Shown here: positions 1 to 64,000 of the stretch, piece after piece
Position numbering within the stretch: position 1 is the first letter of the stretch
Layout: every line of letters begins with the position of its first letter
Source: a virus
DNA: 64,000 nucleotides
Virus record (IMG/VR): IMGVR_UViG_3300045988_180880
Location: 256,001-320,000 of that record
Reading direction: 5' to 3' (one strand)
Notes under the pieces: generated by a model
The model's input: the letters and a program-made list of their open reading frames with translations, nothing else
What the model was told of the DNA's origin: nothing
Databases searched by the model: none
Made by a program: the position numbers and the translations under genes

Positions 1-3
1 TTA

Positions 4-252
4 TTATTTATTATCATTTATAAGGCTTTCAGGGTTCTCTTTTTCCTTCTCTTCGAGATATTCTATAACTCTCCAAAGAACATAATAAGTCAATACCGCT
101 AAAGAAAATACTATTAAGATAGCAAGAGTAATCTTTATATTTTTTATTTCACTATTTAATGAAAAGAAAGCAACTAAATCAACTGGAATTAAATAAAATA
201 ATATTGTTGCTTTTATTTCTTCTCTTACGATTTCTCTAATTTTCTTTTTCAT
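4..252 (-). CDS. small hypothetical membrane protein
   Basis: 82-aa ORF with two hydrophobic helices (FYLIPVDLVAFF, ILIVFSLAVLTYYVLW). No recognisable domain. Confidence 0.4.
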   Translation of the reverse strand: MKKKIREIVREEIKATILFYLIPVDLVAFFSLNSEIKNIKITLAILIVFSLAVLTYYVLWRVIEYLEEKEKENPESLINDNK

Positions 253-289
253 AATTTTCTATTTAAATTTTAGTTTTACATAAATAAGG

Positions 290-1687
290 TTGTCAATCCC
301 TTATATTTGCAATGAAAATTTAATTTTATATATTATGGTAAATAGCGAAAATTTTATTATTCCAAAGAAAATTAACGTCGGATATCAAGAGAGATCTGAC
401 TGTTATACTAAAAAACTTGGATTCATTACTTACACAGACTCTTCGACAGGGATTTTGAAAAAAGAAAAATCTTGGAATTCTTGGAGAGATCATAAAATCA
501 AAGATGATGAATTTGAGAATGTTCCGATGGAAGGTTTTATAGTGAATCGTTCTGTTGGTGGTGGAAAAGTAGGTTGGAATTATAGACAAGCTTATTGTAG
601 AATTTGGGATCCAAGGGGGTTTGAGATTGAAATAGGAATTGATAATTTCTTATGGATATTAGATTATTGTGATAGCTTGGCTGGAAAGAAAATAATCGGA
701 AAATGTGTTTATTCTTGGATAGGGACAGAATTAGTTCTCCTTCCGATTAATACAGAGGAATATAGAATTTCTTCTGAGATAATGAAGAAACGAGAAGTAA
801 TAACAAAAGATCTTAAACCCGCCGAACTTAAACCTGGATCTTTATACAAACTTAAAAAACTACCTTGGAAATATTCAGGAATTTCTAAAAACTATGAAGA
901 AAGGAAAGCAATATTTATTGGAGAAGCTAAGTTTGGAAAAGAACTAGGGAAGAAATATGAAACTAAACTTTTATTTTATGATCCAGGGAGTATAGAAAAA
1001 GAGGATTTTGTATTCACTGAAAGTATTAAAAGTGTAGAATTCGAAGTTTGTCCTAGGGTATTATCAGATGGAGAGATTAAAGAAATCATGGATCGTTTTG
1101 AAATGACAGCTTATTCTTGGAAATTCTGGAATAGCCCTATAGGATTTATTGAAGAATTTTATCGTCAAGATTCAGCCTTAGAGAGTCGATTAAAGAATGA
1201 TCATGAAGCTGCTGAGAAGAAATGTCATGTTTATATAGATGATCTTGGAAAAACTATTAATTTCTATAAATCATATATTCAATACTACAATGATAATTCA
1301 GGATATACCTATAGTAGTTATATCAGGACAAAGAATATTTCAGACAAATATTTATCTTATAAGTTTGATTTTTCTGGTGGTAATATAAAAGTTTCTGAAA
1401 AAATTTTAGACTTGGGAAAAATCTTTAATGAATATTGGAATTATTATGGATTTAGAACAGTTCCATTGAATAAAACAGTATATCCAGAAGCTACAGAAGA
1501 AGATTGGATTAATTTAGGTGAGAATTTAAAAAATTCGGAAGAAATTCCTAAGACTTATATATTTTATAAGACAATATCTGGATATTATTCAGAATCCCTT
1601 CAAAAAGTTCTTTCTCAAGAAGCAATAACCTCTGGAAAGTCCTTAGTTAGATCAGATCTTATTATTTATCTTCCTATTAAAAAATGA
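290..1687 (+). CDS. hypothetical protein (465 aa)
   Basis: Long uninterrupted ORF. TTG at 290; first in-frame ATG at 335. Stop overlaps the next start (ATGA at 1684). Confidence 0.6.
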   Translation: MSIPYICNENLILYIMVNSENFIIPKKINVGYQERSDCYTKKLGFITYTDSSTGILKKEKSWNSWRDHKIKDDEFENVPMEGFIVNRSVGGGKVGWNYRQAYCRIWDPRGFEIEIGIDNFLWILDYCDSLAGKKIIGKCVYSWIGTELVLLPINTEEYRISSEIMKKREVITKDLKPAELKPGSLYKLKKLPWKYSGISKNYEERKAIFIGEAKFGKELGKKYETKLLFYDPGSIEKEDFVFTESIKSVEFEVCPRVLSDGEIKEIMDRFEMTAYSWKFWNSPIGFIEEFYRQDSALESRLKNDHEAAEKKCHVYIDDLGKTINFYKSYIQYYNDNSGYTYSSYIRTKNISDKYLSYKFDFSGGNIKVSEKILDLGKIFNEYWNYYGFRTVPLNKTVYPEATEEDWINLGENLKNSEEIPKTYIFYKTISGYYSESLQKVLSQEAITSGKSLVRSDLIIYLPIKK

Positions 1688-2196
1688 AAAAACCAAAACT
1701 ATATTGTTACAGTCATACAGAATTTGATATGATGTGCAGTTCTTGTGGGTGGAATGATGATAATCTTCCGAGTAATAGTTGTTTTATATCTATCATTGGG
1801 ACTCCTGAATGTCAAAAATATTATTTAGAAGAGGATGAATTACATTGGTTTAAGAAAGATAATTCCTCGGTTGTATTAAATCTAGAGTTTGATGATATAC
1901 CTTCTCAAGAAATAGAATGGAAAGGTCATAAATTTTTAGGAATAACTCAAGAACAGGCAGCCGAAGTAGTAGATTTTATAGAGTCGAATCTAGGAAAAGA
2001 CATATATGTTCATTGTAAGGCTGGAAGATCAAGATCTCAGGGAGTAGTTAGATTTATTCTTGATATGTACCCTGAGATTTATGATGAATCTTGTACTCGG
2101 CCGGAAAATAAATGTGTCTCTCCTAATATATATGTAGTTGGAGAACTTAAACGGGCTTATTATAAAAAACATGAATTATATGAAACAGATAATTAA
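1684..2196 (+). CDS. protein-tyrosine / dual-specificity phosphatase-like protein
   Basis: Canonical CX5R P-loop, VHCKAGRSRSQGV (HCxxGxxRS). Confidence 0.7.
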   Translation: MKKPKLYCYSHTEFDMMCSSCGWNDDNLPSNSCFISIIGTPECQKYYLEEDELHWFKKDNSSVVLNLEFDDIPSQEIEWKGHKFLGITQEQAAEVVDFIESNLGKDIYVHCKAGRSRSQGVVRFILDMYPEIYDESCTRPENKCVSPNIYVVGELKRAYYKKHELYETDN

Positions 2197-2587
2197 AAAC
2201 GTTAGAGATTGTTATAACCACATCCCCTATACTTGGAAACATTGGATTGCATTTATGAAAACAGAGAAAAAACTTCTTGGATATCATTCACACTGGTTTC
2301 ATGATTGGGATAAGTTGATACTATTTATATTCTTTCCATTCCTAGGTGAGAAAATAATAAATAATTTTCATCGACAAATTCAATCTCATCATCCAACTTA
2401 CTATGAAGATGATATTTTATTTAGAAAATGTCCAGTTGAAGTAGATTGGGTAGAAGCTGTGATTGATTGGGAATGTGCTCGAATAACAAAACCTGATAAA
2501 CCACTTAATGCTAGACAAACTCTTGAGAAATACTACCCACAATATAGAGAATTTGTTGAACCAATTTTAAAAGAGTTTGAATTATGA
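2171..2587 (+). CDS. hypothetical protein
   Basis: ORF track starts at TTG 2138; first in-frame ATG is 2171. Stop overlaps the next start (ATGA at 2584). Confidence 0.5.
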   Translation: MNYMKQIIKNVRDCYNHIPYTWKHWIAFMKTEKKLLGYHSHWFHDWDKLILFIFFPFLGEKIINNFHRQIQSHHPTYYEDDILFRKCPVEVDWVEAVIDWECARITKPDKPLNARQTLEKYYPQYREFVEPILKEFEL

Positions 2588-3033
2588 TAGCATTTTATAT
2601 TGGAATTATAGTATTAATAATATTATACTGTATAATAAAATCTGATATTGATACAAAAGGTTTTATAATAGGAACTTCTCAGTATACTCCAGAGAGAATA
2701 ATAAAAATAGAGAAATATTTTCTCTCTGATCCAAGTACTAGAAAAACAGAAAGGAATTGGGACAGAAGTATTATTTTAGTAAAACCAATAGATGATAATA
2801 AAGAAGGTAAATGGAAGAAAGATGATATCTTAATCTTCAGAAAATATATTGGACAATCAATAAAAAAGAAATACATTATTTTACAAAATCGAAGAAAAGA
2901 AAAGAGGATAGCTTATTGTACAGCTGAATCTCCTGGTTTTCCTCCGATTTTTGATGGCCCAGAAACTTTAATAGAATATGAAATTATTGGAGTTCTTGAG
3001 TCATCCTATACACCTCTAAAGTCTTATAATTGA
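2584..3033 (+). CDS. hypothetical N-terminally anchored protein
   Basis: N-terminal hydrophobic helix MIAFYIGIIVLIILYCII. No motif recognised. Confidence 0.5.
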   Translation: MIAFYIGIIVLIILYCIIKSDIDTKGFIIGTSQYTPERIIKIEKYFLSDPSTRKTERNWDRSIILVKPIDDNKEGKWKKDDILIFRKYIGQSIKKKYIILQNRRKEKRIAYCTAESPGFPPIFDGPETLIEYEIIGVLESSYTPLKSYN

Positions 3034-3075
3034 AGAAAAAATATAATTCTTTATAAATGGTATTAATTTTTATGA

Positions 3076-3109
3076 AAACCCTACCTGTTCGTGATGAATG
3101 GGTAGGTTT
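3076..3109. terminator. bidirectional hairpin terminator between convergent genes
   Basis: AAACCCTACC...GGTAGGTTT stem followed by a T-run. A second hairpin, GGAGC/GCTCC, lies at about 3141-3160. Confidence 0.6.
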
Positions 3110-3165
3110 ATTTTTCTTCAAAAAAGAATGATAGAAAAAGGAGCTTCTACGCTCCTTTAATTTTT

Positions 3166-5394
3166 TTAAAACTTATTTAATATTTTTTCATACCAATTCT
3201 TTCCTTCTTCGAGTTTAGATGATACATATTTATCAGTTAGCTTGTTTCCATACTTAATAACAAAATCTCTAAACTCATCAGAATTCATAGATCCATTCTC
3301 TCCAAGATATAATGCAACTACTTTTAATAACTCTTTTTCGTCTTTCAAGATATTCACTACATCTTGTCTAAGTTCTGAAAATCTATGAGCTACCATTTCG
3401 TTAAGATATCCATTATATTCTTTATAAGGATGTTTGACATATAAACCTTCATTATCTAAGAATCCAGAAGGTATACCACCTGTACTTTCTTCTGTTAAAT
3501 GATTCGTATATGAATAAGGTTCAAAATACCCACATCTATAAGCCATCTCAGAGAAAAAATCCCATGCGTTTTCAATATCACTTCCAGAACCCATTAAACA
3601 CTTCTCTGGATATTTTCCATAAACTAGATTCTCAGCTTCATAACCAGCGAGACATATCCTAACCTCTGAATCAACATCTCCTCGACTATCAATTTCTCCT
3701 TCTTTTTTTGGATCATAAGTATTACAAAATCCTCCATCTCCGGTAGCGACAGAAACTATATTAACTGGATAAACACCAGTCTCATGTAAGGCTACTATTG
3801 CATGTCCAGCTTCATGTACAGAATTTATAAATCTTGTTAATCTTCTCTCTGGATTCCTTAATTCTCCAAGTTGTAATGGAATTTCTATATTTACTGTTTT
3901 TCTTGATTCGCCAAAAATAATACTTAGTGACGTTTTATCTATTTTTAATTTCTTTTCTGTAAGATCTGTTTCCTTAGTAAGAGTTATCATCACTTCTTTA
4001 TCTTCAGCGATACGATTAATTAAAATATCACTTAGAAGAGGAGTTAATAGAGTTCCAATAGTAGTATAAACCGGTCTTACACCTTGTACTGGAAATACTC
4101 CCTCTGAATACATAAGATCAATTATATTTTCAGCATAATTAATTTTTATTCCTTCAGTTTCTAAAAATTTATCTGCTATTCTAGATAATTCTTTTTTAAT
4201 AATCTTAATAAAATGTTCTTTCTTTAGTGTCGGATATTTTATTAAATTATTTCCAAGTCTAGCTATCTGTTCTGCTCTAAATCTTTGTTTGAGAGCTTCC
4301 TTAATATCTGAAATTGATACTTTACTTGTTTTATCATAGAAAGTATTAGCATCCATATCTGGATCTAAATCAGATTCTACTTTAAAAGCCTCATCTAAAT
4401 TTCCAAGAATAAATACTAATGATCTTGAACAATCTAATTCTTTCGGTTTAGATATAATTATAGAAACTTTTTCAAGAATATGACTAAATTCAGATATATT
4501 TTTAGAGTTATTTAAATTAGTGATTATTTCATACCCGTATCTAGGTTTATAAGCATTGAGTTTTTTTACAATTGTTCTCATATCTCTATCTTCCAAAAGT
4601 CTAAGAGGTCTAAATATATCTTCTTCCTCATCTTCATCATCACTAGTCTTTATGAAGGGTTTTGATACTTTTACTTTAGCAGAATCATCACCATTTAGAA
4701 GCTCTGTTACATTTCTTCCATAATAGAATAATCCAAGATTTTCTAAAACTGTCTTAACTTCTTCTCTAGAGGTTACTTTTCCAGAATCTAATTTTATTTC
4801 TGGATGTTCTTTAGAAAATTGTTTAAAATCTTCTACAAAATTTCCGAAATGTGTTATATCATATCTATACTCTGAAACACTAACTTTTCCATTATCTATA
4901 ATATTCCAAATTGGTCGAAGAGGAGATTTAAGAAGTTCACAACCATTTTCATCTATGGTTCTTGCATATTGAAACTCATCAAATACAAAAACTGCATCTC
5001 CAAGTTTATTTTCCCCTGATGAATTAAGAGAATCAAAATCGTCTTCAATATCAAATACTTCTTCTATTTTATCTGCAATACTTCCTGAAGATGATTCATT
5101 TGCTTCAAGACCACAATCAAAGAAAGCTGTTTTCCCAGTAAGACCAAGAAGTTGAACTAATCTCCGAACTACGCTTGTTTTTCCAGTTCCAGTTAATCCC
5201 CATAATGAAATAACAACTGGTCTCTCTATTATTTCTGGAGTTATATACCAAGGAATTATAGATTTTTTTATATTATCTATAATATCATCTAATCCTACAA
5301 ATTCTGATTTCAATATTGCTACAGCTTCATCTAATTTTTCTTGACGAAGCTCTTTTGTTTTTGGAATTGTCAGGTTTTCTAAATTTTTCTTCAT
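3166..5394 (-). CDS. AAA+ ATPase fused to an FtsH-type (M41) zinc-metalloprotease domain, no transmembrane segment
   Basis: Walker A GLTGTGKTS, Walker B VFVFDEFQ, and a C-terminal HEAGHAIVA (HEXXH identical to the FtsH active site). No hydrophobic N-terminus. Confidence 0.7.
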   Translation of the reverse strand: MKKNLENLTIPKTKELRQEKLDEAVAILKSEFVGLDDIIDNIKKSIIPWYITPEIIERPVVISLWGLTGTGKTSVVRRLVQLLGLTGKTAFFDCGLEANESSSGSIADKIEEVFDIEDDFDSLNSSGENKLGDAVFVFDEFQYARTIDENGCELLKSPLRPIWNIIDNGKVSVSEYRYDITHFGNFVEDFKQFSKEHPEIKLDSGKVTSREEVKTVLENLGLFYYGRNVTELLNGDDSAKVKVSKPFIKTSDDEDEEEDIFRPLRLLEDRDMRTIVKKLNAYKPRYGYEIITNLNNSKNISEFSHILEKVSIIISKPKELDCSRSLVFILGNLDEAFKVESDLDPDMDANTFYDKTSKVSISDIKEALKQRFRAEQIARLGNNLIKYPTLKKEHFIKIIKKELSRIADKFLETEGIKINYAENIIDLMYSEGVFPVQGVRPVYTTIGTLLTPLLSDILINRIAEDKEVMITLTKETDLTEKKLKIDKTSLSIIFGESRKTVNIEIPLQLGELRNPERRLTRFINSVHEAGHAIVALHETGVYPVNIVSVATGDGGFCNTYDPKKEGEIDSRGDVDSEVRICLAGYEAENLVYGKYPEKCLMGSGSDIENAWDFFSEMAYRCGYFEPYSYTNHLTEESTGGIPSGFLDNEGLYVKHPYKEYNGYLNEMVAHRFSELRQDVVNILKDEKELLKVVALYLGENGSMNSDEFRDFVIKYGNKLTDKYVSSKLEEGKNWYEKILNKF

Positions 5395-5457
5395 ATTATA
5401 AGTTTTATATAATCTACATGTATAAGGATTAGAGGTTGAAAGAGGAGAAAAATAAAG

Positions 5458-5478
5458 AAAGGGATTATATTTCCCTTT
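5458..5478 (-). terminator. hairpin terminator downstream of 5492..5953
   Basis: AAAGGGA/TCCCTTT stem followed on the minus strand by a T-rich run. Confidence 0.5.
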
Positions 5479-5491
5479 CTATTGTTGCTTA

Positions 5492-5953
5492 TTAGTATTC
5501 AGGTATTACTTTCACTCCTTTTCTATTACTAATTCTTGGAGTGGTAATATTATAGAACATTGTGCTTCTGTTCATCTTTTTATAATATCTGCCCCAGTAT
5601 CCATATTCTCTTATTAATATCTCCAATTCTCTTCTATTCTTTGGAGCTTTAGATAACCAATTATAATTTACTACATTAATTATCAATCTCCAAGTAAAAG
5701 ATTGGAAAAATTCATCTGGCTTTTTAATATCTGGATCTTTTAAACAATCATCCAGAATATCTACAATAATTTCCTTAATAGGCTCAACACCATTCACGAT
5801 TTTTGTTCTACTTGAATCTAAAGATAACTGGGATCTTTTTTCTTCTCCTTTTCTTTCATTTTCCTTACCAGTTTTCTCACTAGATTTCAAGGGCTCACTT
5901 GGACGGATTCCTATTATCCACCCAAGGACTTCTGTTAAACTCTTGAGTCTCAT
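5492..5953 (-). CDS. hypothetical protein
   Basis: 153-aa ORF co-oriented with its neighbours. No motif recognised. Confidence 0.5.
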   Translation of the reverse strand: MRLKSLTEVLGWIIGIRPSEPLKSSEKTGKENERKGEEKRSQLSLDSSRTKIVNGVEPIKEIIVDILDDCLKDPDIKKPDEFFQSFTWRLIINVVNYNWLSKAPKNRRELEILIREYGYWGRYYKKMNRSTMFYNITTPRISNRKGVKVIPEY

Positions 5954-5956
5954 AGT

Positions 5957-6424
5957 TCAAATCCTTTTTAAGTAGTTAAACAATTTATATATAGAATATA
6001 GAAATACTATAATAATTGCTAATAATCTTAATAAAATCTCTACATTATTGATCTCAGGTACATATTTCATAAACAATGCCAATCCAATTAAACTTCCTAT
6101 GATTGGTAATACATATTTACAAATTAATAATCCTGTATTCAATGATTTAACTACCCAAAGCAAACCTTCATTTTTAATTCCCCATAATTTTCCTAGATTA
6201 AACATCGCATCTTGACCGTACTTATAAATCCAGAATATTTTTTCTATTCCTAATATAAGTGCTCCAATAAAACATAATGCCATATATATTCCTAGGTGTG
6301 TCATATTACCTGGGGAGGTAACTTTGAACACGTAAATTAAGTAGATACATAAAAAGTAATAAGCAATACTTCTTATACTAAATGTTAATTCAAATTTTTC
6401 ATTTAATTTATTTTTCTTTGTCAT
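5957..6424 (-). CDS. multi-pass membrane protein (hypothetical)
   Basis: 155-aa ORF with at least 4 hydrophobic helices. Confidence 0.5.
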   Translation of the reverse strand: MTKKNKLNEKFELTFSIRSIAYYFLCIYLIYVFKVTSPGNMTHLGIYMALCFIGALILGIEKIFWIYKYGQDAMFNLGKLWGIKNEGLLWVVKSLNTGLLICKYVLPIIGSLIGLALFMKYVPEINNVEILLRLLAIIIVFLYSIYKLFNYLKRI

Positions 6425-6611
6425 AATTCTTTTGTTATTGTCTTAAGGTTTTTCTGACACTATAGATAATAAATCATAGTGGCACCCTACTCCGAGAGAA
6501 AGCATAACATATAGGAACGCTCATCTCTCATTGCTACATTTAGTTTCACAACTTTAGTGCTAGTTGTCTTCTACACCGCGAAGAGGTAGTAGTTTCGTAG
6601 AAGAAAAAATA

Positions 6612-6746
6612 CTAGGGATATATAAAATCAAACTCTAAGTATTATTTAGTTAATAAATTTTTACTATTCTATCATAAATACATATATGCGCACTAACGTA
6701 TTTAATTAAAAATTTATTAAAGTCTATTTGATTTTATATTCCCTAG
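6612..6746. repeat. imperfect palindrome of about 135 bp inside a 570-bp ORF-free gap
   Basis: CTAGGGATATATAAAATCAAA ... TTTGATTTTATATTCCCTAG, plus inner arms TAATAAATTTTTA / TAAAAATTTATTA. Confidence 0.7.
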
Positions 6747-6996
6747 TGAACTTTACCTGTTTACCTCGAGAAGATTATACTTTTCGATCTTGATACTCTG
6801 GAAATTGTTACAGTGATCAATTAATTTATACTCATAATTATAATTAGAAGTAACTAATAACATAAGCCAGTTATATCCAAATAAAATTCAATTATTTATT
6901 ATTATATTAATAAGTAGTCTCCGATCAGTACCATATTTTCATCTGATCTTTACTACATATATAAGAATTTGAAGGTTTCTGAGGTATCTTATTTTT

Positions 6997-8008
6997 TTAT
7001 TCATCTAATCTTTCTTGCTTAGACTTCTTAGATATCTCTTCCTCATCCAAATCTCCATAAACTTCCGGAAGCCATCTTTTTAAAATACTGGGAATCAAAT
7101 CATTTCTCACAACATCCTCTAGACCAAATTCAACAATACCTATTTCATCCATATCAGATAATTTTTCCACAGCATATTGTAATCCTTTTTGATTTTTCCC
7201 TGATTTTAAAGAACTCGAATCTAATTGCATTTCATCAGAATTAAAGATATATTTAGAATTAGTTCCTATTCTAGTTAATATCTTAAGAAAAGTATCTCGA
7301 CTGAAGTTCTGGCTCTCAGATATTAAAACAATTGAAGAATCAATATTGTTTCCCCTAAGAAACTGGCTGCCTTTCACTTCTATTTTACCAGCATCTACTA
7401 ACTTTTGAACAATTTCTTTTCCATTTTTTCCTGAAGCATTAAATATCTTCTCCATCGTATAAAAATCTGCTTCTTTATACGGCGCGAGCTTTTCTTGCAA
7501 ATCTCCGCGAAGATCGAATAGGCCTATATTAATTATATAGACTACTAGACTATATCTTAAAAGCGTTTTTATTTTCTTTTCTTCACACATAGTCGTTGAG
7601 AAACTATTTAGGTTAATCTAATTAATAGTTTTTGCTGATTATACTTTAATTTCCAGCATTTCTTGAAGTTTTCCTAAGTTTTATACACCTAGGGGACAAT
7701 CTAACTTATCCAATATTTTCGTCAGGATTAGTAGCTACAGGATAAATAAATACTATTTTTTCATAACCATTATCAGGATTTTTTAATAAATCAAGGGCAG
7801 CGTAAACAGAAACGTATGATTTTCCAGAACCGGCAGGACCCTTAACTATTGTAATTTCGTGATCATAAATAGATTTAAGAAATTCTTTTTGATGCTTAGT
7901 TTTGCATTTAAAATTAATTTTAAAATTCAAAATACTATCTCTTTCTTTTCGAATTAGATCAAGTTCTTCATCTACACTTGATTTAGTAACAGCTTTCTTT
8001 TTAGCCAT
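6997..8008 (-). CDS. phoH: PhoH-like ATPase, 2 exons
   Basis: join(8008..7708,7514..6997) on the minus strand. Exon 1 carries Walker A GPAGSGKS. Exon 2 carries IVLISESQN (Walker B), TRIG and DVVRN. The splice restores ENIG-YLRGDLQEKLAPY, matching the E. coli PhoH block ERLGFLPGDLSQKVDPY with identical spacing. Confidence 0.85.
7515..7707 (-). ncRNA. ORF-less mini group I intron (class A, 193 nt) in phoH
   Basis: P1 pairs exon GGAU with guide GUCC (U.G at the 5' splice site). P2 CCUAGG/CUUAGG, P3 CUUCA/UGAAG. Core blocks: P AAAUGCUGGAAA, Q AAUCAGCA, R UCAACGACUA, S AAGAUAUAGUC. The intron ends in G. Confidence 0.85.
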
Positions 8009-8017
8009 AGAGTTTAA

Positions 8018-9112
8018 TTATTTTTTATTAATACCAACACTAGATATCTCGGATACAACCTGACATCTAGAATATTTAAAGTCTTCTAGGTCATAGGAAT
8101 TTGTATATGACATTGCTGATCTAAGATAGGAATCCATGTTTTTTGCCCACCCTGCTAATGTATATTCAATTTCTAAGACCACGCTTTTTCCTTCTGAAGT
8201 TTTTAATTTTTCTCTGTCTACGGTTTCTATTGATTTTCCTAAGATTTCTGCTTGTGCTCGTTTAGTTGACATTCCATAATACTCTCGATAAAATTTCTCT
8301 CCTCTGGTTATATCTATACTTTCTGGAAGGGATTCATAATATTCGCCGTAATATTCTCTTAGCACTGGACCGGCCGCTTCTAATGCTTTTCCAAATGTAC
8401 TTCCCATCATAACATAATCTGCTCCAAGTGCTAAGCATTTAATTACGGCCGAAAAAGTGCTAATTCCTCCATCGGCGATAATTTTTGTACGCCCTGAACA
8501 TTCTATCTTAACCTGAAAAGTATCATTAATCAGAGAACCCATAGGATAATGAATACCAGTCTGAGTAGAAGTAATACAACCAGCTCCACCACCTATACCT
8601 ACTCTAAGATAATCAAATCCAGCTTTATCATACAATTTATAGGTCTTAGGGTTAGCTATATTTCCACCCATGATTTTTATTAATGTTCCATATAATTCTC
8701 TAAGAGTTCGACCAAGTTCTATCTGACTCTCCATATGTCCATTAGCTATATCAATTAAGACATATAATCCAGATCCTGTACTTTGTTGATGCTGTTTTAT
8801 AAAATTTTCTTCAATCTCTTTCATAGAAAAAGCACAAAATACTTCAGAACATAATTTGAGTCTTTCAGAAAGAGGTACATTTCTGGGGATAATACATGAA
8901 ATTAGATTATCATGAAAAGTTTTATAATTTTTTGGACTAACCACTGATGCCATAGGTGCTGCAATAACTGGAAGGAATTTGCTATCTTCTCTGCCATCTA
9001 TTCTAGGAACCCATGGAATACATTGAGATCTACTATTTATTCTTGTTACTACTTCTGGAATGATTGTTATCTCTTCAAGTGAATACAAAATAGTTGGTTT
9101 ATTTTCTAACAT
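8018..9112 (-). CDS. IMPDH/GMP-reductase-family oxidoreductase (GuaC-like)
   Basis: TIM-barrel motifs: catalytic-Cys loop GIGGGAGCITSTQTGIHYP, phosphate-binding IADGGI and GADYVMMGS. No CBS insert. Confidence 0.7.
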   Translation of the reverse strand: MLENKPTILYSLEEITIIPEVVTRINSRSQCIPWVPRIDGREDSKFLPVIAAPMASVVSPKNYKTFHDNLISCIIPRNVPLSERLKLCSEVFCAFSMKEIEENFIKQHQQSTGSGLYVLIDIANGHMESQIELGRTLRELYGTLIKIMGGNIANPKTYKLYDKAGFDYLRVGIGGGAGCITSTQTGIHYPMGSLINDTFQVKIECSGRTKIIADGGISTFSAVIKCLALGADYVMMGSTFGKALEAAGPVLREYYGEYYESLPESIDITRGEKFYREYYGMSTKRAQAEILGKSIETVDREKLKTSEGKSVVLEIEYTLAGWAKNMDSYLRSAMSYTNSYDLEDFKYSRCQVVSEISSVGINKK

Positions 9113-9216
9113 AATTTTATATTAATTTTGGTTTCATATATAAAGCAATTAAGGCATGGGGAGAGCAAAAAGTAAATAACCTTAAGGAATTTCTCTTCCC
9201 TAAGGTTTATCTTACA

Positions 9217-9639
9217 TTACTTTTTTATCTCAATGTCCCAAGAAATAAATAAATATGTACTATTCTTAAATTCTGGAACTCTTTCTTTGTCAAGATAAAA
9301 AGTTTTAAATCCTTTTTCTGTATAGTGAGTTTTTATTAAGTCATAGAGATCTCTTTGATCATCCGGAACAATCAATGCTAATAATCTTTCTTTATGACTA
9401 AATTGAAGCTTACTTGTTATTTGTTCTTCAATTTCTTTAATCTTTTTCTTAGCAATTTCTTCTAGGCTAGAATACCCCTGAAGATTAAACCTGCTAATAA
9501 TATTAGCTTGATCTGCTGTTAATTCTTTCTTTTTTCCGATTGTCATAATTTTTTCTTTAAGTCTTAATAAACTTTTAATCATCCTCACACTATCTTCATC
9601 TTGTTTTTCTAGTACTTTACTTACCGTTATTTCTTTCAT
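9217..9639 (-). CDS. hypothetical protein
   Basis: 140-aa ORF. No motif recognised. Confidence 0.5.
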   Translation of the reverse strand: MKEITVSKVLEKQDEDSVRMIKSLLRLKEKIMTIGKKKELTADQANIISRFNLQGYSSLEEIAKKKIKEIEEQITSKLQFSHKERLLALIVPDDQRDLYDLIKTHYTEKGFKTFYLDKERVPEFKNSTYLFISWDIEIKK

Positions 9640-9718
9640 AACTTTTAAGTTTTTTTATTGTTTACACCTATAAGGAATTCAATGGTTCTTAAGATTCTTA
9701 TATATGATAATAAAATAA

Positions 9719-10192
9719 ATGATTATGCAAAAATTTATAATTAGTAAAGAAGGAGAATTAATTTTAGGTAATGTAGAGTTTCACTTTGAATTACTTGGAA
9801 AGAATTACGCTACAGGATGTTGGGGAGGAGGTTTTTGGAGAGTTGATAAAAAATCTAAAACTTTAATCCTTGCCGGAAAATCAACAGACTTCGGACCTCC
9901 TAAGTGGGAATACTTCAAAGAACCTCCTGTAGGGTATGAAGATTATAAAATTACATATGAAGGAAAAGAAGTAATGATCTCTAAAAAAGAAGATCCAGTA
10001 GATAATTATACTAAACATGTAGATAATAAAATATTGGAGGAACTTAAGAAACAAAAATCTTATGATCCAACAAAAGGTTTACTTAATAATTTTAAATTTA
10101 ATGATGGTTATGAAGTCAAAGCAAAAAACAAAAAAGACGCCACTAGAAAACATAACGCTTGGAAAAGAAGAAATAAAAAAGCCGAGAACTAA
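9719..10192 (+). CDS. hypothetical protein
   Basis: 157-aa ORF with a Lys-rich C-terminus. Its 3' end overlaps the next ORF. Confidence 0.5.
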   Translation: MIMQKFIISKEGELILGNVEFHFELLGKNYATGCWGGGFWRVDKKSKTLILAGKSTDFGPPKWEYFKEPPVGYEDYKITYEGKEVMISKKEDPVDNYTKHVDNKILEELKKQKSYDPTKGLLNNFKFNDGYEVKAKNKKDATRKHNAWKRRNKKAEN

Positions 10193-10496
10193 ACAAGAAC
10201 GTCTAGCAGCAGGAGAAACGTTTGTAACTTCTGAGAAAGGAAATTCAATGACTCCTCTCATCATGTCTGGTCAAAAACATGTCTTAGAACCTGTTCCTGG
10301 ACTAGATTCAGTAAAAGTTGGAGATATAGTTTACTGTAAAGTTCATGGAAGATTCTTTACACACTTAATTAAAGCAATAGATCCAATTAAAGGTGCTCAG
10401 ATAGGGAATAATCACGGACATATAAATGGTTGGACTAAGAACATTTATGGAAAAGTAATAAAAGTTTTAAAACCAGATGAGAAATGGGAAAAATAA
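10062..10496 (+). CDS. S24 (LexA/UmuD/signal-peptidase-like) peptidase-domain protein
   Basis: GNSMTPLI...VGDIVYCKV resembles the S24 Ser-containing motif. The true start is uncertain (in-frame ATGs at 10062, 10101, 10104, 10110). Confidence 0.5.
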   Translation: MIQQKVYLIILNLMMVMKSKQKTKKTPLENITLGKEEIKKPRTKQERLAAGETFVTSEKGNSMTPLIMSGQKHVLEPVPGLDSVKVGDIVYCKVHGRFFTHLIKAIDPIKGAQIGNNHGHINGWTKNIYGKVIKVLKPDEKWEK

Positions 10497-10816
10497 CAAA
10501 AGAATCCATTAAAGAGTTTTTAGATTACTTAACCGAAAATTCAGGTTCAGGAGTTAGAATAACAGAAGGTTCAACGAGTGAGATATATACAATTCATTTT
10601 CTTGGAGCAGCTATTGAACAGATTATCTTATATGAAAAATTCTATGGAGTAGAGTTAGCATTTATTACTTTAGAAGATAAATCTGTATATACTCAACACA
10701 AACAGATTACAAATCAAGAATCCCTAGAGAAAGAGGTATTATGTTGGATTCTAAAAACTACTGAAAAAGTGAAACAAAGAAAACGCTTGAAAACCTTATA
10801 TGTGAATGTAAAATAG
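10484..10816 (+). CDS. hypothetical protein
   Basis: 110-aa ORF that overlaps the upstream stop. Confidence 0.45.
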   Translation: MGKITKESIKEFLDYLTENSGSGVRITEGSTSEIYTIHFLGAAIEQIILYEKFYGVELAFITLEDKSVYTQHKQITNQESLEKEVLCWILKTTEKVKQRKRLKTLYVNVK

Positions 10817-10943
10817 AAACACAACAAATTTTTAAACTCATGAATTATATAGGTTCTGGTCTGTGAAGATCGGAACTTATTTTTTTTATTCACAAGAAAA
10901 AAAAAGAAAGGCCAGGATTAATTTCCTAGTCTTTCTCTTATTT

Positions 10944-11381
10944 TTATTTATTCAATTCTAATAATGATTTTTGAACAATATAATTATTTCTGGTTAGATC
11001 TTTTACATTATATAATAAATCTTCTAAAGGAATATCTATGAATTGTAAAGCTTTTGGATTAGATTCATAAGCATTATGTACTTCATATTTAGATTGTTTT
11101 TTATCAACAAAGTCATCATAACCCGAATATTCATCAAAGTTATTTCTATTAAGTAAGATAAGATTTTTAGTAAGCTTTTTACAAATACTTAATGGAAATT
11201 TAGCAAGAATTAATTCAGCGGTTGTAATTACTTTATCATCTCCTACTAGATTATCCCAAGATTTATTATAATCGAATAGATTTACATCTAATGAATTCTC
11301 TAGTCTAAAAGCTCCTTTATAGACTTTTATTAGTTTAGATACTTTTAGTGAATACTTAGATCGAACTACTTTAAATATCAT
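10944..11381 (-). CDS. hypothetical protein
   Basis: 145-aa ORF; its start overlaps the stop of 11378..11776. Confidence 0.5.
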   Translation of the reverse strand: MIFKVVRSKYSLKVSKLIKVYKGAFRLENSLDVNLFDYNKSWDNLVGDDKVITTAELILAKFPLSICKKLTKNLILLNRNNFDEYSGYDDFVDKKQSKYEVHNAYESNPKALQFIDIPLEDLLYNVKDLTRNNYIVQKSLLELNK

Positions 11382-11776
11382 AAAATAGTAATTAATCTAG
11401 AGAACATTTTTTCAATTCCAGCAAGATCAAGGAGCAGTGGGTAAGTTTTATTCACTACTTTTTGTCTTTTCCATTGAATTAGTGGTATCTCTGGAGATTC
11501 AGACGTATATAAATCGAGTCTTTTCTGACCTGGAATATATACTAAACATCCAAAAATACTTCTTTTATTTTTTACTAACAAGGCGAGTTTATAAATTGCT
11601 TGACCTTGTGCTACACTTAAAAGAATCTGATCTGCTCCAAGTCCCCAAAGAAGTCTTGTATTATTATAAAGAGTTCGTAAAGGTATCATTTCTTTTGGAT
11701 CCCCTGTTTTAAAAAAGTCTGTAGGATTTTTTACATCTGCAAACTCTAACATATTATATGTTATATCCTGTAACAT
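11378..11776 (-). CDS. hypothetical protein
   Basis: 132-aa ORF in the operon. Confidence 0.5.
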   Translation of the reverse strand: MLQDITYNMLEFADVKNPTDFFKTGDPKEMIPLRTLYNNTRLLWGLGADQILLSVAQGQAIYKLALLVKNKRSIFGCLVYIPGQKRLDLYTSESPEIPLIQWKRQKVVNKTYPLLLDLAGIEKMFSRLITIL

Positions 11777-12323
11777 AAGTATTAGTATTATTGGAATTTA
11801 TATTAGTTGGTATTTGTGATGATGCAGAAGATACAACATAATCTGAAGAACATGTAGTTGTTGATACCTGAGAATATGGAACAAATGGGTTAGTTGAAGA
11901 GCCATCATTATACCAAAATTTTCCGGGAACTGTCATAATTGGATTAGTTGTCCACTTTCTATTTGCATCATTCAGTTCTTCCATAAGTTTTTGTAATGTT
12001 TCGCTGTCTAGGTTAATATAGTCTCCGGCATTATAAATATCTTTAATCTTATCTATAATTTCTTCTGGCATCGTAAAATATACCTCAGGACATTCGGGAG
12101 AAACTATAACTAAATAATCTCCTATATTTTGAATAATACCTATCCTAAATTCTTCTACCCAAGCAATGGATTCAGTTTTAAAAATCTTTATTCCACTAGA
12201 AATTAAAGTACCATACTTTGGAGAAGACTGAAATGTTCCTAAAACTCTATATCCAGAAAAATCACTAAACCCATTAAATATTTCCTCTTTTAGAAAATAT
12301 TCTTTTAATTTTTCTTCACTCAT
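11754..12323 (-). CDS. hypothetical protein
   Basis: 189-aa ORF with a Ser/Thr/Asn-rich C-terminus. Confidence 0.5.
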   Translation of the reverse strand: MSEEKLKEYFLKEEIFNGFSDFSGYRVLGTFQSSPKYGTLISSGIKIFKTESIAWVEEFRIGIIQNIGDYLVIVSPECPEVYFTMPEEIIDKIKDIYNAGDYINLDSETLQKLMEELNDANRKWTTNPIMTVPGKFWYNDGSSTNPFVPYSQVSTTTCSSDYVVSSASSQIPTNINSNNTNTYVTGYNI

Positions 12324-12331
12324 CGTATTAA

Positions 12332-15136
12332 TTATTTTATTGTAATATTTGTAACTCCTGAATCATTTAATTCAAGTCTACAAGTTTTATTATTAAATGA
12401 AGTAATAGATTCCATATGACTAGAAATCATAATACATCCAATATTCATACTACTAATCATATCTATACAATTATCATGATTTTCTGGATCTAAGTGCTTC
12501 AAAAATTCATCCATAATAAGCAGTCCCATTCTAGTTACTATCTTACTAAGAAAGTTGATATCTAAAACTGTTTGTTGACCTGAACTACATGCATCATAAG
12601 AGACATAATTTCCATTATTATTAAACCTACTAGTAAGGTCAAGATGATCCTTCTTTCTGAAATTATATGTATCTACTGAATATTTAACTTGATTATCTGT
12701 AAACTGTTCAGCGAGTCTTGTCATAATTTCTTCATAAATCTTTCCTGTAGGTCCTGTAAGCTTAATATACTCCTTAAGATCTACTAAAGCATTCTGAATT
12801 AATCCTAACTCAGATTGTGCCTTTAAAATATTTGCTTCTTCTACAGCCCTATCTTGGATTAATCTTTCATGATCCGTCCAAGCTTTTATTCCAGAATCGA
12901 TCGAACTCATGATTTCCATAAAGTTATCAGGAAGTTCTACTTTTTCTGGTGTTCCTAAGTTATTTAATTGAGTCTTATAATTTTCTAAGAGAACTTCTGT
13001 ATTTTCTATATCTTTAGCTGTCTTAGTAATTTTTTGTTTCTCAGACATCAACATAAATATTTGATTCCCCAAGGTCTTAACTTTTTCAGAGGCAATTGAA
13101 ATTAATGAATCAGCCTGTTGTTTTTTCCCAGACATTCCTCTAAGTTCATCGCCGATTTTTATAGCCTCGGATCTAAGTTCTTCAAGTTTTCCTAGGATTT
13201 CTTGTTTATGACGGTCTAGAGATTCTGTATTTTTCAAAGCCTGACCACAACTAGGACACACTTTACTTTTTTCGAGGCGTTCTAATTCGGCGGTTGTTTT
13301 CTTTCCTTCTGCACATACCTGATTATATCTATCCAACTTTAAAGAATATTCAGATTCTATTGTTCGAAGTTGTGATATTTCTTGATTTTCATTATCTACT
13401 TCGGCCTGAAGATATGCAATTTCTGAATCTATTTCTTGAAGATGTCTGTAAGTAGATTGTTCTTTAATTAATCTCTCCAAAGTTTCAACATAAAGAGAAA
13501 CTTGTGCTTGAAGTTTTCCAGAATCAGCTAAGTAACTCATCCATTCTTTATTTTTTCTTTGTAATTCTAAGCCTTCCGATCTTAGTTGAGTGAGTTCTGT
13601 TTTTGTTTGTCCTGGAAGTTGAATATTAGAAAGATTAGTATCTATATATCTTAAGATTTCTTCTGACTTTTTAATTGCTTCATTCCATACACTTGAGGAT
13701 TTAGTAACTTGATCTAAAAGAATTCCAGCTTCTTTATTATAAGCATCAATTCTATCCATTTTATAGAACTTACTAATTATCTCTGACTTTCTTTCAGGGG
13801 TAATATTTCCAATTAATTTATGATGGTCTGAATCAAATAAGAAAATATCCATATATCCAATAAATGGAAATCTACGATACATATCTTCTTCGAATTCTTT
13901 CTTATTATTATACTTAAGAGGTTCATCATCAATCCAGCATCCATATTTTTTATTACCTCTCTGAATCTTACACTTCTTTCCTTGATACATAAATTCTACT
14001 GCTAAGATACACTCTTTTTCTCCGAACTGTAAATAATCCTTAATATTTCTACACTCTAAGAAAGCATATTTAAGAGCACTAAGCAAAGAACTTTTTCCAG
14101 AACCATTTTTTCCAGTTATCAAGATCTTATCACCATCCTCAAAGTAAATATCAGCTTCGTCTATACTTCTCCAATTTTTACAATATAATCTAAGAAGAGT
14201 AAATCCAAAATCAACTTCTTCAGAATCTACATCTTTAAGATTTCGAAGAACTTCAGAATGAATTCCTTGAAGATTGTTTTCTATTATAATATTATCAATC
14301 AAGTTTCCAATTTCTTCCCATGCTGGAATTTTAATATCTCTTACTCCTCCAGCAATACTTAAGTTTTCCGGTTTATATACACTCCAAGTTCCAGTTCCTT
14401 GATTCCAGCCTTCATCTTCTCTGATAGGTGTATAAACGAATTTCATAAGGTTATCATCTGGATTTAGATCTACCCATTTAAATTGTTTAGTTACACAATC
14501 ATATACAACTCCAGTCGATTTATCATAGTCAGACATTTTACATTTCTGTGGAATACCTATACTAACATATTTTCCAATCTGAGCTGGTCTATGAATATCA
14601 CCACAAATAGCTAATCCAAATTTAGACTCATCCAAAACTTGGGATTGTATTTTATCTGATCCACCATAATTAATAGTAGCATGTGTAAATAAAACATCTA
14701 CTTGTCCTGAAATCCATGAAAGATCAAATTCAGGTCTCCAGTTACTAAATGCTATTCTAGAATTATCAATTACTAACTCTTTCTGATCAGCATAATATAG
14801 ATTAGGGGGTAACATTACAGCAAGACATGAATCAATAAGTTCAGAATCTACTGACTTATTATCTTGATCATGATTCCCCCAAATTATATATCCCTCTTTA
14901 AAGAAACTCATTAAAGTATCAAGGAATAATTTAACTTCTGCTTGAACATAGGGTCGGAGAACTGATTTTTCGATAACATCTCCTGCGATCACAACTCTTT
15001 CAGCTCCTTCAATTGTAGCAGCTTTTATAATATTTTGTGCTACTGTTCTTGCTTGAGTTAAACGTTGTTTATCGTAGGAATTTCTTTGTGGATAATCAAA
15101 AATATGAATATCCGAAATTGCTAATATTTTACTCAT
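12332..15136 (-). CDS. single-polypeptide Mre11-Rad50 (SbcD-SbcC; T4 gp47+gp46 equivalent) nuclease-ATPase
   Basis: N-terminal phosphoesterase motifs SDIHI, GDVIE and WGNHD. These are followed by P-loop GKNGSGKSS, a long coiled coil with zinc hook CPSCGQ, signature SSGQQT and Walker B LLIMDEF. Confidence 0.8.
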   Translation of the reverse strand: MSKILAISDIHIFDYPQRNSYDKQRLTQARTVAQNIIKAATIEGAERVVIAGDVIEKSVLRPYVQAEVKLFLDTLMSFFKEGYIIWGNHDQDNKSVDSELIDSCLAVMLPPNLYYADQKELVIDNSRIAFSNWRPEFDLSWISGQVDVLFTHATINYGGSDKIQSQVLDESKFGLAICGDIHRPAQIGKYVSIGIPQKCKMSDYDKSTGVVYDCVTKQFKWVDLNPDDNLMKFVYTPIREDEGWNQGTGTWSVYKPENLSIAGGVRDIKIPAWEEIGNLIDNIIIENNLQGIHSEVLRNLKDVDSEEVDFGFTLLRLYCKNWRSIDEADIYFEDGDKILITGKNGSGKSSLLSALKYAFLECRNIKDYLQFGEKECILAVEFMYQGKKCKIQRGNKKYGCWIDDEPLKYNNKKEFEEDMYRRFPFIGYMDIFLFDSDHHKLIGNITPERKSEIISKFYKMDRIDAYNKEAGILLDQVTKSSSVWNEAIKKSEEILRYIDTNLSNIQLPGQTKTELTQLRSEGLELQRKNKEWMSYLADSGKLQAQVSLYVETLERLIKEQSTYRHLQEIDSEIAYLQAEVDNENQEISQLRTIESEYSLKLDRYNQVCAEGKKTTAELERLEKSKVCPSCGQALKNTESLDRHKQEILGKLEELRSEAIKIGDELRGMSGKKQQADSLISIASEKVKTLGNQIFMLMSEKQKITKTAKDIENTEVLLENYKTQLNNLGTPEKVELPDNFMEIMSSIDSGIKAWTDHERLIQDRAVEEANILKAQSELGLIQNALVDLKEYIKLTGPTGKIYEEIMTRLAEQFTDNQVKYSVDTYNFRKKDHLDLTSRFNNNGNYVSYDACSSGQQTVLDINFLSKIVTRMGLLIMDEFLKHLDPENHDNCIDMISSMNIGCIMISSHMESITSFNNKTCRLELNDSGVTNITIK

Positions 15137-15140
15137 CTCT

Positions 15141-15485
15141 TCAAAAATAATTAGTCATTATATATTCTACAACAAATTCACTATTTACATAAAACTGATA
15201 ACTCTTATAACAACCATATTGGTAAATAATATCCCAATAGTCATTATTAATCTTATAACCAATAAAACTTTGAATATTAAATCTATTTTCAAATAATGTT
15301 GCTTTGAGTTCATCAGATTCTGAACTATGACACTTGATATCAATCGAAATAACTAAGTGATTTTTTAATCTAGTAAATGTAATATTAGATGGTAACTTAA
15401 ATGAACCAGTATATTTTGCTAATATTACTTCTGTATCTCTACTATCTACTCTAATTAAACTATAATGAGGTTTTAATTCTATCAT
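15141..15485 (-). CDS. hypothetical protein
   Basis: 114-aa ORF. Confidence 0.5.
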   Translation of the reverse strand: MIELKPHYSLIRVDSRDTEVILAKYTGSFKLPSNITFTRLKNHLVISIDIKCHSSESDELKATLFENRFNIQSFIGYKINNDYWDIIYQYGCYKSYQFYVNSEFVVEYIMTNYF

Positions 15486-15490
15486 TAATT

Positions 15491-16024
15491 TTATATAGTT
15501 TTCATTATATTTTGGTAATTATTCACTAGATACTGTAAAGCTGCCATAGAGTGTTTACAAAGTAGAGTTGTTGGCGTTTTATCTTTGGGCGCTTGAGTTA
15601 ATGCTGGACCGAGTTTTATTTTTATACGATCCGACAAAAACAGCGTATTATTCTTGCCCAAAAGATACGCCGATCTAAATTGAAAATCTTTACACTCACA
15701 ATAAACTTTACATTTCGAATTCTTCCATCCACGTATATCATAGTCAGGGGAAGTTTGAATTATGACGTTATAAGTACTACCTGTTTTAGACGTTACTTCA
15801 AATTTAAAAACTAAGTAATAAATCTTAAGTACAGTCTTCCCAAAAAATACAGATCTTAGTTTATCCATGATCGACTCTTCTTTGAGAACATGATATACTT
15901 TTGTCAATCTCACTACACATTCAGAAGCTCTATCTTTTCTTCCTTCATCAATGTTCATAATTTCTTGGATTGAGAGTTGTTTTCCAGTCAATTTTCCAAG
16001 AATTCCTCCTAATAATCCTGCCAT
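15491..16024 (-). CDS. SWIM zinc-finger protein
   Basis: CxC...CxH pattern: CECKDFQF...LLCKHSMAAL. Confidence 0.6.
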   Translation of the reverse strand: MAGLLGGILGKLTGKQLSIQEIMNIDEGRKDRASECVVRLTKVYHVLKEESIMDKLRSVFFGKTVLKIYYLVFKFEVTSKTGSTYNVIIQTSPDYDIRGWKNSKCKVYCECKDFQFRSAYLLGKNNTLFLSDRIKIKLGPALTQAPKDKTPTTLLCKHSMAALQYLVNNYQNIMKTI

Positions 16025-16035
16025 AATTCCTTCTT

Positions 16036-16281
16036 TTAACTTATTGTATTAGGATCTGTCACTGGAGAAATTTTACCATTAAGAGTTAAGATTGAACCTG
16101 TATCTTTGAGTAATATTCCTCCAAAAACCGGCTCCCCTGAACTATCTCCAAGGTAACTATAGACCGGTTCTGCTTGTGATGATGTTAAAACTTGACCTTC
16201 CTTAAATATTCGGCCAGTTCTTTCATCATAACTATATTTTATTCCGCGTAGGGTTACAATATCTTTCATTTTTTTACTCAC
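16036..16281 (-). CDS. hypothetical protein
   Basis: 81-aa ORF overlapping the upstream gene by 8 nt. Confidence 0.45.
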   Translation of the reverse strand: MSKKMKDIVTLRGIKYSYDERTGRIFKEGQVLTSSQAEPVYSYLGDSSGEPVFGGILLKDTGSILTLNGKISPVTDPNTIS

Positions 16282-17302
16282 AATATAATTTTTGATCTAA
16301 TCTTCCAATGAACTCTGAATAATAACTATCTGAAATCCCTGGGATATTATAAGTTCTACAAAACATTCTAAATTCAGAAACATCTCCAAGGGAACCACAT
16401 ACTGGAAGGTAGTTGTTAATCGTATCTCTAGCTTCATCAATCCCTGGGTAACTGAATATATCGAAAGTTTTATATTGTTTTTCAAAGAGTTCTAGGTCTG
16501 TTAAGTTCTCGTAGTTTCCTGATAAAACCTCTAAAATTACTTTTTCAGATTTCATTCTAGGTTTTACAGTTTTTCTTAGGTCATTATGTCCATACCCTAG
16601 ACTATCTTTAAGGCTGAGATATTGATATAATCCGATTCCAGCATTTCTAATTGATTCTGGAATTGAATAATACATCTCATCATAAGTTATTATTCTAGGT
16701 TCTTCATTTTTTCCTGGGAGACGAAATAATTGAGTAGCTGGTGATAAACAATACATCCAATCCGAGTCTTTAGTAACAAAAAGACTAGGGAGATCTGTTT
16801 TTCCATAGAGCTCACAACTTAATAGATAAGCCCAATTGTCAGCTTCCCAGCCACTTCTCCCAAGCATCCCGATTCCAAATCTAGGTAACTCAGAGATCAT
16901 TGTATATTTAGCTGTCTGTTTTACTTGATTTTGATATAATTCCCATGCAGCTTTCTTTAGGTCGTCGGGAGAAACGGCCGGATCATTTTTCATACCCTCA
17001 AAAATCGTTTCATCCATATAATGCCTTGTGTCTTTATATTGTCCCCCTAAAAGATAAGATGTATAATAACCTCCTATAGATTCATCCCACTTATCATAAA
17101 CTAGAATCACTTTCCTAGCACTAATACCATAATCCCTAAGAACTTTATTGATCGTCCATATACAGGTTCTGATTAATTCCCCGGCCGTATATTCTCCGAT
17201 GTCTTTTCCTTTACTTATCACGAAGAGGGACCTTGTCAAAATTAGTGAAAAATCTAGGAAACAGTAGAAATATTGTTTATTATTCATTATTATTATTTCC
17301 AA
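16274..17302 (-). CDS. T4 RNase H-like 5'-3' exonuclease / flap endonuclease
   Basis: CFLDFSLILTRSLF, GWEADNWAYLLS and LFVTKDSDWMYCL align by eye with T4 RNase H blocks CLIDFSQIALS, KYEADDHIAVLV and ILIISSDGDFTQL. Confidence 0.7.
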   Translation of the reverse strand: MEIIIMNNKQYFYCFLDFSLILTRSLFVISKGKDIGEYTAGELIRTCIWTINKVLRDYGISARKVILVYDKWDESIGGYYTSYLLGGQYKDTRHYMDETIFEGMKNDPAVSPDDLKKAAWELYQNQVKQTAKYTMISELPRFGIGMLGRSGWEADNWAYLLSCELYGKTDLPSLFVTKDSDWMYCLSPATQLFRLPGKNEEPRIITYDEMYYSIPESIRNAGIGLYQYLSLKDSLGYGHNDLRKTVKPRMKSEKVILEVLSGNYENLTDLELFEKQYKTFDIFSYPGIDEARDTINNYLPVCGSLGDVSEFRMFCRTYNIPGISDSYYSEFIGRLDQKLYCE

Positions 17303-17388
17303 CTTTAAACAAATAAAGGTAGAGGAAATCTGTTAAAATCTCTTCTACCTTTTAGTTTTATTATTTTATATTATTCCTTTTCAGATCA

Positions 17389-18690
17389 TTAAAAAGGTAA
17401 ATCATCTCCACCATTATTACCTCCGAAATTTGGTTTCTGGAAAGGTGCTTGTTGATTACCTTGTCCAAATCCTCCCCACTGTGGCTGTTGTCCACCACCG
17501 AATGGAGATCCTCCACCATTACCTGGATTTACAGGGCTGGCTGTTACGGGATCACTATGATACACGGGAGGAGTCTGAAAAACCTGATCGTTTTTACTCA
17601 GATCAACTTGAGGTGCAGAATTTCCACCTCCAGACAGAGAAGCTAACATCGGATCATTTGTCTGACGAAAACCACTTTTATCTGTCGGAACCTGTTTTGC
17701 AAGAACTTCATTATTAACTCTTGTAACAGCTTCTTTAAAATCTACACTTCCCTGAGATTTAGCGAGTCTGATGCTTGCTAAAATTTCTGACATATATTCA
17801 ATAGACTCTTTAATCAAGGTCGCATTGAATAAACGTTTCTGACCAACAGGAGTATCGTTATCTCTATTAGCCTGCCAAGACATAAATGATTGCAATGGAT
17901 CTGCAGCCAATTCCATATCTTCTTCTGAAATCTGAATTGACTTAAAGTTCTCATTACCAACTTCATGTGTGGCAGTAATAGCAAATCCGGCTGCTCCGTC
18001 TTTCTTCTTTCCGATACTAAACATCAAGAATCCAGAACGTCCTGTAGCATCACGATTATAAACTTCTGAAATCCAGCTATTATCTCCACCTTTCATCAAA
18101 GATTTTTCTTGAATATTATCTTCAACTACTGATGTAAACATTTTAGCTGTCGCAACGAACAATGCCGTAAAATTCTGACGACTAGGGTTACGATTTTCAT
18201 TCGGATCCCATTTATTAAGACAGAATGCATGGAAGATAGTATAATTCTTCAACCGGACTAAGTTTGTTGTTAATTCGTCGCGGTTATTCTTTGCATCCAG
18301 TTCTCGATAAAGTTCATCAAAGATCATATGCGCTTGTGATAATAATTCATCATCTGCGGCGGTCAATGAAGAAACTAATCTACCTGTCATATCTTTCATT
18401 ACATAAGCACTTTTCGGTAGGAGCTTAATCCACGCATTATAAGTGTTTTCAGTTCCATCCGCCGCCATGTTTTTACGAGGGATATTAATTTCACGAGTTC
18501 CGAATAAAGTAACAAACGGAAAGTCAGTTACTACACTATCCAACGGAAATACTTGATATCTACCAAAATTTCCTGGAAAGTTAAGATAAATTTTTTCTAA
18601 TGATCTGTTTTTCTGCTCAAAATTGTTTTCTTTTGCTTTTGGTGCTTGCGCTGCCAATTTACTCAAAAAATCATCTACTCGATTTCCCAT
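17389..18690 (-). CDS. ssb: single-stranded DNA-binding protein
   Basis: G/Q/P-rich disordered tail ending in the acidic tip GGDDLPF (bacterial SSB tips end DDDIPF). The N-terminus resembles T4 gp32. It sits in the replication module. Confidence 0.7.
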   Translation of the reverse strand: MGNRVDDFLSKLAAQAPKAKENNFEQKNRSLEKIYLNFPGNFGRYQVFPLDSVVTDFPFVTLFGTREINIPRKNMAADGTENTYNAWIKLLPKSAYVMKDMTGRLVSSLTAADDELLSQAHMIFDELYRELDAKNNRDELTTNLVRLKNYTIFHAFCLNKWDPNENRNPSRQNFTALFVATAKMFTSVVEDNIQEKSLMKGGDNSWISEVYNRDATGRSGFLMFSIGKKKDGAAGFAITATHEVGNENFKSIQISEEDMELAADPLQSFMSWQANRDNDTPVGQKRLFNATLIKESIEYMSEILASIRLAKSQGSVDFKEAVTRVNNEVLAKQVPTDKSGFRQTNDPMLASLSGGGNSAPQVDLSKNDQVFQTPPVYHSDPVTASPVNPGNGGGSPFGGGQQPQWGGFGQGNQQAPFQKPNFGGNNGGDDLPF

Positions 18691-18893
18691 AATTTAAATA
18701 AAATAATAAATTAAAAATAAATGTTAGTTAAAATATAATATAAAATTTGTATATAATTCCGCGCAACACAATAATACGCGGATCTTTTTTTGAGATTATT
18801 TTATTCCTCTCACATCTATAAGATTCTTAGTGTTTCTGAGAGGAGTATTTTTACTTTCAATTATAAGAACCTCAAGGGGATGGAAGTACCTTT

Positions 18894-19493
18894 TTATTGA
18901 TTAGAAAGAAAATATTCACATAATTTCTCTACCTCATCACTATCACCTAAATTCCAAGACTCTTCAGAATAACATAACAATTGATCTATATTTTCGATAA
19001 TCTCTGTTACTTGTTCATATCCATCTTTATCAATGAAATAACAAAAATAATCTAAATGTAATGACCTGAAAGTACAATCTATTGAATCTGGATTGTGAAG
19101 TCTATTACTATCATTTAGAGCTTTTAACCAATTAATTTGAAAATATTTCTGATTTCTGAAAAAATAGTTTTTAAGTTTTTGTTTTGGATAGCCATAAACA
19201 GGAAAGTCTCCAATAAAATTCATAAAATTTTTTAAACTATCAATTCTACCTGTTCTTGAAATCCAATAAAAAATATTTTCAACACCAATTAATACTTTTC
19301 TATAGAGATCTAGGTCTGATAAAGTAAATAAGTAAATGGAATCATAAAGATTTGATATATGAAAGTTTTTAGAAGATAATACTTTTCTTACACTTTCACT
19401 CATTCGATCTAAAAATAATACATATATTTTCTTTTCTTTAATTATTACTTCAACTAAATAATCTTCTGTACTCTCTTGATAAACTATTTTCAT
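18894..19493 (-). CDS. hypothetical protein
   Basis: 199-aa ORF. Confidence 0.5.
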   Translation of the reverse strand: MKIVYQESTEDYLVEVIIKEKKIYVLFLDRMSESVRKVLSSKNFHISNLYDSIYLFTLSDLDLYRKVLIGVENIFYWISRTGRIDSLKNFMNFIGDFPVYGYPKQKLKNYFFRNQKYFQINWLKALNDSNRLHNPDSIDCTFRSLHLDYFCYFIDKDGYEQVTEIIENIDQLLCYSEESWNLGDSDEVEKLCEYFLSNQ

Positions 19494-19513
19494 TTTATTA
19501 TTATTTTATTTCA

Positions 19514-20212
19514 TTAATTAGAGTTTCGAATTGTATAATTATATTTACTATCTTTATTTGGCGTAATTCTTGTTATTTTGAATGTTTTAAGTTCTGAGGA
19601 TTTTCCACCTACTCTACTTAAATTTATAGCTCTTCCTTTCTTACCTATTCCTCTAATTACTTCTGCAACTCTATCTCCTGCAGCATCTTCTATTTTATCT
19701 CTTTGTTTCTTGAGATTATTTCCTAAACCGTAAACAGCTCCTATTCCAGCTCCAATTGCTGCATACTTTCCAACTTTTTTCACTGGTTTATATAATTTCT
19801 TTCCAGATTTAACTGTCTCGTTTAATTCCTCTAAGGGTTTATCTAAAAATTTCTTTTTATTATCTAGAAATTTTAAACCTATTTCCTTAGATTGATGTTC
19901 ATTTCTCTTAGTTTTCTCAATAAGATCTGATTTCTTTCCAGTAACTATATCTTTTACTGCCTGTTTAGCATTACTATATCTATGCTTCATTTTTAATTTA
20001 TCAGTATCTCGGTTACTTTTCTTTCGATATAATTTCTTTATAGAATCTTCTGTTACCTCTTTTTGAGGATTAAATGCTTTTTCATAGGATAATCTCCCAG
20101 AACCTGCTATCAAAGCACCCATTCCTGCTCCAACGGTTACATCAGAAGTTATATCAGATTTGCTTCTTTCTTGTTTTTCTTCTTTAGAAAATAATTTACG
20201 TCTTATGATCAT
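19514..20212 (-). CDS. N-box protein with glycine-zipper segments
   Basis: Starts MIIRRKLFS. Contains VGAGMGALIAGSG and AAIGAGIGAVYGLG. This is the only N-box gene on the minus strand. Confidence 0.55.
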   Translation of the reverse strand: MIIRRKLFSKEEKQERSKSDITSDVTVGAGMGALIAGSGRLSYEKAFNPQKEVTEDSIKKLYRKKSNRDTDKLKMKHRYSNAKQAVKDIVTGKKSDLIEKTKRNEHQSKEIGLKFLDNKKKFLDKPLEELNETVKSGKKLYKPVKKVGKYAAIGAGIGAVYGLGNNLKKQRDKIEDAAGDRVAEVIRGIGKKGRAINLSRVGGKSSELKTFKITRITPNKDSKYNYTIRNSN

Positions 20213-20733
20213 AATAAAATTCTATGTTTAATTTTTATATTTTCAAGTTCTTCTGTTTCAGGCCCATGTAAAAAGATATCCAACACTACACAATTACTTA
20301 TTTTATCTCCTAAAAGAGGATCCTTATAAATCATTGCACAGAGCTCTAAATCATTAAATAACTCATCATATCTTTTCCTATAGTTATCTAGATCTTTCAT
20401 AAGTTGTTCACCTCTTTTACTAGGATCTGAAACTAATTCCGTCATGATTATAGCATCATTTTTATCTCCCTTAATGAGATTCTTAAAATCTTCAATAATT
20501 TGATATTTTTCATATGAAGTAGAATATTTCTGAGTATCATGATTATCTGTAGAAATTAATTTTAAGAATTCATAATTACTTTCATTAAAATCTGATAAAT
20601 ACTCATTAAAGAATTTCTTTTCATATTTTGCCATCTCATTATTCCACTTTACTATCTCTGGATCTTTTCTTGATAAAGTATTCCGAGTAGCTTTAAAAAT
20701 AGCTGATTTAATTTTATCAAACATAATTAACAC
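20209..20733 (-). CDS. hypothetical protein
   Basis: 174-aa ORF with overlapping start/stop junctions. Confidence 0.5.
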   Translation of the reverse strand: MLIMFDKIKSAIFKATRNTLSRKDPEIVKWNNEMAKYEKKFFNEYLSDFNESNYEFLKLISTDNHDTQKYSTSYEKYQIIEDFKNLIKGDKNDAIIMTELVSDPSKRGEQLMKDLDNYRKRYDELFNDLELCAMIYKDPLLGDKISNCVVLDIFLHGPETEELENIKIKHRILL

Positions 20734-22766
20734 ACCTCCTTTCTACTTATTATATTATATATCTTTACCACCTTCTTAACCCCATCTATCTCTACTCTGG
20801 CTGAAGACTCCTTTACATTAAAGTAATTTTCTAAGTCTTTTGCCTTAGGTGTAGCATCGTAATTAATGGACTTATATAACACTTCAAGTCTAGATTTTAT
20901 ATCAGATAATGTTATTTTATCTCCTACTTTAAATTCTGAATATATATTAGACTCTAGAAGTTCTTGACTAAATGTTACTACTCCTAACTCCTTTTCTATA
21001 TACGTTTTATTATATCCAAGAGCTCTAAGCTTTTCGGGACCAAGTGCTAAGTAGTAAGATTTAATATTATCATGTTCTCCAATCTGATCTAATATTATAT
21101 TAGTCATAGTATCATTAAAACTACATTCACAAAGATACTTAAGTTTAGATTTAAATGTTCCAAACTTTTGATATTGCTCTAAAAATCTAGACACTTCTTG
21201 ATTAATAATATCATCTGGAGATAAAGTACTATATATAGTACTAAATACAGTAAATCTATCTTTATAATCTATTTGTTGTATTCTAAAAGCTCTAATCTCA
21301 TTTACTAATACTAAATTATTAAGTACAGGTATCAAAGTTCCACTCTGATGTTCGTTTACTGCTATATAATCATCTTTATAATTCTGTGTTCTAGCTAATG
21401 TTTGGTATCTTTCAGCTACAGTTAATCTTGCTTTTTCCGGAGTAGAATTATAAGAAAGAAGTAAATCATTAGTAGCTTTCTTTTTTCTTTCTATTTCTCT
21501 ATCAAACTCTTCTTGACTAACTTTTCTATAGTCACAAGTAGATCTGTAATAGAAAATGGCTTCATTCTTCCAAGGATTTTCAAAGAGTCTTTGTCTTCCG
21601 AGAATTTGAGGTAAATCTTCACTAATATCAACAGCTAAAGAGTCTATATTAGAATCCGAAAATATAAATGATCTAGCACAGGTAGAATAAAAATCTGCTC
21701 CTAGGTAAACAGTCCTCGTACAAAATGTAAACATTTTAGGTTTAACTCCTTTTAATGGTACCTCTCCGATAGTAAATCTCTTTCCTAACTTCTTTTGTAT
21801 TCTTTTTAAATTTTCGGGAGTATCAGAACAAAGAATATTTACCTCTTCTGGTTGGAGATCACACTTCTTTATAATAGATGTAATATGATTAACAGAGTTT
21901 ACGTAGAATACAGCTTCATCCGATATTACTCTAGTAGGATATCCATTAACCATTCTAATAGCACTTTCAAAATTACCAGATTTATAAGAGTCTATTATCT
22001 CAGGTAATTTAGTTCCTACTGATTTCATTGTTAATACCTTAAGAGAAGGTTTTAATACTCTAGTAGGATCTTGCGAAGCCCAATCCATATTAATATATGG
22101 TAAACCATCAAATTCATCTAACATATTTAAGTATTCCTCTAACATGGGTGTAGCACTAACAAATAGAGCTGAATGAGATTGCTTAAGAATATTTAAAAAT
22201 TCTAATTCTGTATTAGACTTAAACTTAGAATCATGTAGGATAGTTTGAAATTCATCTATTACAGTATAAAAGGATTGAAATATTCCTAAACTTTCTAGAA
22301 TATCTTTTACAATTCTATAAGAATCATATGTTACAAGAATTTTACAAGGTTTATCTCCCAGGTATTTTCTTTCATTTAGATAATCTTTTATTTCATTCAT
22401 TAGTCTATTATAAACTGTATCTTTTCCATGTACTACTTCTTTAAGAGTATCTATAAATACCTGAGATCTAGTTTTATCTACTTTATTTAAATCTTTATCA
22501 ACCGTTAGTTCCTTTTCTAATTCATTTACTACTAAATAAACATCTCTACCGTGTTGATCCTTTTTATTTTCTAATAACATCTTTCTTGGAGAACAGAGTA
22601 TTACATTCTCTGGTCCTCTAAGACAATATTCAGTAAATCCACATCCAGGTAATTGTTTGTTTATAATACACTTTACTGGGAATTTATAAAATCTAAAGTT
22701 TGTTCCTAATTCTGATATAAATCTTATTCCTCTAGGAACAATGTAATCATTTAATTTTTTTATCAT
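20727..22766 (-). CDS. SF2 helicase-like ATPase (putative)
   Basis: Degenerate motif I QLPGCGFTE, motif II VIDEFQ, motif III FVSATP. First gene of the minus-strand module. Confidence 0.4.
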   Translation of the reverse strand: MIKKLNDYIVPRGIRFISELGTNFRFYKFPVKCIINKQLPGCGFTEYCLRGPENVILCSPRKMLLENKKDQHGRDVYLVVNELEKELTVDKDLNKVDKTRSQVFIDTLKEVVHGKDTVYNRLMNEIKDYLNERKYLGDKPCKILVTYDSYRIVKDILESLGIFQSFYTVIDEFQTILHDSKFKSNTELEFLNILKQSHSALFVSATPMLEEYLNMLDEFDGLPYINMDWASQDPTRVLKPSLKVLTMKSVGTKLPEIIDSYKSGNFESAIRMVNGYPTRVISDEAVFYVNSVNHITSIIKKCDLQPEEVNILCSDTPENLKRIQKKLGKRFTIGEVPLKGVKPKMFTFCTRTVYLGADFYSTCARSFIFSDSNIDSLAVDISEDLPQILGRQRLFENPWKNEAIFYYRSTCDYRKVSQEEFDREIERKKKATNDLLLSYNSTPEKARLTVAERYQTLARTQNYKDDYIAVNEHQSGTLIPVLNNLVLVNEIRAFRIQQIDYKDRFTVFSTIYSTLSPDDIINQEVSRFLEQYQKFGTFKSKLKYLCECSFNDTMTNIILDQIGEHDNIKSYYLALGPEKLRALGYNKTYIEKELGVVTFSQELLESNIYSEFKVGDKITLSDIKSRLEVLYKSINYDATPKAKDLENYFNVKESSARVEIDGVKKVVKIYNIISRKEVC

Positions 22767-22841
22767 ATTAATTATATTTTAATTTTTTTATTATCTAATT
22801 ATTATAAATTCTTTTAATACAGAATCCAGTTACATAAAAGT

Positions 22842-23464
22842 GAAGACATAGGAGTCTCCCTTTTTCATTAATTAGAGTTTGAAGTTATTAGAAGAGCAAA
22901 ATGTAGATTTAAATTCAGATCAATTTGGGAAATAGTAATATAATATAATATATAATAAAAAAGTATACATTTAGTATTTAGATTAGATTCGCCTCCTTGG
23001 AGAGGCGAAAATCAATAATATAAAATCTTTATAAATATCTTCATTTTCTGAGTTTATTTTCTATATATCTTATTCAATGTTTCTTTTCTAAGACACCCCT
23101 AGCGGTAGCGATAAGGGGTGTAATATAAGGGAAGCTCCTGTGTCTTCATAAATAAGTTACCGAATTTTTATCAATTTTGAAGATAAAAAATAAAAGTGGG
23201 TTATTTTGGCTCATTTTAGGGTAAAAAGTAGTAAAAAACATCAAAAATAACCCACCTTTTGAGGGTTAAATTTAATATAAGCCTTATACATGAAATATAA
23301 GGAGAATCTGTGTCCTTCCCTCCTTTCCAAACGTGGTAATTTTGTTTTTCATATCCATATATTACTAATAGCGATTAGTTTTCTACTAAGTAAGTTCTTT
23401 TTCATAGTTGTTAATAATTTGTTTATTTCTCACATATAAATGGACACAGATTCTTCCTTTTATA
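22842..23464. promoter_or_regulatory. divergent control region with four copies of a ~22-bp motif, two per strand
   Basis: Plus-strand copies: ATATAAGGGAAGCTCCTGTGTCTTC (23123-23147) and ATATAAGGAGAATCTGTGTCC (23295-23315). Minus-strand copies lie at 22842-22860 and 23442-23464. Hairpins lie at about 22989-23008, 23092-23121 and 23197-23257. Confidence 0.5.
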
Positions 23465-23514
23465 CTAAGAAATCGATATTATATTTTTTAAGATAATAAT
23501 TGTTTTCAGGGATT

Positions 23515-23592
23515 AGGTTCGGCGCTAAAGTTGCTGCGGAGATGGGTTAAGTAGGTTACTTAATTTTGTATCCCGGGACTTAGCTCCGACCT
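23515..23592 (+). other. GC-rich structured leader upstream of 23629 gene
   Basis: Closing stem AGGTtCGGcGC / GCtCCGACCT encloses the GGG..AAGTA/TACTT..CCC hairpin. It is a GC island in AT-rich context. Confidence 0.35.
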
Positions 23593-23628
23593 CTTCTTTT
23601 TAGTTCTTTGTAAAAATACTATGTTCAT

Positions 23629-24093
23629 ATGATAATAAAGAGAAAAACAAAAAGTGTCTCCGATCTGTTCTATATATCATCAAGACCAGACTTAGATGGA
23701 GAATATATAAAACCGAAAATTAATTTGTACCCAGATGTAGGATCAGCACTTTCAGGAATATCAGCAGTTCCGGGAGAGGATACGAACATAGAAGGAGCTA
23801 CTTATTATATATACAAGCCGCTAATGGGAAGAGCCGATTCACTAGTAAAACCTGGAATAATAGAATCTCCGAAGGTATTAGTTCTCCCTGATGAATATTG
23901 GTATCTACAAGAACTCCGGCTCAGATTTATAGCGGCAGTTAAAGTCTTGGGGAGAGAAAAACTTATTGGAACTTATAGAACTGGAACTAGACAAACTCCA
24001 TCTAGAGTATATTCTTGGAGTTGGGAAGAAATTTTAGGGAAATATCAGAAGAAAGGTAAGTTAATAGAGACTGATAAAACAAAGAAAACGTGA
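23629..24093 (+). CDS. hypothetical protein (N-box variant MIIKRKTKS)
   Basis: 154-aa ORF; first gene of the plus-strand module. Confidence 0.55.
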   Translation: MIIKRKTKSVSDLFYISSRPDLDGEYIKPKINLYPDVGSALSGISAVPGEDTNIEGATYYIYKPLMGRADSLVKPGIIESPKVLVLPDEYWYLQELRLRFIAAVKVLGREKLIGTYRTGTRQTPSRVYSWSWEEILGKYQKKGKLIETDKTKKT

Positions 24094-24162
24094 ATAATTT
24101 ATTTTCTAATATTTTTAAGAAGAGGGAAAAATACTGGGAAACTATAAACAAATTAAATCAAT

Positions 24163-24675
24163 ATGAAAATACTACGAAATAAAACATATTCTGATTCTGA
24201 CAATGAAACTCCAAAGAAAGTCGGAGAAGCTATCGGAACTGCACTAGTCGGAACAGCTGGAACTGTAGGAGCAACAGACTTAATAAAACGTGGGGCTAAG
24301 AAGTATATAACCAGTCAGGAATCAAAGAAAGCAAAAAAAGCATTTAAAGAAGGTATTAAGAAACTTGATTCAACCAGGAAAGCTAATAATTTTAAAGCAG
24401 AAGTAGCTCGTGGTGAAACTAATTCAGGAAGCGCTTTAGATCTAATTTTCCACAAAAGAAAAGTCAAGAAAGCAGATCAAGTATATAAAGCAGCTACCTC
24501 TAAAAATAATGAAGCCTATAAATCAGGTGTTAAAGCTCTTAAGAAAACTTTAATATCTAATAAAGATGCAAATATCGCCAAAAGAACAGGAAGAGTTGGA
24601 AAAATAGCTACGACTGCTGGTTTAATTGGAACAGGTATAGCAGCTGGAATGAAACTTAGAAAGAAAGATAAATAA
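24163..24675 (+). CDS. Lys-rich N-box protein with Gly/Ala-rich hydrophobic segments
   Basis: Starts MKILRNKTYSD. Contains GTALVGTAGTVGA and TAGLIGTGIAAGM. Confidence 0.55.
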   Translation: MKILRNKTYSDSDNETPKKVGEAIGTALVGTAGTVGATDLIKRGAKKYITSQESKKAKKAFKEGIKKLDSTRKANNFKAEVARGETNSGSALDLIFHKRKVKKADQVYKAATSKNNEAYKSGVKALKKTLISNKDANIAKRTGRVGKIATTAGLIGTGIAAGMKLRKKDK

Positions 24676-24681
24676 TAGGAA

Positions 24682-24770
24682 CGGAGATAGTAACCTATAA
24701 TGGAATAGGGACTGCCTGCTAAGCAGATCGATCGTGTTTTACGATTAGAGGTCGGAACTCTACATCTCCG
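24682..24770 (+). ncRNA. tRNA-like cloverleaf element (possible degenerate type II tRNA-Ser GCT)
   Basis: 7-bp closing stem CGGAGAT/ATCTCCG. Arms: CCTAT/ATAGG, CTGC-ctGCTaa-GCAG, long arm ATCG/CGAT, and TAGAG-gtcggaa-CTCTA. Junction lengths are non-canonical. Confidence 0.3.
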
Positions 24771-24794
24771 CATTATAAAGAATAAAAATATAAT

Positions 24795-24822
24795 CTATAG
24801 AGTTATTGGTTTAGCTCTATAG
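24795..24822 (+). terminator. hairpin CTATAGAG/CTCTATAG
   Basis: Same stem family as the hairpins at 29159 and 34962. Confidence 0.45.
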
Positions 24823-24847
24823 AACGACTTAGTGATTATTAGTTAAT

Positions 24848-24919
24848 TTCCCCTTAGTTCAGCGGATAGAACCTGGGATTTCTAATCCCATAACGTGTGT
24901 TCGATTCACACAGGGGAAA
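24848..24919 (+). tRNA. trnR: tRNA-Arg (anticodon TCT)
   Basis: Acceptor TTCCCCT/AGGGGAA, D stem GTTC/GAAC, anticodon arm TGGGA-ttTCTaa-TCCCA, T arm GTGTG-ttcgatt-CACAC. Confidence 0.9.
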
Positions 24920-24970
24920 CAAATAAATATAAATTACAACTAAATTTAACTAATAAAAACTAAATTAATC

Positions 24971-25135
24971 ATGACAACAATTTTTAAGAAAGTAATCTTT
25001 AACCCTCTTAAGAGAGCGGTTAAGTGGTATTTTACTCAGTCTGCTAAAACAGGAAATTATATCTGTATGACTGGAACTTTTCCTCAAGAGTACTATGAAA
25101 TGATGTATGAAAAGAGGAAAGATCAACAAAAGTAA
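24971..25135 (+). CDS. small hypothetical ORF (54 aa)
   Basis: ATG ORF MTTIFKKVIF... between two tRNAs, below the ORF-track size cut-off. Confidence 0.3.
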   Translation: MTTIFKKVIFNPLKRAVKWYFTQSAKTGNYICMTGTFPQEYYEMMYEKRKDQQK

Positions 25136-25219
25136 AAGACAGTAGAAATTTATGGGATATAGGAAATTCCTATATACCCTTCGTTGACTAGGAAGAAAAT
25201 AATTAATAAAAAAATATAT

Positions 25220-25291
25220 CGCAGGATGAAAGAAATGGTATCTGACAAGTTTCATAAGCTTGGGTTGTTCGTTCGAATCGAGCTCCTGCTA
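25220..25291 (+). tRNA. tRNA with CAT anticodon (Met, fMet or Ile2), atypical
   Basis: Anticodon arm CAAGT-ttCATaa-GCTTG, T arm GTTCG-ttcgaat-CGAGC, G18 G19 present. The D stem is weak and pair 1:72 is a C/T mismatch. Confidence 0.6.
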
Positions 25292-25301
25292 CATACATAC
25301 T

Positions 25302-25415
25302 AACGATGTGATATCGTAAGTTCTTTATTGTATTTATAAAAATATAGAAGAGAGATTTAGTAAGACTCTCTTCTATTAATAAAAAAAAAAGAACTTTAAT
25401 TGATATTACGGGAAG
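25302..25415 (+). promoter_or_regulatory. conserved structured leader, copy A (tRNA to HNH gene)
   Basis: AACGATG-GTGATATC ... hairpin TAGAAGAGAG/CTCTCTTCTA ... GATATTAC-GGGAAG. It ends 16 nt before the ATG. Confidence 0.6.
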
Positions 25416-25431
25416 TAGTAAATTTAATTAT

Positions 25432-26160
25432 ATGAATAAGTACAATAAAGATGAATTAGAGAGATTAATTTTTAAAGAAAATTTATCTTATAAAGAAATT
25501 GGCAAAAAATATGGAGTATCTGGAAATACTATTAGAAAGAATGCAAAAAAGTTAGGAATAGTGTTACCTAAGAGAAGAAATATAAATCCTAATGAAACTT
25601 TTAATAAAGGAAAACAGATTCATATAGCTAACAAAAAACAAAATTCTAATAATAGTAAATTAGATCTCATATCTGATAATGATTTTATTGAAATTATCAA
25701 GACAAAGGATAATTGGAAAGATATATTAGTTTCACTTGGATATAATAAACATGGATCTAAATTTATTAGGGATAAAATAAGAAAAAGATGTTCGAATTTG
25801 GGAATAAATTTAAATCTTAAACAAAATCAACTAGATACTGTACCAATTTTATCTGTAACTAAAGGAGATTTATTTAAAAAACGTTCTAATTGGCAGAACG
25901 CTAGATCTAATATTCAAAATTCAGCAAGAAAAATATTTTTTAAGAATTGTCTTGATCCTAAATGTATAGTTTGTGGATATACTAATCATGTGGAAGTAGC
26001 ACATATAAAGGCAGTTAGTAATTTTAGTGAGGATTCATTAATATCAGAAATTAACGATATTTCTAATTTAATAGGTTTATGTCCTAATCATCATTGGGAG
26101 TATGATAATGGATTATTAGATATAAGTAAATACATAAATCATGAAAATAATAAGAAATAA
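25432..26160 (+). CDS. HNH homing endonuclease with N-terminal HTH module
   Basis: C-terminal CIVCGY...HVEVAHIKA...LCPNHHWEYDNG. The N-terminal LSYKEIGKKYGVSGNTIRKNAKKLG is shared with the 27388 and 36489 genes. Confidence 0.8.
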   Translation: MNKYNKDELERLIFKENLSYKEIGKKYGVSGNTIRKNAKKLGIVLPKRRNINPNETFNKGKQIHIANKKQNSNNSKLDLISDNDFIEIIKTKDNWKDILVSLGYNKHGSKFIRDKIRKRCSNLGINLNLKQNQLDTVPILSVTKGDLFKKRSNWQNARSNIQNSARKIFFKNCLDPKCIVCGYTNHVEVAHIKAVSNFSEDSLISEINDISNLIGLCPNHHWEYDNGLLDISKYINHENNKK

Positions 26161-26497
26161 TATTATTCCTTTTCCAGGCTATAAAGCAGTAAATATCTTT
26201 GGAATTTTATTTGTAAGGAAGAATGCTAATATAAAACCAGAAGACTTAAATCATGAAGAAATACATACAGCACAAATGAAAGAAATGGCTTATATCGGAT
26301 TTTATGTATGGTATTTCTTGGAGTGGTTATTATGTCTCCTAGTTTCAGGATTTAGCTTTGGTTATGCTTATCATGATATTAGTCTTGAGGAAGAAGCACA
26401 CTTAAATGATAAAGACCTGGAATACTTAAAAACCAGAAAACATTATTCTTGGTGGTCCTATATAAAACTAGGAAGTTGGAAGAAAAATAAAAATTAA
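26141..26497 (+). CDS. membrane protein with HExxH motif
   Basis: NHEEIHTAQ is followed by a hydrophobic segment. It overlaps the HNH gene's 3' end by 20 nt. Confidence 0.4.
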   Translation: MKIIRNNIIPFPGYKAVNIFGILFVRKNANIKPEDLNHEEIHTAQMKEMAYIGFYVWYFLEWLLCLLVSGFSFGYAYHDISLEEEAHLNDKDLEYLKTRKHYSWWSYIKLGSWKKNKN

Positions 26498-26518
26498 CCA
26501 TATATACATAAAAAGATT

Positions 26519-26833
26519 ATGATTATACTTAGAAATAAGACCTATTCGCATGAAGAAGAAATTGCGAATATTGCGGCAGCTCCTGGAAGTCCAGAGTATA
26601 GCCATGAAAGAGCCGAAATAGAAAAGAAACCGGCTCAAGAAGCATCAGCAGTTCAAGAAGGTTATGAAAAAGCATCTCAGGAAATTGATAAAACAGTAGA
26701 AGAAGTAGAAATAGTTCCTGAAGCAGCTGAAGAAGCAATCGAAACAGAAGCACGTGAAGCTGGAGATTCTAACCTAGACTCTAGAAATGATGCATTAAAA
26801 ACTCTTAATGATTTCTTAGGTAATATTCATTAA
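26519..26833 (+). CDS. acidic N-box protein
   Basis: Starts MIILRNKTYSHEEE; Glu/Ala-rich. Confidence 0.5.
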   Translation: MIILRNKTYSHEEEIANIAAAPGSPEYSHERAEIEKKPAQEASAVQEGYEKASQEIDKTVEEVEIVPEAAEEAIETEAREAGDSNLDSRNDALKTLNDFLGNIH

Positions 26834-26835
26834 TT

Positions 26836-27054
26836 ATGATTATCCTCAGGCAAAAGAATTATTCCGGCCGAGAAAAAGTACCTCAGGCTATAGCAGAGAA
26901 GGCACGAAAATCTGGAGTAGTTCAAAAAGATTCAAATGGTGCCTGGAGAATTATTAGCCTGAAAACTTCTCCGGCCGAATATTGGGATGCACATTATGAT
27001 ACCCGTGAAGATGCTGAAAAAGCTCTAGCCGCTTATCATGCAAATAAACATTAA
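26836..27054 (+). CDS. small N-box protein
   Basis: Starts MIILRQKNYSGREK. Confidence 0.5.
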   Translation: MIILRQKNYSGREKVPQAIAEKARKSGVVQKDSNGAWRIISLKTSPAEYWDAHYDTREDAEKALAAYHANKH

Positions 27055-27168
27055 GAGATTAATTTTAGAAGCGATGAAAATCGGATATTTTGAAAATTTT
27101 TACACTAGTACTTTTATCTCAGAATAAAGGAAATTGAGTAGTTATAGTGTTAGGTTTTTAACGCTTTT

Positions 27169-27251
27169 ACGGGAATGTTGGAATCGGTAGACAAGTAACT
27201 CTTAGAAAGTTATGCTAATTTAGCATGAGGGTTCGAGACCCTCTTCCCGTA
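27169..27251 (+). tRNA. trnL: tRNA-Leu (anticodon TAG), type II
   Basis: Acceptor ACGGGAA/TTCCCGT, anticodon arm TAACT-ctTAGaa-AGTTA, long variable arm TGCTAatttAGCA, T arm GAGGG-ttcgaga-CCCTC. Confidence 0.85.
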
Positions 27252-27260
27252 CGATAAGTT

Positions 27261-27368
27261 AACGATGTGAATCGATTCCTTATTAATTCATTTATATAAA
27301 ATATAGAGAGCTCGACGGGGCTCTCTTTAAGTAGAATTAATAAGATGTTGTTTATGATTCATGGGATG
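27261..27368 (+). promoter_or_regulatory. conserved structured leader, copy B
   Basis: AACGATG-TGAATC ... hairpin AGAGAGC/GCTCTCT ... GATTCA-TGGGATG. The helix sequence differs from copies A, C and D but pairing is kept. Confidence 0.55.
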
Positions 27369-27387
27369 TAACTTAGATTTTATATAA

Positions 27388-28251
27388 ATGAATGAAAGTA
27401 AATTAAGTAATGTAACAAAAGAAGAATTAGAAAAACTAATCTTTGGAGAAAAATTATCCTATGAAGAAATAGGTAGGAGATATGAAGTTTCTGGAAGTGC
27501 TATTAAAAAGAAGGCTAAAAAATTAGGTATAGAACTTCCTAAGAAAAGAGATATAAATTCTAATGAAACTTTTAATAAAGGATACTCTTTTAAGTATAAT
27601 AAGAAAGATTTAGAGAAGTATTTAGGTGAAGGAAAGAGTTATAAAGAGATTGGAAATATTTATGGAGTATCTTCATCATCTATATATAGGGCAGTTAAAA
27701 GTTTTGGATTATCACCTAAGAAAAAATCTCCTAAGAAAAAAGAGTCAAAAAATTTGAATAAACCTAAAATTATAATAAATTCTGTAGATGATAGTGTTTT
27801 TTCAGATTATGTAAAGGATAGTTTATCAATAGCAGAAGTCGCTAGATCAATTGGAATAGATAATAATAAAATTAATACTAGCGTTTATAGAGAAATTCAT
27901 AAAAGAATCGATTCTTTAAAGTTAGATACATCTCATTTTACAGGAGGTGCATGGAATGTAGGAGATAGATTTAGAAAAATAGATAAAGGATTTCCATTAA
28001 GTGAAGTTTTAGTAAAAAACTCATCATATAAATGTACTAATTCTTTAAGGAAAAAGCTATTTAATGAAGGTGTAAAAGAACGAAAGTGTGAATGTTGCGG
28101 TATAACTGAATGGAATGGAAAGCCTGCACCATTACAACTTCATCATATAGATGGAGATAATACTAATAATTCTTTAGAAAATCTTCAAATACTTTGTCCT
28201 AATTGTCATGCTCAAACAGATAATTATTGTAGTAAAAATAAAAACGTCTAA
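27388..28251 (+). CDS. HNH homing endonuclease with duplicated HTH modules
   Basis: CECCG...LQLHHIDGDNTNN...LCPNCHAQTDNY, plus two LSYEEIG / KSYKEIG HTH-like repeats. Confidence 0.8.
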   Translation: MNESKLSNVTKEELEKLIFGEKLSYEEIGRRYEVSGSAIKKKAKKLGIELPKKRDINSNETFNKGYSFKYNKKDLEKYLGEGKSYKEIGNIYGVSSSSIYRAVKSFGLSPKKKSPKKKESKNLNKPKIIINSVDDSVFSDYVKDSLSIAEVARSIGIDNNKINTSVYREIHKRIDSLKLDTSHFTGGAWNVGDRFRKIDKGFPLSEVLVKNSSYKCTNSLRKKLFNEGVKERKCECCGITEWNGKPAPLQLHHIDGDNTNNSLENLQILCPNCHAQTDNYCSKNKNV

Positions 28252-28335
28252 TATCTATACTAACCTCTTTTCCTCTTAATAATTCTCTCTAAACAAGGGG
28301 GAGGGGTAAAATAATTAACACTTTAAACAATTATT

Positions 28336-29148
28336 ATGTACATAAGAAGAAAAGTATTCTCACTATTACAAGACGGTGAGACAGGAGAAGAGAAGTATTT
28401 TTCTACGACCGATGTAACTTTGGATAATCTTGAAGAAAGAATTTTTAGTATTTCAATTCCAACTGAAGAAGAATTAGAACAAAGAGAATTCGGTGCTAGA
28501 CAGAGAAAACAGAATAGAAAACTAGCTAGATCTATTCACAATGCCGAGATGCAAGCAAATAAAGCAGCTAAGGCACAAGAAAAAGCAGCTAAAATAGTTT
28601 CTAATCCAGCTAATTTAGTTGATGAGAAGAAAATGGAAGAAGCTCAGAAACTTACTAAGAAAGCACAAAAAGCAGTTGAGTCTTCTAATCGTAATGCAGG
28701 TCAAGCTTCTCAACAAGTAAAGAATATCTCTAAAACTAGAAAGTCAGTTGCGACAAATCCGGGAGGTCTTGAAATTAAAAATCAAGGTGCAGGAGATATA
28801 ACTGTTAAGAAAGAAGGTGGTAATGTAACTGCTCATAAAATTGCTTCTAAGAAAAGTGGTCAGACAACAACTACTGTAAGAACAACGTCAACTAAGCCTG
28901 ATGTTGTAGTTGATAAGATGACATCCAAAGGTTCTAAGAAAGTTTCTACAGAGGCAGTAAAGAAATCCGCTGAGAAAACTCAAAAAGTTGCAGAAGTAGC
29001 TCAAAAAACAACAAAAGACTCAAAGAAGATTCTGAATGGGGCTAAAAAATTAATGAACACAAAAGCTGGTAAAATAGCTGGAGGAGTTGCTTTAGCTAGT
29101 GGTGCGATGATCGGGGCTAAAAAGTTATATGATCATAAAAAGAAATAA
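28336..29148 (+). CDS. Lys/Ala-rich N-box protein, paralog of 34367 gene
   Basis: MYIRRKVFSLLQD..GEEKYFSTTDVTL is shared with 34367. It has a C-terminal Gly/Ala hydrophobic segment. Confidence 0.55.
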   Translation: MYIRRKVFSLLQDGETGEEKYFSTTDVTLDNLEERIFSISIPTEEELEQREFGARQRKQNRKLARSIHNAEMQANKAAKAQEKAAKIVSNPANLVDEKKMEEAQKLTKKAQKAVESSNRNAGQASQQVKNISKTRKSVATNPGGLEIKNQGAGDITVKKEGGNVTAHKIASKKSGQTTTTVRTTSTKPDVVVDKMTSKGSKKVSTEAVKKSAEKTQKVAEVAQKTTKDSKKILNGAKKLMNTKAGKIAGGVALASGAMIGAKKLYDHKKK

Positions 29149-29158
29149 AAAAGATAAT

Positions 29159-29191
29159 CTATAGAGGTAGTGTAATCAATCTCCTCTATAG
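29159..29191 (+). terminator. hairpin CTATAGAGG/CCTCTATAG
   Basis: 33-nt element identical to the one at 34962-34994, after the paralogous gene. Confidence 0.6.
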
Positions 29192-29215
29192 AACTTAATA
29201 TAAATATTATAAAAT

Positions 29216-29659
29216 ATGAAATTTAATAAAACTCTTGAAGCTGTAAATATTATGGTTATGGCTTCTTATCCGGCCGCTAGATTCTATGAAGCGCAAGGTA
29301 TACTAATTGAAGAAAATAATAGTTTTATCCCTGAAGTTTCTGGAATGGTAATTGTTTATTCATTACCTCTTGGAAAAACGCTTCTTGTAAATGTTGCGGC
29401 CGAGTCGGAAGAAGCCTATGAATTTAAACTAATCAATGAAAACTGGCTTGAAGATAGATCTATAACTCCTTATGTAGGTATGACTCTAGAAGATGCTTTT
29501 CAAGAATTAGTTAAAGCAGAAAAGATTATTAAATCTAGAAATGTAGTTCTCAGACATCCATTACATCCATCTTATACTCGTCCTGTTTATATATTTGGTG
29601 ATGTTCGGCGAGGAGGTAATAGTGTTGATGTAATGACTGGAGAAATAAGAGAAGAATAA
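29216..29659 (+). CDS. hypothetical protein
   Basis: 147-aa ORF. Confidence 0.5.
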   Translation: MKFNKTLEAVNIMVMASYPAARFYEAQGILIEENNSFIPEVSGMVIVYSLPLGKTLLVNVAAESEEAYEFKLINENWLEDRSITPYVGMTLEDAFQELVKAEKIIKSRNVVLRHPLHPSYTRPVYIFGDVRRGGNSVDVMTGEIREE

Positions 29660-29690
29660 AAAGATTTGCTTTAGATGATTTAATAATATT

Positions 29691-30149
29691 ATGATGAAAG
29701 TTAAAAGATTTTCTCAAACTCAACCAGATATAGAGTGGCATAAAAACAATATAAATCCAAACTCAGGTAGCAATCTGGAAGATGGAAGTACTCTTTATAA
29801 AGCAAAATCTGGAGATTATCTTTATTTGTATAAAGATGGTGAATGGGTTATTATGAATGGTGTTAATAAATTTATGCAGGATTCTAAATTATATCAAATT
29901 TCAAAATTCGATAAAAACATTCATAATAAGATTGGAGCCGCAGGAGCAGTTATTGGTGGTTTTGTTGGGAGTTTGCCTGGATTAGCAATGGGTAATTTAA
30001 AAACAGCTGCTACAGGGGCTGTGATTGGATCAACTATATCTGGATTATATAATAGAAATAAAGCAAAGAAACGTGCTGAAAATATAGTAAAGGATTACGA
30101 GTCTAAGTATGGTAAGAATGCTTATACTACATTTATGAAAAAGAAGTAA
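29691..30149 (+). CDS. N-box glycine-zipper protein
   Basis: Starts MMKVKRFSQ. Contains IGAAGAVIGGFVGSLPGLAMGNLKTAATGAVIGS. Confidence 0.55.
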   Translation: MMKVKRFSQTQPDIEWHKNNINPNSGSNLEDGSTLYKAKSGDYLYLYKDGEWVIMNGVNKFMQDSKLYQISKFDKNIHNKIGAAGAVIGGFVGSLPGLAMGNLKTAATGAVIGSTISGLYNRNKAKKRAENIVKDYESKYGKNAYTTFMKKK

Positions 30150-30251
30150 ACTATCTTTAATTTTAAATTACTTTTACTATAATTGAATACCTATTCCATT
30201 TTAAGGATGTAGTAAGGAATGATATTCAGTTTATTATATATTTCTAATAAT

Positions 30252-30292
30252 AAAAAAAATGAGATACACTATTCTCACGAACTATGTATCTC
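30252..30292 (+). repeat. REP-A hairpin, copy 1
   Basis: A-run followed by GAGATACA-ctattctcacgaacta-TGTATCTC. The loop sequence is conserved in all 3 copies. Confidence 0.7.
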
Positions 30293-30326
30293 TTGGCAAG
30301 TTACTACAAAAATTAATGTAGCAAGT

Positions 30327-30358
30327 TTAATCCTCATAAAAAATGAGAATTAATTTTT
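30327..30358 (+). terminator. rho-independent-type terminator
   Basis: TTAATCCTCAT/ATGAGAATTAA hairpin followed by TTTTT. Confidence 0.5.
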
Positions 30359-30363
30359 TAAAT

Positions 30364-30383
30364 CATATATAAGGCTTTGAAGT
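30364..30383 (+). promoter_or_regulatory. promoter-like box CATATATAAGGCTTTGAAGT
   Basis: One of 4 near-identical boxes; the others directly precede tRNA genes or an ATG. Confidence 0.4.
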
Positions 30384-30427
30384 GATAAAAATAATACTGT
30401 CTTATTTTCACAAACTGTACTGCCTTT

Positions 30428-30526
30428 TACGACAAATAATAATAATAAAATTACCTTACATAGGTAATTAGTATAAGTTCCAAGTTTTATTGTAGTAAAA
30501 AACTTATACTGATTTATTCTACTACA
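30428..30526 (+). ncRNA. candidate pseudoknotted small RNA, copy X1
   Basis: Hairpins ATTACCT/AGGTAAT and TATAAGTT/AACTTATA. The second loop, GTAGTA, is complementary to the downstream TACTAC. Confidence 0.35.
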
Positions 30527-30537
30527 TACCTTAATGA

Positions 30538-30577
30538 TAAAAAATGAGATACACTATTCTCACGAACCATGTATCTC
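30538..30577 (+). repeat. REP-A hairpin, copy 2
   Basis: AAAAATGAGATACACTATTCTCACGAACCATGTATCTC. Confidence 0.7.
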
Positions 30578-30628
30578 TGCGTAGCAAATTTAATCAACAC
30601 AGATTGTGAAGATTAAATTCTTATATTA

Positions 30629-30648
30629 ACATATATAAGGCTTTGAAG
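30629..30648 (+). promoter_or_regulatory. promoter-like box CATATATAAGGCTTTGAAGT
   Basis: Ends 15 nt upstream of tRNA-Glu. Confidence 0.45.
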
Positions 30649-30663
30649 TCTTATTAAAAATGT

Positions 30664-30735
30664 GGTCCTATCGTCTATCGGTTAGGACGCGAGATTTTCA
30701 TTCTCGAAAGAGGAGTTCGATTCTCCTTAGGACTA
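30664..30735 (+). tRNA. trnE: tRNA-Glu (anticodon TTC)
   Basis: Acceptor GGTCCTA/TAGGACT (G1.U72), D stem GTCT/GGAC, anticodon arm CGAGA-ttTTCat-TCTCG, T arm AGGAG-ttcgatt-CTCCT. Confidence 0.85.
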
Positions 30736-30743
30736 CAAAAGTC

Positions 30744-30864
30744 AACGATGAGATATCGCAAAGACTTATTTAGACATGTTAATAGTGAAAAGGATAGAAT
30801 TAGCTACTCTATCCTCTCACTTTAAATCTAAGTAAGGTTACGTAATAATTGATATCTCGGGAAG
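30744..30864 (+). promoter_or_regulatory. conserved structured leader, copy C
   Basis: AACGATG-AGATATC ... hairpin GGATAGA/TCTATCC ... GATATCT-CGGGAAG. It ends 15 nt before the ATG at 30880. Confidence 0.6.
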
Positions 30865-30879
30865 TGATAATTAAATAAC

Positions 30880-31451
30880 ATGTCTAAAAATGATAAATTA
30901 TTACCTGTACCATTAAAGTACACCTATCCGGTTGTAATGGAAATTTCTCCAAGTAACAAACCATTGAAAAATTAGACATCTATTGTAATAGGTGTGGAAA
31001 GTTTTTTAAACAAACAGCCTATGATCATGTTTATGGATCTGGATGTCCTGATTGTAATAAATTAGGAGGAAAAAGCGCATTAAATGTATTAAAGTGGTTA
31101 GAAACAAATCAAATTGATTATACAAGGGAATATTCTATAAAATTAAATAATAGGAACATTAGAATAGATTATGTTTTTAATTATAATAATTGTTGTTTGT
31201 GGATAGAGTATAATGGACTACAACATTATAAGAAAGTAGATTATTTTCATAAAACAGATGAAGGTTTTCTTAAACAATTAAATAGAGATAATGAAGTTAG
31301 AAAATATTGTAAAGAGAATAATATCATCCTTATAGAAATTCCGTATACATATAACACTTATGAAAAAGTAGAACAATTATTAAATCGAGTAATTTTAAAT
31401 GGAGAGGATATAAACTCTATTATAGATTATTCAAAATTATATAAAATATGA
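30880..31451 (+). pseudogene. deleted/frameshifted zinc-ribbon + Vsr/DUF559-like homing endonuclease
   Basis: The 31-codon N-terminus MSKNDKLLPVPLKYTYPVVM matches the start of the 41879 gene, then stops at TAG 30973. The -1 frame continues from 30972 (LDIYCNRCG...GCPDCN...WIEYNGLQHY...RDNEVRKYCKENNIILIEI) to 31451. The central ~250 aa of the full-length paralog are missing. Confidence 0.6.
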
Positions 31452-33656
31452 AAAAATCAGAAACAATATTTCAAAAGTTATTTTCAGGAATTAGTTTTGG
31501 AAATTCACGTATACCTTTAATTATGTAGTAGAGGCTTAAGATAGAATAAAATCTTAAGAAAATACCTTAAAATGCTGGAAAATATAAAATATAGATCAGC
31601 ATCTCTATTTATCGATTAAAAATAGAGTTCAACGACTATAGTAGGTACTTAGATAATATAGTCTAAATTTAATAAAATATATTAAAATAAATTGTACGTT
31701 CAAATGTATTTAGTAAAGGTGGGGGAAGAGGGTATTCTGTTATTGGAGGAACTGGAAATGGAAGATTCTTAGATAATGAAAGAAATTCGCCCTTACTTGG
31801 TAATTCACAGCCTTCTTCTAGGTTATCCGGTTATCTTGATAGAATGGCAGAGCTTAGGTCATATTATCTTTTAGATATTACAAAGATGGCTACAAATTTC
31901 TTTTCAGATTATGTAGTTAATTTTATATCTCAAGATACCCAACAAATAGTTTCTGTATTAAATCCTGAAGATTCTACAAATAATGAAGCTGTAACTACTC
32001 GATTAAATGAGATTCTTTTAAAAGATATTAAAATAATTGATTATATACGAGACCATATAAATGACTATGTATTTTATGGAGGTTATTATAGTATGCTTCA
32101 AACTCAAAGAGATGAAAAAGGTCATCTTGTATTTAGAACAGAAGAACTTAATAATCCAAATGCAGTAGTTATAAAGAAGAAAAAGAACGAGGATGGAAAT
32201 ATAGAAGATATATTTTTAGCAATCGGAGATGATGGAAATCTATATGAAATTCCTAGTACTGAGGTAATATATATAAGTAATCCTAAACTTCGACTTACAA
32301 ATGATCTCGAAGAAGGATGGAAAGAAAAGTCTAAACCAGAAAAGCCAAAATTAGGAAGAAATAAGGGATCAGAAAATAGAAATAAAGTTCTTAGGAAAGA
32401 ATCATTTATGGCTTCTGAACCGTTATTTTATTCAAGTATTTTGAAGATAAAAGAATTAGTTATAAAAGAGCTTTTGATATCTCTTATTTCGTTAAGAGAT
32501 CTTTCATCGCCTCAATTATTGGGATTAAATACCGATTAAAATTTGTCGGATTAGATAAATAAAATCTAATGGAACTTTGTAAATTGCTGGAAGATCAAGT
32601 AAAGATAAATCAGCAAAAGATAGTAAAAACTACCTTCTCAACGACTAGATACAAAGAGAGAGTTTATATATAAATTCTTAAAGATATAGTCTAGTTTAAC
32701 TAAATAATTGTTAATATTCGAAAAGTGTCCCTCTAGAGACAATGAACGAATTATGCGCTCGATTACAGAAACTTGCAAACAATACGAATGAGTTGTCTTC
32801 ATTCATCACATCTCAGTTCGATGTCACCTCGTTCATTGAGTCTGCATTAACTCAAAATGTTAAGGTTTTTCCTGACTATAATAGTACCATTACCTCAAGG
32901 ACTTCACTACTCCCACTTGATAAATTAACAGACAAACTTTTAGATCTTATACAGAATCTTGATTATGTAAGAAATAGTGTTCTTTCTCCTCTTGGATTAC
33001 CATCTACTATATTAGATGGAACATCTGGCAGTAAGTGGTTAATAAATTGGCCGTCTAGAGAAGCAATTCTTTAGATAATTAGTAAGTAAATTTGGTGAAA
33101 CTATTAATACTAGTAATACCAAGCCTTAGATTAATCTAATTAAGGTATAACGAATAAAGACTTACCAACTTATAAAAAGTTGAATTTATATTCTAAACTA
33201 TAATAAAAAGATTATAGAGATATCATTGCAGTACTTCAACAGTCAGAAAGAGCTAATTCAAGAGTAACATCATTAATTTCAGGAATAAAAGATTCAATAG
33301 TAAATCTTGTTTGTAGTATTTATAAGGTAATATATAATGAAGATTTAGATCCAAGTTTAGTTCAAATTCATATATTCCAGAAAACAACTGTAGAGTATAA
33401 CAATCAGATAAATGAAGCTGAATCAGTTAGTGGTTTAGTTCAAGGTATCTCTGGAGTTTTATCTAATGCACTCCAAACTTTAGAACAAGCAACTCCATTA
33501 ATTGAACCAGAATCATATTTAAGTTATATTCAAAACTTACTTAAAGATATTGACCCAAGTACAGAATCTCTAATAAATGAAGATACGATTAAGCAGTATA
33601 TAGAATTTCTTAATCAAAAACTTCAGGCACAACGAGAACAGCTTGGACTCAGTTAA
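31448..33656 (+). CDS. portal protein (putative), 4 exons
   Basis: join(31448..31517,31695..32536,32721..33039,33229..33656), about 552 aa. The block LSPLGLPSTILDGTSGSKW-SVLQQSERANSRVTSLISGIK resembles the conserved portal stem/clip region. The ATG overlaps the stop of the upstream endonuclease remnant (ATGA). No homology search was done. Confidence 0.6.
31518..31694 (+). ncRNA. mini group I intron class A (177 nt), portal intron 1
   Basis: P1 CCUU/GAGG, P2 CUUAAGAU/AUCUUAAG, P3 UACCU/AGGUA. Core blocks P AAAUGCUGGAAA, Q GAUCAGCA, R UUCAACGACUA, S UAAUAUAGUC. It ends AAAUUG. Confidence 0.8.
32537..32720 (+). ncRNA. mini group I intron class A (184 nt), portal intron 2
   Basis: P1 CCGAU/GUCGG, P2 AUUAGAU/AUCUAAU, P3 CUUUG/CAAAG. 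Core blocks P AAAUUGCUGGAAG, Q AAUCAGCA, R UCAACGACUAGA, S AAGAUAUAGUC. It ends UAUUCG. Confidence 0.85.
33040..33228 (+). ncRNA. class B mini intron (189 nt, group I-like architecture), portal intron 3
   Basis: Shares AGUAAGUAAAUU, GGUGAAA, UAACGAAUAAAGACUUAC, AAUUUAUAUUCUAAACUAUAAUA and AUUAUAGA with the terL element. Proposed P1 is UGGU/GCCG and P2 is UCUAGAGAA/UUCUUUAGA. It ends CAUUG. Boundaries are tentative. Confidence 0.6.
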
Positions 33657-33671
33657 AATTATTCAAAGAAG

Positions 33672-34037
33672 ATGATAATTAAACGTAAATTATTTGCTTC
33701 TAATGATCCCACTCCAGAACAGTCTCCAGAAATTGGTCTAGCTAAACAAGAAATGACTTCTAAGGACTTGCAAATAGAACAAATGAGACTTCAACGTCAA
33801 ATCCTAGAAACTCAGAGAATGCGACAGAGAATGCAAGCTGAGGAAAGAATGCAAGAAATGAAGCAAGTCAATCAAACTCAGAAACTAGAACAGAAAAAGG
33901 ATGAAGCTCAAAAAGATAATCAATTAAAAGTAAAGAAAATTGACGCTCAGAATAGTAGGCAGGAAGTAAATAATATAGGATTGTACAAAACAAAATCAAA
34001 GCCTACGCCAACAGTATCAATGAAAACAAACTTGTAA
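33672..34037 (+). CDS. N-box coiled-coil protein
   Basis: Starts MIIKRKLFASND; Gln/Met/Arg-rich. Confidence 0.55.
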   Translation: MIIKRKLFASNDPTPEQSPEIGLAKQEMTSKDLQIEQMRLQRQILETQRMRQRMQAEERMQEMKQVNQTQKLEQKKDEAQKDNQLKVKKIDAQNSRQEVNNIGLYKTKSKPTPTVSMKTNL

Positions 34038-34041
34038 GATT

Positions 34042-34134
34042 ATGATTAAAGAAAAGACATTTACAGAAGGAGTGGAAGATTCTAAAGAACAAGAAGAGAA
34101 AGGATTTGATCCACTAAGACCGTATATAAAATGA
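34042..34134 (+). CDS. 30-aa N-box-like micro-ORF
   Basis: MIKEKTFTEG...; its stop overlaps the next ATG (ATGA at 34131). Confidence 0.3.
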   Translation: MIKEKTFTEGVEDSKEQEEKGFDPLRPYIK

Positions 34135-34364
34135 AAATTAAAAGATTTTCCGGTTATTCAGAAGCTGCCCCTGAAGGTGTAACTTATCAAAAATCAAGTC
34201 AGGTAATTACAAGATATATTCTTGATCCTCTTGATTCTAGTGTAGATACCTTAGAAGAAACAGATAAACTTGGGGTAACTAAACGAAAGAGTGATAGAAT
34301 TAAGAAGGTAATAAAACCTCTTAAAAAATATTTTAAATATAAATCAAATAAAAACAGTAATTAA
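34131..34364 (+). CDS. small N-box protein
   Basis: Starts MKIKRFSGYSE. Confidence 0.5.
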   Translation: MKIKRFSGYSEAAPEGVTYQKSSQVITRYILDPLDSSVDTLEETDKLGVTKRKSDRIKKVIKPLKKYFKYKSNKNSN

Positions 34365-34366
34365 GT

Positions 34367-34951
34367 ATGTATATTAGACGTAAAGTATTCTCATTACTAC
34401 AAGATGAGACAGGAGAAGAGAGATACTTCTCTACTACTGATGTAACACTGGAAAATGAGGAAGAGAGAACCTTTAGTGTTGCAGAAGATGCAGAAAGTTT
34501 GGAAGAAAAGGATTTCTCTGATAAAAAAAAAGAGGAAGATGATGAGCCAAAACTTACAACTAGTGATAAGATTAATATTAAGTTGAATAAAGCTCTGATT
34601 ACTAAGAAGGATCGCGAAGCATTTGTTGAAGCTTATGAAGATGGAAAATCTCATAAATACGGAAAACAGGCAGCTAAGTATGCAGCAATTGGTAATGGTA
34701 TAGGTGGCGGTATATTAGGTGCTGCAGTTGGTGGTAAAAAGGGTGCAGCTATTGGAGCCGGAATTGGCGCTGTTTCAGGTGCAGCAGGATCTTATGCTGG
34801 TACTAGAGCAGGTGTTGCACTTAATAAGCTTGCTAGAAAACATAGTGGTAGTCTTGATACTAAAACAAAATTAGCAGTAGATCGAGTAAAAGTAGCAGAT
34901 GGAAAAATGACAAAAGAAGAATTTGCTAAAAAATGGAGATCTAAGAAGTAA
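34367..34951 (+). CDS. N-box glycine-zipper protein, paralog of 28336 gene
   Basis: Starts MYIRRKVFSLLQDETGEERYFSTTDVTL. Contains AAIGNGIGGGILGAAVGGKKGAAIGAGIGAVSGAAGSYAG. Confidence 0.6.
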   Translation: MYIRRKVFSLLQDETGEERYFSTTDVTLENEEERTFSVAEDAESLEEKDFSDKKKEEDDEPKLTTSDKINIKLNKALITKKDREAFVEAYEDGKSHKYGKQAAKYAAIGNGIGGGILGAAVGGKKGAAIGAGIGAVSGAAGSYAGTRAGVALNKLARKHSGSLDTKTKLAVDRVKVADGKMTKEEFAKKWRSKK

Positions 34952-34961
34952 AAGAAATAAT

Positions 34962-34994
34962 CTATAGAGGTAGTGTAATCAATCTCCTCTATAG
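34962..34994 (+). terminator. hairpin CTATAGAGG/CCTCTATAG
   Basis: Identical to 29159-29191. Confidence 0.6.
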
Positions 34995-35096
34995 AACAAA
35001 CGCGCTAGATTTTTACAACCGAAGATTAATCGCACTAGGTGCAAAAAGTAAACGGTTGATAGTTGTAAAGCGCGAGAACTATAAAATAATAAATGT

Positions 35097-35992
35097 ATGA
35101 TAGGAACAGTTAACCCATTTAGTGACCCTGAATTTAAGAAACAAATTTTAGGGAAAGAAGGGAGAGCTGTTGATGACCCGGGAGATTATGAGATTTTGCA
35201 GCCGGAAGAGGATGTATCTAAAAACCTAAAAAATATTATAGGGTCAGCTCCAGTACTCCCTAAAACGGCTCGCAATATTATTATGGATGCTAGTGCTATT
35301 GCGAGTAATCAAAAAGAACAAAAAGCACTAGAATTAACTCATAAATTGAATGAAGTCTTTACTAGTTATAATAAAGAATATAATATAGATCTTCATGTTG
35401 ATTTCGGAAGCCTCTCAAATACTTTAGTTAATGTGGCAGATCCGAAGTCTAGACATATCTTAGAATTATATGTTTCTGAGGTATTTCAAAGTATAAGACC
35501 TATTTTAATTCTCAATATGATTTCTAAACTTTGTCTTTGTATTGATTATATACTCGATCCAATGAGACTCTTTGATAGTTCACAAATGACTTTACAAGAT
35601 TCATTTATTGCCGTTAATATATCTGCGGCTTAGTTGAAATACTAAGAAAATTATACTAAAATGCTGAAAGATAGTTAAAACATAAATCAGCAAAAAGGAT
35701 TACTAATATAAATCCTTTCTCAACGACTAAATGTATAACTAAATTTGAAATATAATTTAGATGATATAGTCTAATTTAATAAAATAAATATTAAAAATAG
35801 ATATGAGAAAAAATTATGCAATTTATTCAACAATTAGAAGATATGAAGAGTCAGATAATTGTTAAAGGTTCTGATCTTGAATTGAAAAAAATTGCAGAAG
35901 AATCTGGAAATGAAGAGTTGAATAGTGAAGAGTCTAAGCAAATAGTAGCAGACTTTATGAGATTATTTCAAAAAGAACATGGAATAGAATAA
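35097..35992 (+). CDS. hypothetical morphogenesis-module protein, 2 exons
   Basis: join(35097..35614,35806..35992). The junction reads ...DSFIAV-EKIMQFIQQLEDMK.... Function unknown. Confidence 0.65.
35615..35805 (+). ncRNA. mini group I intron class A (191 nt)
   Basis: P1 CCGU/GCGG, P2 CUUAG/CUAAG, P3 UAUAC/GUAUA, P6 AGGAUU/AAUCCU. Core blocks P AAAUGCUGAAA, Q AAUCAGCA, R UCAACGACUA, S UGAUAUAGUC. It ends GAUAUG. Confidence 0.8.
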
Positions 35993-36029
35993 AAAATGAG
36001 ATACACTATTCTCACGAACTATGTATCTC
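35991..36029 (+). repeat. REP-A hairpin, copy 3
   Basis: AAAAAATGAGATACACTATTCTCACGAACTATGTATCTC, immediately after the stop codon of the 35097 gene. Confidence 0.7.
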
Positions 36030-36046
36030 TACTTTAAATTATGATA

Positions 36047-36129
36047 ATACCTACTACGACATAGGTAATTAGTACTATTTCTATATAAAAAGTGTAGTAA
36101 AGAAATAGCACTCGTTTATTCTACTACAC
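36047..36129 (+). ncRNA. candidate pseudoknotted small RNA, copy X2
   Basis: Hairpins TACCT/AGGTA and CTATTTCT/AGAAATAG; the latter differs from X1's TATAAGTT/AACTTATA but still pairs. Loop GTGTAGTA is complementary to the downstream TACTACAC. Confidence 0.35.
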
Positions 36130-36148
36130 ATATATAAGGCTTTTAAGT
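36127..36148 (+). promoter_or_regulatory. promoter-like box CACATATATAAGGCTTTTAAGT
   Basis: Lies 44 nt upstream of the Thr-Asn-Ser tRNA cluster. Confidence 0.45.
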
Positions 36149-36192
36149 TTTATGATATTTTCTGATTTATATTTCATAATTAAATCAGAATT

Positions 36193-36266
36193 GCCTCTTT
36201 AGCTCAGTTGGCCAGAGCACGTGATTTGTAATCTCGGGGTCGTTGGTTCGAATCCGACAAGAGGCT
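36193..36266 (+). tRNA. trnT: tRNA-Thr (anticodon TGT)
   Basis: Acceptor GCCTCTT/AAGAGGC, D stem GCTC/GAGC, anticodon loop ttTGTaa (one stem mismatch), T arm GTTGG-ttcgaat-CCGAC. Confidence 0.85.
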
Positions 36267-36278
36267 CAAAAATAATAT

Positions 36279-36350
36279 TCTCCGTTAGCTCAGAGGCAGA
36301 GCATTTGACTGTTAATCAAAGGGTCGGTATATCGTAATTACCACGGAGAG
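36279..36350 (+). tRNA. trnN: tRNA-Asn (anticodon GTT) with aberrant T arm
   Basis: Acceptor TCTCCGT/ACGGAGA, D stem GCTC/GAGC, anticodon arm TTTGA-ctGTTaa-TCAAA. The T arm is GGTA-tatcgtaat-TACC and lacks TTC. Confidence 0.65.
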
Positions 36351-36358
36351 CTGTTTTA

Positions 36359-36443
36359 GGAGAGGTGGCAGAGTGGTCGATTGCGGCGGTCTTGAAAACC
36401 GTTGTACTGCGAGGTACCCGGGGTTCGAATCCCTGTCTCTCCG
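36359..36443 (+). tRNA. trnS: tRNA-Ser (anticodon TGA), type II
   Basis: Acceptor GGAGAGG/TCTCTCC, anticodon arm GCGGT-ctTGAaa-ACCGT, long variable arm, T arm CGGGG-ttcgaat-CCCTG. Confidence 0.85.
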
Positions 36444-36488
36444 CAATAATTTTAAAGATAAGAAAAATTATAAAAAAAACAATTAATT

Positions 36489-37273
36489 ATGGGAAAAGAG
36501 AAATATAACAAAGAAGAATTAATAAGATTATTAATTCATGAAGGAAAATCTTATAAAGAAGTTGCAGCTATGCGGGGTGATGGAAGCACTGGAGAAGCTA
36601 TACGTAAAGCAGCAAATAGATACGGGATAAAAGTATCAGATAGAAAGAAACTAAGAAAATGTGAATATTGTGGTAAAGAGCATGATGGTTCTTTTGGTTC
36701 TGGAAGATTTTGTTGTTCAGATTGTGCAAAGAAATATTCACTTAGTTTCAGCAAAGGTAAAAAACCAGAAGATAAATCTACTAAAGAAGAAAAAGTAGAA
36801 GAGTCTGTAAAGATAGCTCCTCCTAAGGAATGTACCACTGAATTGTCTAGATTTGATGGAAAATTAACTTCAGATTTATTAGGATATGTAGGTGAATGTG
36901 CGACAATGTTTCAATTAGCAAGAGTTGGAATTATGTCATCTAAACCTTGTGGAGTAGATAGATATGATGTAATTGCAGATATAGGAGGAATACTTTATAA
37001 AATTCAGGTTAAATCTACTGCTGGCTATATTGATAAAGATGGAGCATTATCGTACAATCTTCAAAATAAATCTGGATTATATAAAAAGGTGAAGTAGATT
37101 TCTTTGCCTTGTATAATTATGTACTTGATATTATACTATTAGTTCCCTTTAGTATACTTGAAGGTAAATATAAGGTGCGTATTCATTTTGGAAAAGAAAA
37201 AGATGAATCAGATTTATTCTTTTGGAAAGATTATATTTTATTTGATGTAGCGAAATCTTTATTATCCAGTTAA
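36489..37273 (+). CDS. HTH + zinc-ribbon + PD-(D/E)xK-type homing endonuclease, needs a -1 frameshift at AAA-AAG (37083-37088)
   Basis: Frame 0 stops at TAG 37095. The -1 frame from 37088 reads [54 protein letters not shown] to TAA 37271-37273. Upstream lies [17 protein letters not shown] (D...QxK nuclease core). Confidence 0.6.
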
Positions 37274-37286
37274 TTAATAATAAGTT

Positions 37287-37368
37287 TGTGTGATACTCAA
37301 GTGGTTAACGAGGATAGACTGTAAATCTATTAGCTTTGCTTTCGGGAGTTCGAATCTCTCTCACACAA
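37287..37368 (+). tRNA. trnY: tRNA-Tyr (anticodon GTA), type II
   Basis: Acceptor TGTGTGA/TCACACA, anticodon arm ATAGA-ctGTAaa-TCTAT, long variable arm, T arm GGGAG-ttcgaat-CTCTC. Confidence 0.85.
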
Positions 37369-37388
37369 CATAAAATAAAATTATAAAT

Positions 37389-38372
37389 ATGAAAGTAAAA
37401 AGATTTAGTAAATTAGATACTCTACAAGATTCTATAAAAATTGTAAGTAAGAAAACAGGAGAATCTCTCACAATAAATAGATTTAAATCTTTTGTAGATA
37501 TTCTTGGAAAATTTATTAAGAGACTTAGAGAATGGAGTAATAAGAGACCGTCATTTGATATTTACTTAGGTTCTGAGAAAGTAGCAGAATTAAATCTTAT
37601 AGAAAAGTCCAAAGAAGAATTAAATATAATGTGGATTGAAACTTATGAAGATTATAGAGGTAAAGGATATTCTCAGGCTATTCTAACAGAGTTGATTAGA
37701 TTTGCTAAGTCTCAAGGTTATAAATATGTTACTCTTGAAGTGCCTGGTAGATCTCCTGATGCTAGACATATTTATGAGAAGCTTGGATTTAAGGATGATG
37801 GAGTCTTGACAACCCCAGAAGAAGATTTTTATTGGGGAGGTCTTACTAGAATGAAACTTAAATTGTTTGCAAATATTACTAATGTAACAAGTTTAACTCC
37901 ATTGAAAAATATAATAACAACTACTACTAGAAAAGCTACCGGACTATCTAATTCTAAAATAGCAACACAAGCAAAGAATGCAGCATTAGATTTACACTCT
38001 GTAACTAAAGATGCTCAAAATTCTTTTATATCTCCTAATGGTAATGGATATGTAACTAAAAGTTATTTTACTAAAAGACGTCCTAAAGGAAAGAAAGTTG
38101 AGTTTGTAGGAGATTTATTTGGGAATCCTAATCAATTACAGAAACCGAAAGTTATTAATAGCAGCAGTAGTAATAAAGGAGGAAATTCTTCAATTAGTAG
38201 TTTAGATGCTAAAAGAATGAATTTAAAACGGTATAATTCTCATAAAACAAGATCTTTGGAAGTAACACCTACTGCACCTGGACAAAATGAGTGGGTTAAA
38301 CGTGTAAAAACTAATGGACAAGCTAGGTGGGAAAATAATGGGTTATATATTCCTGGTTTTGAGAAATTATAA
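37389..38372 (+). CDS. N-box GNAT acetyltransferase-domain protein
   Basis: Starts MKVKRFSKLDT. GNAT motif A YRGKGYSQAILTELIRFAK and ...IYEKLGFKDDG. The C-terminal half is low-complexity. Confidence 0.65.
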   Translation: MKVKRFSKLDTLQDSIKIVSKKTGESLTINRFKSFVDILGKFIKRLREWSNKRPSFDIYLGSEKVAELNLIEKSKEELNIMWIETYEDYRGKGYSQAILTELIRFAKSQGYKYVTLEVPGRSPDARHIYEKLGFKDDGVLTTPEEDFYWGGLTRMKLKLFANITNVTSLTPLKNIITTTTRKATGLSNSKIATQAKNAALDLHSVTKDAQNSFISPNGNGYVTKSYFTKRRPKGKKVEFVGDLFGNPNQLQKPKVINSSSSNKGGNSSISSLDAKRMNLKRYNSHKTRSLEVTPTAPGQNEWVKRVKTNGQARWENNGLYIPGFEKL

Positions 38373-38392
38373 AAAGAGAAAGGATCAAAATT

Positions 38393-40490
38393 ATGATTAA
38401 TTTCACAGACCATTTTGATCCCACTAAAAATATAGAAAAAGATTTAGCAAAAGTAGATCTTAGGGATCAATACACATCATTAACAGAAGATGAAAAGATA
38501 ATGGTATTTCTTCGTCTCAAAGGATTTACACACAGACCTCCAACGATAGAAAGATTATATTCTGATGATTATTATTTAGGTAGTCAGGAATTTTTTGATC
38601 ATGGAGATGTAATATTTCCTTTTTGGAAAGATGGATTGAAGAGAATTTTTCCAAATGAAGTTACAACAGCAAAACCATTACTCTGTTTGTCAGGAGCTAT
38701 TGGTATAGGTAAGTCTACGGTATCTAAATTAGCTATGACAAATACACTAGCTAGGTTAAGTTGTATGGCTAATCCGTGGAGAACATTTAAATTAGGTAAA
38801 AAACCACTTAGTTTTATCATCTTTCATAGAGATGAAGATGTAGCAAATGCTGAATTTCGAAGATGGATGCTAGATGATGTATTAAAGCAGAGTCCATTTT
38901 TTAGAAATTTACCACACAGACATAATATAAGAATATTAACTTCTGGTCCTAGGGGTAATGTAGTATAAAAAGTTGCCCTCCATATTAAGAAATTATATGG
39001 TAATAAAGTAAGTAAATTCGGTGAAAGGATAATCCCAATACCGAGTCAAGGATCTTAGATAAATCTAAGTAATCTTTGATGTAACGAATAAAGACTTACT
39101 AACTTATATAATTATATAAGTTAAATTTATATTCTAAACTATAATAGAGTATTATAGAAATAGATTGGCAGGTGGACTAGGAACTGACTTGATTTTTGCA
39201 ATCATGTCTGAGGTCAATTTTTGGCCTAACGAAGAAAAAGCCATGGAACGTGTAAATAGTACGTATATTCGTATTACATCTCGTTTTGATGTAAAAGAAA
39301 GTTTAACATTAGCCGGAAATCTAATAATTGATAGTTCTAGTAGAGGTGCAGGTGGTCCAACTGAAATATTTCTTGAGAATGCAGAACCTCAATTTACTTG
39401 GGATTGTAGACCTTCTCATTATGAAGTTAGAAAAAATCTGTACGAACGTTCAAGGGGAATAACTTTCTCAGTTTATACTGGAGATGGTAAATATCCTCCA
39501 AGAATATTAAATAAAAATGATAAAGAAGAGAACTATAAATTAGAAGATGATCAAGACCCTGATAGAGTGGAACATGTACCTATTCAATTATTTGGAGAAT
39601 TTAAATCTGATTTGATTAAAGCTCTTCAAGATAAATCTGGTATTAATACAGGATCATCAGATAGTTTTTTTGGAGGTACTATAGAACACTTATCTAAATG
39701 TTCAACAATAAAGAATAGAATTCCTGAAATTATTACAGTTGATTTTTATGATAAAGAAGATAGGATTATTAATCATGTAGAAAAAATGATTAATCTTATT
39801 CCAAAAGGTACTCCTATATGGCTAGGTCTTGACTTAGGTGTAGTAGATGATACAACTGGAATAGCAGCAGTTAGTTTTGATCATTGGGAAAATATAAATG
39901 GTACTTTAGTTCCTAAGGTTAAATGTCATTTTGTTTTAGGTGTATCTAGGTTAGAAGGACAAGAGACGAGTTTATTTCACATAGAGCAGTTTATAGAAGA
40001 TCTTAACAAGAAATTTAATATTATAGTTAGTGCTGACCAAGCTTTTTCTAAACAAATACTTCAATATTGTGAAAGAGAAGGAATTAGAAATAATGGGAGA
40101 ATTTCTACAGATAATACTCCTTGTGAACCGGCTCTTTATTTGAAGTATATAATAAACAATGAACTTCTTGAAATTCCTGAATATAAAAGATTACAAAGAG
40201 AGGCATATGATTTAAGATATGTTGGTCCAAAACGTAAAGTAGATCATCCTAAAAAAGCATCAATATCTCCATTATTTGATAATCCTGATGGTTCTAAGCC
40301 AGGAAGCAAGGATTTATGGGATGCTTTAGCTTCTAGTGTTTATTCTTTAAAATTATCTATTGATGAAGGAGAAGAGATGGGATATTCTTCAGGAATAGCT
40401 AAACAACTCGAATCTCTTACTAAAATAACAGCGGATCCAAGAGAAGAGTCACAAAAAGAACTTCAAAACATGTTGGAAAATATATTTTAA
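38393..40490 (+). CDS. terL: terminase large subunit, 2 exons
   Basis: join(38393..38956,39168..40490). Walker A SGAIGIGKST is in exon 1. Walker B LIFAIMSE and the RNase H-like nuclease motif WLGLDLGVVDDTTGIAAVS are in exon 2. The junction reads ILTSGPRG-AGGLGTDLIFAIMSE. Confidence 0.8.
38957..39167 (+). ncRNA. class B mini intron (211 nt, group I-like architecture) in terL
   Basis: P1 GGGGU/GCCCU (U.G at the splice site), P2 CCAUAU/AUAUGG, P3 GUAAGU/ACUUAC, proposed P7 GAAUAAA/UUUAUaUUC, P8 AACUUAUAU/AUAUAAGUU, P9 CUAUAAU/AUUAUAG. It ends GAUUG. Confidence 0.65.
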
Positions 40491-40595
40491 GATTCTTTTT
40501 CCATAATATATAATCAATTCCTAGGATGGCCAGAGGAAAGTGGTCTATTGTTCGATCAAGTCCTAGGAACAGAAAAAAAAGAAAAGAGATATATT

Positions 40596-40805
40596 TCAAT
40601 CTCTTTCTTCCATACGTTTTACAAATTCCCATTCTTCTGGAGTAACATAATCCAGAACGCTTTTTGGAATTTCTACTTCTCTATCGTTTAACATTAATTT
40701 AACTTTAACAAATAATTTATTAGGAGTAATATCTACATCAGTTACTACTCCATAAAATCCTGTTTTACGAGATTTAACTTTATCTCCTACTTTTAAATTT
40801 TTCAT
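40596..40805 (-). CDS. small hypothetical protein, lone minus-strand gene in the plus-strand module
   Basis: 69-aa ORF; GDKVKSRKTGFYGVV resembles a KOW/SH3-like beta motif. Confidence 0.45.
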   Translation of the reverse strand: MKNLKVGDKVKSRKTGFYGVVTDVDITPNKLFVKVKLMLNDREVEIPKSVLDYVTPEEWEFVKRMEERD

Positions 40806-40826
40806 AATTTTCTATATTTATTATTA

Positions 40827-40846
40827 CACATATAAGGTTTTTAGAG
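40827..40846 (+). promoter_or_regulatory. promoter-like box CACATATAAGGTTTTTAGAG
   Basis: Ends 3 nt before the ATG at 40850. Confidence 0.4.
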
Positions 40847-40849
40847 CTT

Positions 40850-41218
40850 ATGATAATACTACGAAAACAAAAATATAAAGAACTTCCCTGGACCAAAGAA
40901 AATATAGAAAAATATAAGTCACAGGAGAATATGTTAAAGCACGCAAGAAATACACCAGGAAAAACGGCTGGAAAATTATTAATAAACCCAGCCAAAGATG
41001 AGTTGGTGGGATATATAGCGTGCGAAGAAGATACTATTATTGCTCTAGAAGTTTCTCCGGGGTATAGAGGAAAAGGAATAGCAACTGATTTGATAAATTC
41101 TTCTGGGGCTAATAAACTTACAGTATCAAAGAAAAATATAAATGCGATAAATTTATATAAGAAACTTGGATTTGAAATTATATCAGAAACTCCAAAAATA
41201 TATTTTATGGAGAAATGA
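40850..41218 (+). CDS. N-box GNAT acetyltransferase
   Basis: Starts MIILRKQKYKEL. Contains YRGKGIATDLIN and NLYKKLGFE. Confidence 0.65.
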   Translation: MIILRKQKYKELPWTKENIEKYKSQENMLKHARNTPGKTAGKLLINPAKDELVGYIACEEDTIIALEVSPGYRGKGIATDLINSSGANKLTVSKKNINAINLYKKLGFEIISETPKIYFMEK

Positions 41219-41219
41219 T

Positions 41220-41291
41220 TGAACTATAGTATAATTGGCAATACACCAGATTTTGGTTCTGGGATTTCCTGTTCGAGTCAGGATAGTTCAA
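41220..41291 (+). tRNA. trnQ: tRNA-Gln (anticodon TTG)
   Basis: Acceptor TGAACTA/TAGTTCA, D arm GTAT-aattggca-ATAC, anticodon arm CCAGA-ttTTGgt-TCTGG, T arm TCCTG-ttcgagt-CAGGA. Confidence 0.85.
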
Positions 41292-41322
41292 CGAAAGAAA
41301 ATAATAATAACTAATAAAAACT

Positions 41323-41640
41323 ATGTTGAGAGTTAAAAGATTTAGTAAAGTTACTGATAAAGTTAAAGAAATAGGAAAATCTATTGAACATACAGTAACT
41401 CATCCTAAAGAAACTGGTAAGAAGGTGGTGGAGTATGTAAAGAAACACCCAGATGAAGCTATAATTCTTGGGACATCTGATATTGTTCCTGGAGTTGTTG
41501 CTGCCAAACTTGCAAAAGCTGGAAAAACAAAACAAGCAGCTATCGCAGGAACTATTGCAGCACTTCCTATTGGTGGTGCATATGTATCAGGGAAAATAGC
41601 TATTCGAAAATGGAATGAAAAAAGAAAGAAGAATAAATAG
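41323..41640 (+). CDS. small N-box protein with Gly/Ala hydrophobic segment
   Basis: Starts MLRVKRFSKVTD. Contains AAIAGTIAALPIGGAYVSG. Confidence 0.55.
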   Translation: MLRVKRFSKVTDKVKEIGKSIEHTVTHPKETGKKVVEYVKKHPDEAIILGTSDIVPGVVAAKLAKAGKTKQAAIAGTIAALPIGGAYVSGKIAIRKWNEKRKKNK

Positions 41641-41648
41641 AATAGATT

Positions 41649-41721
41649 CGAGATGTAGTTCAGTAGATAGAACGCTTGGTTTGGGACCAAGAAGTCGCAC
41701 GTTTGAGCCGTGTCATCTCGA
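41649..41721 (+). tRNA. trnP: tRNA-Pro (anticodon TGG)
   Basis: Acceptor CGAGATG/CATCTCG, D stem GTTC/GAAC, anticodon arm CTTGG-ttTGGga-CCAAG, T arm GCACG-tttgagc-CGTGT. Confidence 0.85.
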
Positions 41722-41734
41722 CCTAGATAAATAG

Positions 41735-41862
41735 ACGATGAGATATCGTGGAATTACTAACATGAATTATAAACCTTTAGGAAGAGTAAAAGTCGCGAGT
41801 TACTCTTCCACTACTAAGGATGACATGTTAATAATACAAGGATAGTTTGATATCTCGGGAAG
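41735..41862 (+). promoter_or_regulatory. conserved structured leader, copy D
   Basis: ACGATG-AGATATC ... hairpin GGAAGAGTAA/TTACTCTTCC ... GATATCT-CGGGAAG. It ends 16 nt before the ATG. Confidence 0.6.
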
Positions 41863-41878
41863 CTATAAAATTTAATTC

Positions 41879-43327
41879 ATGATAGATACTAAATTATTAC
41901 CAGTACCTTTAGAGTATTCTTGTCCAATAGTAATGAGAGTAAAACTTCCCAGAAGAAATGATAGTGGGAGATTAAACTATTATACGTATGTTCCAGAATT
42001 AGGTACTTGGGTATTAGAAAAGATGAGAAATTCAGTTTTTAAGAAATTACAAAAATTAAATATAACTTTTAGGGACTGGGAAAATAGATGGTTACTTAAA
42101 TTACAACCATCTGATATGTATTCAGAACTTTGGGTAGATAAAATAATAGAAGTTTATTATAAAGATAAATTACCAAATACAAAAAGTTATATAAAAGATC
42201 AATTATTGTTAGATAATGATTATGTATTTACGGGTGTTATGGTTAAAGAGGATTTAATGGATATATTTATTAAATCTCGGGAGGGTAGTTTTATAGACAT
42301 AGTATATAATTATGATTTAGTACCTAAAATAATCGAAAAACTTACAGATGAAATATGTTTACAGTATTTAAATGATAATAATGAATATGAAAAATACTAT
42401 ACTACGTATTCAGATTTTATTTCAAGAGGGCTAAATTGTAGGTATTATGCTGCTAAACTTAGAAAAATAACGCTTAGTAATAAAGAATATCATTCGAGTA
42501 GATTAAAGACAACAGAAGCTTATATTACAGAATCAAAAGCTAAGTTTGGAGAAAATTCCTTTGAATATTTATCTGAATATACTGGAAGAATTGATAAAAT
42601 GACTTTTAAATGTAATAAGTGCGGAACAACTTTTTCGGTTTTAGCAAAAACACATTTAGAAAGTTCTCATGGTGGGTGTCCAGTTTGTAATACTAATTCT
42701 ATAAAAGAAGATAGAAAGTTTTCTAATCAAGACTTTCAAAATAGGTTGGATAATATTTATGGAATTGGAAAGTATAAGTTAATATCTAACTTTATCAATT
42801 GCAAGACTACTGTGGAAATTTTAGATCTTGAAACAAATACTATATTTAAACAAGATCCAGAGAATTTATTATATCATGGACTTACAGATCCTAGTACTGT
42901 TACTAAATCAAAGGGAGAACGATTAGTAGAGCTTTGGATTAATAAAAATTCAGATAAAATATTGGATTATAAGTGGAATACTAAAGTAAGTGGAATAGAG
43001 GGCAGGTGTAGAGATTATGTTATGATTGATTTTATTATTAACTATGGTGGGAAAACCATATGGATTGAATATAATGGAATTCAGCATTATACATATTTTT
43101 CACTATATCACAAATATGATAAAAATCTTTTTGATGACCAAAAAAGAAGAGATGAAAATGTAAGAATTTATTGCAAACAGAATAATATAATGTTGGTAGA
43201 AATTCCTTACACTATAAGTTCTTTTAAAAGAGTTTCTGAATTTTTAAATAAAGTAGTTTTTGAAAATATTGATCCAAGTACTTTAGTAGATTATAATCTT
43301 TTATATGAAACTACAAAAGGAAAATAA
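41879..43327 (+). CDS. freestanding homing endonuclease: zinc ribbon + Vsr/DUF559-like PD-(D/E)xK domain
   Basis: FKCNKCGTTF...GGCPVCN, then VMIDFIINYGGKTIWIEYNGIQHY...RRDENVRIYCKQNNIMLVEIPY (D...E.NG.QH...R.D...K pattern). Confidence 0.65.
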   Translation: MIDTKLLPVPLEYSCPIVMRVKLPRRNDSGRLNYYTYVPELGTWVLEKMRNSVFKKLQKLNITFRDWENRWLLKLQPSDMYSELWVDKIIEVYYKDKLPNTKSYIKDQLLLDNDYVFTGVMVKEDLMDIFIKSREGSFIDIVYNYDLVPKIIEKLTDEICLQYLNDNNEYEKYYTTYSDFISRGLNCRYYAAKLRKITLSNKEYHSSRLKTTEAYITESKAKFGENSFEYLSEYTGRIDKMTFKCNKCGTTFSVLAKTHLESSHGGCPVCNTNSIKEDRKFSNQDFQNRLDNIYGIGKYKLISNFINCKTTVEILDLETNTIFKQDPENLLYHGLTDPSTVTKSKGERLVELWINKNSDKILDYKWNTKVSGIEGRCRDYVMIDFIINYGGKTIWIEYNGIQHYTYFSLYHKYDKNLFDDQKRRDENVRIYCKQNNIMLVEIPYTISSFKRVSEFLNKVVFENIDPSTLVDYNLLYETTKGK

Positions 43328-43347
43328 TATAAAATTTAAATTGAAAT

Positions 43348-45137
43348 ATGAAATTTATTGCAAAATTGTTTTCGACAATGCTACCTGCATCTGACAGTAG
43401 TATGATACCTCGAGATGTTGCGGAATCTTTCTTTAGTAGCCAAGAGTTTAAACAAGCCTTAGAGGATAGAAAGCTCTTTGGAACATTAACACACTTAGCC
43501 AGAAATCTATCATCTGCCAAAAATGGTGGTCCTGCAGTATCTAAGACTATAGGGAAAGATGATCTCCTTTATTGCTAATAATGAGAGGCATAGATAAAAA
43601 GTTTATGAAAATGTTTTTAATTGCTGGAAAAAATAATAAATTAAATCAGCAAAAATAGATAATAAAATCTATTTCTCAACGACTAGAGTAAACACTAAGA
43701 ATACCGATTAATTCTTAGATAATATAGTCTATTATTGATTTTAAAATCAATTAGGTTAAGTTATTAATTGGCGAAAGTTCACCTACACATGTGTTAACTA
43801 AAGTTTGGTTCGAAAATGACGGCTGGTGCTATGGGGAGTTTGAGGTTCTCTCCGAAGATGGCCTAGACGATGAAGCTATACAAAGAATCAGAAGAGTAAA
43901 GGGCCTTCTTAAAAATGGTTGCAAAATTGGAATTTCCTGTGTCGTTCTTTAATTAACTGAGACTTAAGAAATTCATAAGTTCTTAAGAAAATTTCATAAA
44001 ATGCTGGAAAGGTTAGAATCAAATCAGCATCATCTAGCAGATAGCGAGATGTTCAACGACTAAAGATGGAACCTAGATTTTTAGGATAATATAGTCTAAA
44101 TTTAATAGCAAGCAATATATTAAAAAAAATTGGGATATTGGGAAAATTCTAGCGGAAGTGACTATTTAAAGCGTATGGTTGCGCTAAAAGGGGCTGACCT
44201 TACATTAAACCCTTCTTGGAAAAATGCGGGTATAGTTTCAATTGATGGTTCTGAGAGCGAAAAAACATTCTCTGAACTTGATATAGAGTATGATCCTGAA
44301 GCTTATAAGGATACAAAAATAAAAGTTAAGCAATTTTCTAACTTCGATTCGGGAGATTTATTAAAGTCTTCTAAGATTAATGGAAAGTTTACGCAATTAA
44401 AAGCTAAATCATTTTCATTTAATTCTGAAATAAATTCAATAGAAGATACTATCGTTAGTGAATCTGTAATAGAAGAACCTATTCAAAAAGATTTCTCAGT
44501 TGCTACAGTTAAAGAGAGAGTTAGAATTGGAAAGATGTCCCCTCGCCAAAGATTTCGTCTACTTGTTTTAGAATATAAGCAAGCAGTAAAACAAGCTGGT
44601 GGTTCTGAAAAGATGGATCCAGAAACACTTAAAATCATGAAGTCTTTGTTTACTACAGATCTTTTGGATATTATGAAGTCGATTACACCAGAAATCATGA
44701 ATGGAAAAAATCCAGGAACATTACTTGGTGCTTCTAGTTTAGGTAAGAATGTACGTAAATAATATGCGTTTTTTATATGAATTGCTGGAAATATCTAAAT
44801 GAGATAAATCAGCATCAAATCATACTTAGATAAATCTAAAGAAGTGATTTGTTCAACGACTATGTATATAAACTGTCAAAATAGACAGAAGATATAGTCT
44901 AAATTATAAATAAATTTTATAAATACATTGATAAGTGTACAAAAATTGTTCTTACCATATAAGATGGCTATGTCTGAGGTATCTAAAACTAATGCAATAT
45001 CTAAGGCAAGATATCAAAAAATTCAAGCTGCTTATTCTGACTTTGTTAATGCAATGTTAGAGGAAATATTCGCGCCAAAGAATGGTACGAAGAAAGAAGA
45101 GCCAGTAGAAGAAGAAAACCCTGAAGAAAACAGTTAA
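43348..45137 (+). CDS. prohead protease (HK97/S78-like) with C-terminal scaffold-like extension, 4 exons
   Basis: join(43348..43573,43771..43949,44133..44756,44931..45137). LFGTLTHLARN lies in exon 1. GLLKNGCKIGISCVVL-GYWENS spans the exon 2/3 junction and resembles the Ser-containing ..G.S.G. block. The family call is by eye only. Confidence 0.55.
43574..43770 (+). ncRNA. mini group I intron class A (about 197 nt), protease intron 1
   Basis: P3 UGUUU/AAACA. Core blocks P UAAUUGCUGGAAA, Q AAUCAGCA, R UCAACGACUAGA, S UAAUAUAGUC. P9 is AUUGAUUUU/AAAAUCAAU and it ends UAAUUG. The 5' boundary is ambiguous: P1 is either UUUAUU/GAUAAA (used here) or CUUU/GAGG ending at 43570. Confidence 0.7.
43950..44132 (+). 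ncRNA. mini group I intron class A (183 nt), protease intron 2
   Basis: P1 UCUU/GAGA, P2 CUUAAGAA/UUCUUAAG, P3 UUUCAU/AUGGAA. Core blocks P AAAUGCUGGAAA, Q AAUCAGCA, R UUCAACGACUA, S UAAUAUAGUC. It ends AAAUUG. Confidence 0.85.
44757..44930 (+). ncRNA. mini group I intron class A, P2-less (174 nt), protease intron 3
   Basis: P1 ACGU/GCGU, P3 UAUAU/AUAUA. Core blocks P GAAUUGCUGGAAA, Q AAUCAGCA, R UUCAACGACUA, S AAGAUAUAGUC. It ends ACAUUG. Confidence 0.85.
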
Positions 45138-45143
45138 AAGATT

Positions 45144-46037
45144 ATGAAAGTAGAAAGACGTAAATTATTCTCTTCTTCGATTTCTCCACGGCGCAAGTTA
45201 TTTTCAGGTGGAGTAACTCAGGCAGAATATAAGAAAATTCAGTGTAGAGATTGTGGTTATATTATGGATACTTTAGCCACTACAACTAACTTCTTATGTC
45301 CTAAATGTGGAGCTGTAAATAGATTTAATGTTTTAGAAGTTACACCAAGTCCTGAAAATACTCCTGAAGCTGTACAAGTCGAAGTATCAAAAATTGAAGA
45401 AGTAGAAAAAGGATTCTCAAGACGTTCGTTATTCGGCGGAGATAATAATGCCGCTGTACAAAAAGAATTTTCAGAACCGTCGAACGAATTTGAGGTAAAA
45501 TTAAAAGAATTTTCTGGCAAAACTTTAAATGAATCAGAAGTTGTTAAGGCATTTGGTATTTCCGCCGAAGATTTAGTTGAAAAAGGTTTTGCTAGTATTG
45601 ATGAAGATAATAAAGTTACTATTCCTGAAACTGCATTCTTACAATCTAAATTATTCTCTAAGTTAATCGTATCAGTGACTAAGATTTTGGATTTAGACCC
45701 AATAGAAGGACCTAAGGAAGACATAATTAATATGTTAGAATCTAAAGGATCTTTAGGACCGAAAGGTATAATGCTAATTAAAAAAGCTCATTCTCTTCCA
45801 CTTGAAGAAATGAAAGAAGTTGAGTTCTCTAGCACTGAAGAAGTAGAGGATTGGATTAAAGATTCTGGAATTATTGGAGACTTAAAGATAGAGTTTGGTA
45901 ATTCTGCAATGGGAATTAAAGAATTTACAAAGATCCTAGAAGAGAGATATGATGATGCTCCAGATAATATAATAGATATATTAATTGATCGTGGAGTAAT
46001 CAAAATTCAAGGAAATCAAGTTGATATAATGAAATAA
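45144..46037 (+). CDS. N-box zinc-ribbon protein with repeated K-x-F-S motifs (scaffold-like?)
   Basis: Starts MKVERRKLFSSSISPRRKLFSGG. Contains CRDCGY...CPKCG. Internal motifs: KGFSRRSLFGG, KEFSEP, KEFSGK, KLFSKL, VEFSST. Confidence 0.55.
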   Translation: MKVERRKLFSSSISPRRKLFSGGVTQAEYKKIQCRDCGYIMDTLATTTNFLCPKCGAVNRFNVLEVTPSPENTPEAVQVEVSKIEEVEKGFSRRSLFGGDNNAAVQKEFSEPSNEFEVKLKEFSGKTLNESEVVKAFGISAEDLVEKGFASIDEDNKVTIPETAFLQSKLFSKLIVSVTKILDLDPIEGPKEDIINMLESKGSLGPKGIMLIKKAHSLPLEEMKEVEFSSTEEVEDWIKDSGIIGDLKIEFGNSAMGIKEFTKILEERYDDAPDNIIDILIDRGVIKIQGNQVDIMK

Positions 46038-46056
46038 AATATTTATAAAACTCAGT

Positions 46057-48414
46057 ATGAAAAATACAAGATTTATGGAAGTCCTATTCTCAGCTGTAGA
46101 GGATAAGGATGAAGAATTAGCAAAGCAAGTAGCCAAAGATATTGAAGATGCTAAGGCTAATGGCTCTGTTGATACTGAAGAAGTAAAATATGAAAATATC
46201 GGTGACGGTAAAGTTTCAGTAACAGACAAAGAAAATGGCGAAGTTACTATCGTTGAAAAGGCTTCCGATGAGGACGATACTTATGATATGTATCCAGCTG
46301 AACAATCTGAACAAATCGAGGGATATCTTCATCCGGAAGGGGATGGAGTAACTCCGGGTAATCAGGTAGGTGCAGTTGACGAGGAAGTTGAAAGTCATAT
46401 GGATGGTAGTGCTGTTATTGCACCGAATCTTCCTGATGGTGGTTTAAATCCAGCAGCTGGTCATGAAGAAAGTGTAGAAATTACTGCACAAGAAGGTCCT
46501 GAAGCTGTAGAAGAATGCGAAGAAAAAGAATTCTCTGTAAGTACTGATAATAGCGTAGTTCTTAGAATTTTCTCAGATCAAGAATTTTGTGAAAGATTAT
46601 TCTCAGAAGTTATTGAATCAGAAGAAACAGCTAAAGTAGGTGATCTTAAAGTAGAGAAAACTGGTGAAAATGAAGTAGTTGTTACATCAGAATCTACAGG
46701 TGATCAAGCAAAGGTAGAGTTTAATGGTGAAGATATGGATGTTACTGAGCTAGAATCTAAGAATTTTAGTGAAGCAGAACAGTTTGATCCGTTGTTTGTA
46801 GTAGGAGTAGATCCAGTAAATCATGTTATTGTAGATGCTCCAGAGTATGACGAAGCATCAGCTCAAGAATTAGTTCAGAGTTTAACAGAAAAAGGAGTAG
46901 CAGGAGTTAGAATTTTTGATAACCCCGAAGACGCTCGTGAATATGCTATCGATCTCTTGAATGGTCTTGGTGTAGTTGAAGATGAACAACTTGGAGAACC
47001 TGAACAAGCAGAATTTTCAGATCATACTATTTACTTAACTGAATTCCAAGCTGATAATACAGACTTTATGTGTCGTTTCTTCTCTGAATCTGTAGATAGT
47101 ATTAGTGCAACTCAGGATGCTATTGAAGATGCTATTGAAAATGGTGATGAGATTGAAACAGATTCTGAAGTTATTACACCTATCGATTCTAAGACTGCAG
47201 TTATACAGGATAAAAATAAAGATGAATTTACTAAAGTTAGTTTAGAAGGTGAAGAAATGGAGCTTGAAAAGATAAGCGAAGATCAAGCAGAAGAGTTGAC
47301 AGATCATATCGTTGTTTCTGAAGAAGAGGAAGACGAAGATGAGGAAGAAGAAAAAGAATTCTCTGATGTTTGGTGTGACGAAGCAGAAACTAAATTTTTC
47401 TCAGAAAATGAAGAACTTACTCAGTATATGATTCGTTTGTTCTCTGAAGAGGCTGATTCTGCTGAAATTGAAAGCGCAATCCAAACTGGCGAACAAGTAG
47501 AAACAGATAAAGAAATTATTACGCCTATCGATTCTAAGACTGCAGTTATACAGGATAAAGAAAATGGCGAATTTACTAAAGCTGAGATGGATGAAGAAGT
47601 TCTTGATGTTAATCCTATCTCAGAAGCAGAAGCCGATAATCTAACAAACAGTATTGCAGTAGAAGATAAAGTTGAAAATCATGAAGAAAAAGAATTTTCT
47701 GAAGATATCTACTGTAATGAGGCAGAAACTAAATTCTTCTCTGAAGGTGAGGAATTTACTGAATATATGGTTCGTCTATTCTCTGAAGAAGATGGTCATT
47801 GTCCAGTAGAAAAAGCTATTGAAACTGGTAAGAAAGTAGAAACAGATAAAGAAATCATTACTCCAATTTCAGCTACAGAAGCAATTATAGAAGATAAGGA
47901 AAATGGTGAATTTACTAAGGCTACTATGAGTGAAGATGATATTGAATGTCATCCATTATCAGAAGAAGAAGCTGACAAACTTGAAGAACATTCTATTGAT
48001 AAAGAAGAAAAGAAATTCTCAGGAGATTATGAAGATCCTATTCTTAATAAATTCTTCTCAGATGTTGTAGGTGCAGTTCCTGTTCCTGCTGGAGAAGTAG
48101 ATCCTAATACTCCTGTAATTCCTTTAGCTGATCCTAATGCTGTAGCTCCTCAGGAAGTAGCAGTTCCGGCAGGTGTTGCTCCTGCACAAGGTGGTGCTAC
48201 TAGTGTTGAAGCTATTGAAGATAAAGCACTTCAGGCAGTTCAAAGTATCCAAGCAGTAGCAGAAGAAGCAGCTCAGCAAATTATGGAAGCAAAACAAGCT
48301 CCTGCACAGGCTCAAGAACAAGATCTTCAGGAAGCTCAGTTCTCAGAAAAGAAATTCAGTGATACAAATGATACTCTAGTATCATGGTTGACTGGAAATA
48401 GTTTTCGTAAGTAA
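46057..48414 (+). CDS. highly acidic repeat protein (scaffold or decoration candidate)
   Basis: 785 aa, D/E-rich. Contains three ~113-115-aa tandem repeats and 17 [KRE]-x-F-S motifs. Confidence 0.6.
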   Translation: MKNTRFMEVLFSAVEDKDEELAKQVAKDIEDAKANGSVDTEEVKYENIGDGKVSVTDKENGEVTIVEKASDEDDTYDMYPAEQSEQIEGYLHPEGDGVTPGNQVGAVDEEVESHMDGSAVIAPNLPDGGLNPAAGHEESVEITAQEGPEAVEECEEKEFSVSTDNSVVLRIFSDQEFCERLFSEVIESEETAKVGDLKVEKTGENEVVVTSESTGDQAKVEFNGEDMDVTELESKNFSEAEQFDPLFVVGVDPVNHVIVDAPEYDEASAQELVQSLTEKGVAGVRIFDNPEDAREYAIDLLNGLGVVEDEQLGEPEQAEFSDHTIYLTEFQADNTDFMCRFFSESVDSISATQDAIEDAIENGDEIETDSEVITPIDSKTAVIQDKNKDEFTKVSLEGEEMELEKISEDQAEELTDHIVVSEEEEDEDEEEEKEFSDVWCDEAETKFFSENEELTQYMIRLFSEEADSAEIESAIQTGEQVETDKEIITPIDSKTAVIQDKENGEFTKAEMDEEVLDVNPISEAEADNLTNSIAVEDKVENHEEKEFSEDIYCNEAETKFFSEGEEFTEYMVRLFSEEDGHCPVEKAIETGKKVETDKEIITPISATEAIIEDKENGEFTKATMSEDDIECHPLSEEEADKLEEHSIDKEEKKFSGDYEDPILNKFFSDVVGAVPVPAGEVDPNTPVIPLADPNAVAPQEVAVPAGVAPAQGGATSVEAIEDKALQAVQSIQAVAEEAAQQIMEAKQAPAQAQEQDLQEAQFSEKKFSDTNDTLVSWLTGNSFRK
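47000..48010 (+). repeat. three tandem ~339-345-nt coding repeats
   Basis: ATTAC(A/G)CCTATCGATTCTAAGACTGCAGTTATACAGGATAAA occurs at 47173 and 47518; a diverged copy lies at 47857. Each unit starts GAAAAAGAATT(C/T)TCT (EKEFS). Confidence 0.8.
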
Positions 48415-48496
48415 TTAAATATAAATAGATAGGTTTATGGTTATCCTCAAAAACCATTTTACATAAACTAAAAATAATAAAAACATTATATATATT

Positions 48497-49945
48497 ATGA
48501 ATACACAGTATTTGCAAATGATGCAGACTCCTTCAATGATGGAGGCTCTTATTAATAGCTCAGTATCAGCAGAAGATGCTAACCTTCGTTCTCGTGAATA
48601 TGCTAAGATGTTCTCTCGTAACGATGAAATGAAAGATTTGTTTGGTCTAGGTAATGCAGGTAATTTGCTGCAGAAGACTTTCTCTGGTTATGCAGAAACT
48701 CCGTTGCTGTCTACTCAGTATTTCAATGCTTCTGTAGCTTCTTATGTAAGCTCATTCGCAGGTTATATGTCTATCGAACGTGACTTTGATCAGCCTAATG
48801 GTTTGTTCTATTGGTTCGACGTTTTGGGTGTAACTGATATGCGTTCTGTTATTCCTAACTTAGGTCCGGATAACTATCAGGATATTCAAGCTATGGGTAA
48901 CTTTACTTTGAATATTACTCCGACTACTAATGCTGACTACTCTTCTTTGATTGGTCGTAAGATTATCCCTGGTACAGTACGTGTTAAGATTGCTACTGCA
49001 ACTGAAAAATTCGAATTGATCGATAATGGTCAGGGTGCTTTCATGGCTGTTGCTGGTAAGATTTCTAACGGTACTATCAACTATTTGAATGGTCGTGTAG
49101 AATTTACTTTGGCTACTGCTTTGGCTGGTGATGCTGCTACTGAATCAATCACTATTGTAGGTAAGGAAGATGTTACTGGTACTCCTTGTAATACTATTGG
49201 TGCTTCTAATGCACATGCTAATGATAAGAGATTTATCGCTAAGATGCAACAGCTTGGTTTGGCTACTGTACCTGATATGTTGGTAGCTGAATATAACATT
49301 GCTGCTTTAGGTGCTATGAAGAAAGCAACTGGTTCTGATATGGCTACTTTCTTGTTCACTAAGCTTCGTGAATTGTATACTAAGGTAATTAACTATAAAT
49401 TGGTTTCTACTTTGGAAGAAGGTTATAATGGTAACGTTATGGCTGACTTGGATTTGACTCAGGGTGCTATGACTGGTCAGTTCATGGATTATCGTTCTAG
49501 AGTTGACTTGTTCGATGCTTACTTGATTAATGTTGAAAGTGCATTGGCAACTAAAGCTGTTAAGGGTGTTGATGTTACTGCCTATGTAGCTGGTAATATG
49601 GCATCTAATCAATTCCAGAAGGGTGGAATGATTGGTAAATGGGAACGTAATACTAAGATGACTTATATCAATGACCTGTTGGGTTGGTATAATGGTATTC
49701 CTGTACTTCGTTCTACTGATATTGCTGAAGCTCCGGGTGAAGGTACTTTCTATGCAATTCACAAAACAAAAGATGGTCAGATGGCTCCGCTTGCACGTGG
49801 TATCTATATGCCTTTGACTGATACTCCGACTATTGGTAACTACAATAACCCAACTCAGATGGCTTCTGGTATCTACTATCAGGAAGGTACTAAGTATATG
49901 GCTCCTGAATTGGTACAGAAGGTTACTTTCAAATTCGGTATCTAA
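48497..49945 (+). CDS. major capsid protein (putative)
   Basis: 482-aa ORF just downstream of the protease/scaffold genes. It has visibly higher GC and a distinct codon choice (CGT, CTG, GGT, GCT), and strong hairpins follow it. No homology search was done. Confidence 0.6.
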   Translation: MNTQYLQMMQTPSMMEALINSSVSAEDANLRSREYAKMFSRNDEMKDLFGLGNAGNLLQKTFSGYAETPLLSTQYFNASVASYVSSFAGYMSIERDFDQPNGLFYWFDVLGVTDMRSVIPNLGPDNYQDIQAMGNFTLNITPTTNADYSSLIGRKIIPGTVRVKIATATEKFELIDNGQGAFMAVAGKISNGTINYLNGRVEFTLATALAGDAATESITIVGKEDVTGTPCNTIGASNAHANDKRFIAKMQQLGLATVPDMLVAEYNIAALGAMKKATGSDMATFLFTKLRELYTKVINYKLVSTLEEGYNGNVMADLDLTQGAMTGQFMDYRSRVDLFDAYLINVESALATKAVKGVDVTAYVAGNMASNQFQKGGMIGKWERNTKMTYINDLLGWYNGIPVLRSTDIAEAPGEGTFYAIHKTKDGQMAPLARGIYMPLTDTPTIGNYNNPTQMASGIYYQEGTKYMAPELVQKVTFKFGI

Positions 49946-49965
49946 TTAAACCATAAAAATCATTT

Positions 49966-49987
49966 GGATCGTTAAACTCTCAGATCC
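49966..49987 (+). terminator. hairpin GGATC/GATCC after the capsid gene
   Basis: Nested inside the longer complement AAAATCATT...AAATGATTTT. Confidence 0.5.
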
Positions 49988-50074
49988 CTAAAGAATAAAA
50001 TGATTTTAAACAAAGAGAGGGATTCCCTAGGTCTTATAGACTTAAGGTTCCTTCTCTTTTTAATTTTTACAATT

Positions 50075-50440
50075 ATGGCAAGTACATTTAGATTAAAGAG
50101 AAAATTATATTCTGATGATAAAGGCGGAATGAGTACTGGGAAAAAATTAGCTTTAGGTGGCCTCGCAGCAGGTGCAGCCATTCTTGGGGCTAAAAAAGGT
50201 GCATTTGGTGCTAACATAATGGCTAAAACTAATACTGGACTAATGAAAGCTGGTAAAGCTGTTGGAGGAAAAGTTGGAGATAGAATGATGATGTCTGGAG
50301 CTAAGGATTTTGGAGTTGCACGAGCTAAACAAATTGATAATGCACTTTTAAAGAAAACAGGATCTCAGATGACAAAACAAGCTTTTAATGCAAAAGCTGA
50401 TCAAAAAGGTATGCAGGCACTTGGAAAAATTATGAAATAA
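50075..50440 (+). CDS. N-box Gly/Ala/Lys-rich protein
   Basis: The in-frame ATG at 50075 gives MASTFRLKRKLYSDD (the ORF track starts upstream at 50000). Contains LALGGLAAGAAILGAKKGAFGA. Confidence 0.55.
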   Translation: MASTFRLKRKLYSDDKGGMSTGKKLALGGLAAGAAILGAKKGAFGANIMAKTNTGLMKAGKAVGGKVGDRMMMSGAKDFGVARAKQIDNALLKKTGSQMTKQAFNAKADQKGMQALGKIMK

Positions 50441-50442
50441 TT

Positions 50443-50691
50443 ATGGCAACTTATAAGCTTAAAAGAAAAAATTTTGGATTATTTTCTCCATTCGCCAAAA
50501 CAGCGGCAAATTGGACTGCAGCAAAAGGAGCTTTTAAAGCAGGAGAAAATGCCAAAGGTTTTAAGAATTTAGCTTCTACTGTGGGAAGAGGCACTATTGG
50601 AATAGGTAAAGGATTAGGTGTTGCTGCCGCCGGAACTGCTGCATTAGGTGCTGGTACATTTTTAGCAGCAGAAAATAAAGCTAATAGTTAA
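50443..50691 (+). CDS. N-box Gly/Ala-rich protein
   Basis: Starts MATYKLKRKNFGLFS. Contains GIGKGLGVAAAGTAALGAGTFLAA. Confidence 0.55.
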   Translation: MATYKLKRKNFGLFSPFAKTAANWTAAKGAFKAGENAKGFKNLASTVGRGTIGIGKGLGVAAAGTAALGAGTFLAAENKANS

Positions 50692-50741
50692 GGAAGAAGT
50701 TAATCCCTGAAAATTAATTTTAAAATATTAAAATAAGTTTT

Positions 50742-51878
50742 ATGAGTGATGTAATTTACAGAGGTCTTAAACTCTCTTCTAATAAATGTAGGTATTTTCA
50801 AGTAAAAGAAGGACAAATAAGCTCTATAGTAGAGGATACTTCAAGATCTACTCTCACTCTAACTTATTCTCCAGGAAGTACTTCTGGAAGTTTATCAGAT
50901 CTTTTAGGAATACCGTGTACTGAAAAAAGAATCGACATGCTCCCTACAGGACTTCCTAAATTATTTAAAAATACTTATGTTACATTAAATGGACTTAAGT
51001 TAAGAAAATTAACTTATGATCCACATACTATTAATATAGTTATTGTAAATGACTCAGAATCTAGAGTTATCCAAAACTATAATTATACAACAATAGTAGT
51101 TTCGGAAGGAGATTATAAAAATCCTGAGTTTATAAATTTCTTGTTTTACTCTGGAAATCTTATATATCTTCAACCTATTGGACCTAGACCAAGCTGTTAT
51201 GAGATAAGAAATTTTCCTAAAATTATAATTAGTTCAGATGATGTTACACTTGAATCTGAATCTGAAACAATATTTACATTAAGAAGGAAATATAATGATT
51301 ATGTTATAAGAGCTGTAGATTATCAAGATCAATTTATTCTAGAATTACGTAAAATTTTAGATGATTATGGTTTAGAGTTAGTTAGAATTAATAAAGAAAC
51401 TACATTAACTAAAACATCACATGTTGTTTATCAATTTCTTCAGACTCCAGTGAAAGATAATCATCCTAAGTATTCTGATGATAAAGTAATGCAGCATAAA
51501 ATACCAGTTGAATTTTATCTAAGAAGTACTGATATGCCATTATTCTTTGACTTTAAAAATAGATATATGAATGTCACATTACTTACTAATTTCTGTGAAT
51601 TCAAAACATCAGATAGATATGGACAAAGATGGACAGCTGCAATAAAATGGGGAGGAATAACTGAAGATTTTAACCAGACATATCAACAAGATGATAATTC
51701 AAATTTCTCTTATCAATGTCAATTCAGATGTGAACTATTTTTCTATGAAGTAATTGATGATAGATATAAATTCCTAGAAGAAATAGTTCAGAATATAGAG
51801 TTTGAACGAAATAATCCAGATTATCATTATGAAGTTCCGGTTGATACTGAAACAACAATTATAAACAAAGGGTTATGA
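50742..51878 (+). CDS. hypothetical virion-module protein (378 aa)
   Basis: Long ORF whose stop overlaps the next start. No N-box. Confidence 0.55.
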   Translation: MSDVIYRGLKLSSNKCRYFQVKEGQISSIVEDTSRSTLTLTYSPGSTSGSLSDLLGIPCTEKRIDMLPTGLPKLFKNTYVTLNGLKLRKLTYDPHTINIVIVNDSESRVIQNYNYTTIVVSEGDYKNPEFINFLFYSGNLIYLQPIGPRPSCYEIRNFPKIIISSDDVTLESESETIFTLRRKYNDYVIRAVDYQDQFILELRKILDDYGLELVRINKETTLTKTSHVVYQFLQTPVKDNHPKYSDDKVMQHKIPVEFYLRSTDMPLFFDFKNRYMNVTLLTNFCEFKTSDRYGQRWTAAIKWGGITEDFNQTYQQDDNSNFSYQCQFRCELFFYEVIDDRYKFLEEIVQNIEFERNNPDYHYEVPVDTETTIINKGL

Positions 51879-52246
51879 TAAATTTTAGAAAGAAGAAATA
51901 CCTTATCCAAAATTTAATGCCGGACGCTATTGAATATTTAAAGAAACAAGGATTACGGCCTAATATTATAACTCCAGAGCAAGCAGATAGCGTTAGTAGA
52001 GTTAATTCTAAGGCTATGGTTTTAGTTTCATTTATAAAAAATGAGTCTGGATATTATCAAATTCAAGTACAGGATAAGGAATTATACAATTATACTCAAA
52101 AATTAATCAAAGATATTTTTAGAATGAGAATAACTGATATTAATAAAGAAACCAGAGTAATCACAGCAGAAACTGATCACTTAGGAATAGCTTTTGATAT
52201 TATAGAAATTCTCGCTACAAAATATAATTTATCAGTTGTGGCATGA
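51875..52246 (+). CDS. N-box protein
   Basis: Starts MINFRKKKYLIQN. Confidence 0.5.
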   Translation: MINFRKKKYLIQNLMPDAIEYLKKQGLRPNIITPEQADSVSRVNSKAMVLVSFIKNESGYYQIQVQDKELYNYTQKLIKDIFRMRITDINKETRVITAETDHLGIAFDIIEILATKYNLSVVA

Positions 52247-52953
52247 TTAAATTTAGACAGAAAGAATTTACAGAATATGATGCAATGAGAAGTCTTTATG
52301 TAAAACTTATGCGATATTCTGATAGAAATAAATTCGGAGTAATAGATACTAGTGCATTAATTCCTGTTCTTAGAGGAAATAATGTAGTAATCGAAAGATT
52401 TGTAATTAGTACTTCTATGTTTGGAAAAGATAAATATAGAATGTATCTAAAAATTGGTGCCAAAGCAAAGTTACCAGATGAGGTTAGACTTCCAGGTAAA
52501 ACATATGATAAACGTCTTGGAAATATGCAATTAAACGTAAGTCATTCTATATTTGCGCCAAAAGATAGTGATCCAAATTGGAATAATAACAATAATGGAG
52601 GAAATAATAATACTTCTTTAGGAGACACTTCTGGACCTAGGAATGATAATCCTGAAGAAAGAAGAGGTGGAAAAAAGAAAGAAAAGAAGTATTCAGAATT
52701 TCCAGGATCAATTTTAGAGCAAAGAGAATTTAAGAGTAAAGGCGGTGATAAACAATATCCCTATCTATCTGGTTCATTCTCTCCTTCCTTTGATCTATCT
52801 TATGAAGTTTCTGAATTGCTTGGAGAGGCTATCAAATATGATAAAAAATCAAGATCATTGGTCTTAGAATTCAAATCTATCGAAGATGCTATTAATGCAT
52901 TGAATATATTACCCTTCGGATTAGGTTATAAGATATATTTACTTAATGCATGA
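52243..52953 (+). CDS. N-box protein with Asn/Gly low-complexity insert
   Basis: Starts MIKFRQKEFTEYD. Contains NWNNNNNGGNNNTS. Confidence 0.55.
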   Translation: MIKFRQKEFTEYDAMRSLYVKLMRYSDRNKFGVIDTSALIPVLRGNNVVIERFVISTSMFGKDKYRMYLKIGAKAKLPDEVRLPGKTYDKRLGNMQLNVSHSIFAPKDSDPNWNNNNNGGNNNTSLGDTSGPRNDNPEERRGGKKKEKKYSEFPGSILEQREFKSKGGDKQYPYLSGSFSPSFDLSYEVSELLGEAIKYDKKSRSLVLEFKSIEDAINALNILPFGLGYKIYLLNA

Positions 52954-53174
52954 TGATTGTAAAGAGATTTTCTCAAACCAAGATATTAAATACTAATAAC
53001 CCAGCTCTTGGTTTCACTAAAGGGAGAAAATATGATACAGATATGGATAGACTGGGTAGAATGAATACTTCTCAACGTGAATTAGCTGGAATCGGTAATT
53101 TAGGAAAAGAAATGAGAAAATTAAATCAAGAATTAAATCGTGGAGGAAGAGGTAAATGGCAAGATACAGATTAA
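52950..53174 (+). CDS. small N-box protein
   Basis: Starts MMIVKRFSQTKIL. Confidence 0.5.
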   Translation: MMIVKRFSQTKILNTNNPALGFTKGRKYDTDMDRLGRMNTSQRELAGIGNLGKEMRKLNQELNRGGRGKWQDTD

Positions 53175-53443
53175 AAAGAAAATGTTACAATGCACTAACT
53201 GAAGCTGCCGGAAATACACTAGGAGGAGTTACAGAAGGAGTTGGTAAAGCTCTTGATAATAAAGTAGCCGGAATTGCTGGTGGTGTTTTAGGAGCTACTA
53301 AATTAGGAGGAACTATTGGAACAATGATAGGGGGACCATTTGGAAGTATTTTAGGTATGGGAGCTGGTTATCTCTTAGGTTCTGCAGCTACTAGAGGTCT
53401 TGGAAAAGGTCTTAAAACTGCCGGTCAAGATATGCAAACTTAA
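53156..53443 (+). CDS. N-box glycine-zipper protein
   Basis: Starts MARYRLKRKCYNAL. Contains AGIAGGVLGATKLGGTIGTMIGGPFGSILGMGAGYLLGSAA. Confidence 0.55.
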   Translation: MARYRLKRKCYNALTEAAGNTLGGVTEGVGKALDNKVAGIAGGVLGATKLGGTIGTMIGGPFGSILGMGAGYLLGSAATRGLGKGLKTAGQDMQT

Positions 53444-53462
53444 TTATAGGAGGATTTAAATT

Positions 53463-54494
53463 ATGATTAAGTTTAGACAAAAAGAATTTTTTTGGGGAAT
53501 GGCTTTAAATGCTGCAGGGGCTATTGGTACAGGTCTTTCTCTAAAACAAGGTTCTGATCAAATGAAACAAGCTGAGGAACAAGCAGCACAGGCAGAGGAA
53601 CAAAATAGAAAGATGACCAAAGCTTTAAATAAAATTGCAGAGAACGCAAAAAATAATCCACAAGCAGCACAACAAGCAGCAGATGTAATGGGACAAAAAC
53701 AGTTTGCTCAAATAAATTTTGCAAAACTTACAGCAACTCTTAAGAATAATAAAACTTTAGGAAATGCTAAAGGTCTCGCTAAAGATGTTGGTAAAATTGT
53801 GTGGAAAGGAAAAAATAAGCTGATTGGTGGAACTATGATGGGAGCTACAATGGCAGGAGCTTCATATCTTACTGATAAAGCAATTCAAAAAGATATGAAG
53901 AAAAATGGAATGCCTCTTGAAAAAACCTATTCTGCTGGATCTATAATGAAAGCAGTAAAAGGTACTGGAAAAGTTTTAGGAGAAGCTGCAAAAAAAAATA
54001 AAGGAACGTTAATAACGATGGCTGCTCTAGGTTCTGCTCCCATGGCTCTCGGATACTCTGCTGAAAAAGCTCAATATAAAGATCAGATGGCATTAACTCA
54101 GAGAAACTATGCAGTCCCTGGAGTAATGGCAGTTAAAAGATTACTTACTGGCGCTTCTAAATCTGTAAGAAATTCACAGATATTTAAAACTCCTGGACAA
54201 ACAATTTTAGGTGGACTTTCTAATTTATCTGGCGGAGGTGGTCGAAAAGGTGTATACAAATTCGGTCATCAGTTAAATAGATATGGAAAACACTCAGGTT
54301 CAGTATGGTCTCAAAAAGCAGGTAAATTCATTATGGATAACCCCAAAACAGCCTTAGCAGGTAGTATTCCAGTCGGTGCTGCAGTTTTAGGAGCAACATG
54401 GGGAACTGGAGAGAAAATAGTAAATAAAACAGCTCGGGCTCTAGATAAAGATGCTTTCAAATATCAAGATTCTAAAAATCAAGAAATACAATGA
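53463..54494 (+). CDS. N-box Gly/Ala/Lys-rich protein (343 aa)
   Basis: Starts MIKFRQKEFFWG and has several Gly/Ala hydrophobic stretches. Confidence 0.55.
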   Translation: MIKFRQKEFFWGMALNAAGAIGTGLSLKQGSDQMKQAEEQAAQAEEQNRKMTKALNKIAENAKNNPQAAQQAADVMGQKQFAQINFAKLTATLKNNKTLGNAKGLAKDVGKIVWKGKNKLIGGTMMGATMAGASYLTDKAIQKDMKKNGMPLEKTYSAGSIMKAVKGTGKVLGEAAKKNKGTLITMAALGSAPMALGYSAEKAQYKDQMALTQRNYAVPGVMAVKRLLTGASKSVRNSQIFKTPGQTILGGLSNLSGGGGRKGVYKFGHQLNRYGKHSGSVWSQKAGKFIMDNPKTALAGSIPVGAAVLGATWGTGEKIVNKTARALDKDAFKYQDSKNQEIQ

Positions 54495-54904
54495 TTATAA
54501 AAAGAAAATTATTCACTAAATACGACGATACTGATAATCTTAAAAGAATGAAGGATTCAGATATTCTTGCTGAAAAACCAAAACAGGCTCCTGGATATGG
54601 TTCTGTAGCTGGGGCTGCTCTTGGTGGGGCTGCTCTTGGTGGAACAGTTGGTTCTGTAGCTGGAGCTTTTGGAAAGAATAAGGCAGGTCGTAGTTTACTC
54701 GGAAGAATGGGTAAAGGTGGAAAAACTGGATTAGTTGTTGGTGGTCTTCTAGCAGGTGGAATGGCTCTTCGAAATAGAAATAAACAAGCTGAAAATAATG
54801 AATGGTATAATAAAAGACTTAATTATGCTCAAAGACAGGCTAGACGAAGAGAAAAACAAGATTGGAAGACGAATATGACTCAAAGAGATGGTTATTCCTA
54901 TTAA
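54491..54904 (+). CDS. N-box glycine-zipper protein
   Basis: Starts MIIKRKLFTKYDD. Contains GYGSVAGAALGGAALGGTVGSVAGAFG. Confidence 0.55.
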   Translation: MIIKRKLFTKYDDTDNLKRMKDSDILAEKPKQAPGYGSVAGAALGGAALGGTVGSVAGAFGKNKAGRSLLGRMGKGGKTGLVVGGLLAGGMALRNRNKQAENNEWYNKRLNYAQRQARRREKQDWKTNMTQRDGYSY

Positions 54905-54918
54905 AACTAATAAAAATT

Positions 54919-55872
54919 ATGGCAAAATTTAAACCAAAGAAAATAATCAGAGATGTAAAGGAGTTTTATAAAAATAATCCTACGGCAAAAATTACTACTG
55001 CCACTGCTGGATTTTCTGGAACTAATCTTGCTATTAATGCTACTAGAAAAAATTCTGATAAAAAATATCAAGAAGAACAACTAGAAGCAATGGATAAATT
55101 AACTAAAGCACTTGGAGGAGTTAATAAAACTTTAAAAGAGGTAGAAGTAAAAGAACCAAAAAAGACAACCTCTTATAAATTTAAAAAAATCTTTTCCGAG
55201 AGAAATGATAATAATATGATTACATTTAGAAGAAAAGACTTTAGTATATTATCTGATACTGTTAAAGGAGCTATAATTGGTGGAAACGTAGCTACCCTAA
55301 GTTTACCATTATCCGGAAAAGATGCTAAAAATATTAAATATGAAGGGAGTAATCCTACTTTCCGAAAATTAAATGCTCTAAGTCCATTTGCTAAACGACT
55401 TGGAGTAGTAGCCGCCGGAACATTAGTCGGAGCAGCTCTTGGAGCCTTAGTTGGTACTATAAAAAAAGGTGATGAGGCTATTTCCAGAAAGTTAACAGTT
55501 GACAATAGATTAATGGATAGAGTAGTAGAGGATCTTAAGAAAACAGGTTTTAAAGAAGGCTCCGATTTTACAAGAGATCCTAAAACGGCGGATTCTCTTA
55601 AATCAGCAATAAGTGTAGCTATAACAAGAAATTCTGGTGAACTTAGACTTCTAGTAAATACAATAGCAGATAATAAACTAAAAGATATAACAAAAAACAT
55701 AATACGAAATCTACCAAACTCAAGTGCAGTAACAGAAGAAAGTAAAAGTAGATATAATGAGATTTCTATAACTACTATATCTGATGGAACCGCTGATGTT
55801 GGTTTAATAGCTGGAATATGTGAAAAATTTATAAGAAATAAATATCCAGTATATCTCGTAGAAGTTGGTTAA
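54919..55872 (+). CDS. protein with N-terminal and internal N-boxes
   Basis: The ATG at 54919 gives MAKFKPKKIIRD. The internal KKIFSERNDNN-MITFRRKDFSILS has an in-frame ATG at 55216. Confidence 0.5.
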   Translation: MAKFKPKKIIRDVKEFYKNNPTAKITTATAGFSGTNLAINATRKNSDKKYQEEQLEAMDKLTKALGGVNKTLKEVEVKEPKKTTSYKFKKIFSERNDNNMITFRRKDFSILSDTVKGAIIGGNVATLSLPLSGKDAKNIKYEGSNPTFRKLNALSPFAKRLGVVAAGTLVGAALGALVGTIKKGDEAISRKLTVDNRLMDRVVEDLKKTGFKEGSDFTRDPKTADSLKSAISVAITRNSGELRLLVNTIADNKLKDITKNIIRNLPNSSAVTEESKSRYNEISITTISDGTADVGLIAGICEKFIRNKYPVYLVEVG

Positions 55873-55901
55873 ATAAAACAATTAATTATTATATTTAAAT
55901 T

Positions 55902-58816
55902 ATGGCACAATGGACTGAAACTCTCGAACCGTATGTAAAAGTTATAGAGAGAGTACATACCGCAGCTCTTAATCCTACTGCAGGTGAAAGTTTAATTATC
56001 GGAGTGACTTTAATTTCTGATGCAGGCCCAGCAGTTCCTACACTGATCTCTAGTCAATCTGAATTCTTAAAAACTTATGCTTCAGGGGACTTAACAGAAG
56101 ATTATATGGCATCCTTGAATAATCTTTATCATGATGCTAATAATACAGGAGATAAAAATGTAGCTGCAACAATGTGGATGAATGCTTATAGATTGGCTGG
56201 CTCTAATGTTATGCTGGTTTGTAGAGCATCTAAAGCTAACGATATCTACTACGCTAAACCCATGACTAAAACTGATTATAGTACATATATCCTTAGAGAT
56301 GGTGCTTTAATGAAGGGATTTAGAGATGCTGATAAAGGTGTCGTTAAGTTTGTTCTTGATATTGATGGTGATGATGCAGAACATGATCAAGATGGATGGT
56401 CAATTAATTTGAATGGAGTAGGTATTCTTGGTAATCGTACCACCGATGATGGTCCTCAATATGATTACTATGTAAGAACTCTCCCCGACTTAGTAAATCA
56501 AATGAATGAAACTAATAAATTCTTCTCTCCATCTTATAAATTCTTCACAGATCCTAATAATATCATCTCTGAAAATGAAACAACTGATCCCGATAAAGCA
56601 AAGGCAGTTGTATTCTATGAACTTTATCTAGGACAGGATATGCTAGATACTTCAGACTCTAGATGTCCACTAGGAAAGCAGTATATCGTGATTTGTGAAC
56701 CTGATTGGACTAGTGATAATCCTAATCAAAAACTTATAGATATTAATGCTTCCGCTTGGTCTGGTTTCGAAGAACAGAAATATTATGCAGTTAATCAATA
56801 TAACTCTAATACTGATCTGAGAGTTAGAATTAGACGTTTTAATCATGATGCAGTAGTTACCAAAGAATTAACTAACCCCGCTTTGAACGAAAACTCTGAT
56901 TCTCCTTATATGGTACTATCGGCCGTTCTAGATACCTATACTAAGAAAGGAACAGTAGAACCGTCAGAAAGTATCCTACAGCGAGATTTTTATGAAGTCG
57001 CTGTTCTTGATCCTAATATTTCTGACGAAGTACAGTTCTTTAATATAGGTAAAGTAACCGGCCGTGGAGATATGGAAGTATCAGAACTCAATGAACTCCT
57101 AAGTATGATTCAACTTCAACTCCCTGACGATATGAGAGAGCTTGGATTGAACTACTATGGATACGGAGCTGATGATAAAGTATGGGTAGAACTTGATCCT
57201 AATGACCCAAATGCAGGTTCTTATAAGCAAACAGTTTCTTCAATGACTGATCTTTACAACTCAATAGGTATGTCAGTTGGAGATGTTTACCGAGTTGGAT
57301 CTGGAAGTTCATATAAGTACTATGAATATCAAGAAAATGGTGGAGATCAAGTTTATGCAAAATTAGGCGTAGATCCAACTGAAACAGATATTCTTGACGT
57401 ATCTGAATCGGATCTTAAGAAAGCACTTGACGAAATCAATATTCAGGAAATTTATGTGGTTGAAGGATTATGTGACCTTGGAAATACATCACTAAGTTTC
57501 CAGAATTACTTGGCTAATATGGCTATCAACTCTAACTATTTCTATCCAATATCAACAGTTCAGAGCACAAATTATATGACTATCGCTAATAATGCAACTA
57601 AGATAGCACAAGATTCATATAAACTCTATCTATCTGCACCTTGGGATATCGACTCTGGTACATTTGGATGGAAATATTATTGCTCACCTGCTGTTGTTTA
57701 CTGGGAAGCTGTAGCTAGAAACCGTAGAAATAATGCAGAATTTGCTCCTGTACTTGGACAAACTAATGGTATTGTTCAGTATCAGAGACCTATGACAGAG
57801 TTTAATAAAAAAACTCGTCAACTTCTATTATCTAAACGAGTAAATACTGTACTCTGGAATTATCAAACTAATGCTTGGAACATGAATGATAAACAAAATT
57901 GTCCAATTTATTGAAATTGAATTTTTATGAACTGCTGGGATTTATATAAAAAAAATAAAAATCAGCAAAAAGGATTACTAATATAAATCCTTTCTCAACG
58001 ACTAAGTATAAAAGATAAATAAATTTTATTATTTTTCAAGATATAGTCTAGCGAAATTACCAAATAATTTTCTAAAACGAATTATACTAAGCAAAGTGTG
58101 GATAATATTGTTTCAGATGAAGGTAACTCTCGTTTAGCTATTCGTATCTCAAAAGCTATGCCTGTACTACTTAAACAGTATATAGGCTGGAGAATTGCAC
58201 CAAAACTATGGGAAAGTGCGATTGGAACTATCGATTACTGGTTTAAATCAACTATTCTCCCAATGTCTTATAATATCGATGATTACCGTATTATCATCGA
58301 TGAGACAAATAACCCTGTTCAAATTCAGCGTAAATAATTGCGCCTTGGATTTTTATATTACCAAGAAAAATAAGAGAATTGCTGGAAGATAATAAAATAA
58401 ATCAGCAAAGAAAGTTTACAAAAATTTTCTCTCAACGACTATGTACTTATTAAAATGATATAGTCTGATCTTAAATATTAATCTTATATTTAAGTTTAAC
58501 AATAATGCAGAATAAAATGGTGGTTAACGTTTTGGTTAGATACCAGAGAGCTTTGAAATATGTCATCGTAAAGTATATGCGATTATTATACCAATTGCTG
58601 GAACTTAATAAATCCAAAGAATCAGCAAAAATAGATATAATTCTATTTCTCAACGACTAGATGTATAATTAAAATTTCATGAAGATTTTAAAAGATATAG
58701 TCTGAACATGAGTAGATAATACTTAGCAAACATATTGATATCACGACATTTTCGACGTTGGTATGCAACTTGCAGTCTCAGAGTACGAAGATACTAGAGG
58801 AGCAGCCCTTGAATAA
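55902..58816 (+). CDS. tail-sheath-like protein, 4 exons
   Basis: join(55902..57909,58099..58331,58508..58569,58738..58816). The N-terminus GESLIIGVTLISDAGPAVPTLISSQSEFLKTYASG resembles sheath proteins. So do the C-terminal blocks PAVVYWEAVARNRRNNAEFAPVLGQTNG, KRVNTVLWNYQTNAWNMND and NKMVVNVLVRYQRALKYVIV. The family call is by eye; the exon 2 start may be 58102. Confidence 0.6.
57910..58098 (+). ncRNA. mini group I intron class A, P2-less (about 189 nt), sheath intron 1
   Basis: P1 AAUUU/GAAUU, P3 UUUUAU/AUAAAA, P6 AGGAUU/AAUCCU. Core blocks P GAACUGCUGGGA, Q AAUCAGCA, R UCAACGACUA, S AAGAUAUAGUC. The 3' boundary is G 58098 or G 58101. Confidence 0.7.
58332..58507 (+). ncRNA. mini group I intron class A (176 nt), sheath intron 2
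   Basis: P1 GCGU/GCGC, P2 CUUGG/CCAAG, P3 UAAG/CUUA, P9 CUUAAAUAU/AUAUUUAAG. Core blocks P GAAUUGCUGGAAG, Q AAUCAGCA, R UCAACGACUA, S UGAUAUAGUC. It ends AAUAAUG. Confidence 0.8.
58570..58737 (+). ncRNA. mini group I intron class A, P2-less (168 nt), sheath intron 3
   Basis: P1 AUCGU/GCGAU, P3 UAUAC/GUAUA. Core blocks P CAAUUGCUGGAAC, Q AAUCAGCA, R UCAACGACUAGA, S AAGAUAUAGUC. It ends AUAUUG. An alternative 3' site after G 58725 would give a different C-terminal peptide. Confidence 0.75.
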
Positions 58817-58826
58817 TAAATAACAT

Positions 58827-58858
58827 GATAGTATGCTGGAGAGATCTGGCATACTATC
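58827..58858 (+). terminator. strong hairpin after the last sheath exon
   Basis: GATAGTATGC-tggagagatctg-GCATACTATC. Confidence 0.6.
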
Positions 58859-58876
58859 CTTTATAAATAATAGAAT

Positions 58877-60175
58877 ATGCAAAAATTTACAAAAGATGAA
58901 ATAATATATAATATTATTTCAAAATTAACTAAAGATATTGAATTCCTAGGATTAGAAAACTATTCAAAAGATATATCTACAAAAAAATTAAAAATTATTT
59001 TAAGATGTAAATTACATAATATAAGTAAAATTATAAAATATTCTAGTTTTATATTAAATGGATGGCATTGTCCTGAATGTTCAAAAATAAAAAGAACACT
59101 TCCAGAAAATATAGCAATAGAAAGAATACAAAAATCCATATTAAAGAAAAATAATGAAGGGAGTAATATATCTTTTTTAGGATTTGTAAATTTTTGGAAA
59201 GGCTCATCAACAAAATTGATTTTAAAATGTAATATTCATAATATTATTTGGAAAACAACGACCTATAATGGATTTATTTCGAATAATTTAATTGGTTGTC
59301 CTGAATGTTCAAAAGAAAGAAAAAAAAGAAAATTAACTAATTTAGAAGCAGAAAATAATATAATCGAATTTCATAAATCATCTTCTACAAATGAATCGTC
59401 AATATTTTGTAATATTCATAATAGCTACACAGGTTATAATTCTCCAGTTGAATTAGTTTGTTATAAACATGGAAAATTTTCATGTTATTATAGTTATTTA
59501 ATGACTGATAAAAGTAGAAATATTATACTATGTCCTAAATGTAGAGAATTATTTGAACGTGAACAGGAAAAGAAAAGATATCATAACTTAATAATAGATA
59601 GAGTAAATCATTTAAATAAAAAATATAATATATCTTTAGAATTTTTAGGATTTAAAGAAGAATTTAATTATCAAAATACATATCTAATACTAAAATGTAA
59701 TATTCATAATCATATTTGGGATACTACTAGACTAGGTATATTTTTAAAACATGAAGGAAAATACTGTATATATTGTTCAAAAACTAGTAGTATTTCGTTT
59801 ATGGAAAATTCTTTATACTCTATTTTAAATAGTTATTATTTAAACATAATTCGTCAATATAAATTAATAATAAATAATAGAATATTTTATTTAGATTTTT
59901 ACATACCAAAATTAAATGTAATAATAGAGTATGATGGAAAACAACATTATGAATTTACTTCTTTCTTTCAACCCACATATCAAAATTTCGTAAATCAAGT
60001 TAACCGAGATAGATGTTTAGAACAATATTGCAAAGAAAATAATATAAAACTTCTTCGAATTTCTTATAAAGACAATAATAGAATCCCTGAAATCATAAAG
60101 ATATTTTTCGAAGAAGGAAAAGATATAACAACAAAAGTAGAACCTAAATTATTACCAGTATTATATCATGGATAA
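58877..60175 (+). CDS. freestanding homing endonuclease: four zinc-ribbon repeats + Vsr/DUF559-like PD-(D/E)xK domain
   Basis: Four CxxH...CPxC units (CKLHN..CPECS, CNIHN..CPECS, CYKHG..CPKCR, CNIHN..CIYCS). These are followed by YLDFYIPKLNVIIEYDGKQHY...NRDRCLEQYCKENNIKLLRISY. Confidence 0.65.
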   Translation: MQKFTKDEIIYNIISKLTKDIEFLGLENYSKDISTKKLKIILRCKLHNISKIIKYSSFILNGWHCPECSKIKRTLPENIAIERIQKSILKKNNEGSNISFLGFVNFWKGSSTKLILKCNIHNIIWKTTTYNGFISNNLIGCPECSKERKKRKLTNLEAENNIIEFHKSSSTNESSIFCNIHNSYTGYNSPVELVCYKHGKFSCYYSYLMTDKSRNIILCPKCRELFEREQEKKRYHNLIIDRVNHLNKKYNISLEFLGFKEEFNYQNTYLILKCNIHNHIWDTTRLGIFLKHEGKYCIYCSKTSSISFMENSLYSILNSYYLNIIRQYKLIINNRIFYLDFYIPKLNVIIEYDGKQHYEFTSFFQPTYQNFVNQVNRDRCLEQYCKENNIKLLRISYKDNNRIPEIIKIFFEEGKDITTKVEPKLLPVLYHG

Positions 60176-60908
60176 AACATTATTAATAGATCTTAAAAAG
60201 AAGTTATTTATCAGGAGTGCTCTTATAAGTTTGACGTCTCTTGATGAAATTTTAGCCTTGAACGATTTTTTGAGTCCAGATGAGATATTACTGGAGATAA
60301 TTAAGGAGTCGTTAAGAGAATTTGAACATACCTTGCCATTGATTCTGGAGATGAAAATGAACCGTTCTCAGATGTGTAGTTGTGAGAACATGGGACTTGA
60401 AGGGTATTGTGAGATTAAGAGTAATTTTACATTATTTCTTGATTGTAAAATATCGGAAGATCAGATTATATTAATTCCAAACTCTATTCCTATGTACAGG
60501 GTGGGGTCTATATCTTATCCAGCTCCAGGAAACTATACTTACTTCACAGATTATAGACGTCCTTATGTTTTTATGATGGATATGCCCAGTTACGATCAAT
60601 TCTATATTAGAGGAATATGTAGTCGACCAATAATTCCTGACTTTCTTCCTGATAAAACGTTTAATCCAGGATCATCTAAAGCAGCTATTTATTGGCTGAA
60701 TGTAGAAGAAGGGTCGAGAGGTACATTTTTTATGGATCTCTGTATGACTCATTTACTAGACTATATTAGGAACCTAAAGGCTTCATTAATGTTACCTAAT
60801 GTTGGTTTGGAAGTTCTTAATAATATCGACGCTGCATATCAAGAGCTTAGATCTAGGTGTGATAATTATATACTCCAATCTGGATGGTATGGAGATTTAC
60901 TTGTTTAA
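60168..60908 (+). CDS. hypothetical virion-module protein
   Basis: 246-aa ORF overlapping the upstream stop. Confidence 0.55.
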   Translation: MDKTLLIDLKKKLFIRSALISLTSLDEILALNDFLSPDEILLEIIKESLREFEHTLPLILEMKMNRSQMCSCENMGLEGYCEIKSNFTLFLDCKISEDQIILIPNSIPMYRVGSISYPAPGNYTYFTDYRRPYVFMMDMPSYDQFYIRGICSRPIIPDFLPDKTFNPGSSKAAIYWLNVEEGSRGTFFMDLCMTHLLDYIRNLKASLMLPNVGLEVLNNIDAAYQELRSRCDNYILQSGWYGDLLV

Positions 60909-60919
60909 TATATAAAATT

Positions 60920-61381
60920 ATGATAATAAAAAGAAAGTTGTATTCTCTTACAGGAACTAGAGTATTGGCTGGATTTAATAAAAAAGTTCTTAGAAAGACT
61001 CCAATGGCTGCAAAAAGATCCGCCATAAAAACACAAAATAAAGTCTTAGAAGCTACAGCAAGAGGTTTAAATAAGATAGAAGGAGTAAAAATGGCGGCAA
61101 ATCAAGCAGCCATTAATCCAGGAAGAGTTGTAAATACTAAAGTAATTCAACCATCTATAGAAGCACCTATAACTTCTGTAGCTATGAAAACAGTACCTAT
61201 TCCTGGAACATCTGCTTTAGTTAGTGTAGTAGGAAAACCAGAGAAAACTATATGGAAAAAGATTGGAGTTGGTGATAAAATGTCTAAGGCTGCATCTAAG
61301 TATGTAGATAGTAAAGGAGGTAGAGTTGTAGAAGATGTAGTAAATAGCTCGACTAATTATTTAAAAAATCTTATGGTATGA
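60920..61381 (+). CDS. N-box protein
   Basis: The in-frame ATG at 60920 gives MIIKRKLYSLTGT (the ORF track starts at 60884). Confidence 0.55.
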   Translation: MIIKRKLYSLTGTRVLAGFNKKVLRKTPMAAKRSAIKTQNKVLEATARGLNKIEGVKMAANQAAINPGRVVNTKVIQPSIEAPITSVAMKTVPIPGTSALVSVVGKPEKTIWKKIGVGDKMSKAASKYVDSKGGRVVEDVVNSSTNYLKNLMV

Positions 61382-62571
61382 CAAAATTTAGACAAAAACA
61401 ATATACAATTCCGGAGGGTCACTATACAGGTCCTAAGGATATGGATAAGGTTCCAGGAGCTATAGAAGTAATCGGAAAATCTGCCTTAGCTGGTGCTGGT
61501 ATTGGAGGAGTTACAGGTAGTCTCCTAAAAGATGCTAGTATTACCAGTGGTGCTATAACTGGAGGTAAATATGGAACTATAGCAGGTGTAGTATTAAAAT
61601 TCTTCTTAAACTATTTACACAATCCAATGTCATCTATTAAATTTCAAGAAGTAGATAAATTAATTCGTCGTGAGTTTGGTATTTATAGAGCTTCTGGAGT
61701 AACTATAGGAGATTCATTAGATAAAAGAGCAAAAATAGATGAGAAGTTTAGTTTTAATGATCGAAATGTAACAGCTTATAAATTAAATTTTTCAATACAA
61801 GATAATTCCATTACCATGTATACTTTTGGAATGACCTCTAAGGAATTGGAAAAGACTTCAGATAGTTTAGACTATTACTGTAAGAAGTATACAGGGATGG
61901 AATATAGTAGTTATGCAATCAATTCTAGAAATAATTCTTATTCAGTGGCTATTGTATTTACAAATTATCAAGTTATAGCCAACTTTATAATGGAACTCAG
62001 TAATACTCTTGGAGTAAAAATAAATCTTCTTGATAACAAAGCTTTAGTTGAAAATAGAATTAAGGAAGTTGAACAGAAGGATTTTTCAGTTAAGTCTTTA
62101 AATAAATATGATTTAAAGAAATTCATTGGAAAGACAGGAAAATTTCTATTTTCCGGTAAATCTGAAGATCTTATCGGTTTAATTTATAGTGCTGCAGTAA
62201 CTTTTTCTAATGATCCTGATATAATTCCTACATATCGAGGAGATTTTGGAAATAAGTACTTAGAAAATAGCCTTAAAAGACTTCGTTATGTTGAAGGTTT
62301 AGATTATACTGTTGGGGAATTTGGTGGAGATATAGGTATTAATATGTCAATGATCTCTGGAATATTCGTAATAACAGTAAATAAAGAGGATACCGACGAA
62401 CTTAAGAAGATTGATTCTATTTTCTGGAATCACTTAAAAACGATAGTAAATAGGGTAGATACTGGAAAAGTAGTTGTATATAACTACACAATTAAAACAA
62501 GAAATGAATTTGATTTTATCTTAAAAAAATTCATGTCAACTGATGTAAAACCTAATATATTTGAAAAATGA
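61378..62571 (+). CDS. N-box protein (397 aa)
   Basis: Starts MTKFRQKQYTIPEG. Has the Gly-rich segment ALAGAGIGGVTGSL followed by a globular domain. Confidence 0.55.
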   Translation: MTKFRQKQYTIPEGHYTGPKDMDKVPGAIEVIGKSALAGAGIGGVTGSLLKDASITSGAITGGKYGTIAGVVLKFFLNYLHNPMSSIKFQEVDKLIRREFGIYRASGVTIGDSLDKRAKIDEKFSFNDRNVTAYKLNFSIQDNSITMYTFGMTSKELEKTSDSLDYYCKKYTGMEYSSYAINSRNNSYSVAIVFTNYQVIANFIMELSNTLGVKINLLDNKALVENRIKEVEQKDFSVKSLNKYDLKKFIGKTGKFLFSGKSEDLIGLIYSAAVTFSNDPDIIPTYRGDFGNKYLENSLKRLRYVEGLDYTVGEFGGDIGINMSMISGIFVITVNKEDTDELKKIDSIFWNHLKTIVNRVDTGKVVVYNYTIKTRNEFDFILKKFMSTDVKPNIFEK

Positions 62572-62939
62572 TAGTACCTAGAATTCGATATTTTTCAGAT
62601 TTACAAGCTAGAAAGATGATAACGAAATTAACAGAGAAATTGGATAAAGATCGTATCGGGGATTATGAAGTTTCTAGTAAAATTCCCAAAGATGTAATTA
62701 GTATATATCCTGATCCATCTTCAATTAAAATATATATTCCAAAAGATCTTGAATATAGTCAGTACGAAATTGATGATTTCATTAGATCTATGGCAGCTCA
62801 TATTAGAACAACTACGATCCTAGAGAGAGATATATATGTAATGAAACTATCAGGATCTCTTACTTTTGAACAGATATATAAATTAATACGTGAAATAATT
62901 GATACAGAAGAATTTTGTACTATTATTGACTGTGATTAA
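62568..62939 (+). CDS. N-box protein
   Basis: Starts MIVPRIRYFSDLQ. Confidence 0.5.
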   Translation: MIVPRIRYFSDLQARKMITKLTEKLDKDRIGDYEVSSKIPKDVISIYPDPSSIKIYIPKDLEYSQYEIDDFIRSMAAHIRTTTILERDIYVMKLSGSLTFEQIYKLIREIIDTEEFCTIIDCD

Positions 62940-62963
62940 TCTTTAAACTAAATATATACTATT

Positions 62964-63395
62964 ATGGCGGATATGATTTCAAAAAACTTAGATAAGGCAA
63001 ATAGGCTTTATTCTATTGGAATGAAAAATATAAAATTACAATTAAAACTTCTTGGGACTGAATTTGTAGTACTCAGACCAAAGAGTAATTCAAAATGGAA
63101 AAATGTTTTTGGAGGTACATATTCATCAAGTAGTACATTAGAGAACGATTATGATCAATTTACTACAATATTGATATTAAATCAGAATGAACTAAGAGAT
63201 GTATGGAATCGAAACAGAGATAATCTAGAAGTATATACAGATGATGGATCTCTTGAAGTAGGGGATGAATTACAATATACTCGTGGAAAATATACATTCA
63301 GATTTAAAATATCTCTTAAAATGGGTTACTCTGAAGTAGCTGAAGTATTCTATGTTTATACATTGAATAGTATTATTGAAACTTTAGATATGTAA
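62964..63395 (+). CDS. hypothetical virion-module protein
   Basis: 143-aa ORF. Confidence 0.5.
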   Translation: MADMISKNLDKANRLYSIGMKNIKLQLKLLGTEFVVLRPKSNSKWKNVFGGTYSSSSTLENDYDQFTTILILNQNELRDVWNRNRDNLEVYTDDGSLEVGDELQYTRGKYTFRFKISLKMGYSEVAEVFYVYTLNSIIETLDM

Positions 63396-63397
63396 TT

Positions 63398-64000
63398 ATG
63401 AGAGAAAGAAATATAGAAAATGAGATTCTGAAGCAAAATAAAATTCCTGGATGTGATCAACTTACTAGACCTGAGGAAGTAAAAGCTCTTAGTAAATATC
63501 TTAAAAGTATTAGAACAACTCAAGAAAATCATACTTCCCTAGAGAAAGATAATCTAGAACTCCCTGGAAGAACAACAGGGAGGATTCCAGAAATTAATTC
63601 TCTCGAAGATCATGTAGAAGGATTAGATGGAATTAGGGGTGTAAAGAATTTATATAAAGAAAGTAGTAGAATATCTTTGAGTGATGATCAAGGAGAAAAG
63701 ATACCTACAGGATTATATACAGAAAAGTCACGTGAAAATTTAGAGGATAAAAGAAAAATATTCTTAGAGAATAAACGTGAGGATCTTAAAAATACTTTAG
63801 AGGATCCTAAACTTGAAAAACACAGAGAAAATCTTGATACAGATTCTTCGGGGATAGATGAACTTAACAAAGAAAAAGTAAATCTAGAAGGAGTTAGGGA
63901 TGTAAGAAATCTTTATATAAATACAAAAGAAAAACTTAAGGTTCCAGAAGAAGATCTAAAACTAGGAAAAGAAAAGGAATCTCTTATTGATAATCATAAT
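63398..64000 (+). CDS. hypothetical protein, 5' partial (runs off the window)
   Basis: ATG at 63398, open for 201 codons to the window end. Repeated LDGIRGVKNLY / LEGVRDVRNLY motifs. Not in the ORF track because it has no stop. Confidence 0.55.
   Translation, partial: MRERNIENEILKQNKIPGCDQLTRPEEVKALSKYLKSIRTTQENHTSLEKDNLELPGRTTGRIPEINSLEDHVEGLDGIRGVKNLYKESSRISLSDDQGEKIPTGLYTEKSRENLEDKRKIFLENKREDLKNTLEDPKLEKHRENLDTDSSGIDELNKEKVNLEGVRDVRNLYINTKEKLKVPEEDLKLGKEKESLIDNHN

Follow-up and report, generated by a model that had tools for sequence, protein, structure and literature searches.

A [KR]-x-[FY]-S motif in the protease, scaffold-like and capsid genes of an uncultured giant phage: a candidate recognition site of a gp21-type head protease

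In phage T4, the genes for the head protease, the scaffold and the capsid protein follow one another in the order 21-22-23. The acidic scaffold gp22 is packed with the short motif of the protease, [LI]-x-E, which the gp21 protease also carries itself, and the propeptide of the capsid protein gp23 is 65 aa long. In herpesvirus, assemblin is fused via a linker to the scaffold (UL26/UL26.5) and is freed by self-cleavage; its sites are V/L-x-A↓S, and the M-site lies near the scaffold C-terminus. The internal proteins of T4 carry a capsid targeting sequence (CTS), a short conserved N-terminal peptide with the protease motif (PMC5694885). Among giant phages, phiKZ, 201phi2-1 and SPN3US have a gp21-type protease, as does the phage described here. 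Many head proteins of the phiKZ-type phages have N-terminal propeptides holding several copies of the motif, the protease cleaves itself and Ser is preferred at P1' (PMC10052503, PMC5694885); in SPN3US, for example, gp245 cleaves behind A-x-E and favours Ser at P1' (PMC10052503). For the phiKZ-like giants, a protein equivalent to the gp22 scaffold has yet to be confirmed (PMC5694885).

We analysed a window of 64,000 nt from a virus record of metagenomic origin (IMGVR_UViG_3300045988_180880, positions 256,001 to 320,000). The phage family is probably that of the "Jug" gut phages of Bacteroides/Phocaeicola, whose genomes of 360-402 kb have about 30% GC and genes split by ~206-nt group I introns, and which come from the human or animal gut (PMC12880540). 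Among the huge phages of the human gut, the Jug type reportedly ranks with the most abundant, and it has no cultured member (PMC12880540). The comparison was with the published description: the window has ~30% GC and contains three insertions (174-191 nt) that match group I introns weakly. Identical or near-identical genes were present on metagenomic contigs of up to 400 kb. Among 50,697 phage records, neither megablast with positions 43000-50000 nor tblastn with the capsid protein returned a close or distant cultured relative, a remote scaffold-like protein gave no match in phage records, and the homologue clusters were named only 'hypothetical protein'. In the literature searched we found neither a description of the motif nor any proteomics. 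Coordinates of the features are given in Table 1.

Table 1. Features of the window discussed in the text, with the basis for each.
Feature	Position	Strand	Basis
FtsH-like AAA+/M41 protease	3166-5394	-	Peptidase_M41 E = 3e-10, ClpB_D2-small E = 2e-7
Head (prohead) protease exon 1, with conserved LTH histidine	43348..43569	+	Alignment to the uninterrupted L026 gene
Intervening sequence 1, 191 nt, probable mini group I intron	43570..43760	+	Absent from L026; Rfam RF00028 17.3 bits, below threshold
Protease exon 2, with conserved GxS serine	43761..43946	+	L026 alignment, splice reconstruction
Intervening sequence 2, ~186 nt, boundary uncertain by a few nt, probable mini group I intron	43947..44132	+	Absent from L026; RF00028 24.2 bits, E = 0.0016
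Protease exon 3: end of protease domain (DLTLNPSW), disordered linker, start of helical C-terminal domain	44133..44755	+	Splice reconstruction
Intervening sequence 3, 174 nt, probable mini group I intron	44756..44929	+	Absent from L026; RF00028 28 bits, E = 1.2e-4
Protease exon 4: end of helical C-terminal domain, acidic tail	44930..45137	+	Matches C-terminus of intact homologues
p297, putative minor core/scaffold protein, 297 aa	45144..46037	+	Motif sites, weak zinc-ribbon Pfam matches
p785, putative major scaffold/core protein, 785 aa	46057..48414	+	27% D+E; 17 FS sites, 14 of them [KR]x[FY]S
p785 tandem repeat units (three), ~113-115 aa each	47008..48030	+	Repeat search, p785 model
Putative major capsid protein	48497..49945	+	Position after scaffold gene, conservation, weak T4 gp23 match
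Putative capsid propeptide, residues 1-63	48497-48685	+	KMFS at 37-40, KTFS at 60-63

The protease gene and its neighbors

The protease gene is probably split by three mini group I introns. Reconstructed splicing joined the exons into a continuous ORF of 412 aa, and the first intervening sequence is preceded by T and ends in G. By its predicted fold, the product is a head protease of the T4 gp21 type. The AF2 model of the N-terminal domain (residues 1-177) had a pLDDT of about 90, and a Foldseek search of this domain against the PDB returned chains of T4 gp21 (5jbl) as the top three matches (E = 3-6e-4, probability 1.0, TM 0.56-0.59). His49 and Ser133 were invariant in 31 homologues and align with His85 and Ser140 of T4 gp21; in a weak hhalign alignment (E = 0.012), LGTLTH was paired with LGELNH85 of T4 and GxS133 with GVS140. 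The fold and the conserved His and Ser bear out the initial annotation, which had placed two motif-bearing proteins next to a protease gene. Among curated families, intact homologues had no Pfam match and the pieces in the window had no PHROG match. Searches of PDB sequences returned nothing meaningful for the protease, for the capsid protein or for a profile of the latter, and tblastn of the protease against phage records gave only matches at E = 0.3, such as the gp21 homologue of phage HTVC008M. No sequence relationship to the phiKZ-type proteases was seen beyond the fold. Unlike T4 gp21, the protease is fused to a helical scaffold-like domain, and the linker had a pLDDT of <50 with confident domains on either side.

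The order protease, p297, p785, capsid protein was found in all seven relatives examined and is the protease-scaffold-capsid order of T4. The capsid protein is a putative assignment based on position, conservation (identity of at least 72% across the family) and a weak local match to the C-terminal motif of T4 gp23. Both p297 and p785 had been described initially as acidic, which holds for p785 (214 D+E against 55 K+R); p297 is only mildly acidic (52 D+E against 40 K+R).

p785 would be the functional counterpart of the T4 scaffold gp22, an acidic protein likewise packed with a short motif. It is three times longer than gp22 and differs from it in having small beta domains and tandem repeats. 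No homology to gp22 was detected (the hhalign comparison gave E = 0.21 across 22 columns); a shared EAxEDKA near both C-termini was considered and rejected as insignificant, and it was absent from the HTVC008M core protein. p785 had no Pfam or PHROG match, and its model had no match among viral predicted structures (BFVD) by Foldseek (TM <=0.1). Compared with the phiKZ-type giants, the locus offers a clear positional candidate for the scaffold.

p297 has a double N-terminal RKLFS box (residues 6-10 and 17-21), a zinc ribbon (C34xxC37...C52xxC55), a variable middle region holding motif sites and, at the C-terminus, a conserved domain of ~100 aa. The two boxes, the CxxC...CxxC ribbon and five more FS sites had been noted first for the protein. 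The zinc ribbon is absent from p297 of L031 and L035, and the motif sites are retained. Pfam and PHROG searches with p297, p785 and the capsid protein gave only weak zinc-ribbon matches.

Enrichment of the motif in p785 and p297

All 17 x-F-S sites initially listed for p785 were present, with Phe at F11, 159, 172, 182, 237, 320, 342, 435, 448, 462, 547, 561, 575, 654, 667, 762 and 767. The mean for shuffled sequences was 2.27 FS, and none of 3000 shuffles reached 17. Half of the 34 Phe residues of p785 sit in FS dipeptides, and FS was the most over-represented of all 400 dipeptides (z = 9.7). In 14 of the 17 sites, K or R lies two residues ahead of Phe, the remaining three being LFS, EFS and QFS. 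The full motif, [KR]x[FY]S, thus occurred 14 times compared to 0.21 by shuffling (shuffle maximum 3). In p297, FS occurred seven times (1.35 in shuffles) and [KR]x[FY]S six times (0.21 in shuffles). The F-S excess over composition that had been claimed for these proteins was therefore confirmed for both by shuffled controls, one of the checks set beforehand that could have refuted the initial suggestion.

The three tandem repeats of p785 were also as first described, with copies spaced 345 and 339 nt apart (47122, 47467 and 47806) and 80% and 68% identical; 54 of 60 nt were identical between the DNA at 47173 and at 47518. The array was located by a separate repeat search and was not reported by TRF. 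Each unit has three motif sites at intervals of 13-14 residues, with a small beta domain after them. The number of copies differs among the p785 homologues (657-1086 aa), and the motif count climbs with it from 11 to 23. Duplication by itself is insufficient to explain the FS excess, since deletion of repeats 2 and 3 left 10 FS compared to 1.49 in shuffles and seven motifs compared to 0.11. Twelve of the 17 p785 sites were in blocks with pLDDT <60, which make up 38% of the protein. Four or five sites were in moderately confident helices (F172, F182, F320, F342; pLDDT 65-83), and these could be structural or inaccessible.

The Glu-type motifs of described head proteases were not enriched in p785: [LI]xE of the T4 type occurred 11 times compared to 14.0 expected, and [ASG]xE of the phiKZ type 31 times compared to 29.1 expected. 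In T4, which served as the positive control, [LI]xE occurred 16 times in gp22 compared to 5.7 expected and was also enriched in gp21, gp68 and gp23.

Across the protease, p297, p785 and the capsid protein (1,835 aa), 25 internal [KR]x[FY]S were counted compared to 1.6 expected, in an analysis of the 79 ORFs of the window. In addition, 14 strict copies started within the first 12 residues of window ORFs (0.83 expected over the 79 ORFs). Reversing the motif or replacing Ser with T, A or G gave no comparable pattern in the 79 ORFs.

Distribution and conservation of the motif

Sites of the motif are kept across a large family of metagenomic phages of 290-400 kb. They were invariant in the p785 orthologues, and in general in orthologues that are only 47-75% identical, while the positions flanking them were not conserved. 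The protease linker (exon 3) contains KTFS, KQFS, KSFS and KDFS, as the initial annotation had seen in the C-terminal exons; all four were unchanged across 31 homologues of 47-97% identity, and indels abound elsewhere in the linker. The motif also recurred in most of the linker- or C-domain-bearing members among 145 new 50%-cluster representatives from the best 150 matches listed by a profile search. A KLFS near the N-terminus of the protease was rejected as a site because it forms beta-strand 1 (pLDDT 93) and remote homologues do not conserve its Ser; a similar sequence can thus occur without being a site.

Residues 1-59 of the capsid protein vary and carry indels; from K60-x-F62-S63-GYAETP on there is no variation, so that the motif at residues 60-63 falls exactly on the boundary. 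As in T4, an N-terminal piece of ~63-65 residues ends at the motif. With copies in the scaffold candidate, in the protease and in the N-terminal part of the capsid protein, the motif is distributed as in the T4 substrate list.

An N-terminal box was present on 25 of the 79 window ORFs by a loose pattern and was kept in five related loci. Of the late-region ORFs, about a third carry it, far more than in T4. The proteins with the box are mostly small and basic; as with the T4 CTS, their short conserved N-terminal peptides end in the motif (PMC5694885). In two of them (28336-29148 and 34367-34951), the N-terminal part has an acidic stretch holding 3-4 copies of the motif, like the propeptides of packaged proteins. 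Synonymous codons of the box vary freely, which argues for selection at the protein level; a signal in the DNA or mRNA was dropped for this reason, and a signal peptide was dropped because no hydrophobic core follows the box. By analogy, the box is perhaps a capsid-targeting tag.

In remote relatives, the motif lies 10-15 residues from the scaffold C-terminus, as does the herpesvirus M-site, and also at the extreme C-terminus as ...DGR[IV][KR]LF(S). Nine stand-alone scaffold-like proteins end exactly in ...[KR]LF-COOH. All 19 proteins that bear such a C-terminal tail are stand-alone scaffold-like proteins, and the tail was found in none of the 47 protease-fusion forms checked.

Recognition, docking or cleavage

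We consider it probable that [KR]-x-[FY]-S is a short linear motif recognised, and likely cut, by the gp21-type head protease, and that p785 is the scaffold. The statistics, conservation, protease fold, gene order, T4-like distribution and T4 control support the initial suggestion of docking or cleavage sites on a scaffold dismantled during head maturation, and none of the computational tests that might have refuted it did so. That wording covered both functions, which sequence alone cannot separate; cleavage at these mostly flexible sites, and the bond cut, are what we infer. The process would be a known one, as in T4, acting at a new site, a motif not previously described.

p785 would be the acidic major scaffold/core protein and p297 a second core protein, with the protease carrying its own scaffold-like helical domain behind the disordered linker. 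After closure of the shell, the protease would cut p785 between its small folded domains to yield short acidic peptides and domains of ~85 aa. It would also cut p297 at the motif, its own linker, so that the catalytic domain is freed, and the capsid protein at residue 62 or 63. The N-terminal motif of many late proteins may work as the T4 capsid targeting sequence does, bringing them into the prohead and then being clipped off.

The scissile bond is probably [FY]↓S, with a basic P3, an aromatic P1 and Ser at P1', since the P3-x-P1 layout and the P1' Ser match SPN3US gp245 and since remote relatives end in ...[KR]LF-COOH. Herpesvirus assemblin likewise has a linker-fused protease-scaffold layout and Ser at P1', but it has Ala rather than an aromatic residue at P1, no basic P3 and a eukaryotic host; we take homology no further than the fold shared with gp21. 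The T4 and phiKZ types cut after Glu, the latter at A/S/G-x-E, whereas the residues conserved here are basic, aromatic and Ser. To our knowledge, neither an aromatic residue nor Ser has been reported at P1 for a gp21-family protease. A specificity without Glu at P1 would be unprecedented for the family, which counts against the cleavage reading.

The ...KLF or ...KLFS tails of the remote relatives fit a pure docking peptide equally well. If the motif were an uncleaved peptide that binds the capsid inner face, the portal or the helical C-domain of the protease, the many copies in p785 and p297 would provide multivalent attachment, to which a spacing of 13-15 residues is suited, the N-terminal copies would recruit cargo, and the scaffold would be removed via other sites or without proteolysis. 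The positions of the motif include N-termini, internal sites and, in remote relatives, the extreme C-terminus, where a copy cannot serve as a normal cleavage site, and the restriction of the tails to stand-alone proteins suggests a tether between separate partners. However, the capsid boundary and the protease linker are classic processing positions and odd ones for a capsid-binding peptide, and the distribution mirrors the gp21 substrate set of T4. We therefore regard docking without cleavage as unlikely. The two functions are not exclusive, as the substrate groove of the protease may itself be the receptor.

A basic residue ahead of Ser resembles kinase consensus sites, and N-terminal tags are typical of degrons. 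With an FtsH-like protein also encoded in the window, the motif might be read by a machine other than the head protease, as an AAA+/M41 degron, a chaperone tag or a Ser modification site. Yet the motif is concentrated in the protease-to-capsid genes and the plus-strand late region and is rare in the minus-strand 1-23 kb region that holds the FtsH-like gene, no kinase was identified, and the positions in the protease linker and at the capsid propeptide boundary point to head maturation, which makes this quite improbable. That the motif has no function, its excess arising from tandem duplication and composition bias or from a structural element of a repeated fold, is barely credible: nine of the 17 sites are inside the repeats and some are in predicted helices, but the excess survives removal of the repeats, the motif is shared by unrelated proteins (protease linker, p297, capsid N-terminus and many N-termini), sites hold their positions among orthologues while their flanks vary, and most lie in low-confidence linkers.

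Recognition and cleavage by the head protease could be extended to a single 'address and scissors' code, which we offer as a possibility we doubt more than we believe: the receptor of the motif would be the substrate groove of the protease. Basic-x-aromatic peptides would first dock late proteins and scaffold on the protease, itself set into the core by way of its scaffold-like domain, with cutting at [FY]↓S to follow. Where remote relatives have a stand-alone protease of ~165 aa, its recruitment by the scaffold would rely on a C-terminal ...KLF-COOH that mimics the cleavage product.

Cleavage at this motif would widen the specificity known for gp21/assemblin-type proteases to residues other than Glu at P1, and p785 gives a giant phage a clear scaffold candidate. 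By analogy to the T4 CTS, such a short motif could be put to use as a packaging tag. With a sequence rule that marks the substrates of the head protease and likely packaged proteins, one could predict from metagenomes which proteins lie inside the virion, and if the single code holds, the packaged and perhaps injected proteins of a whole uncultured giant-phage clade could be readable from sequence.

Recurrence and conservation of the motif

The over-representation of the Phe-Ser (FS) dipeptide and of the motif [KR]-x-[FY]-S is a solid observation. Every FS-containing string listed in the initial annotation was found in the sequence, and its claim that FS exceeds what composition suggests was confirmed by shuffling p785, the acidic 785-aa protein, and p297, the 297-aa protein encoded ahead of it (see table). 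Among all 400 dipeptides, FS is the most over-represented in p785. The three tandem units reported for this protein are also present, spaced by 345 and 339 nt with identities of 80% and 68%, and removal of repeats 2 and 3 left an excess of both FS and the motif. Across 79 non-overlapping ORFs of the window, the predicted head protease, p297, p785 and the putative capsid protein (1,835 residues) held 25 internal motifs vs 1.6 expected, and 14 motifs vs 0.83 expected began no further than residue 12 of an ORF. Examples of motif-bearing peptides are EEKEFSEDIY and LLQKTFSGYAET. Neither the reversed motif nor forms with Thr, Ala or Gly replacing Ser gave a comparable pattern in the 79 ORFs, and neither [LI]xE nor [ASG]xE was enriched in p785.

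As a positive control, the shuffle test was run on the known T4 site, [LI]xE. T4 gp22 contains 16 sites vs 5.7 after shuffling (0 of 2000 shuffles reached 16), and gp21, gp68 and gp23 are enriched too. This is the same pattern as that of the window motif, but weaker in T4, whose protease fragments gp22, gp67 and gp68 and whose genes are ordered 20-67-68-21-22-23. In relatives with capsid proteins 72-95% identical, the order protease, ~214-319-aa protein, acidic 715-886-aa protein and capsid protein is kept, and motif counts are likewise maintained. Residues flanking the motif are not conserved, which limits it to four residues.

Invariant columns in the p785 alignment include F-S pairs and K/R. 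Variation in repeat number gives homologues of 657 to 1086 aa, whose motif count climbs with length from 11 to 23. The AF2 model of p785 (mean pLDDT 66) consists of small beta or alpha-beta domains (pLDDT 80-88) with low-confidence joins, and a Foldseek search of viral predicted structures returned no structural relative. When the model is divided into 10-residue blocks, those of pLDDT <60 cover 38% of the protein and contain 12 of the 17 FS sites; four or five sites are in predicted helices of moderate confidence. Each tandem unit comprises three sites at a spacing of 13-14 residues and, after them, a ~70-residue domain. Orthologues of p297 retain the double N-terminal box and internal sites even without the zinc ribbon. 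The CxxC...CxxC ribbon is absent at two related loci (L031 and L035), where the motif sites and C-terminal domain are kept; the conserved role therefore does not depend on this ribbon.

The putative capsid protein, so named from its position and conservation, had no PDB or family match in PDB, Pfam and PHROG searches; its similarity to the C-terminal 'AGIYY' segment of T4 gp23 is a weak local match. Residues 1-59 are variable, with indels, and the protein becomes almost invariant starting at K60-T-F62-S63-G-Y-A-E-T-P. A second conserved site, KMFS, occupies residues 37-40.

Features of the window, with motif counts where determined (observed vs shuffled)
Feature	Position	Strand	Remarks
p785, putative scaffold	46057-48414	+	FS 17 (of 34 Phe) vs 2.27, 0/3000 shuffles reach 17; [KR]x[FY]S 14 vs 0.21, shuffle maximum 3
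p785 minus repeats 2 and 3			FS 10 vs 1.49; [KR]x[FY]S 7 vs 0.11
p297	45144-46037	+	FS 7 vs 1.35; [KR]x[FY]S 6 vs 0.21
Putative capsid protein	48497-49945	+	
Predicted protease, spliced	43348-43569 + 43761-43946 + 44133-44755 + 44930-45137		413 codons including stop
Protease insertion 1	43570-43760		absent from L026; sub-threshold Rfam group I match, 17 bits
Protease insertion 2	~43947-44132		absent from L026; sub-threshold Rfam group I match, 24 bits
Protease insertion 3	44756-44929		absent from L026; sub-threshold Rfam group I match, 28 bits
Box-bearing ORFs, examples	starts 24163, 26519, 26836, 28336, 29691, 33672, 34131, 34367, 37389, 41323, 52950, 54491, 60920, 62568	+	plus-strand set spans 24163-62939
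Box-bearing ORF	19514-20212	-	
Paralogues starting MYIRRKVFS	28336-29148; 34367-34951	+	
tRNA genes (n=10)	24848-41723		Arg, Met, Leu, Glu, Thr, Asn, Ser, Tyr, Gln, Pro
FtsH-like protein	3166-5394	-	Peptidase_M41 + ClpB D2-small
IMPDH/GMP-reductase-like protein	8018-9112	-	
SbcD/SbcC-like nuclease-ATPase	12332-15136	-	fused
Weak large-terminase match	39165-40490		PHROG 2699, E = 8.5e-4; TTG start
HNH/homing-endonuclease-like ORF	41879-43327		482 aa, zinc ribbon; PHROG 559, E = 5e-28
Second endonuclease-like ORF	58877-60175		CapR domain, DUF723

N-terminal boxes and the phage group

In the late region on the plus strand (24-64 kb), about one ORF in three starts with M-[IK]-[IV]-[KLR]-R-[KQN]-K-x-[FY]-[ST]. 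The box is conserved at the same proportion of late ORFs in five related loci and its synonymous codons vary, so selection on it acts at the protein level. The box is mostly found on small, basic proteins that contain hydrophobic stretches rich in Gly/Ala. In the two paralogues, an acidic start of 35-50 residues carries 3-4 motif copies ~14 residues apart, followed by a very basic body. These starts resemble propeptides of the packaged internal or ejection proteins of T4 and SPN3US, and the products look like propeptide-bearing packaged proteins. The tRNA genes are interspersed with late genes; a small ORF (41323-41640) has one on either side.

GC content of the window is ~30%. IMG/VR viral contigs as long as 378 kb carry identical or near-identical copies of the capsid gene, and homologues of neighboring genes occur on contigs reaching 400 kb. 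No related cultured phage was found at the DNA or protein level (megablast with 43000-50000; tblastn of 50,697 phage records). Minus-strand products include an FtsH-like protease, an enzyme class that is, to our knowledge, uncommon in phages. The window fits the published description of the Jug (jumbo gut) phages of Bacteroides/Phocaeicola and is, by this description, a candidate member of the group. These phages, described in 2026, have genomes of 360-402 kb with ~30% GC and genes split by group I introns of ~206 nt (PMC12880540); that paper makes no mention of [KR]x[FY]S. Split terL is reported in Jug phages, and the ORF with the weak terminase match is probably one exon of such a gene.

The split protease gene and its fold

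Alignment with the intact gene of the related locus L026 divides the protease gene into four pieces and three insertions. The insertions (174-191 nt) share sequence blocks, each has T immediately before it and G as its last nucleotide, and all scored below the Rfam group I intron threshold of 50 bits. Their removal gives a continuous 412-aa protein with 355 of 411 residues (86%) identical to a database homologue. As putative group I introns they are of uncommonly small size, and they agree with the mini-introns described in Jug phages. The HNH-like ORF lies directly upstream of this intron-rich gene.

An AF2 model of a relative 99% identical to the L026 protein has a confident N-domain (1-177), a disordered linker (178-253) and a helical C-domain (254-387). 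The top PDB matches of the N-domain were three chains of T4 gp21 (probability 1.0, E = 3-6e-4, TM 0.56-0.59), and in a profile alignment the invariant His49 and Ser133 align with T4 His85 and Ser140. Four invariant motif sites lie within the otherwise indel-rich linker. The N-terminal KLFS was rejected as a site since it forms part of the first beta strand.

Probable cleavage, possible docking and the wider family

The protease alignment, used as a search profile, returned 230 cluster representatives in three groups, whose motif patterns were read from 145 newly retrieved 50%-cluster representatives of the 150 best listed. Stand-alone protease domains (~165 aa) mostly lack the motif, and a few have one or two copies. 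Proteases fused to the C-domain (430-584 aa) have 2-5 motifs directly after the protease domain. Stand-alone scaffold-like proteins (245-390 aa) have one immediately ahead of the helical domain and often a second 10-15 residues from the C-terminus. Among the matches listed (P0404-P0517, remote relatives retrieved with the protease profile), 19 of the stand-alone scaffold-like proteins carry the tail DGR[IV][KR]LF, nine ending exactly at Phe and nine with one further residue; the tail is absent from all 47 fusion forms checked. Presence on stand-alone proteins and absence from fusions suggests a tether between separate partners, possibly including a separate protease; it may also be a capsid-binding tail.

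The initial reading of repeated docking or cleavage sites on a scaffold dismantled during head maturation remains the best supported. We infer, with somewhat better than even confidence, that the gp21-type head protease would recognize and cut the motif, with p785 as the scaffold. A tail that stops at Phe would be expected of a peptide mimicking the product of a cut at [FY]|S, and equally well of a pure docking peptide; docking without cleavage ranks second and appears rather improbable. Some other kind of tag, or an artefact, is unlikely.

In SPN3US, gp245 cleaves after A-x-E and prefers Ser at P1' (PMC10052503). If the motif is a cleavage site, the specificity would be new for the gp21-type family. 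The process is known, the motif is undescribed, and the phage group is abundant and uncultured.

What the first reader, a model, noticed from the sequence alone, without database searches (positions are those of the whole stretch)
55902..58816. Tail-sheath-like gene ends in three introns packed into 830 nt, leaving a 62-nt micro-exon
After a 2008-nt first exon, the conserved C-terminal domain is split into exons of 233, 62 and 79 nt by introns of about 189, 176 and 168 nt. Exon 3 (58508-58569, QNKMVVNVLVRYQRALKYVIV) is flanked on both sides by ribozymes of the same family. Correct guide pairing (GCGU/GCGC upstream, AUCGU/GCGAU downstream) is therefore needed to avoid exon skipping. The last exon is invisible to ORF callers. 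An alternative 3' site at G 58725 would give the different tail KHIDITTFSTLV.... I prefer G 58737 because it matches the family's ...AUUG end and gives YHDIFDVGMQLAVSEYEDTRGAALE.
Basis: partly seen in the sequence, partly recalled or inferred. Interest (0 to 1): 0.75.

Follow-up and report, generated by a model that had tools for sequence, protein, structure and literature searches.

The report
Three mini-introns split phage sheath gene
The tail-sheath gene of this gut jumbo phage is cut near its 3' end by three tiny self-splicing (group I) RNA introns, a real feature but one more case of something already reported genome-wide for these phages.

Summary
The finding is real, with one coordinate error. 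The gene at 55902-58816 encodes a 793-aa tail-sheath-like protein. Three ORF-less group I introns of 189, 176 and 168 nt interrupt it. Intron 1 is 57891-58079, not 57910-58098, so the exons are 1989, 252, 62 and 79 nt. Intron-less alleles in related contigs fix every junction. The ribozyme core shows strong covariation. The window holds ten introns of this family. It almost certainly comes from a "Jug" gut jumbo phage, where about 18 small group I introns per genome, partly confirmed by metatranscriptomes, are already published. The sheath case is not described there. Relatives with 98-100% identical sheath proteins use at least nine insertion sites within the last 185 codons. Some carry six introns and a 14-nt exon. 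Exon flanks co-vary with intron presence, and a variable free-standing homing-endonuclease gene lies just downstream. Intron 2 lacks the P8 helix. Verdict: a new member of a known kind, of moderate interest.

The parts
55902..57890 (+). Exon 1 of the tail-sheath-like gene (1989 nt, aa 1-663). It ends ...AAC ATG AAT GAT.
   Evidence: ORF. tblastn of the product matches q1-663 at 55902-57890. Uninterrupted homologs continue NMND|NYTKQSV.
57891..58079 (+). Intron 1 (189 nt, phase 0), a group I intron. P1 is GAU|AA / UUGUC. P2 is 57905-57920. P3 is 57922-57929 / 58007-58014. P4 is 57933-57938 / 57962-57967. P6 is 57969-57993. P7 is 58000-58004 / 58044-58048. P8 lies within 58015-58040 and P9 within 58049-58079. 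The terminal G is at 58079.
   Evidence: Model R1 gives 85.6 bits. Anatomy. Absent from L003, L005, L006 and L001, which read AATGAT|AA(C/T)TATAC. The same intron is at the same site in 19 loci.
58080..58331 (+). Exon 2 (252 nt, aa 664-747): NYTKQSVDNIVSDEG...NNPVQIQR.
58332..58507 (+). Intron 2 (176 nt, phase 0), a group I intron without a P8 hairpin. P1 is GCGU|AA / UUGCGC. P2 is 58344-58365. P3 is 58369-58376 / 58444-58451. P4 is 58380-58385 / 58402-58407. P6 is 58409-58430. P7 is 58437-58441 / 58461-58465. Only AAAATG (58452-58457) lies between the 3' strand of P3 and J8/7. P9 is 58470-58494. The terminal G is at 58507.
   Evidence: Model R1 gives 86.3 bits. The Rfam alignment deletes the 59 model positions of P8. 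The intron is exactly absent from L003 and L005. It is present in 26 of 34 loci.
58508..58569 (+). Exon 3, the micro-exon (62 nt): QNKMVVNVLVRYQRALKYVI plus the first two bases of V.
   Evidence: It is contiguous with its neighbours in the intron-less alleles L003, L005 and L027 and in all uninterrupted homologs.
58570..58737 (+). Intron 3 (168 nt, phase 2), a group I intron without P2. P1 is AUCGU|A / UGCGAU. P3 is 58585-58592 / 58662-58669. P4 is 58596-58601 / 58622-58627. P6 is 58629-58648. P7 is 58655-58659 / 58698-58702. P8 is 58670-58690. P9 is 58709-58725. A possible P10 is AUAU/AUAU. The terminal G is at 58737.
   Evidence: Model R1 gives 86.1 bits. Rfam gives 22.1 bits, E 0.0044. The intron is exactly absent from L003 and L027. 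It is present in 25 of 33 loci.
58738..58816 (+). Exon 4 (79 nt including the TAA stop at 58814-58816): (V)YHDIFDVGMQLAVSEYEDTRGAALE.
   Evidence: Homologs end ...VYHDIFDVGM.... Translation.
58827..58858 (+). A 10-bp hairpin (GATAGTATGC...GCATACTATC) just after the stop codon, followed by CTTTAT. It is probably a transcript-end or stabilising hairpin.
   Evidence: Read from the sequence. It is conserved in L001, L003 and L038. It did not pass the terminator scan's T-run rule. Rfam's 'Plastid-psbM' hit here is this hairpin.
58877..60175 (+). Free-standing homing-endonuclease-like gene (432 aa) with treble-clef zinc-finger/CapR repeats and a C-terminal DUF559-like PD-(D/E)xK nuclease region.
   Evidence: Pfam: CapR 3.1e-13, DUF723 5.1e-5, DUF559 0.0022. 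PHROG 559 'HNH endonuclease' 1.6e-41, 9084 'homing endonuclease' 8.2e-17, 7140 'intron encoded nuclease' 4.6e-9. An ORF of this family fills this slot in all 33 loci with an interrupted sheath gene.

Best explanation
The gene encodes the contractile-tail sheath protein of a roughly 370-kb gut jumbo phage, very probably a Jug phage. Three independent, ORF-less, very small group I introns interrupt its conserved C-terminal part.

Proposed mechanism:
- The gene is transcribed as one pre-mRNA.
- Each intron folds into the group I core. It selects its 5' splice site with a short P1 helix that holds a U.G pair (GAU/GUC, GCGU/GCGC, AUCGU/GCGAU).
- Each intron is removed by the two guanosine-dependent transesterifications. 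This joins exons of 1989, 252, 62 and 79 nt into a 793-codon mRNA.

At the DNA level the introns are mobile or recently mobile. They are presence/absence polymorphisms among near-identical phages. They were acquired separately, because they are not each other's closest relatives. They carry co-converted exon flanks. They sit next to a hypervariable free-standing homing-endonuclease gene. That gene probably cuts intron-less sheath alleles and drives gene conversion (homing in trans, or 'collaborative homing').

Shown here: the exact junctions, the fold with covariation, the polymorphism, the flank linkage and the endonuclease association.
Inferred: that splicing happens for this gene, that it is autocatalytic, and that this endonuclease targets these sites.
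For: Junctions:
- Uninterrupted homologs of 770-791 aa cover 98-100% of the spliced product.
- The nucleotide junctions match alleles that lack each intron.
- The spliced CDS is 2382 nt and has a single stop, at its end.

Ribozyme:
- Conserved UCAACGACUA and GAUAUAGUC core elements, a U at -1 and a terminal G.
- For P3, P4, P6 and P7, 90.4% of cells are paired, against 34-45% in the slid controls. All 16 pairs of P3 and P6 show changes on both sides. 0 of 500 shuffles reach the observed value.
- The model finds exactly 10 copies in the window and 68 in 22 related loci.

Sheath identity: PHROG_23. The top Foldseek matches are chains from T4 and KP1 tail structures.

Mobility:
- Nine insertion sites lie within aa 609-773 and none in aa 1-608.
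- L001 has a 98-100% identical protein but three entirely different sites.
- The three introns share only 52-59% core identity. Their nearest relatives lie in other genes or sites.
- Flank linkage: at S45, G at +21 occurs in 19 of 19 intron-plus alleles and 0 of 15 intron-minus alleles. At S130 and S150 most intron-minus alleles have diverged flanks. At S146 the exon changes to CCUU, which matches the guide sequence.

Endonuclease:
- 33 of 33 loci with an interrupted sheath gene carry it, against 1 of 5 with an uninterrupted one.
- Its alleles are only 36-44% identical, between flanks that are 91-100% identical.
- A second endonuclease of the same family (41879-43327) lies next to another three-intron gene in this window.

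Literature: in Jug phages, splicing of 37 of 76 predicted group I introns is supported by metatranscriptome reads (PMC12880540).
Against: - There is no transcript evidence for this gene.
- All three introns score below Rfam's gathering threshold.
- P1 of intron 1 has only three exon base pairs.
- Intron 2 lacks P8, a helix of the conserved core, so it may need a helper.
- The reading frame stays open from exon 3 through intron 3 as far as P7 (ORF 58505-58660), so ribosomes could interfere with its folding.
- The sheath assignment rests on one PHROG family and a poor structure model (pLDDT 61). There is no Pfam hit and no PDB sequence hit.
- The endonuclease association is confounded by phylogeny. 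L040 has the endonuclease beside an intron-less sheath gene, and L007 has an intron in the next gene without an endonuclease.
- No single endonuclease allele maps to a single intron configuration.
Confidence: 0.88

Rival explanations
1. One reading: intron 1 spans 57910-58098, and the product reads ...NMNDKQNCPILDNIV...
For: It keeps the frame, has a U before the 5' site and a G at the 3' end. The hairpin CAATTT/AAATTG begins at that 5' site.
Against: - Every uninterrupted homolog reads NMNDNYTKQSVDNIV or a close variant.
- Alleles that lack this intron join AATGAT directly to AA(C/T)TATACTAAGCAAAGTG.
- That hairpin sits where P2 sits in the other family members.
- The PHROG sheath score rises from 24.4 to 32.1 bits with the corrected junction.
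Confidence: 0.01
2. The insertions are dead repeat elements or decayed introns that no longer splice. On this view the sheath gene of this genome is a pseudogene, or the arrangement is an assembly chimera.
For: Rfam scores are below threshold. Intron 2 lacks P8. There is no RNA evidence for this gene.
Against: - The same three-intron arrangement occurs in at least 12 independent contigs from several samples.
- The downstream exons stay in frame and 96-100% identical.
- The core helices keep pairing through compensatory changes.
- A sheath protein is indispensable to a contractile-tailed phage.
- The P8-less intron is the most common one, in 26 of 34 loci.
- Splicing of this kind of intron is documented in Jug phages.
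Confidence: 0.03
3. The introns are removed, but not autocatalytically. One or more of them, above all the P8-less intron 2 and intron 1 with its 3-bp exon pairing, needs a phage or host protein or a neighbouring ribozyme to fold and splice.
For: - Intron 2 has only AAAATG where P8 should be.
- The introns are 21-25% G+C and their peripheral elements are minimal.
- From general knowledge, many group I introns need chaperones or maturases in vivo.
Against: - P8-less relatives occur at four or more unrelated sites and genes, each with its own compensated P3. This points to a self-sufficient design.
- No maturase-like ORF lies inside the introns.
Confidence: 0.25
4. Skipping of exon 3, or retention of an intron, is used on purpose to make a second, C-terminally different sheath-related protein or to time late expression.
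For: [quoted passage not shown]
- The P1 helices of introns 2 and 3 share the core CGU/GCG.
Against: - The 62-nt exon is not a multiple of three, so skipping it shifts the frame.
- Relatives have zero to six introns at these sites and the same final protein. No particular intron set is therefore needed.
Confidence: 0.03

Closest known systems
Group I introns of Jug (jumbo gut) phages (Sci Adv 2026, PMC12880540; preprint PMC12363816)
   Same: - Same kind of genome: relatives' contigs are 362-378 kb, about 30% G+C, from human gut, and two of them appear in that paper's huge-phage table.
- Many small introns (mean about 206 nt) interrupt essential genes, alongside many stand-alone homing endonucleases.
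- Splicing of 37 of 76 predicted introns is supported by metatranscriptome reads.
   Different: - The paper describes terL, nrdD and DNA polymerase. The word 'sheath' does not occur in its main text.
- It reports about 18.5 introns per genome, whereas this 64-kb window alone holds 10. The published count may therefore be low.
- The search of its main text for 'intron' returned no passage on site-by-site polymorphism, micro-exons, flank linkage or P8-less forms; the paper was searched for terms, not read in full.
Staphylococcus phage Twort orf142: one gene with three group I introns (Landthaler and Shub 1999, PNAS 96:7005)
   Same: Three self-splicing group I introns lie in one short stretch of a phage gene, with short internal exons. 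The question of exon skipping was raised there.
   Different: - The Twort paper could not be read here, so its details come from memory.
- In the present case the introns are smaller (168-189 nt) and the gene is a structural one.
- Relatives reach six introns and a 14-nt exon.
Collaborative homing or trans homing: cyanophage S-PM2 psbA intron with F-CphI, and T4 nrdB intron with MobE (PMC6083498, PMC2790892; review PMC3984707)
   Same: [quoted passage not shown] In the known cases the endonuclease's target site is the intron insertion site.
   Different: - Here one endonuclease slot faces at least nine insertion sites and several divergent endonuclease alleles.
- Cleavage specificity is unknown.
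- The endonuclease belongs to a CapR/DUF723/DUF559-like family, not to the F-CphI or MobE type.
Fungal mitochondrial cox1 intron reservoirs (Agaricus bisporus: 19 introns, exons of 3-288 nt; PMC2987802)
   Same: Many introns, 18 of the 19 of group I, are packed into one conserved gene, leaving micro-exons. Intron content varies between strains.
   Different: Those introns are 1-2.7 kb, mostly with endonuclease ORFs, and sit in an organelle. Here they are under 210 nt, ORF-less, and in a phage.
Multi-intron genes of Bastillevirinae phages (NAR 2025, PMC11878797) and crAss-like phages
   Same: Phage DNA polymerase and terminase genes are split by two or three group I introns. crAss-like phages also have genes with multiple self-splicing introns (cited).
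   Different: The mean intron length there is about 802 nt. No sheath gene and no such density have been reported.

Membership tests
Group I self-splicing intron | Core helices P3, P4, P6 and P7, with P3 and P7 forming a pseudoknot, supported by covariation | tested here: met
   On 17 family members, 90.4% of cells are paired against 34-45% in the slid controls. All 16 pairs of P3 and P6 show changes on both sides. P4 and P7 are invariant.
Group I self-splicing intron | Conserved J6/7-P7 and J8/7-P7' sequence elements (the guanosine-binding region) | tested here: met
   UCAACGACUA and (A/G)AUAUAGUC are present in all three introns. They align to the matching consensus positions of RF00028.
Group I self-splicing intron | A 5' splice site after a U that forms a U.G pair in P1 with an internal guide sequence, and a terminal G at the 3' splice site | tested here: met
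   GAU|AA / UUGUC, GCGU|AA / UUGCGC and AUCGU|A / UGCGAU. The introns end ...AACG...AAUG and ...AUUG. The junctions were fixed independently by intron-less alleles.
Group I self-splicing intron | A score at or above the Rfam RF00028 gathering threshold (50 bits) | tested here: not met
   The scores are 12.8, 19.7 and 22.1 bits. No hit appears in the whole-window scans. This is what one expects for very short, A+T-rich introns that lack peripheral helices.
Group I self-splicing intron | A complete P3-P9 domain including the P8 hairpin | tested here: not met
   Introns 1 and 3 have P8. Intron 2 has only AAAATG between the 3' strand of P3 and J8/7. The same holds for the window intron at 31559-31665 and for the L004 S115 and L038 S146 introns.
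Group I self-splicing intron | Guanosine-dependent self-splicing activity | not testable with these tools
   Only indirect support exists. Exons stay intact and in frame in many genomes. Metatranscriptome support is published for Jug phage introns in general.
Contractile-tail sheath protein | Sequence membership in a sheath family | tested here: met
   PHROG_23 'tail sheath': E 1e-7 over aa 454-776 for the window's product, and 16 of 19 relatives hit, best 2.6e-12. Against this, there is no Pfam hit and no PDB sequence hit, even with a profile.
Contractile-tail sheath protein | A sheath fold comparable to solved sheath structures | tested here: inconclusive
   The AlphaFold2 model has mean pLDDT 61, and the conserved regions 1-112 and 507-678 are below 50. 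The five best Foldseek PDB matches are all chains of about 650 residues from tail structures of T4 and Klebsiella phage KP1 that include the sheath, but E is only 1e-3 to 3e-2 and TM is 0.2.
Collaborative or trans homing (free-standing endonuclease plus ORF-less intron) | A free-standing endonuclease gene adjacent to the gene that carries ORF-less introns | tested here: met
   The ORF at 58877-60175. It is present in 33 of 33 loci with an interrupted sheath gene and in 1 of 5 with an uninterrupted one.
Collaborative or trans homing (free-standing endonuclease plus ORF-less intron) | The endonuclease cleaves the intron-less allele at or near the intron insertion site, and the intron protects against cleavage | not testable with these tools
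   Indirect only: exon flanks are linked to intron presence, as expected for co-conversion tracts.
Jug phage clade | A genome of 360-402 kb, about 30% G+C, from human or animal gut, with many small group I introns | tested here: met
   The window has 30.7% G+C. Near-identical sheath loci lie on contigs of 362-378 kb. Two of these are listed as human-gut huge phages in the paper's table. Genome-wide identity to a named Jug genome was not tested.

The most novel reading that the evidence does not exclude
The 3' end of this sheath gene may be a natural intron landing strip. Very small ORF-less group I ribozymes seem to turn over rapidly there between near-identical phages, and some of them lack the supposedly universal P8 helix. 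At least nine sites are in use, with up to six introns in 525 nt and a 14-nt exon between two ribozymes. A hypervariable neighbouring endonuclease cassette may drive the turnover, possibly as a weapon in competition between phages. If the P8-less, roughly 165-176-nt forms splice on their own, they would be among the smallest and most stripped-down natural group I ribozymes.
Probability: 0.4. Interest if true: 0.65.

Novelty: new member of a known kind. Interest (0 to 1): 0.45.

Why it matters
- Annotation: gene callers truncate this essential structural gene to 670-746 aa in public data. The real product is 793 aa. The corrected exon map and the covariance model can repair sheath annotations, and probably many others, in Jug-type phages.
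- Intron counts: ten introns in 64 kb suggests that the published figure of about 18 per genome is an underestimate.
- Evolution: the locus is a compact natural experiment. Near-identical genomes differ only in which of at least nine sites are occupied, and the exon flanks are linked to occupancy. Homing, co-conversion and intron loss can therefore be measured directly from metagenomes.
- Ribozymes: the very short introns, especially the P8-less ones, and the 14-nt and 62-nt exons shared by two ribozymes are useful test cases. They bear on the minimal group I architecture and on how adjacent ribozymes fold without interfering with each other.

Tried and rejected
- DNA search of the gene against GenBank phages (blastn, distant mode): no match.
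- Pfam on the spliced product: nothing.
- PDB sequence search with the single protein and with a 19-sequence profile: nothing relevant.
- AlphaFold2 on the 19-sequence alignment: a poor model (pLDDT 61), so the Foldseek result is only suggestive.
- Rfam at gathering threshold: only tRNAs. The whole-window E-value scan did not recover the introns either.
- The terminator scan did not accept the hairpin after the stop codon. It flagged P1 of intron 2 as terminator-like, which is a false positive.
- An exact search for the spliced exon 1-exon 2 junction (36-mer) in JGI metagenome contigs, meant to find cDNA-like or intron-less copies with the window's own variants, found nothing.
- The Twort paper (PMC22036) is not held.
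- The Jug paper's supplementary tables are not held for the journal version. In the preprint's supplementary files 'sheath' does not occur, and the one passage with 'intron' concerns terL.
- A literature search for group I introns lacking P8 returned only unrelated 'p8' proteins. The group I database paper gave no size floor.
Full report
**What is in the sequence**

The ORF that starts at 55902 runs to a stop at 57914 (670 aa). Three segments downstream share the elements TGCTGG, TCAGCA, TCAACGACTA and GATATAGTC in the same order. TCAACGACTA occurs exactly ten times in the window, where about three near-matches are expected.

Rfam's group I model aligns to all three segments but below threshold. 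The scores are 22.1, 19.7 and 12.8 bits against a gathering score of 50. The shared elements fall on the consensus P4, J6/7-P7 and J8/7-P7' positions.

**Exon junctions**

A search with the spliced product found more than 400 relatives. Most are uninterrupted proteins of 770-791 aa that cover 98-100% of the query, on contigs of up to 396 kb. Their C-termini read ...NAWNMNDNYTKQSVDNIVSDEG...NNPVQIQRQNKMVVNVLVRYQRALKYVIVYHDIFDVGM....

It shows that junction 1 is wrong.

The corrected model has exons 55902-57890, 58080-58331, 58508-58569 and 58738-58816. Their lengths are 1989, 252, 62 and 79 nt. The introns are 57891-58079, 58332-58507 and 58570-58737, of 189, 176 and 168 nt. The product is 793 aa with a single stop.

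At the nucleotide level, contigs that lack individual introns join the exons exactly at these points. L003 lacks all three, L005 lacks introns 1 and 2, L006 lacks intron 1 and L027 lacks intron 3. One- or two-base sliding is possible at junctions 1 and 3. The group I rule of a U before the intron and a G at its end picks the coordinates given.

**Are they group I introns?**

A helix search on the ten window copies gave the same architecture for each: P1, an optional P2, P3, P4, a small P5, P6, P7, P8 and P9. P2, P3, P6, P8 and P9 have different sequences in each copy.

I aligned 17 cores, ten from the window and seven from relatives, and wrote the P3/P4/P6/P7 structure onto the alignment with P7 as a pseudoknot. 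The results:

- 90.4% of cells are standard pairs, against 34-45% when the partners are slid by 1-3 columns.
- All eight P3 pairs and all eight P6 pairs show changes on both sides.
- None of 500 shuffles reaches the observed covariation.

RNAalifold found P4, P6 and P7 independently. A covariance model built from this alignment finds exactly the ten copies in the window, at 76-93 bits.

Each sheath intron follows a U and ends in G. The P1 helices are GAU|AA / UUGUC, GCGU|AA / UUGCGC and AUCGU|A / UGCGAU.

Intron 3 has no P2. Intron 2 has no P8: only AAAATG separates the 3' strand of P3 from J8/7, and the Rfam alignment deletes the whole P8 block. Its P3 (AAUAAG/CUUAUU) is sound.

P8-less relatives with other compensated P3 sequences occur at 31559-31665 in the window and at sites S115 (L004) and S146 (L038). 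The P8-less intron at S130 is the most common of all, in 26 of 34 loci. It must therefore be removable in vivo.

**Is the gene a sheath gene?**

- PHROG_23 'tail sheath' matches aa 454-776, across all three junctions. 16 of 19 relatives match, best 2.6e-12.
- Pfam and PDB sequence searches are empty.
- The AlphaFold2 model is poor. The five best Foldseek matches are all chains of about 650 residues from tail structures of T4 and Klebsiella phage KP1 that include the sheath (E 1e-3 to 3e-2, TM 0.2).

I accept 'tail sheath' at about 85-90%.

**Where the window comes from**

G+C is 30.7%. Relatives lie on IMG/VR contigs of 362-378 kb. Two of these contigs are listed as human-gut huge phages in the supplementary table of the Jug phage preprint.

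That work (PMC12880540) reports the following:

- 2513 group I introns in 136 of 139 genomes, about 18.5 per genome, with a mean length of about 206 nt.
- Many stand-alone homing endonucleases.
- Split terL, nrdD and DNA polymerase genes.
- Metatranscriptome support for 37 of 76 predicted introns.

The sheath gene is not mentioned. The general phenomenon is therefore already known, and this is a further instance.

**Variation among relatives**

I mapped the last 175 codons onto 38 loci. This gave nine insertion sites, all between aa 609 and 773, and none in the first 608 codons:

| Site | After aa | Note |
|---|---|---|
| S609 | 609 | |
| S45 | 663 | window intron 1 |
| S97 | 715 | |
| S115 | 733 | |
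| S130 | 747 | window intron 2 |
| S140 | 758 | |
| S146 | 764 | |
| S150 | 768 | window intron 3 |
| S155 | 773 | |

Configurations seen:

- The window's set (663 + 747 + 768) occurs in 12 other complete loci (13 with the truncated L028).
- L001 and its like have a 98-100% identical protein but use 715 + 758 + 773.
- L015, L018 and L019 carry five introns.
- L035-L038 carry six introns of 187, 207, 182, 176, 175 and 169 nt. Their exons are 1989, 156, 54, 42, 48, 14 and 79 nt, and they still splice to an intact 793-codon frame.

The window's 62-nt exon is therefore not the extreme. In those genomes it is itself split into 48 and 14 nt.

The three window introns share only 52-59% core identity with each other. 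Each is closer to an intron in another gene or site. They are independent acquisitions, not duplications.

**Signs of DNA-level mobility**

Exon flanks are linked to intron presence:

- At S45, all 19 intron-containing alleles have G at +21 and none of the 15 intron-less alleles does.
- At S130, six of eight intron-less alleles read CAACGA|CAAAATAAG. They have no U at -1 and no match to the guide sequence.
- At S146, all seven intron-containing alleles read GCCCTT, which pairs with that intron's guide GAGAGG. Intron-less alleles read GCTTT.
- At S150, seven of eight intron-less alleles have diverged flanks.

This is the pattern expected from co-conversion during homing, from co-adaptation of exon and guide sequence, or from both.

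Directly after the sheath stop and a conserved hairpin lies a 432-aa ORF. It has CapR and DUF723 zinc-finger repeats, a DUF559-like nuclease region and strong PHROG matches to homing endonucleases.

- An ORF of this family fills that slot in all 33 loci with an interrupted sheath gene.
- Of five loci with uninterrupted sheath genes, four lack it (L007, L020, L041, L042). L040 has a shorter one, together with an intron in the next gene.
- By hand calculation the hypergeometric p is about 7e-5. It is not corrected for phylogeny.
- The endonuclease alleles are only 36-44% identical to each other, while the flanking genes are 91-100% identical. This looks like cassette replacement.
- Elsewhere in the window, a second endonuclease of the same family (41879-43327) sits just upstream of another gene cut by three introns (43608, 43988 and 44769).

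The closest described mechanism is collaborative or trans homing: S-PM2 psbA with F-CphI, and T4 nrdB with MobE (PMC3984707, PMC6083498, PMC2790892). Cleavage specificity was not testable here, and no simple allele-to-site mapping emerged.

The P1 helices of introns 2 and 3 share the core CGU/GCG, so some cross-recognition is conceivable. Each guide sequence, however, lies within 10-15 nt of its own splice site. Skipping 62 nt would also shift the frame. Nothing here tests this. It is a reasonable caution, not a finding.

**Comparison and verdict**

Precedents:

- Three group I introns in one phage gene have a precedent in Twort orf142 (title cited; the paper is not held).
- Genes with two or three introns are known in Bastillevirinae, where the mean intron length is 802 nt, and in crAss-like phages.
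- Micro-exons down to 3 nt are known in fungal mitochondrial cox1.
- The genome-wide intron load of Jug phages is published.

What is new here is limited to four things:

- The sheath gene as a host.
- The corrected gene model.
- The density and turnover of sites in this short region.
- The P8-less subfamily.

I rate it a new member of a known kind, with moderate interest. Direct RNA evidence and ribozyme assays are still needed.

Noticed in passing
L038:5136-6545 (also L035-L037): Relatives with a near-identical sheath protein carry six group I introns in the last 175 codons. This leaves exons of 156, 54, 42, 48 and 14 nt. The 14-nt exon AAATATGTCATCGT (L038:6363-6376) lies between two ribozymes. 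Removing the six introns restores an intact 793-codon frame.
   Followed up: yes
window 58332-58507 and 31559-31665; L004:6200-6365; L038:6188-6362: A subfamily of these group I introns has no P8 hairpin: 5-7 nt join the 3' strand of P3 to J8/7. Each member has its own compensated P3. I know of no natural precedent, and a literature search found none. Activity is untested.
   Followed up: partly
window 41879-45137: A second free-standing endonuclease of the same family (482 aa, PHROG 559/9084) sits directly upstream of a gene of unknown function. That gene is broken by three introns (cores at 43608-43731, 43988-44098 and 44769-44901). This is the same layout as at the sheath locus, with the endonuclease on the other side.
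   Followed up: partly
window 6997-8008 (- strand): A PhoH-like gene is split into 7706-8008 and 6997-7590 by a family member whose core is at 7546-7672. Its guide sequence UUGUCC is the same as that of sheath intron 1.
   Followed up: partly
window 31559-31665, 32571-32693, 35648-35773; 30990-31427: Three more introns of the family lie in genes of unknown function. An endonuclease-like fragment (30% identity to aa 285-422 of the sheath-adjacent endonuclease) lies just upstream of the first.
   Followed up: no
window 57969-57993 versus 35698-35722; window 43608-43731 versus L001:6738-6855: Introns at different sites share modules. P6 of sheath intron 1 is identical to P6 of the intron at 35720. 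The sheath S155 intron of L001 has 82% core identity to the window intron at 43676, but a different guide sequence. This suggests recombination between introns, or retargeting by a change of guide sequence.
   Followed up: partly
window 60168-60908 (gene after the endonuclease); L005:6980-7127, L029:7345-7492 and 7878-7995, L007:5685-5783, L040:~7325: The 246-aa gene downstream is uninterrupted in the window. In relatives it carries introns after about codon 19 and about codon 131, including in L007, which has no endonuclease and no sheath introns.
   Followed up: partly
window 58505-58660: The exon 3 reading frame stays open for 30 codons into intron 3, as far as the TAG inside P7. Introns 1 and 2 have in-frame stops after 8 and 2 codons. 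Ribosomes reading unspliced RNA could unfold the core of intron 3.
   Followed up: no
P0001 / L003:2613-4853: The intron-less close relative lacks 47 residues of the variable middle domain, corresponding to window aa 179-225. This is either a real deletion or an assembly artefact. Its contig ends just after the sheath gene, so it is unknown whether an endonuclease gene follows.
   Followed up: no
window 58822-58892 and 58328-58343: Two tool false positives. Rfam's 'Plastid-psbM 3'UTR' hit (33.7 bits) is just the hairpin after the sheath stop. The terminator scan's only hit is the P1 helix of intron 2.
   Followed up: yes
window 24848-41721: Nine tRNA genes are present, at 24848, 27169, 30664, 36193, 36279, 36359, 37287, 41220 and 41649. 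None of them is interrupted by an intron of this family.
   Followed up: no
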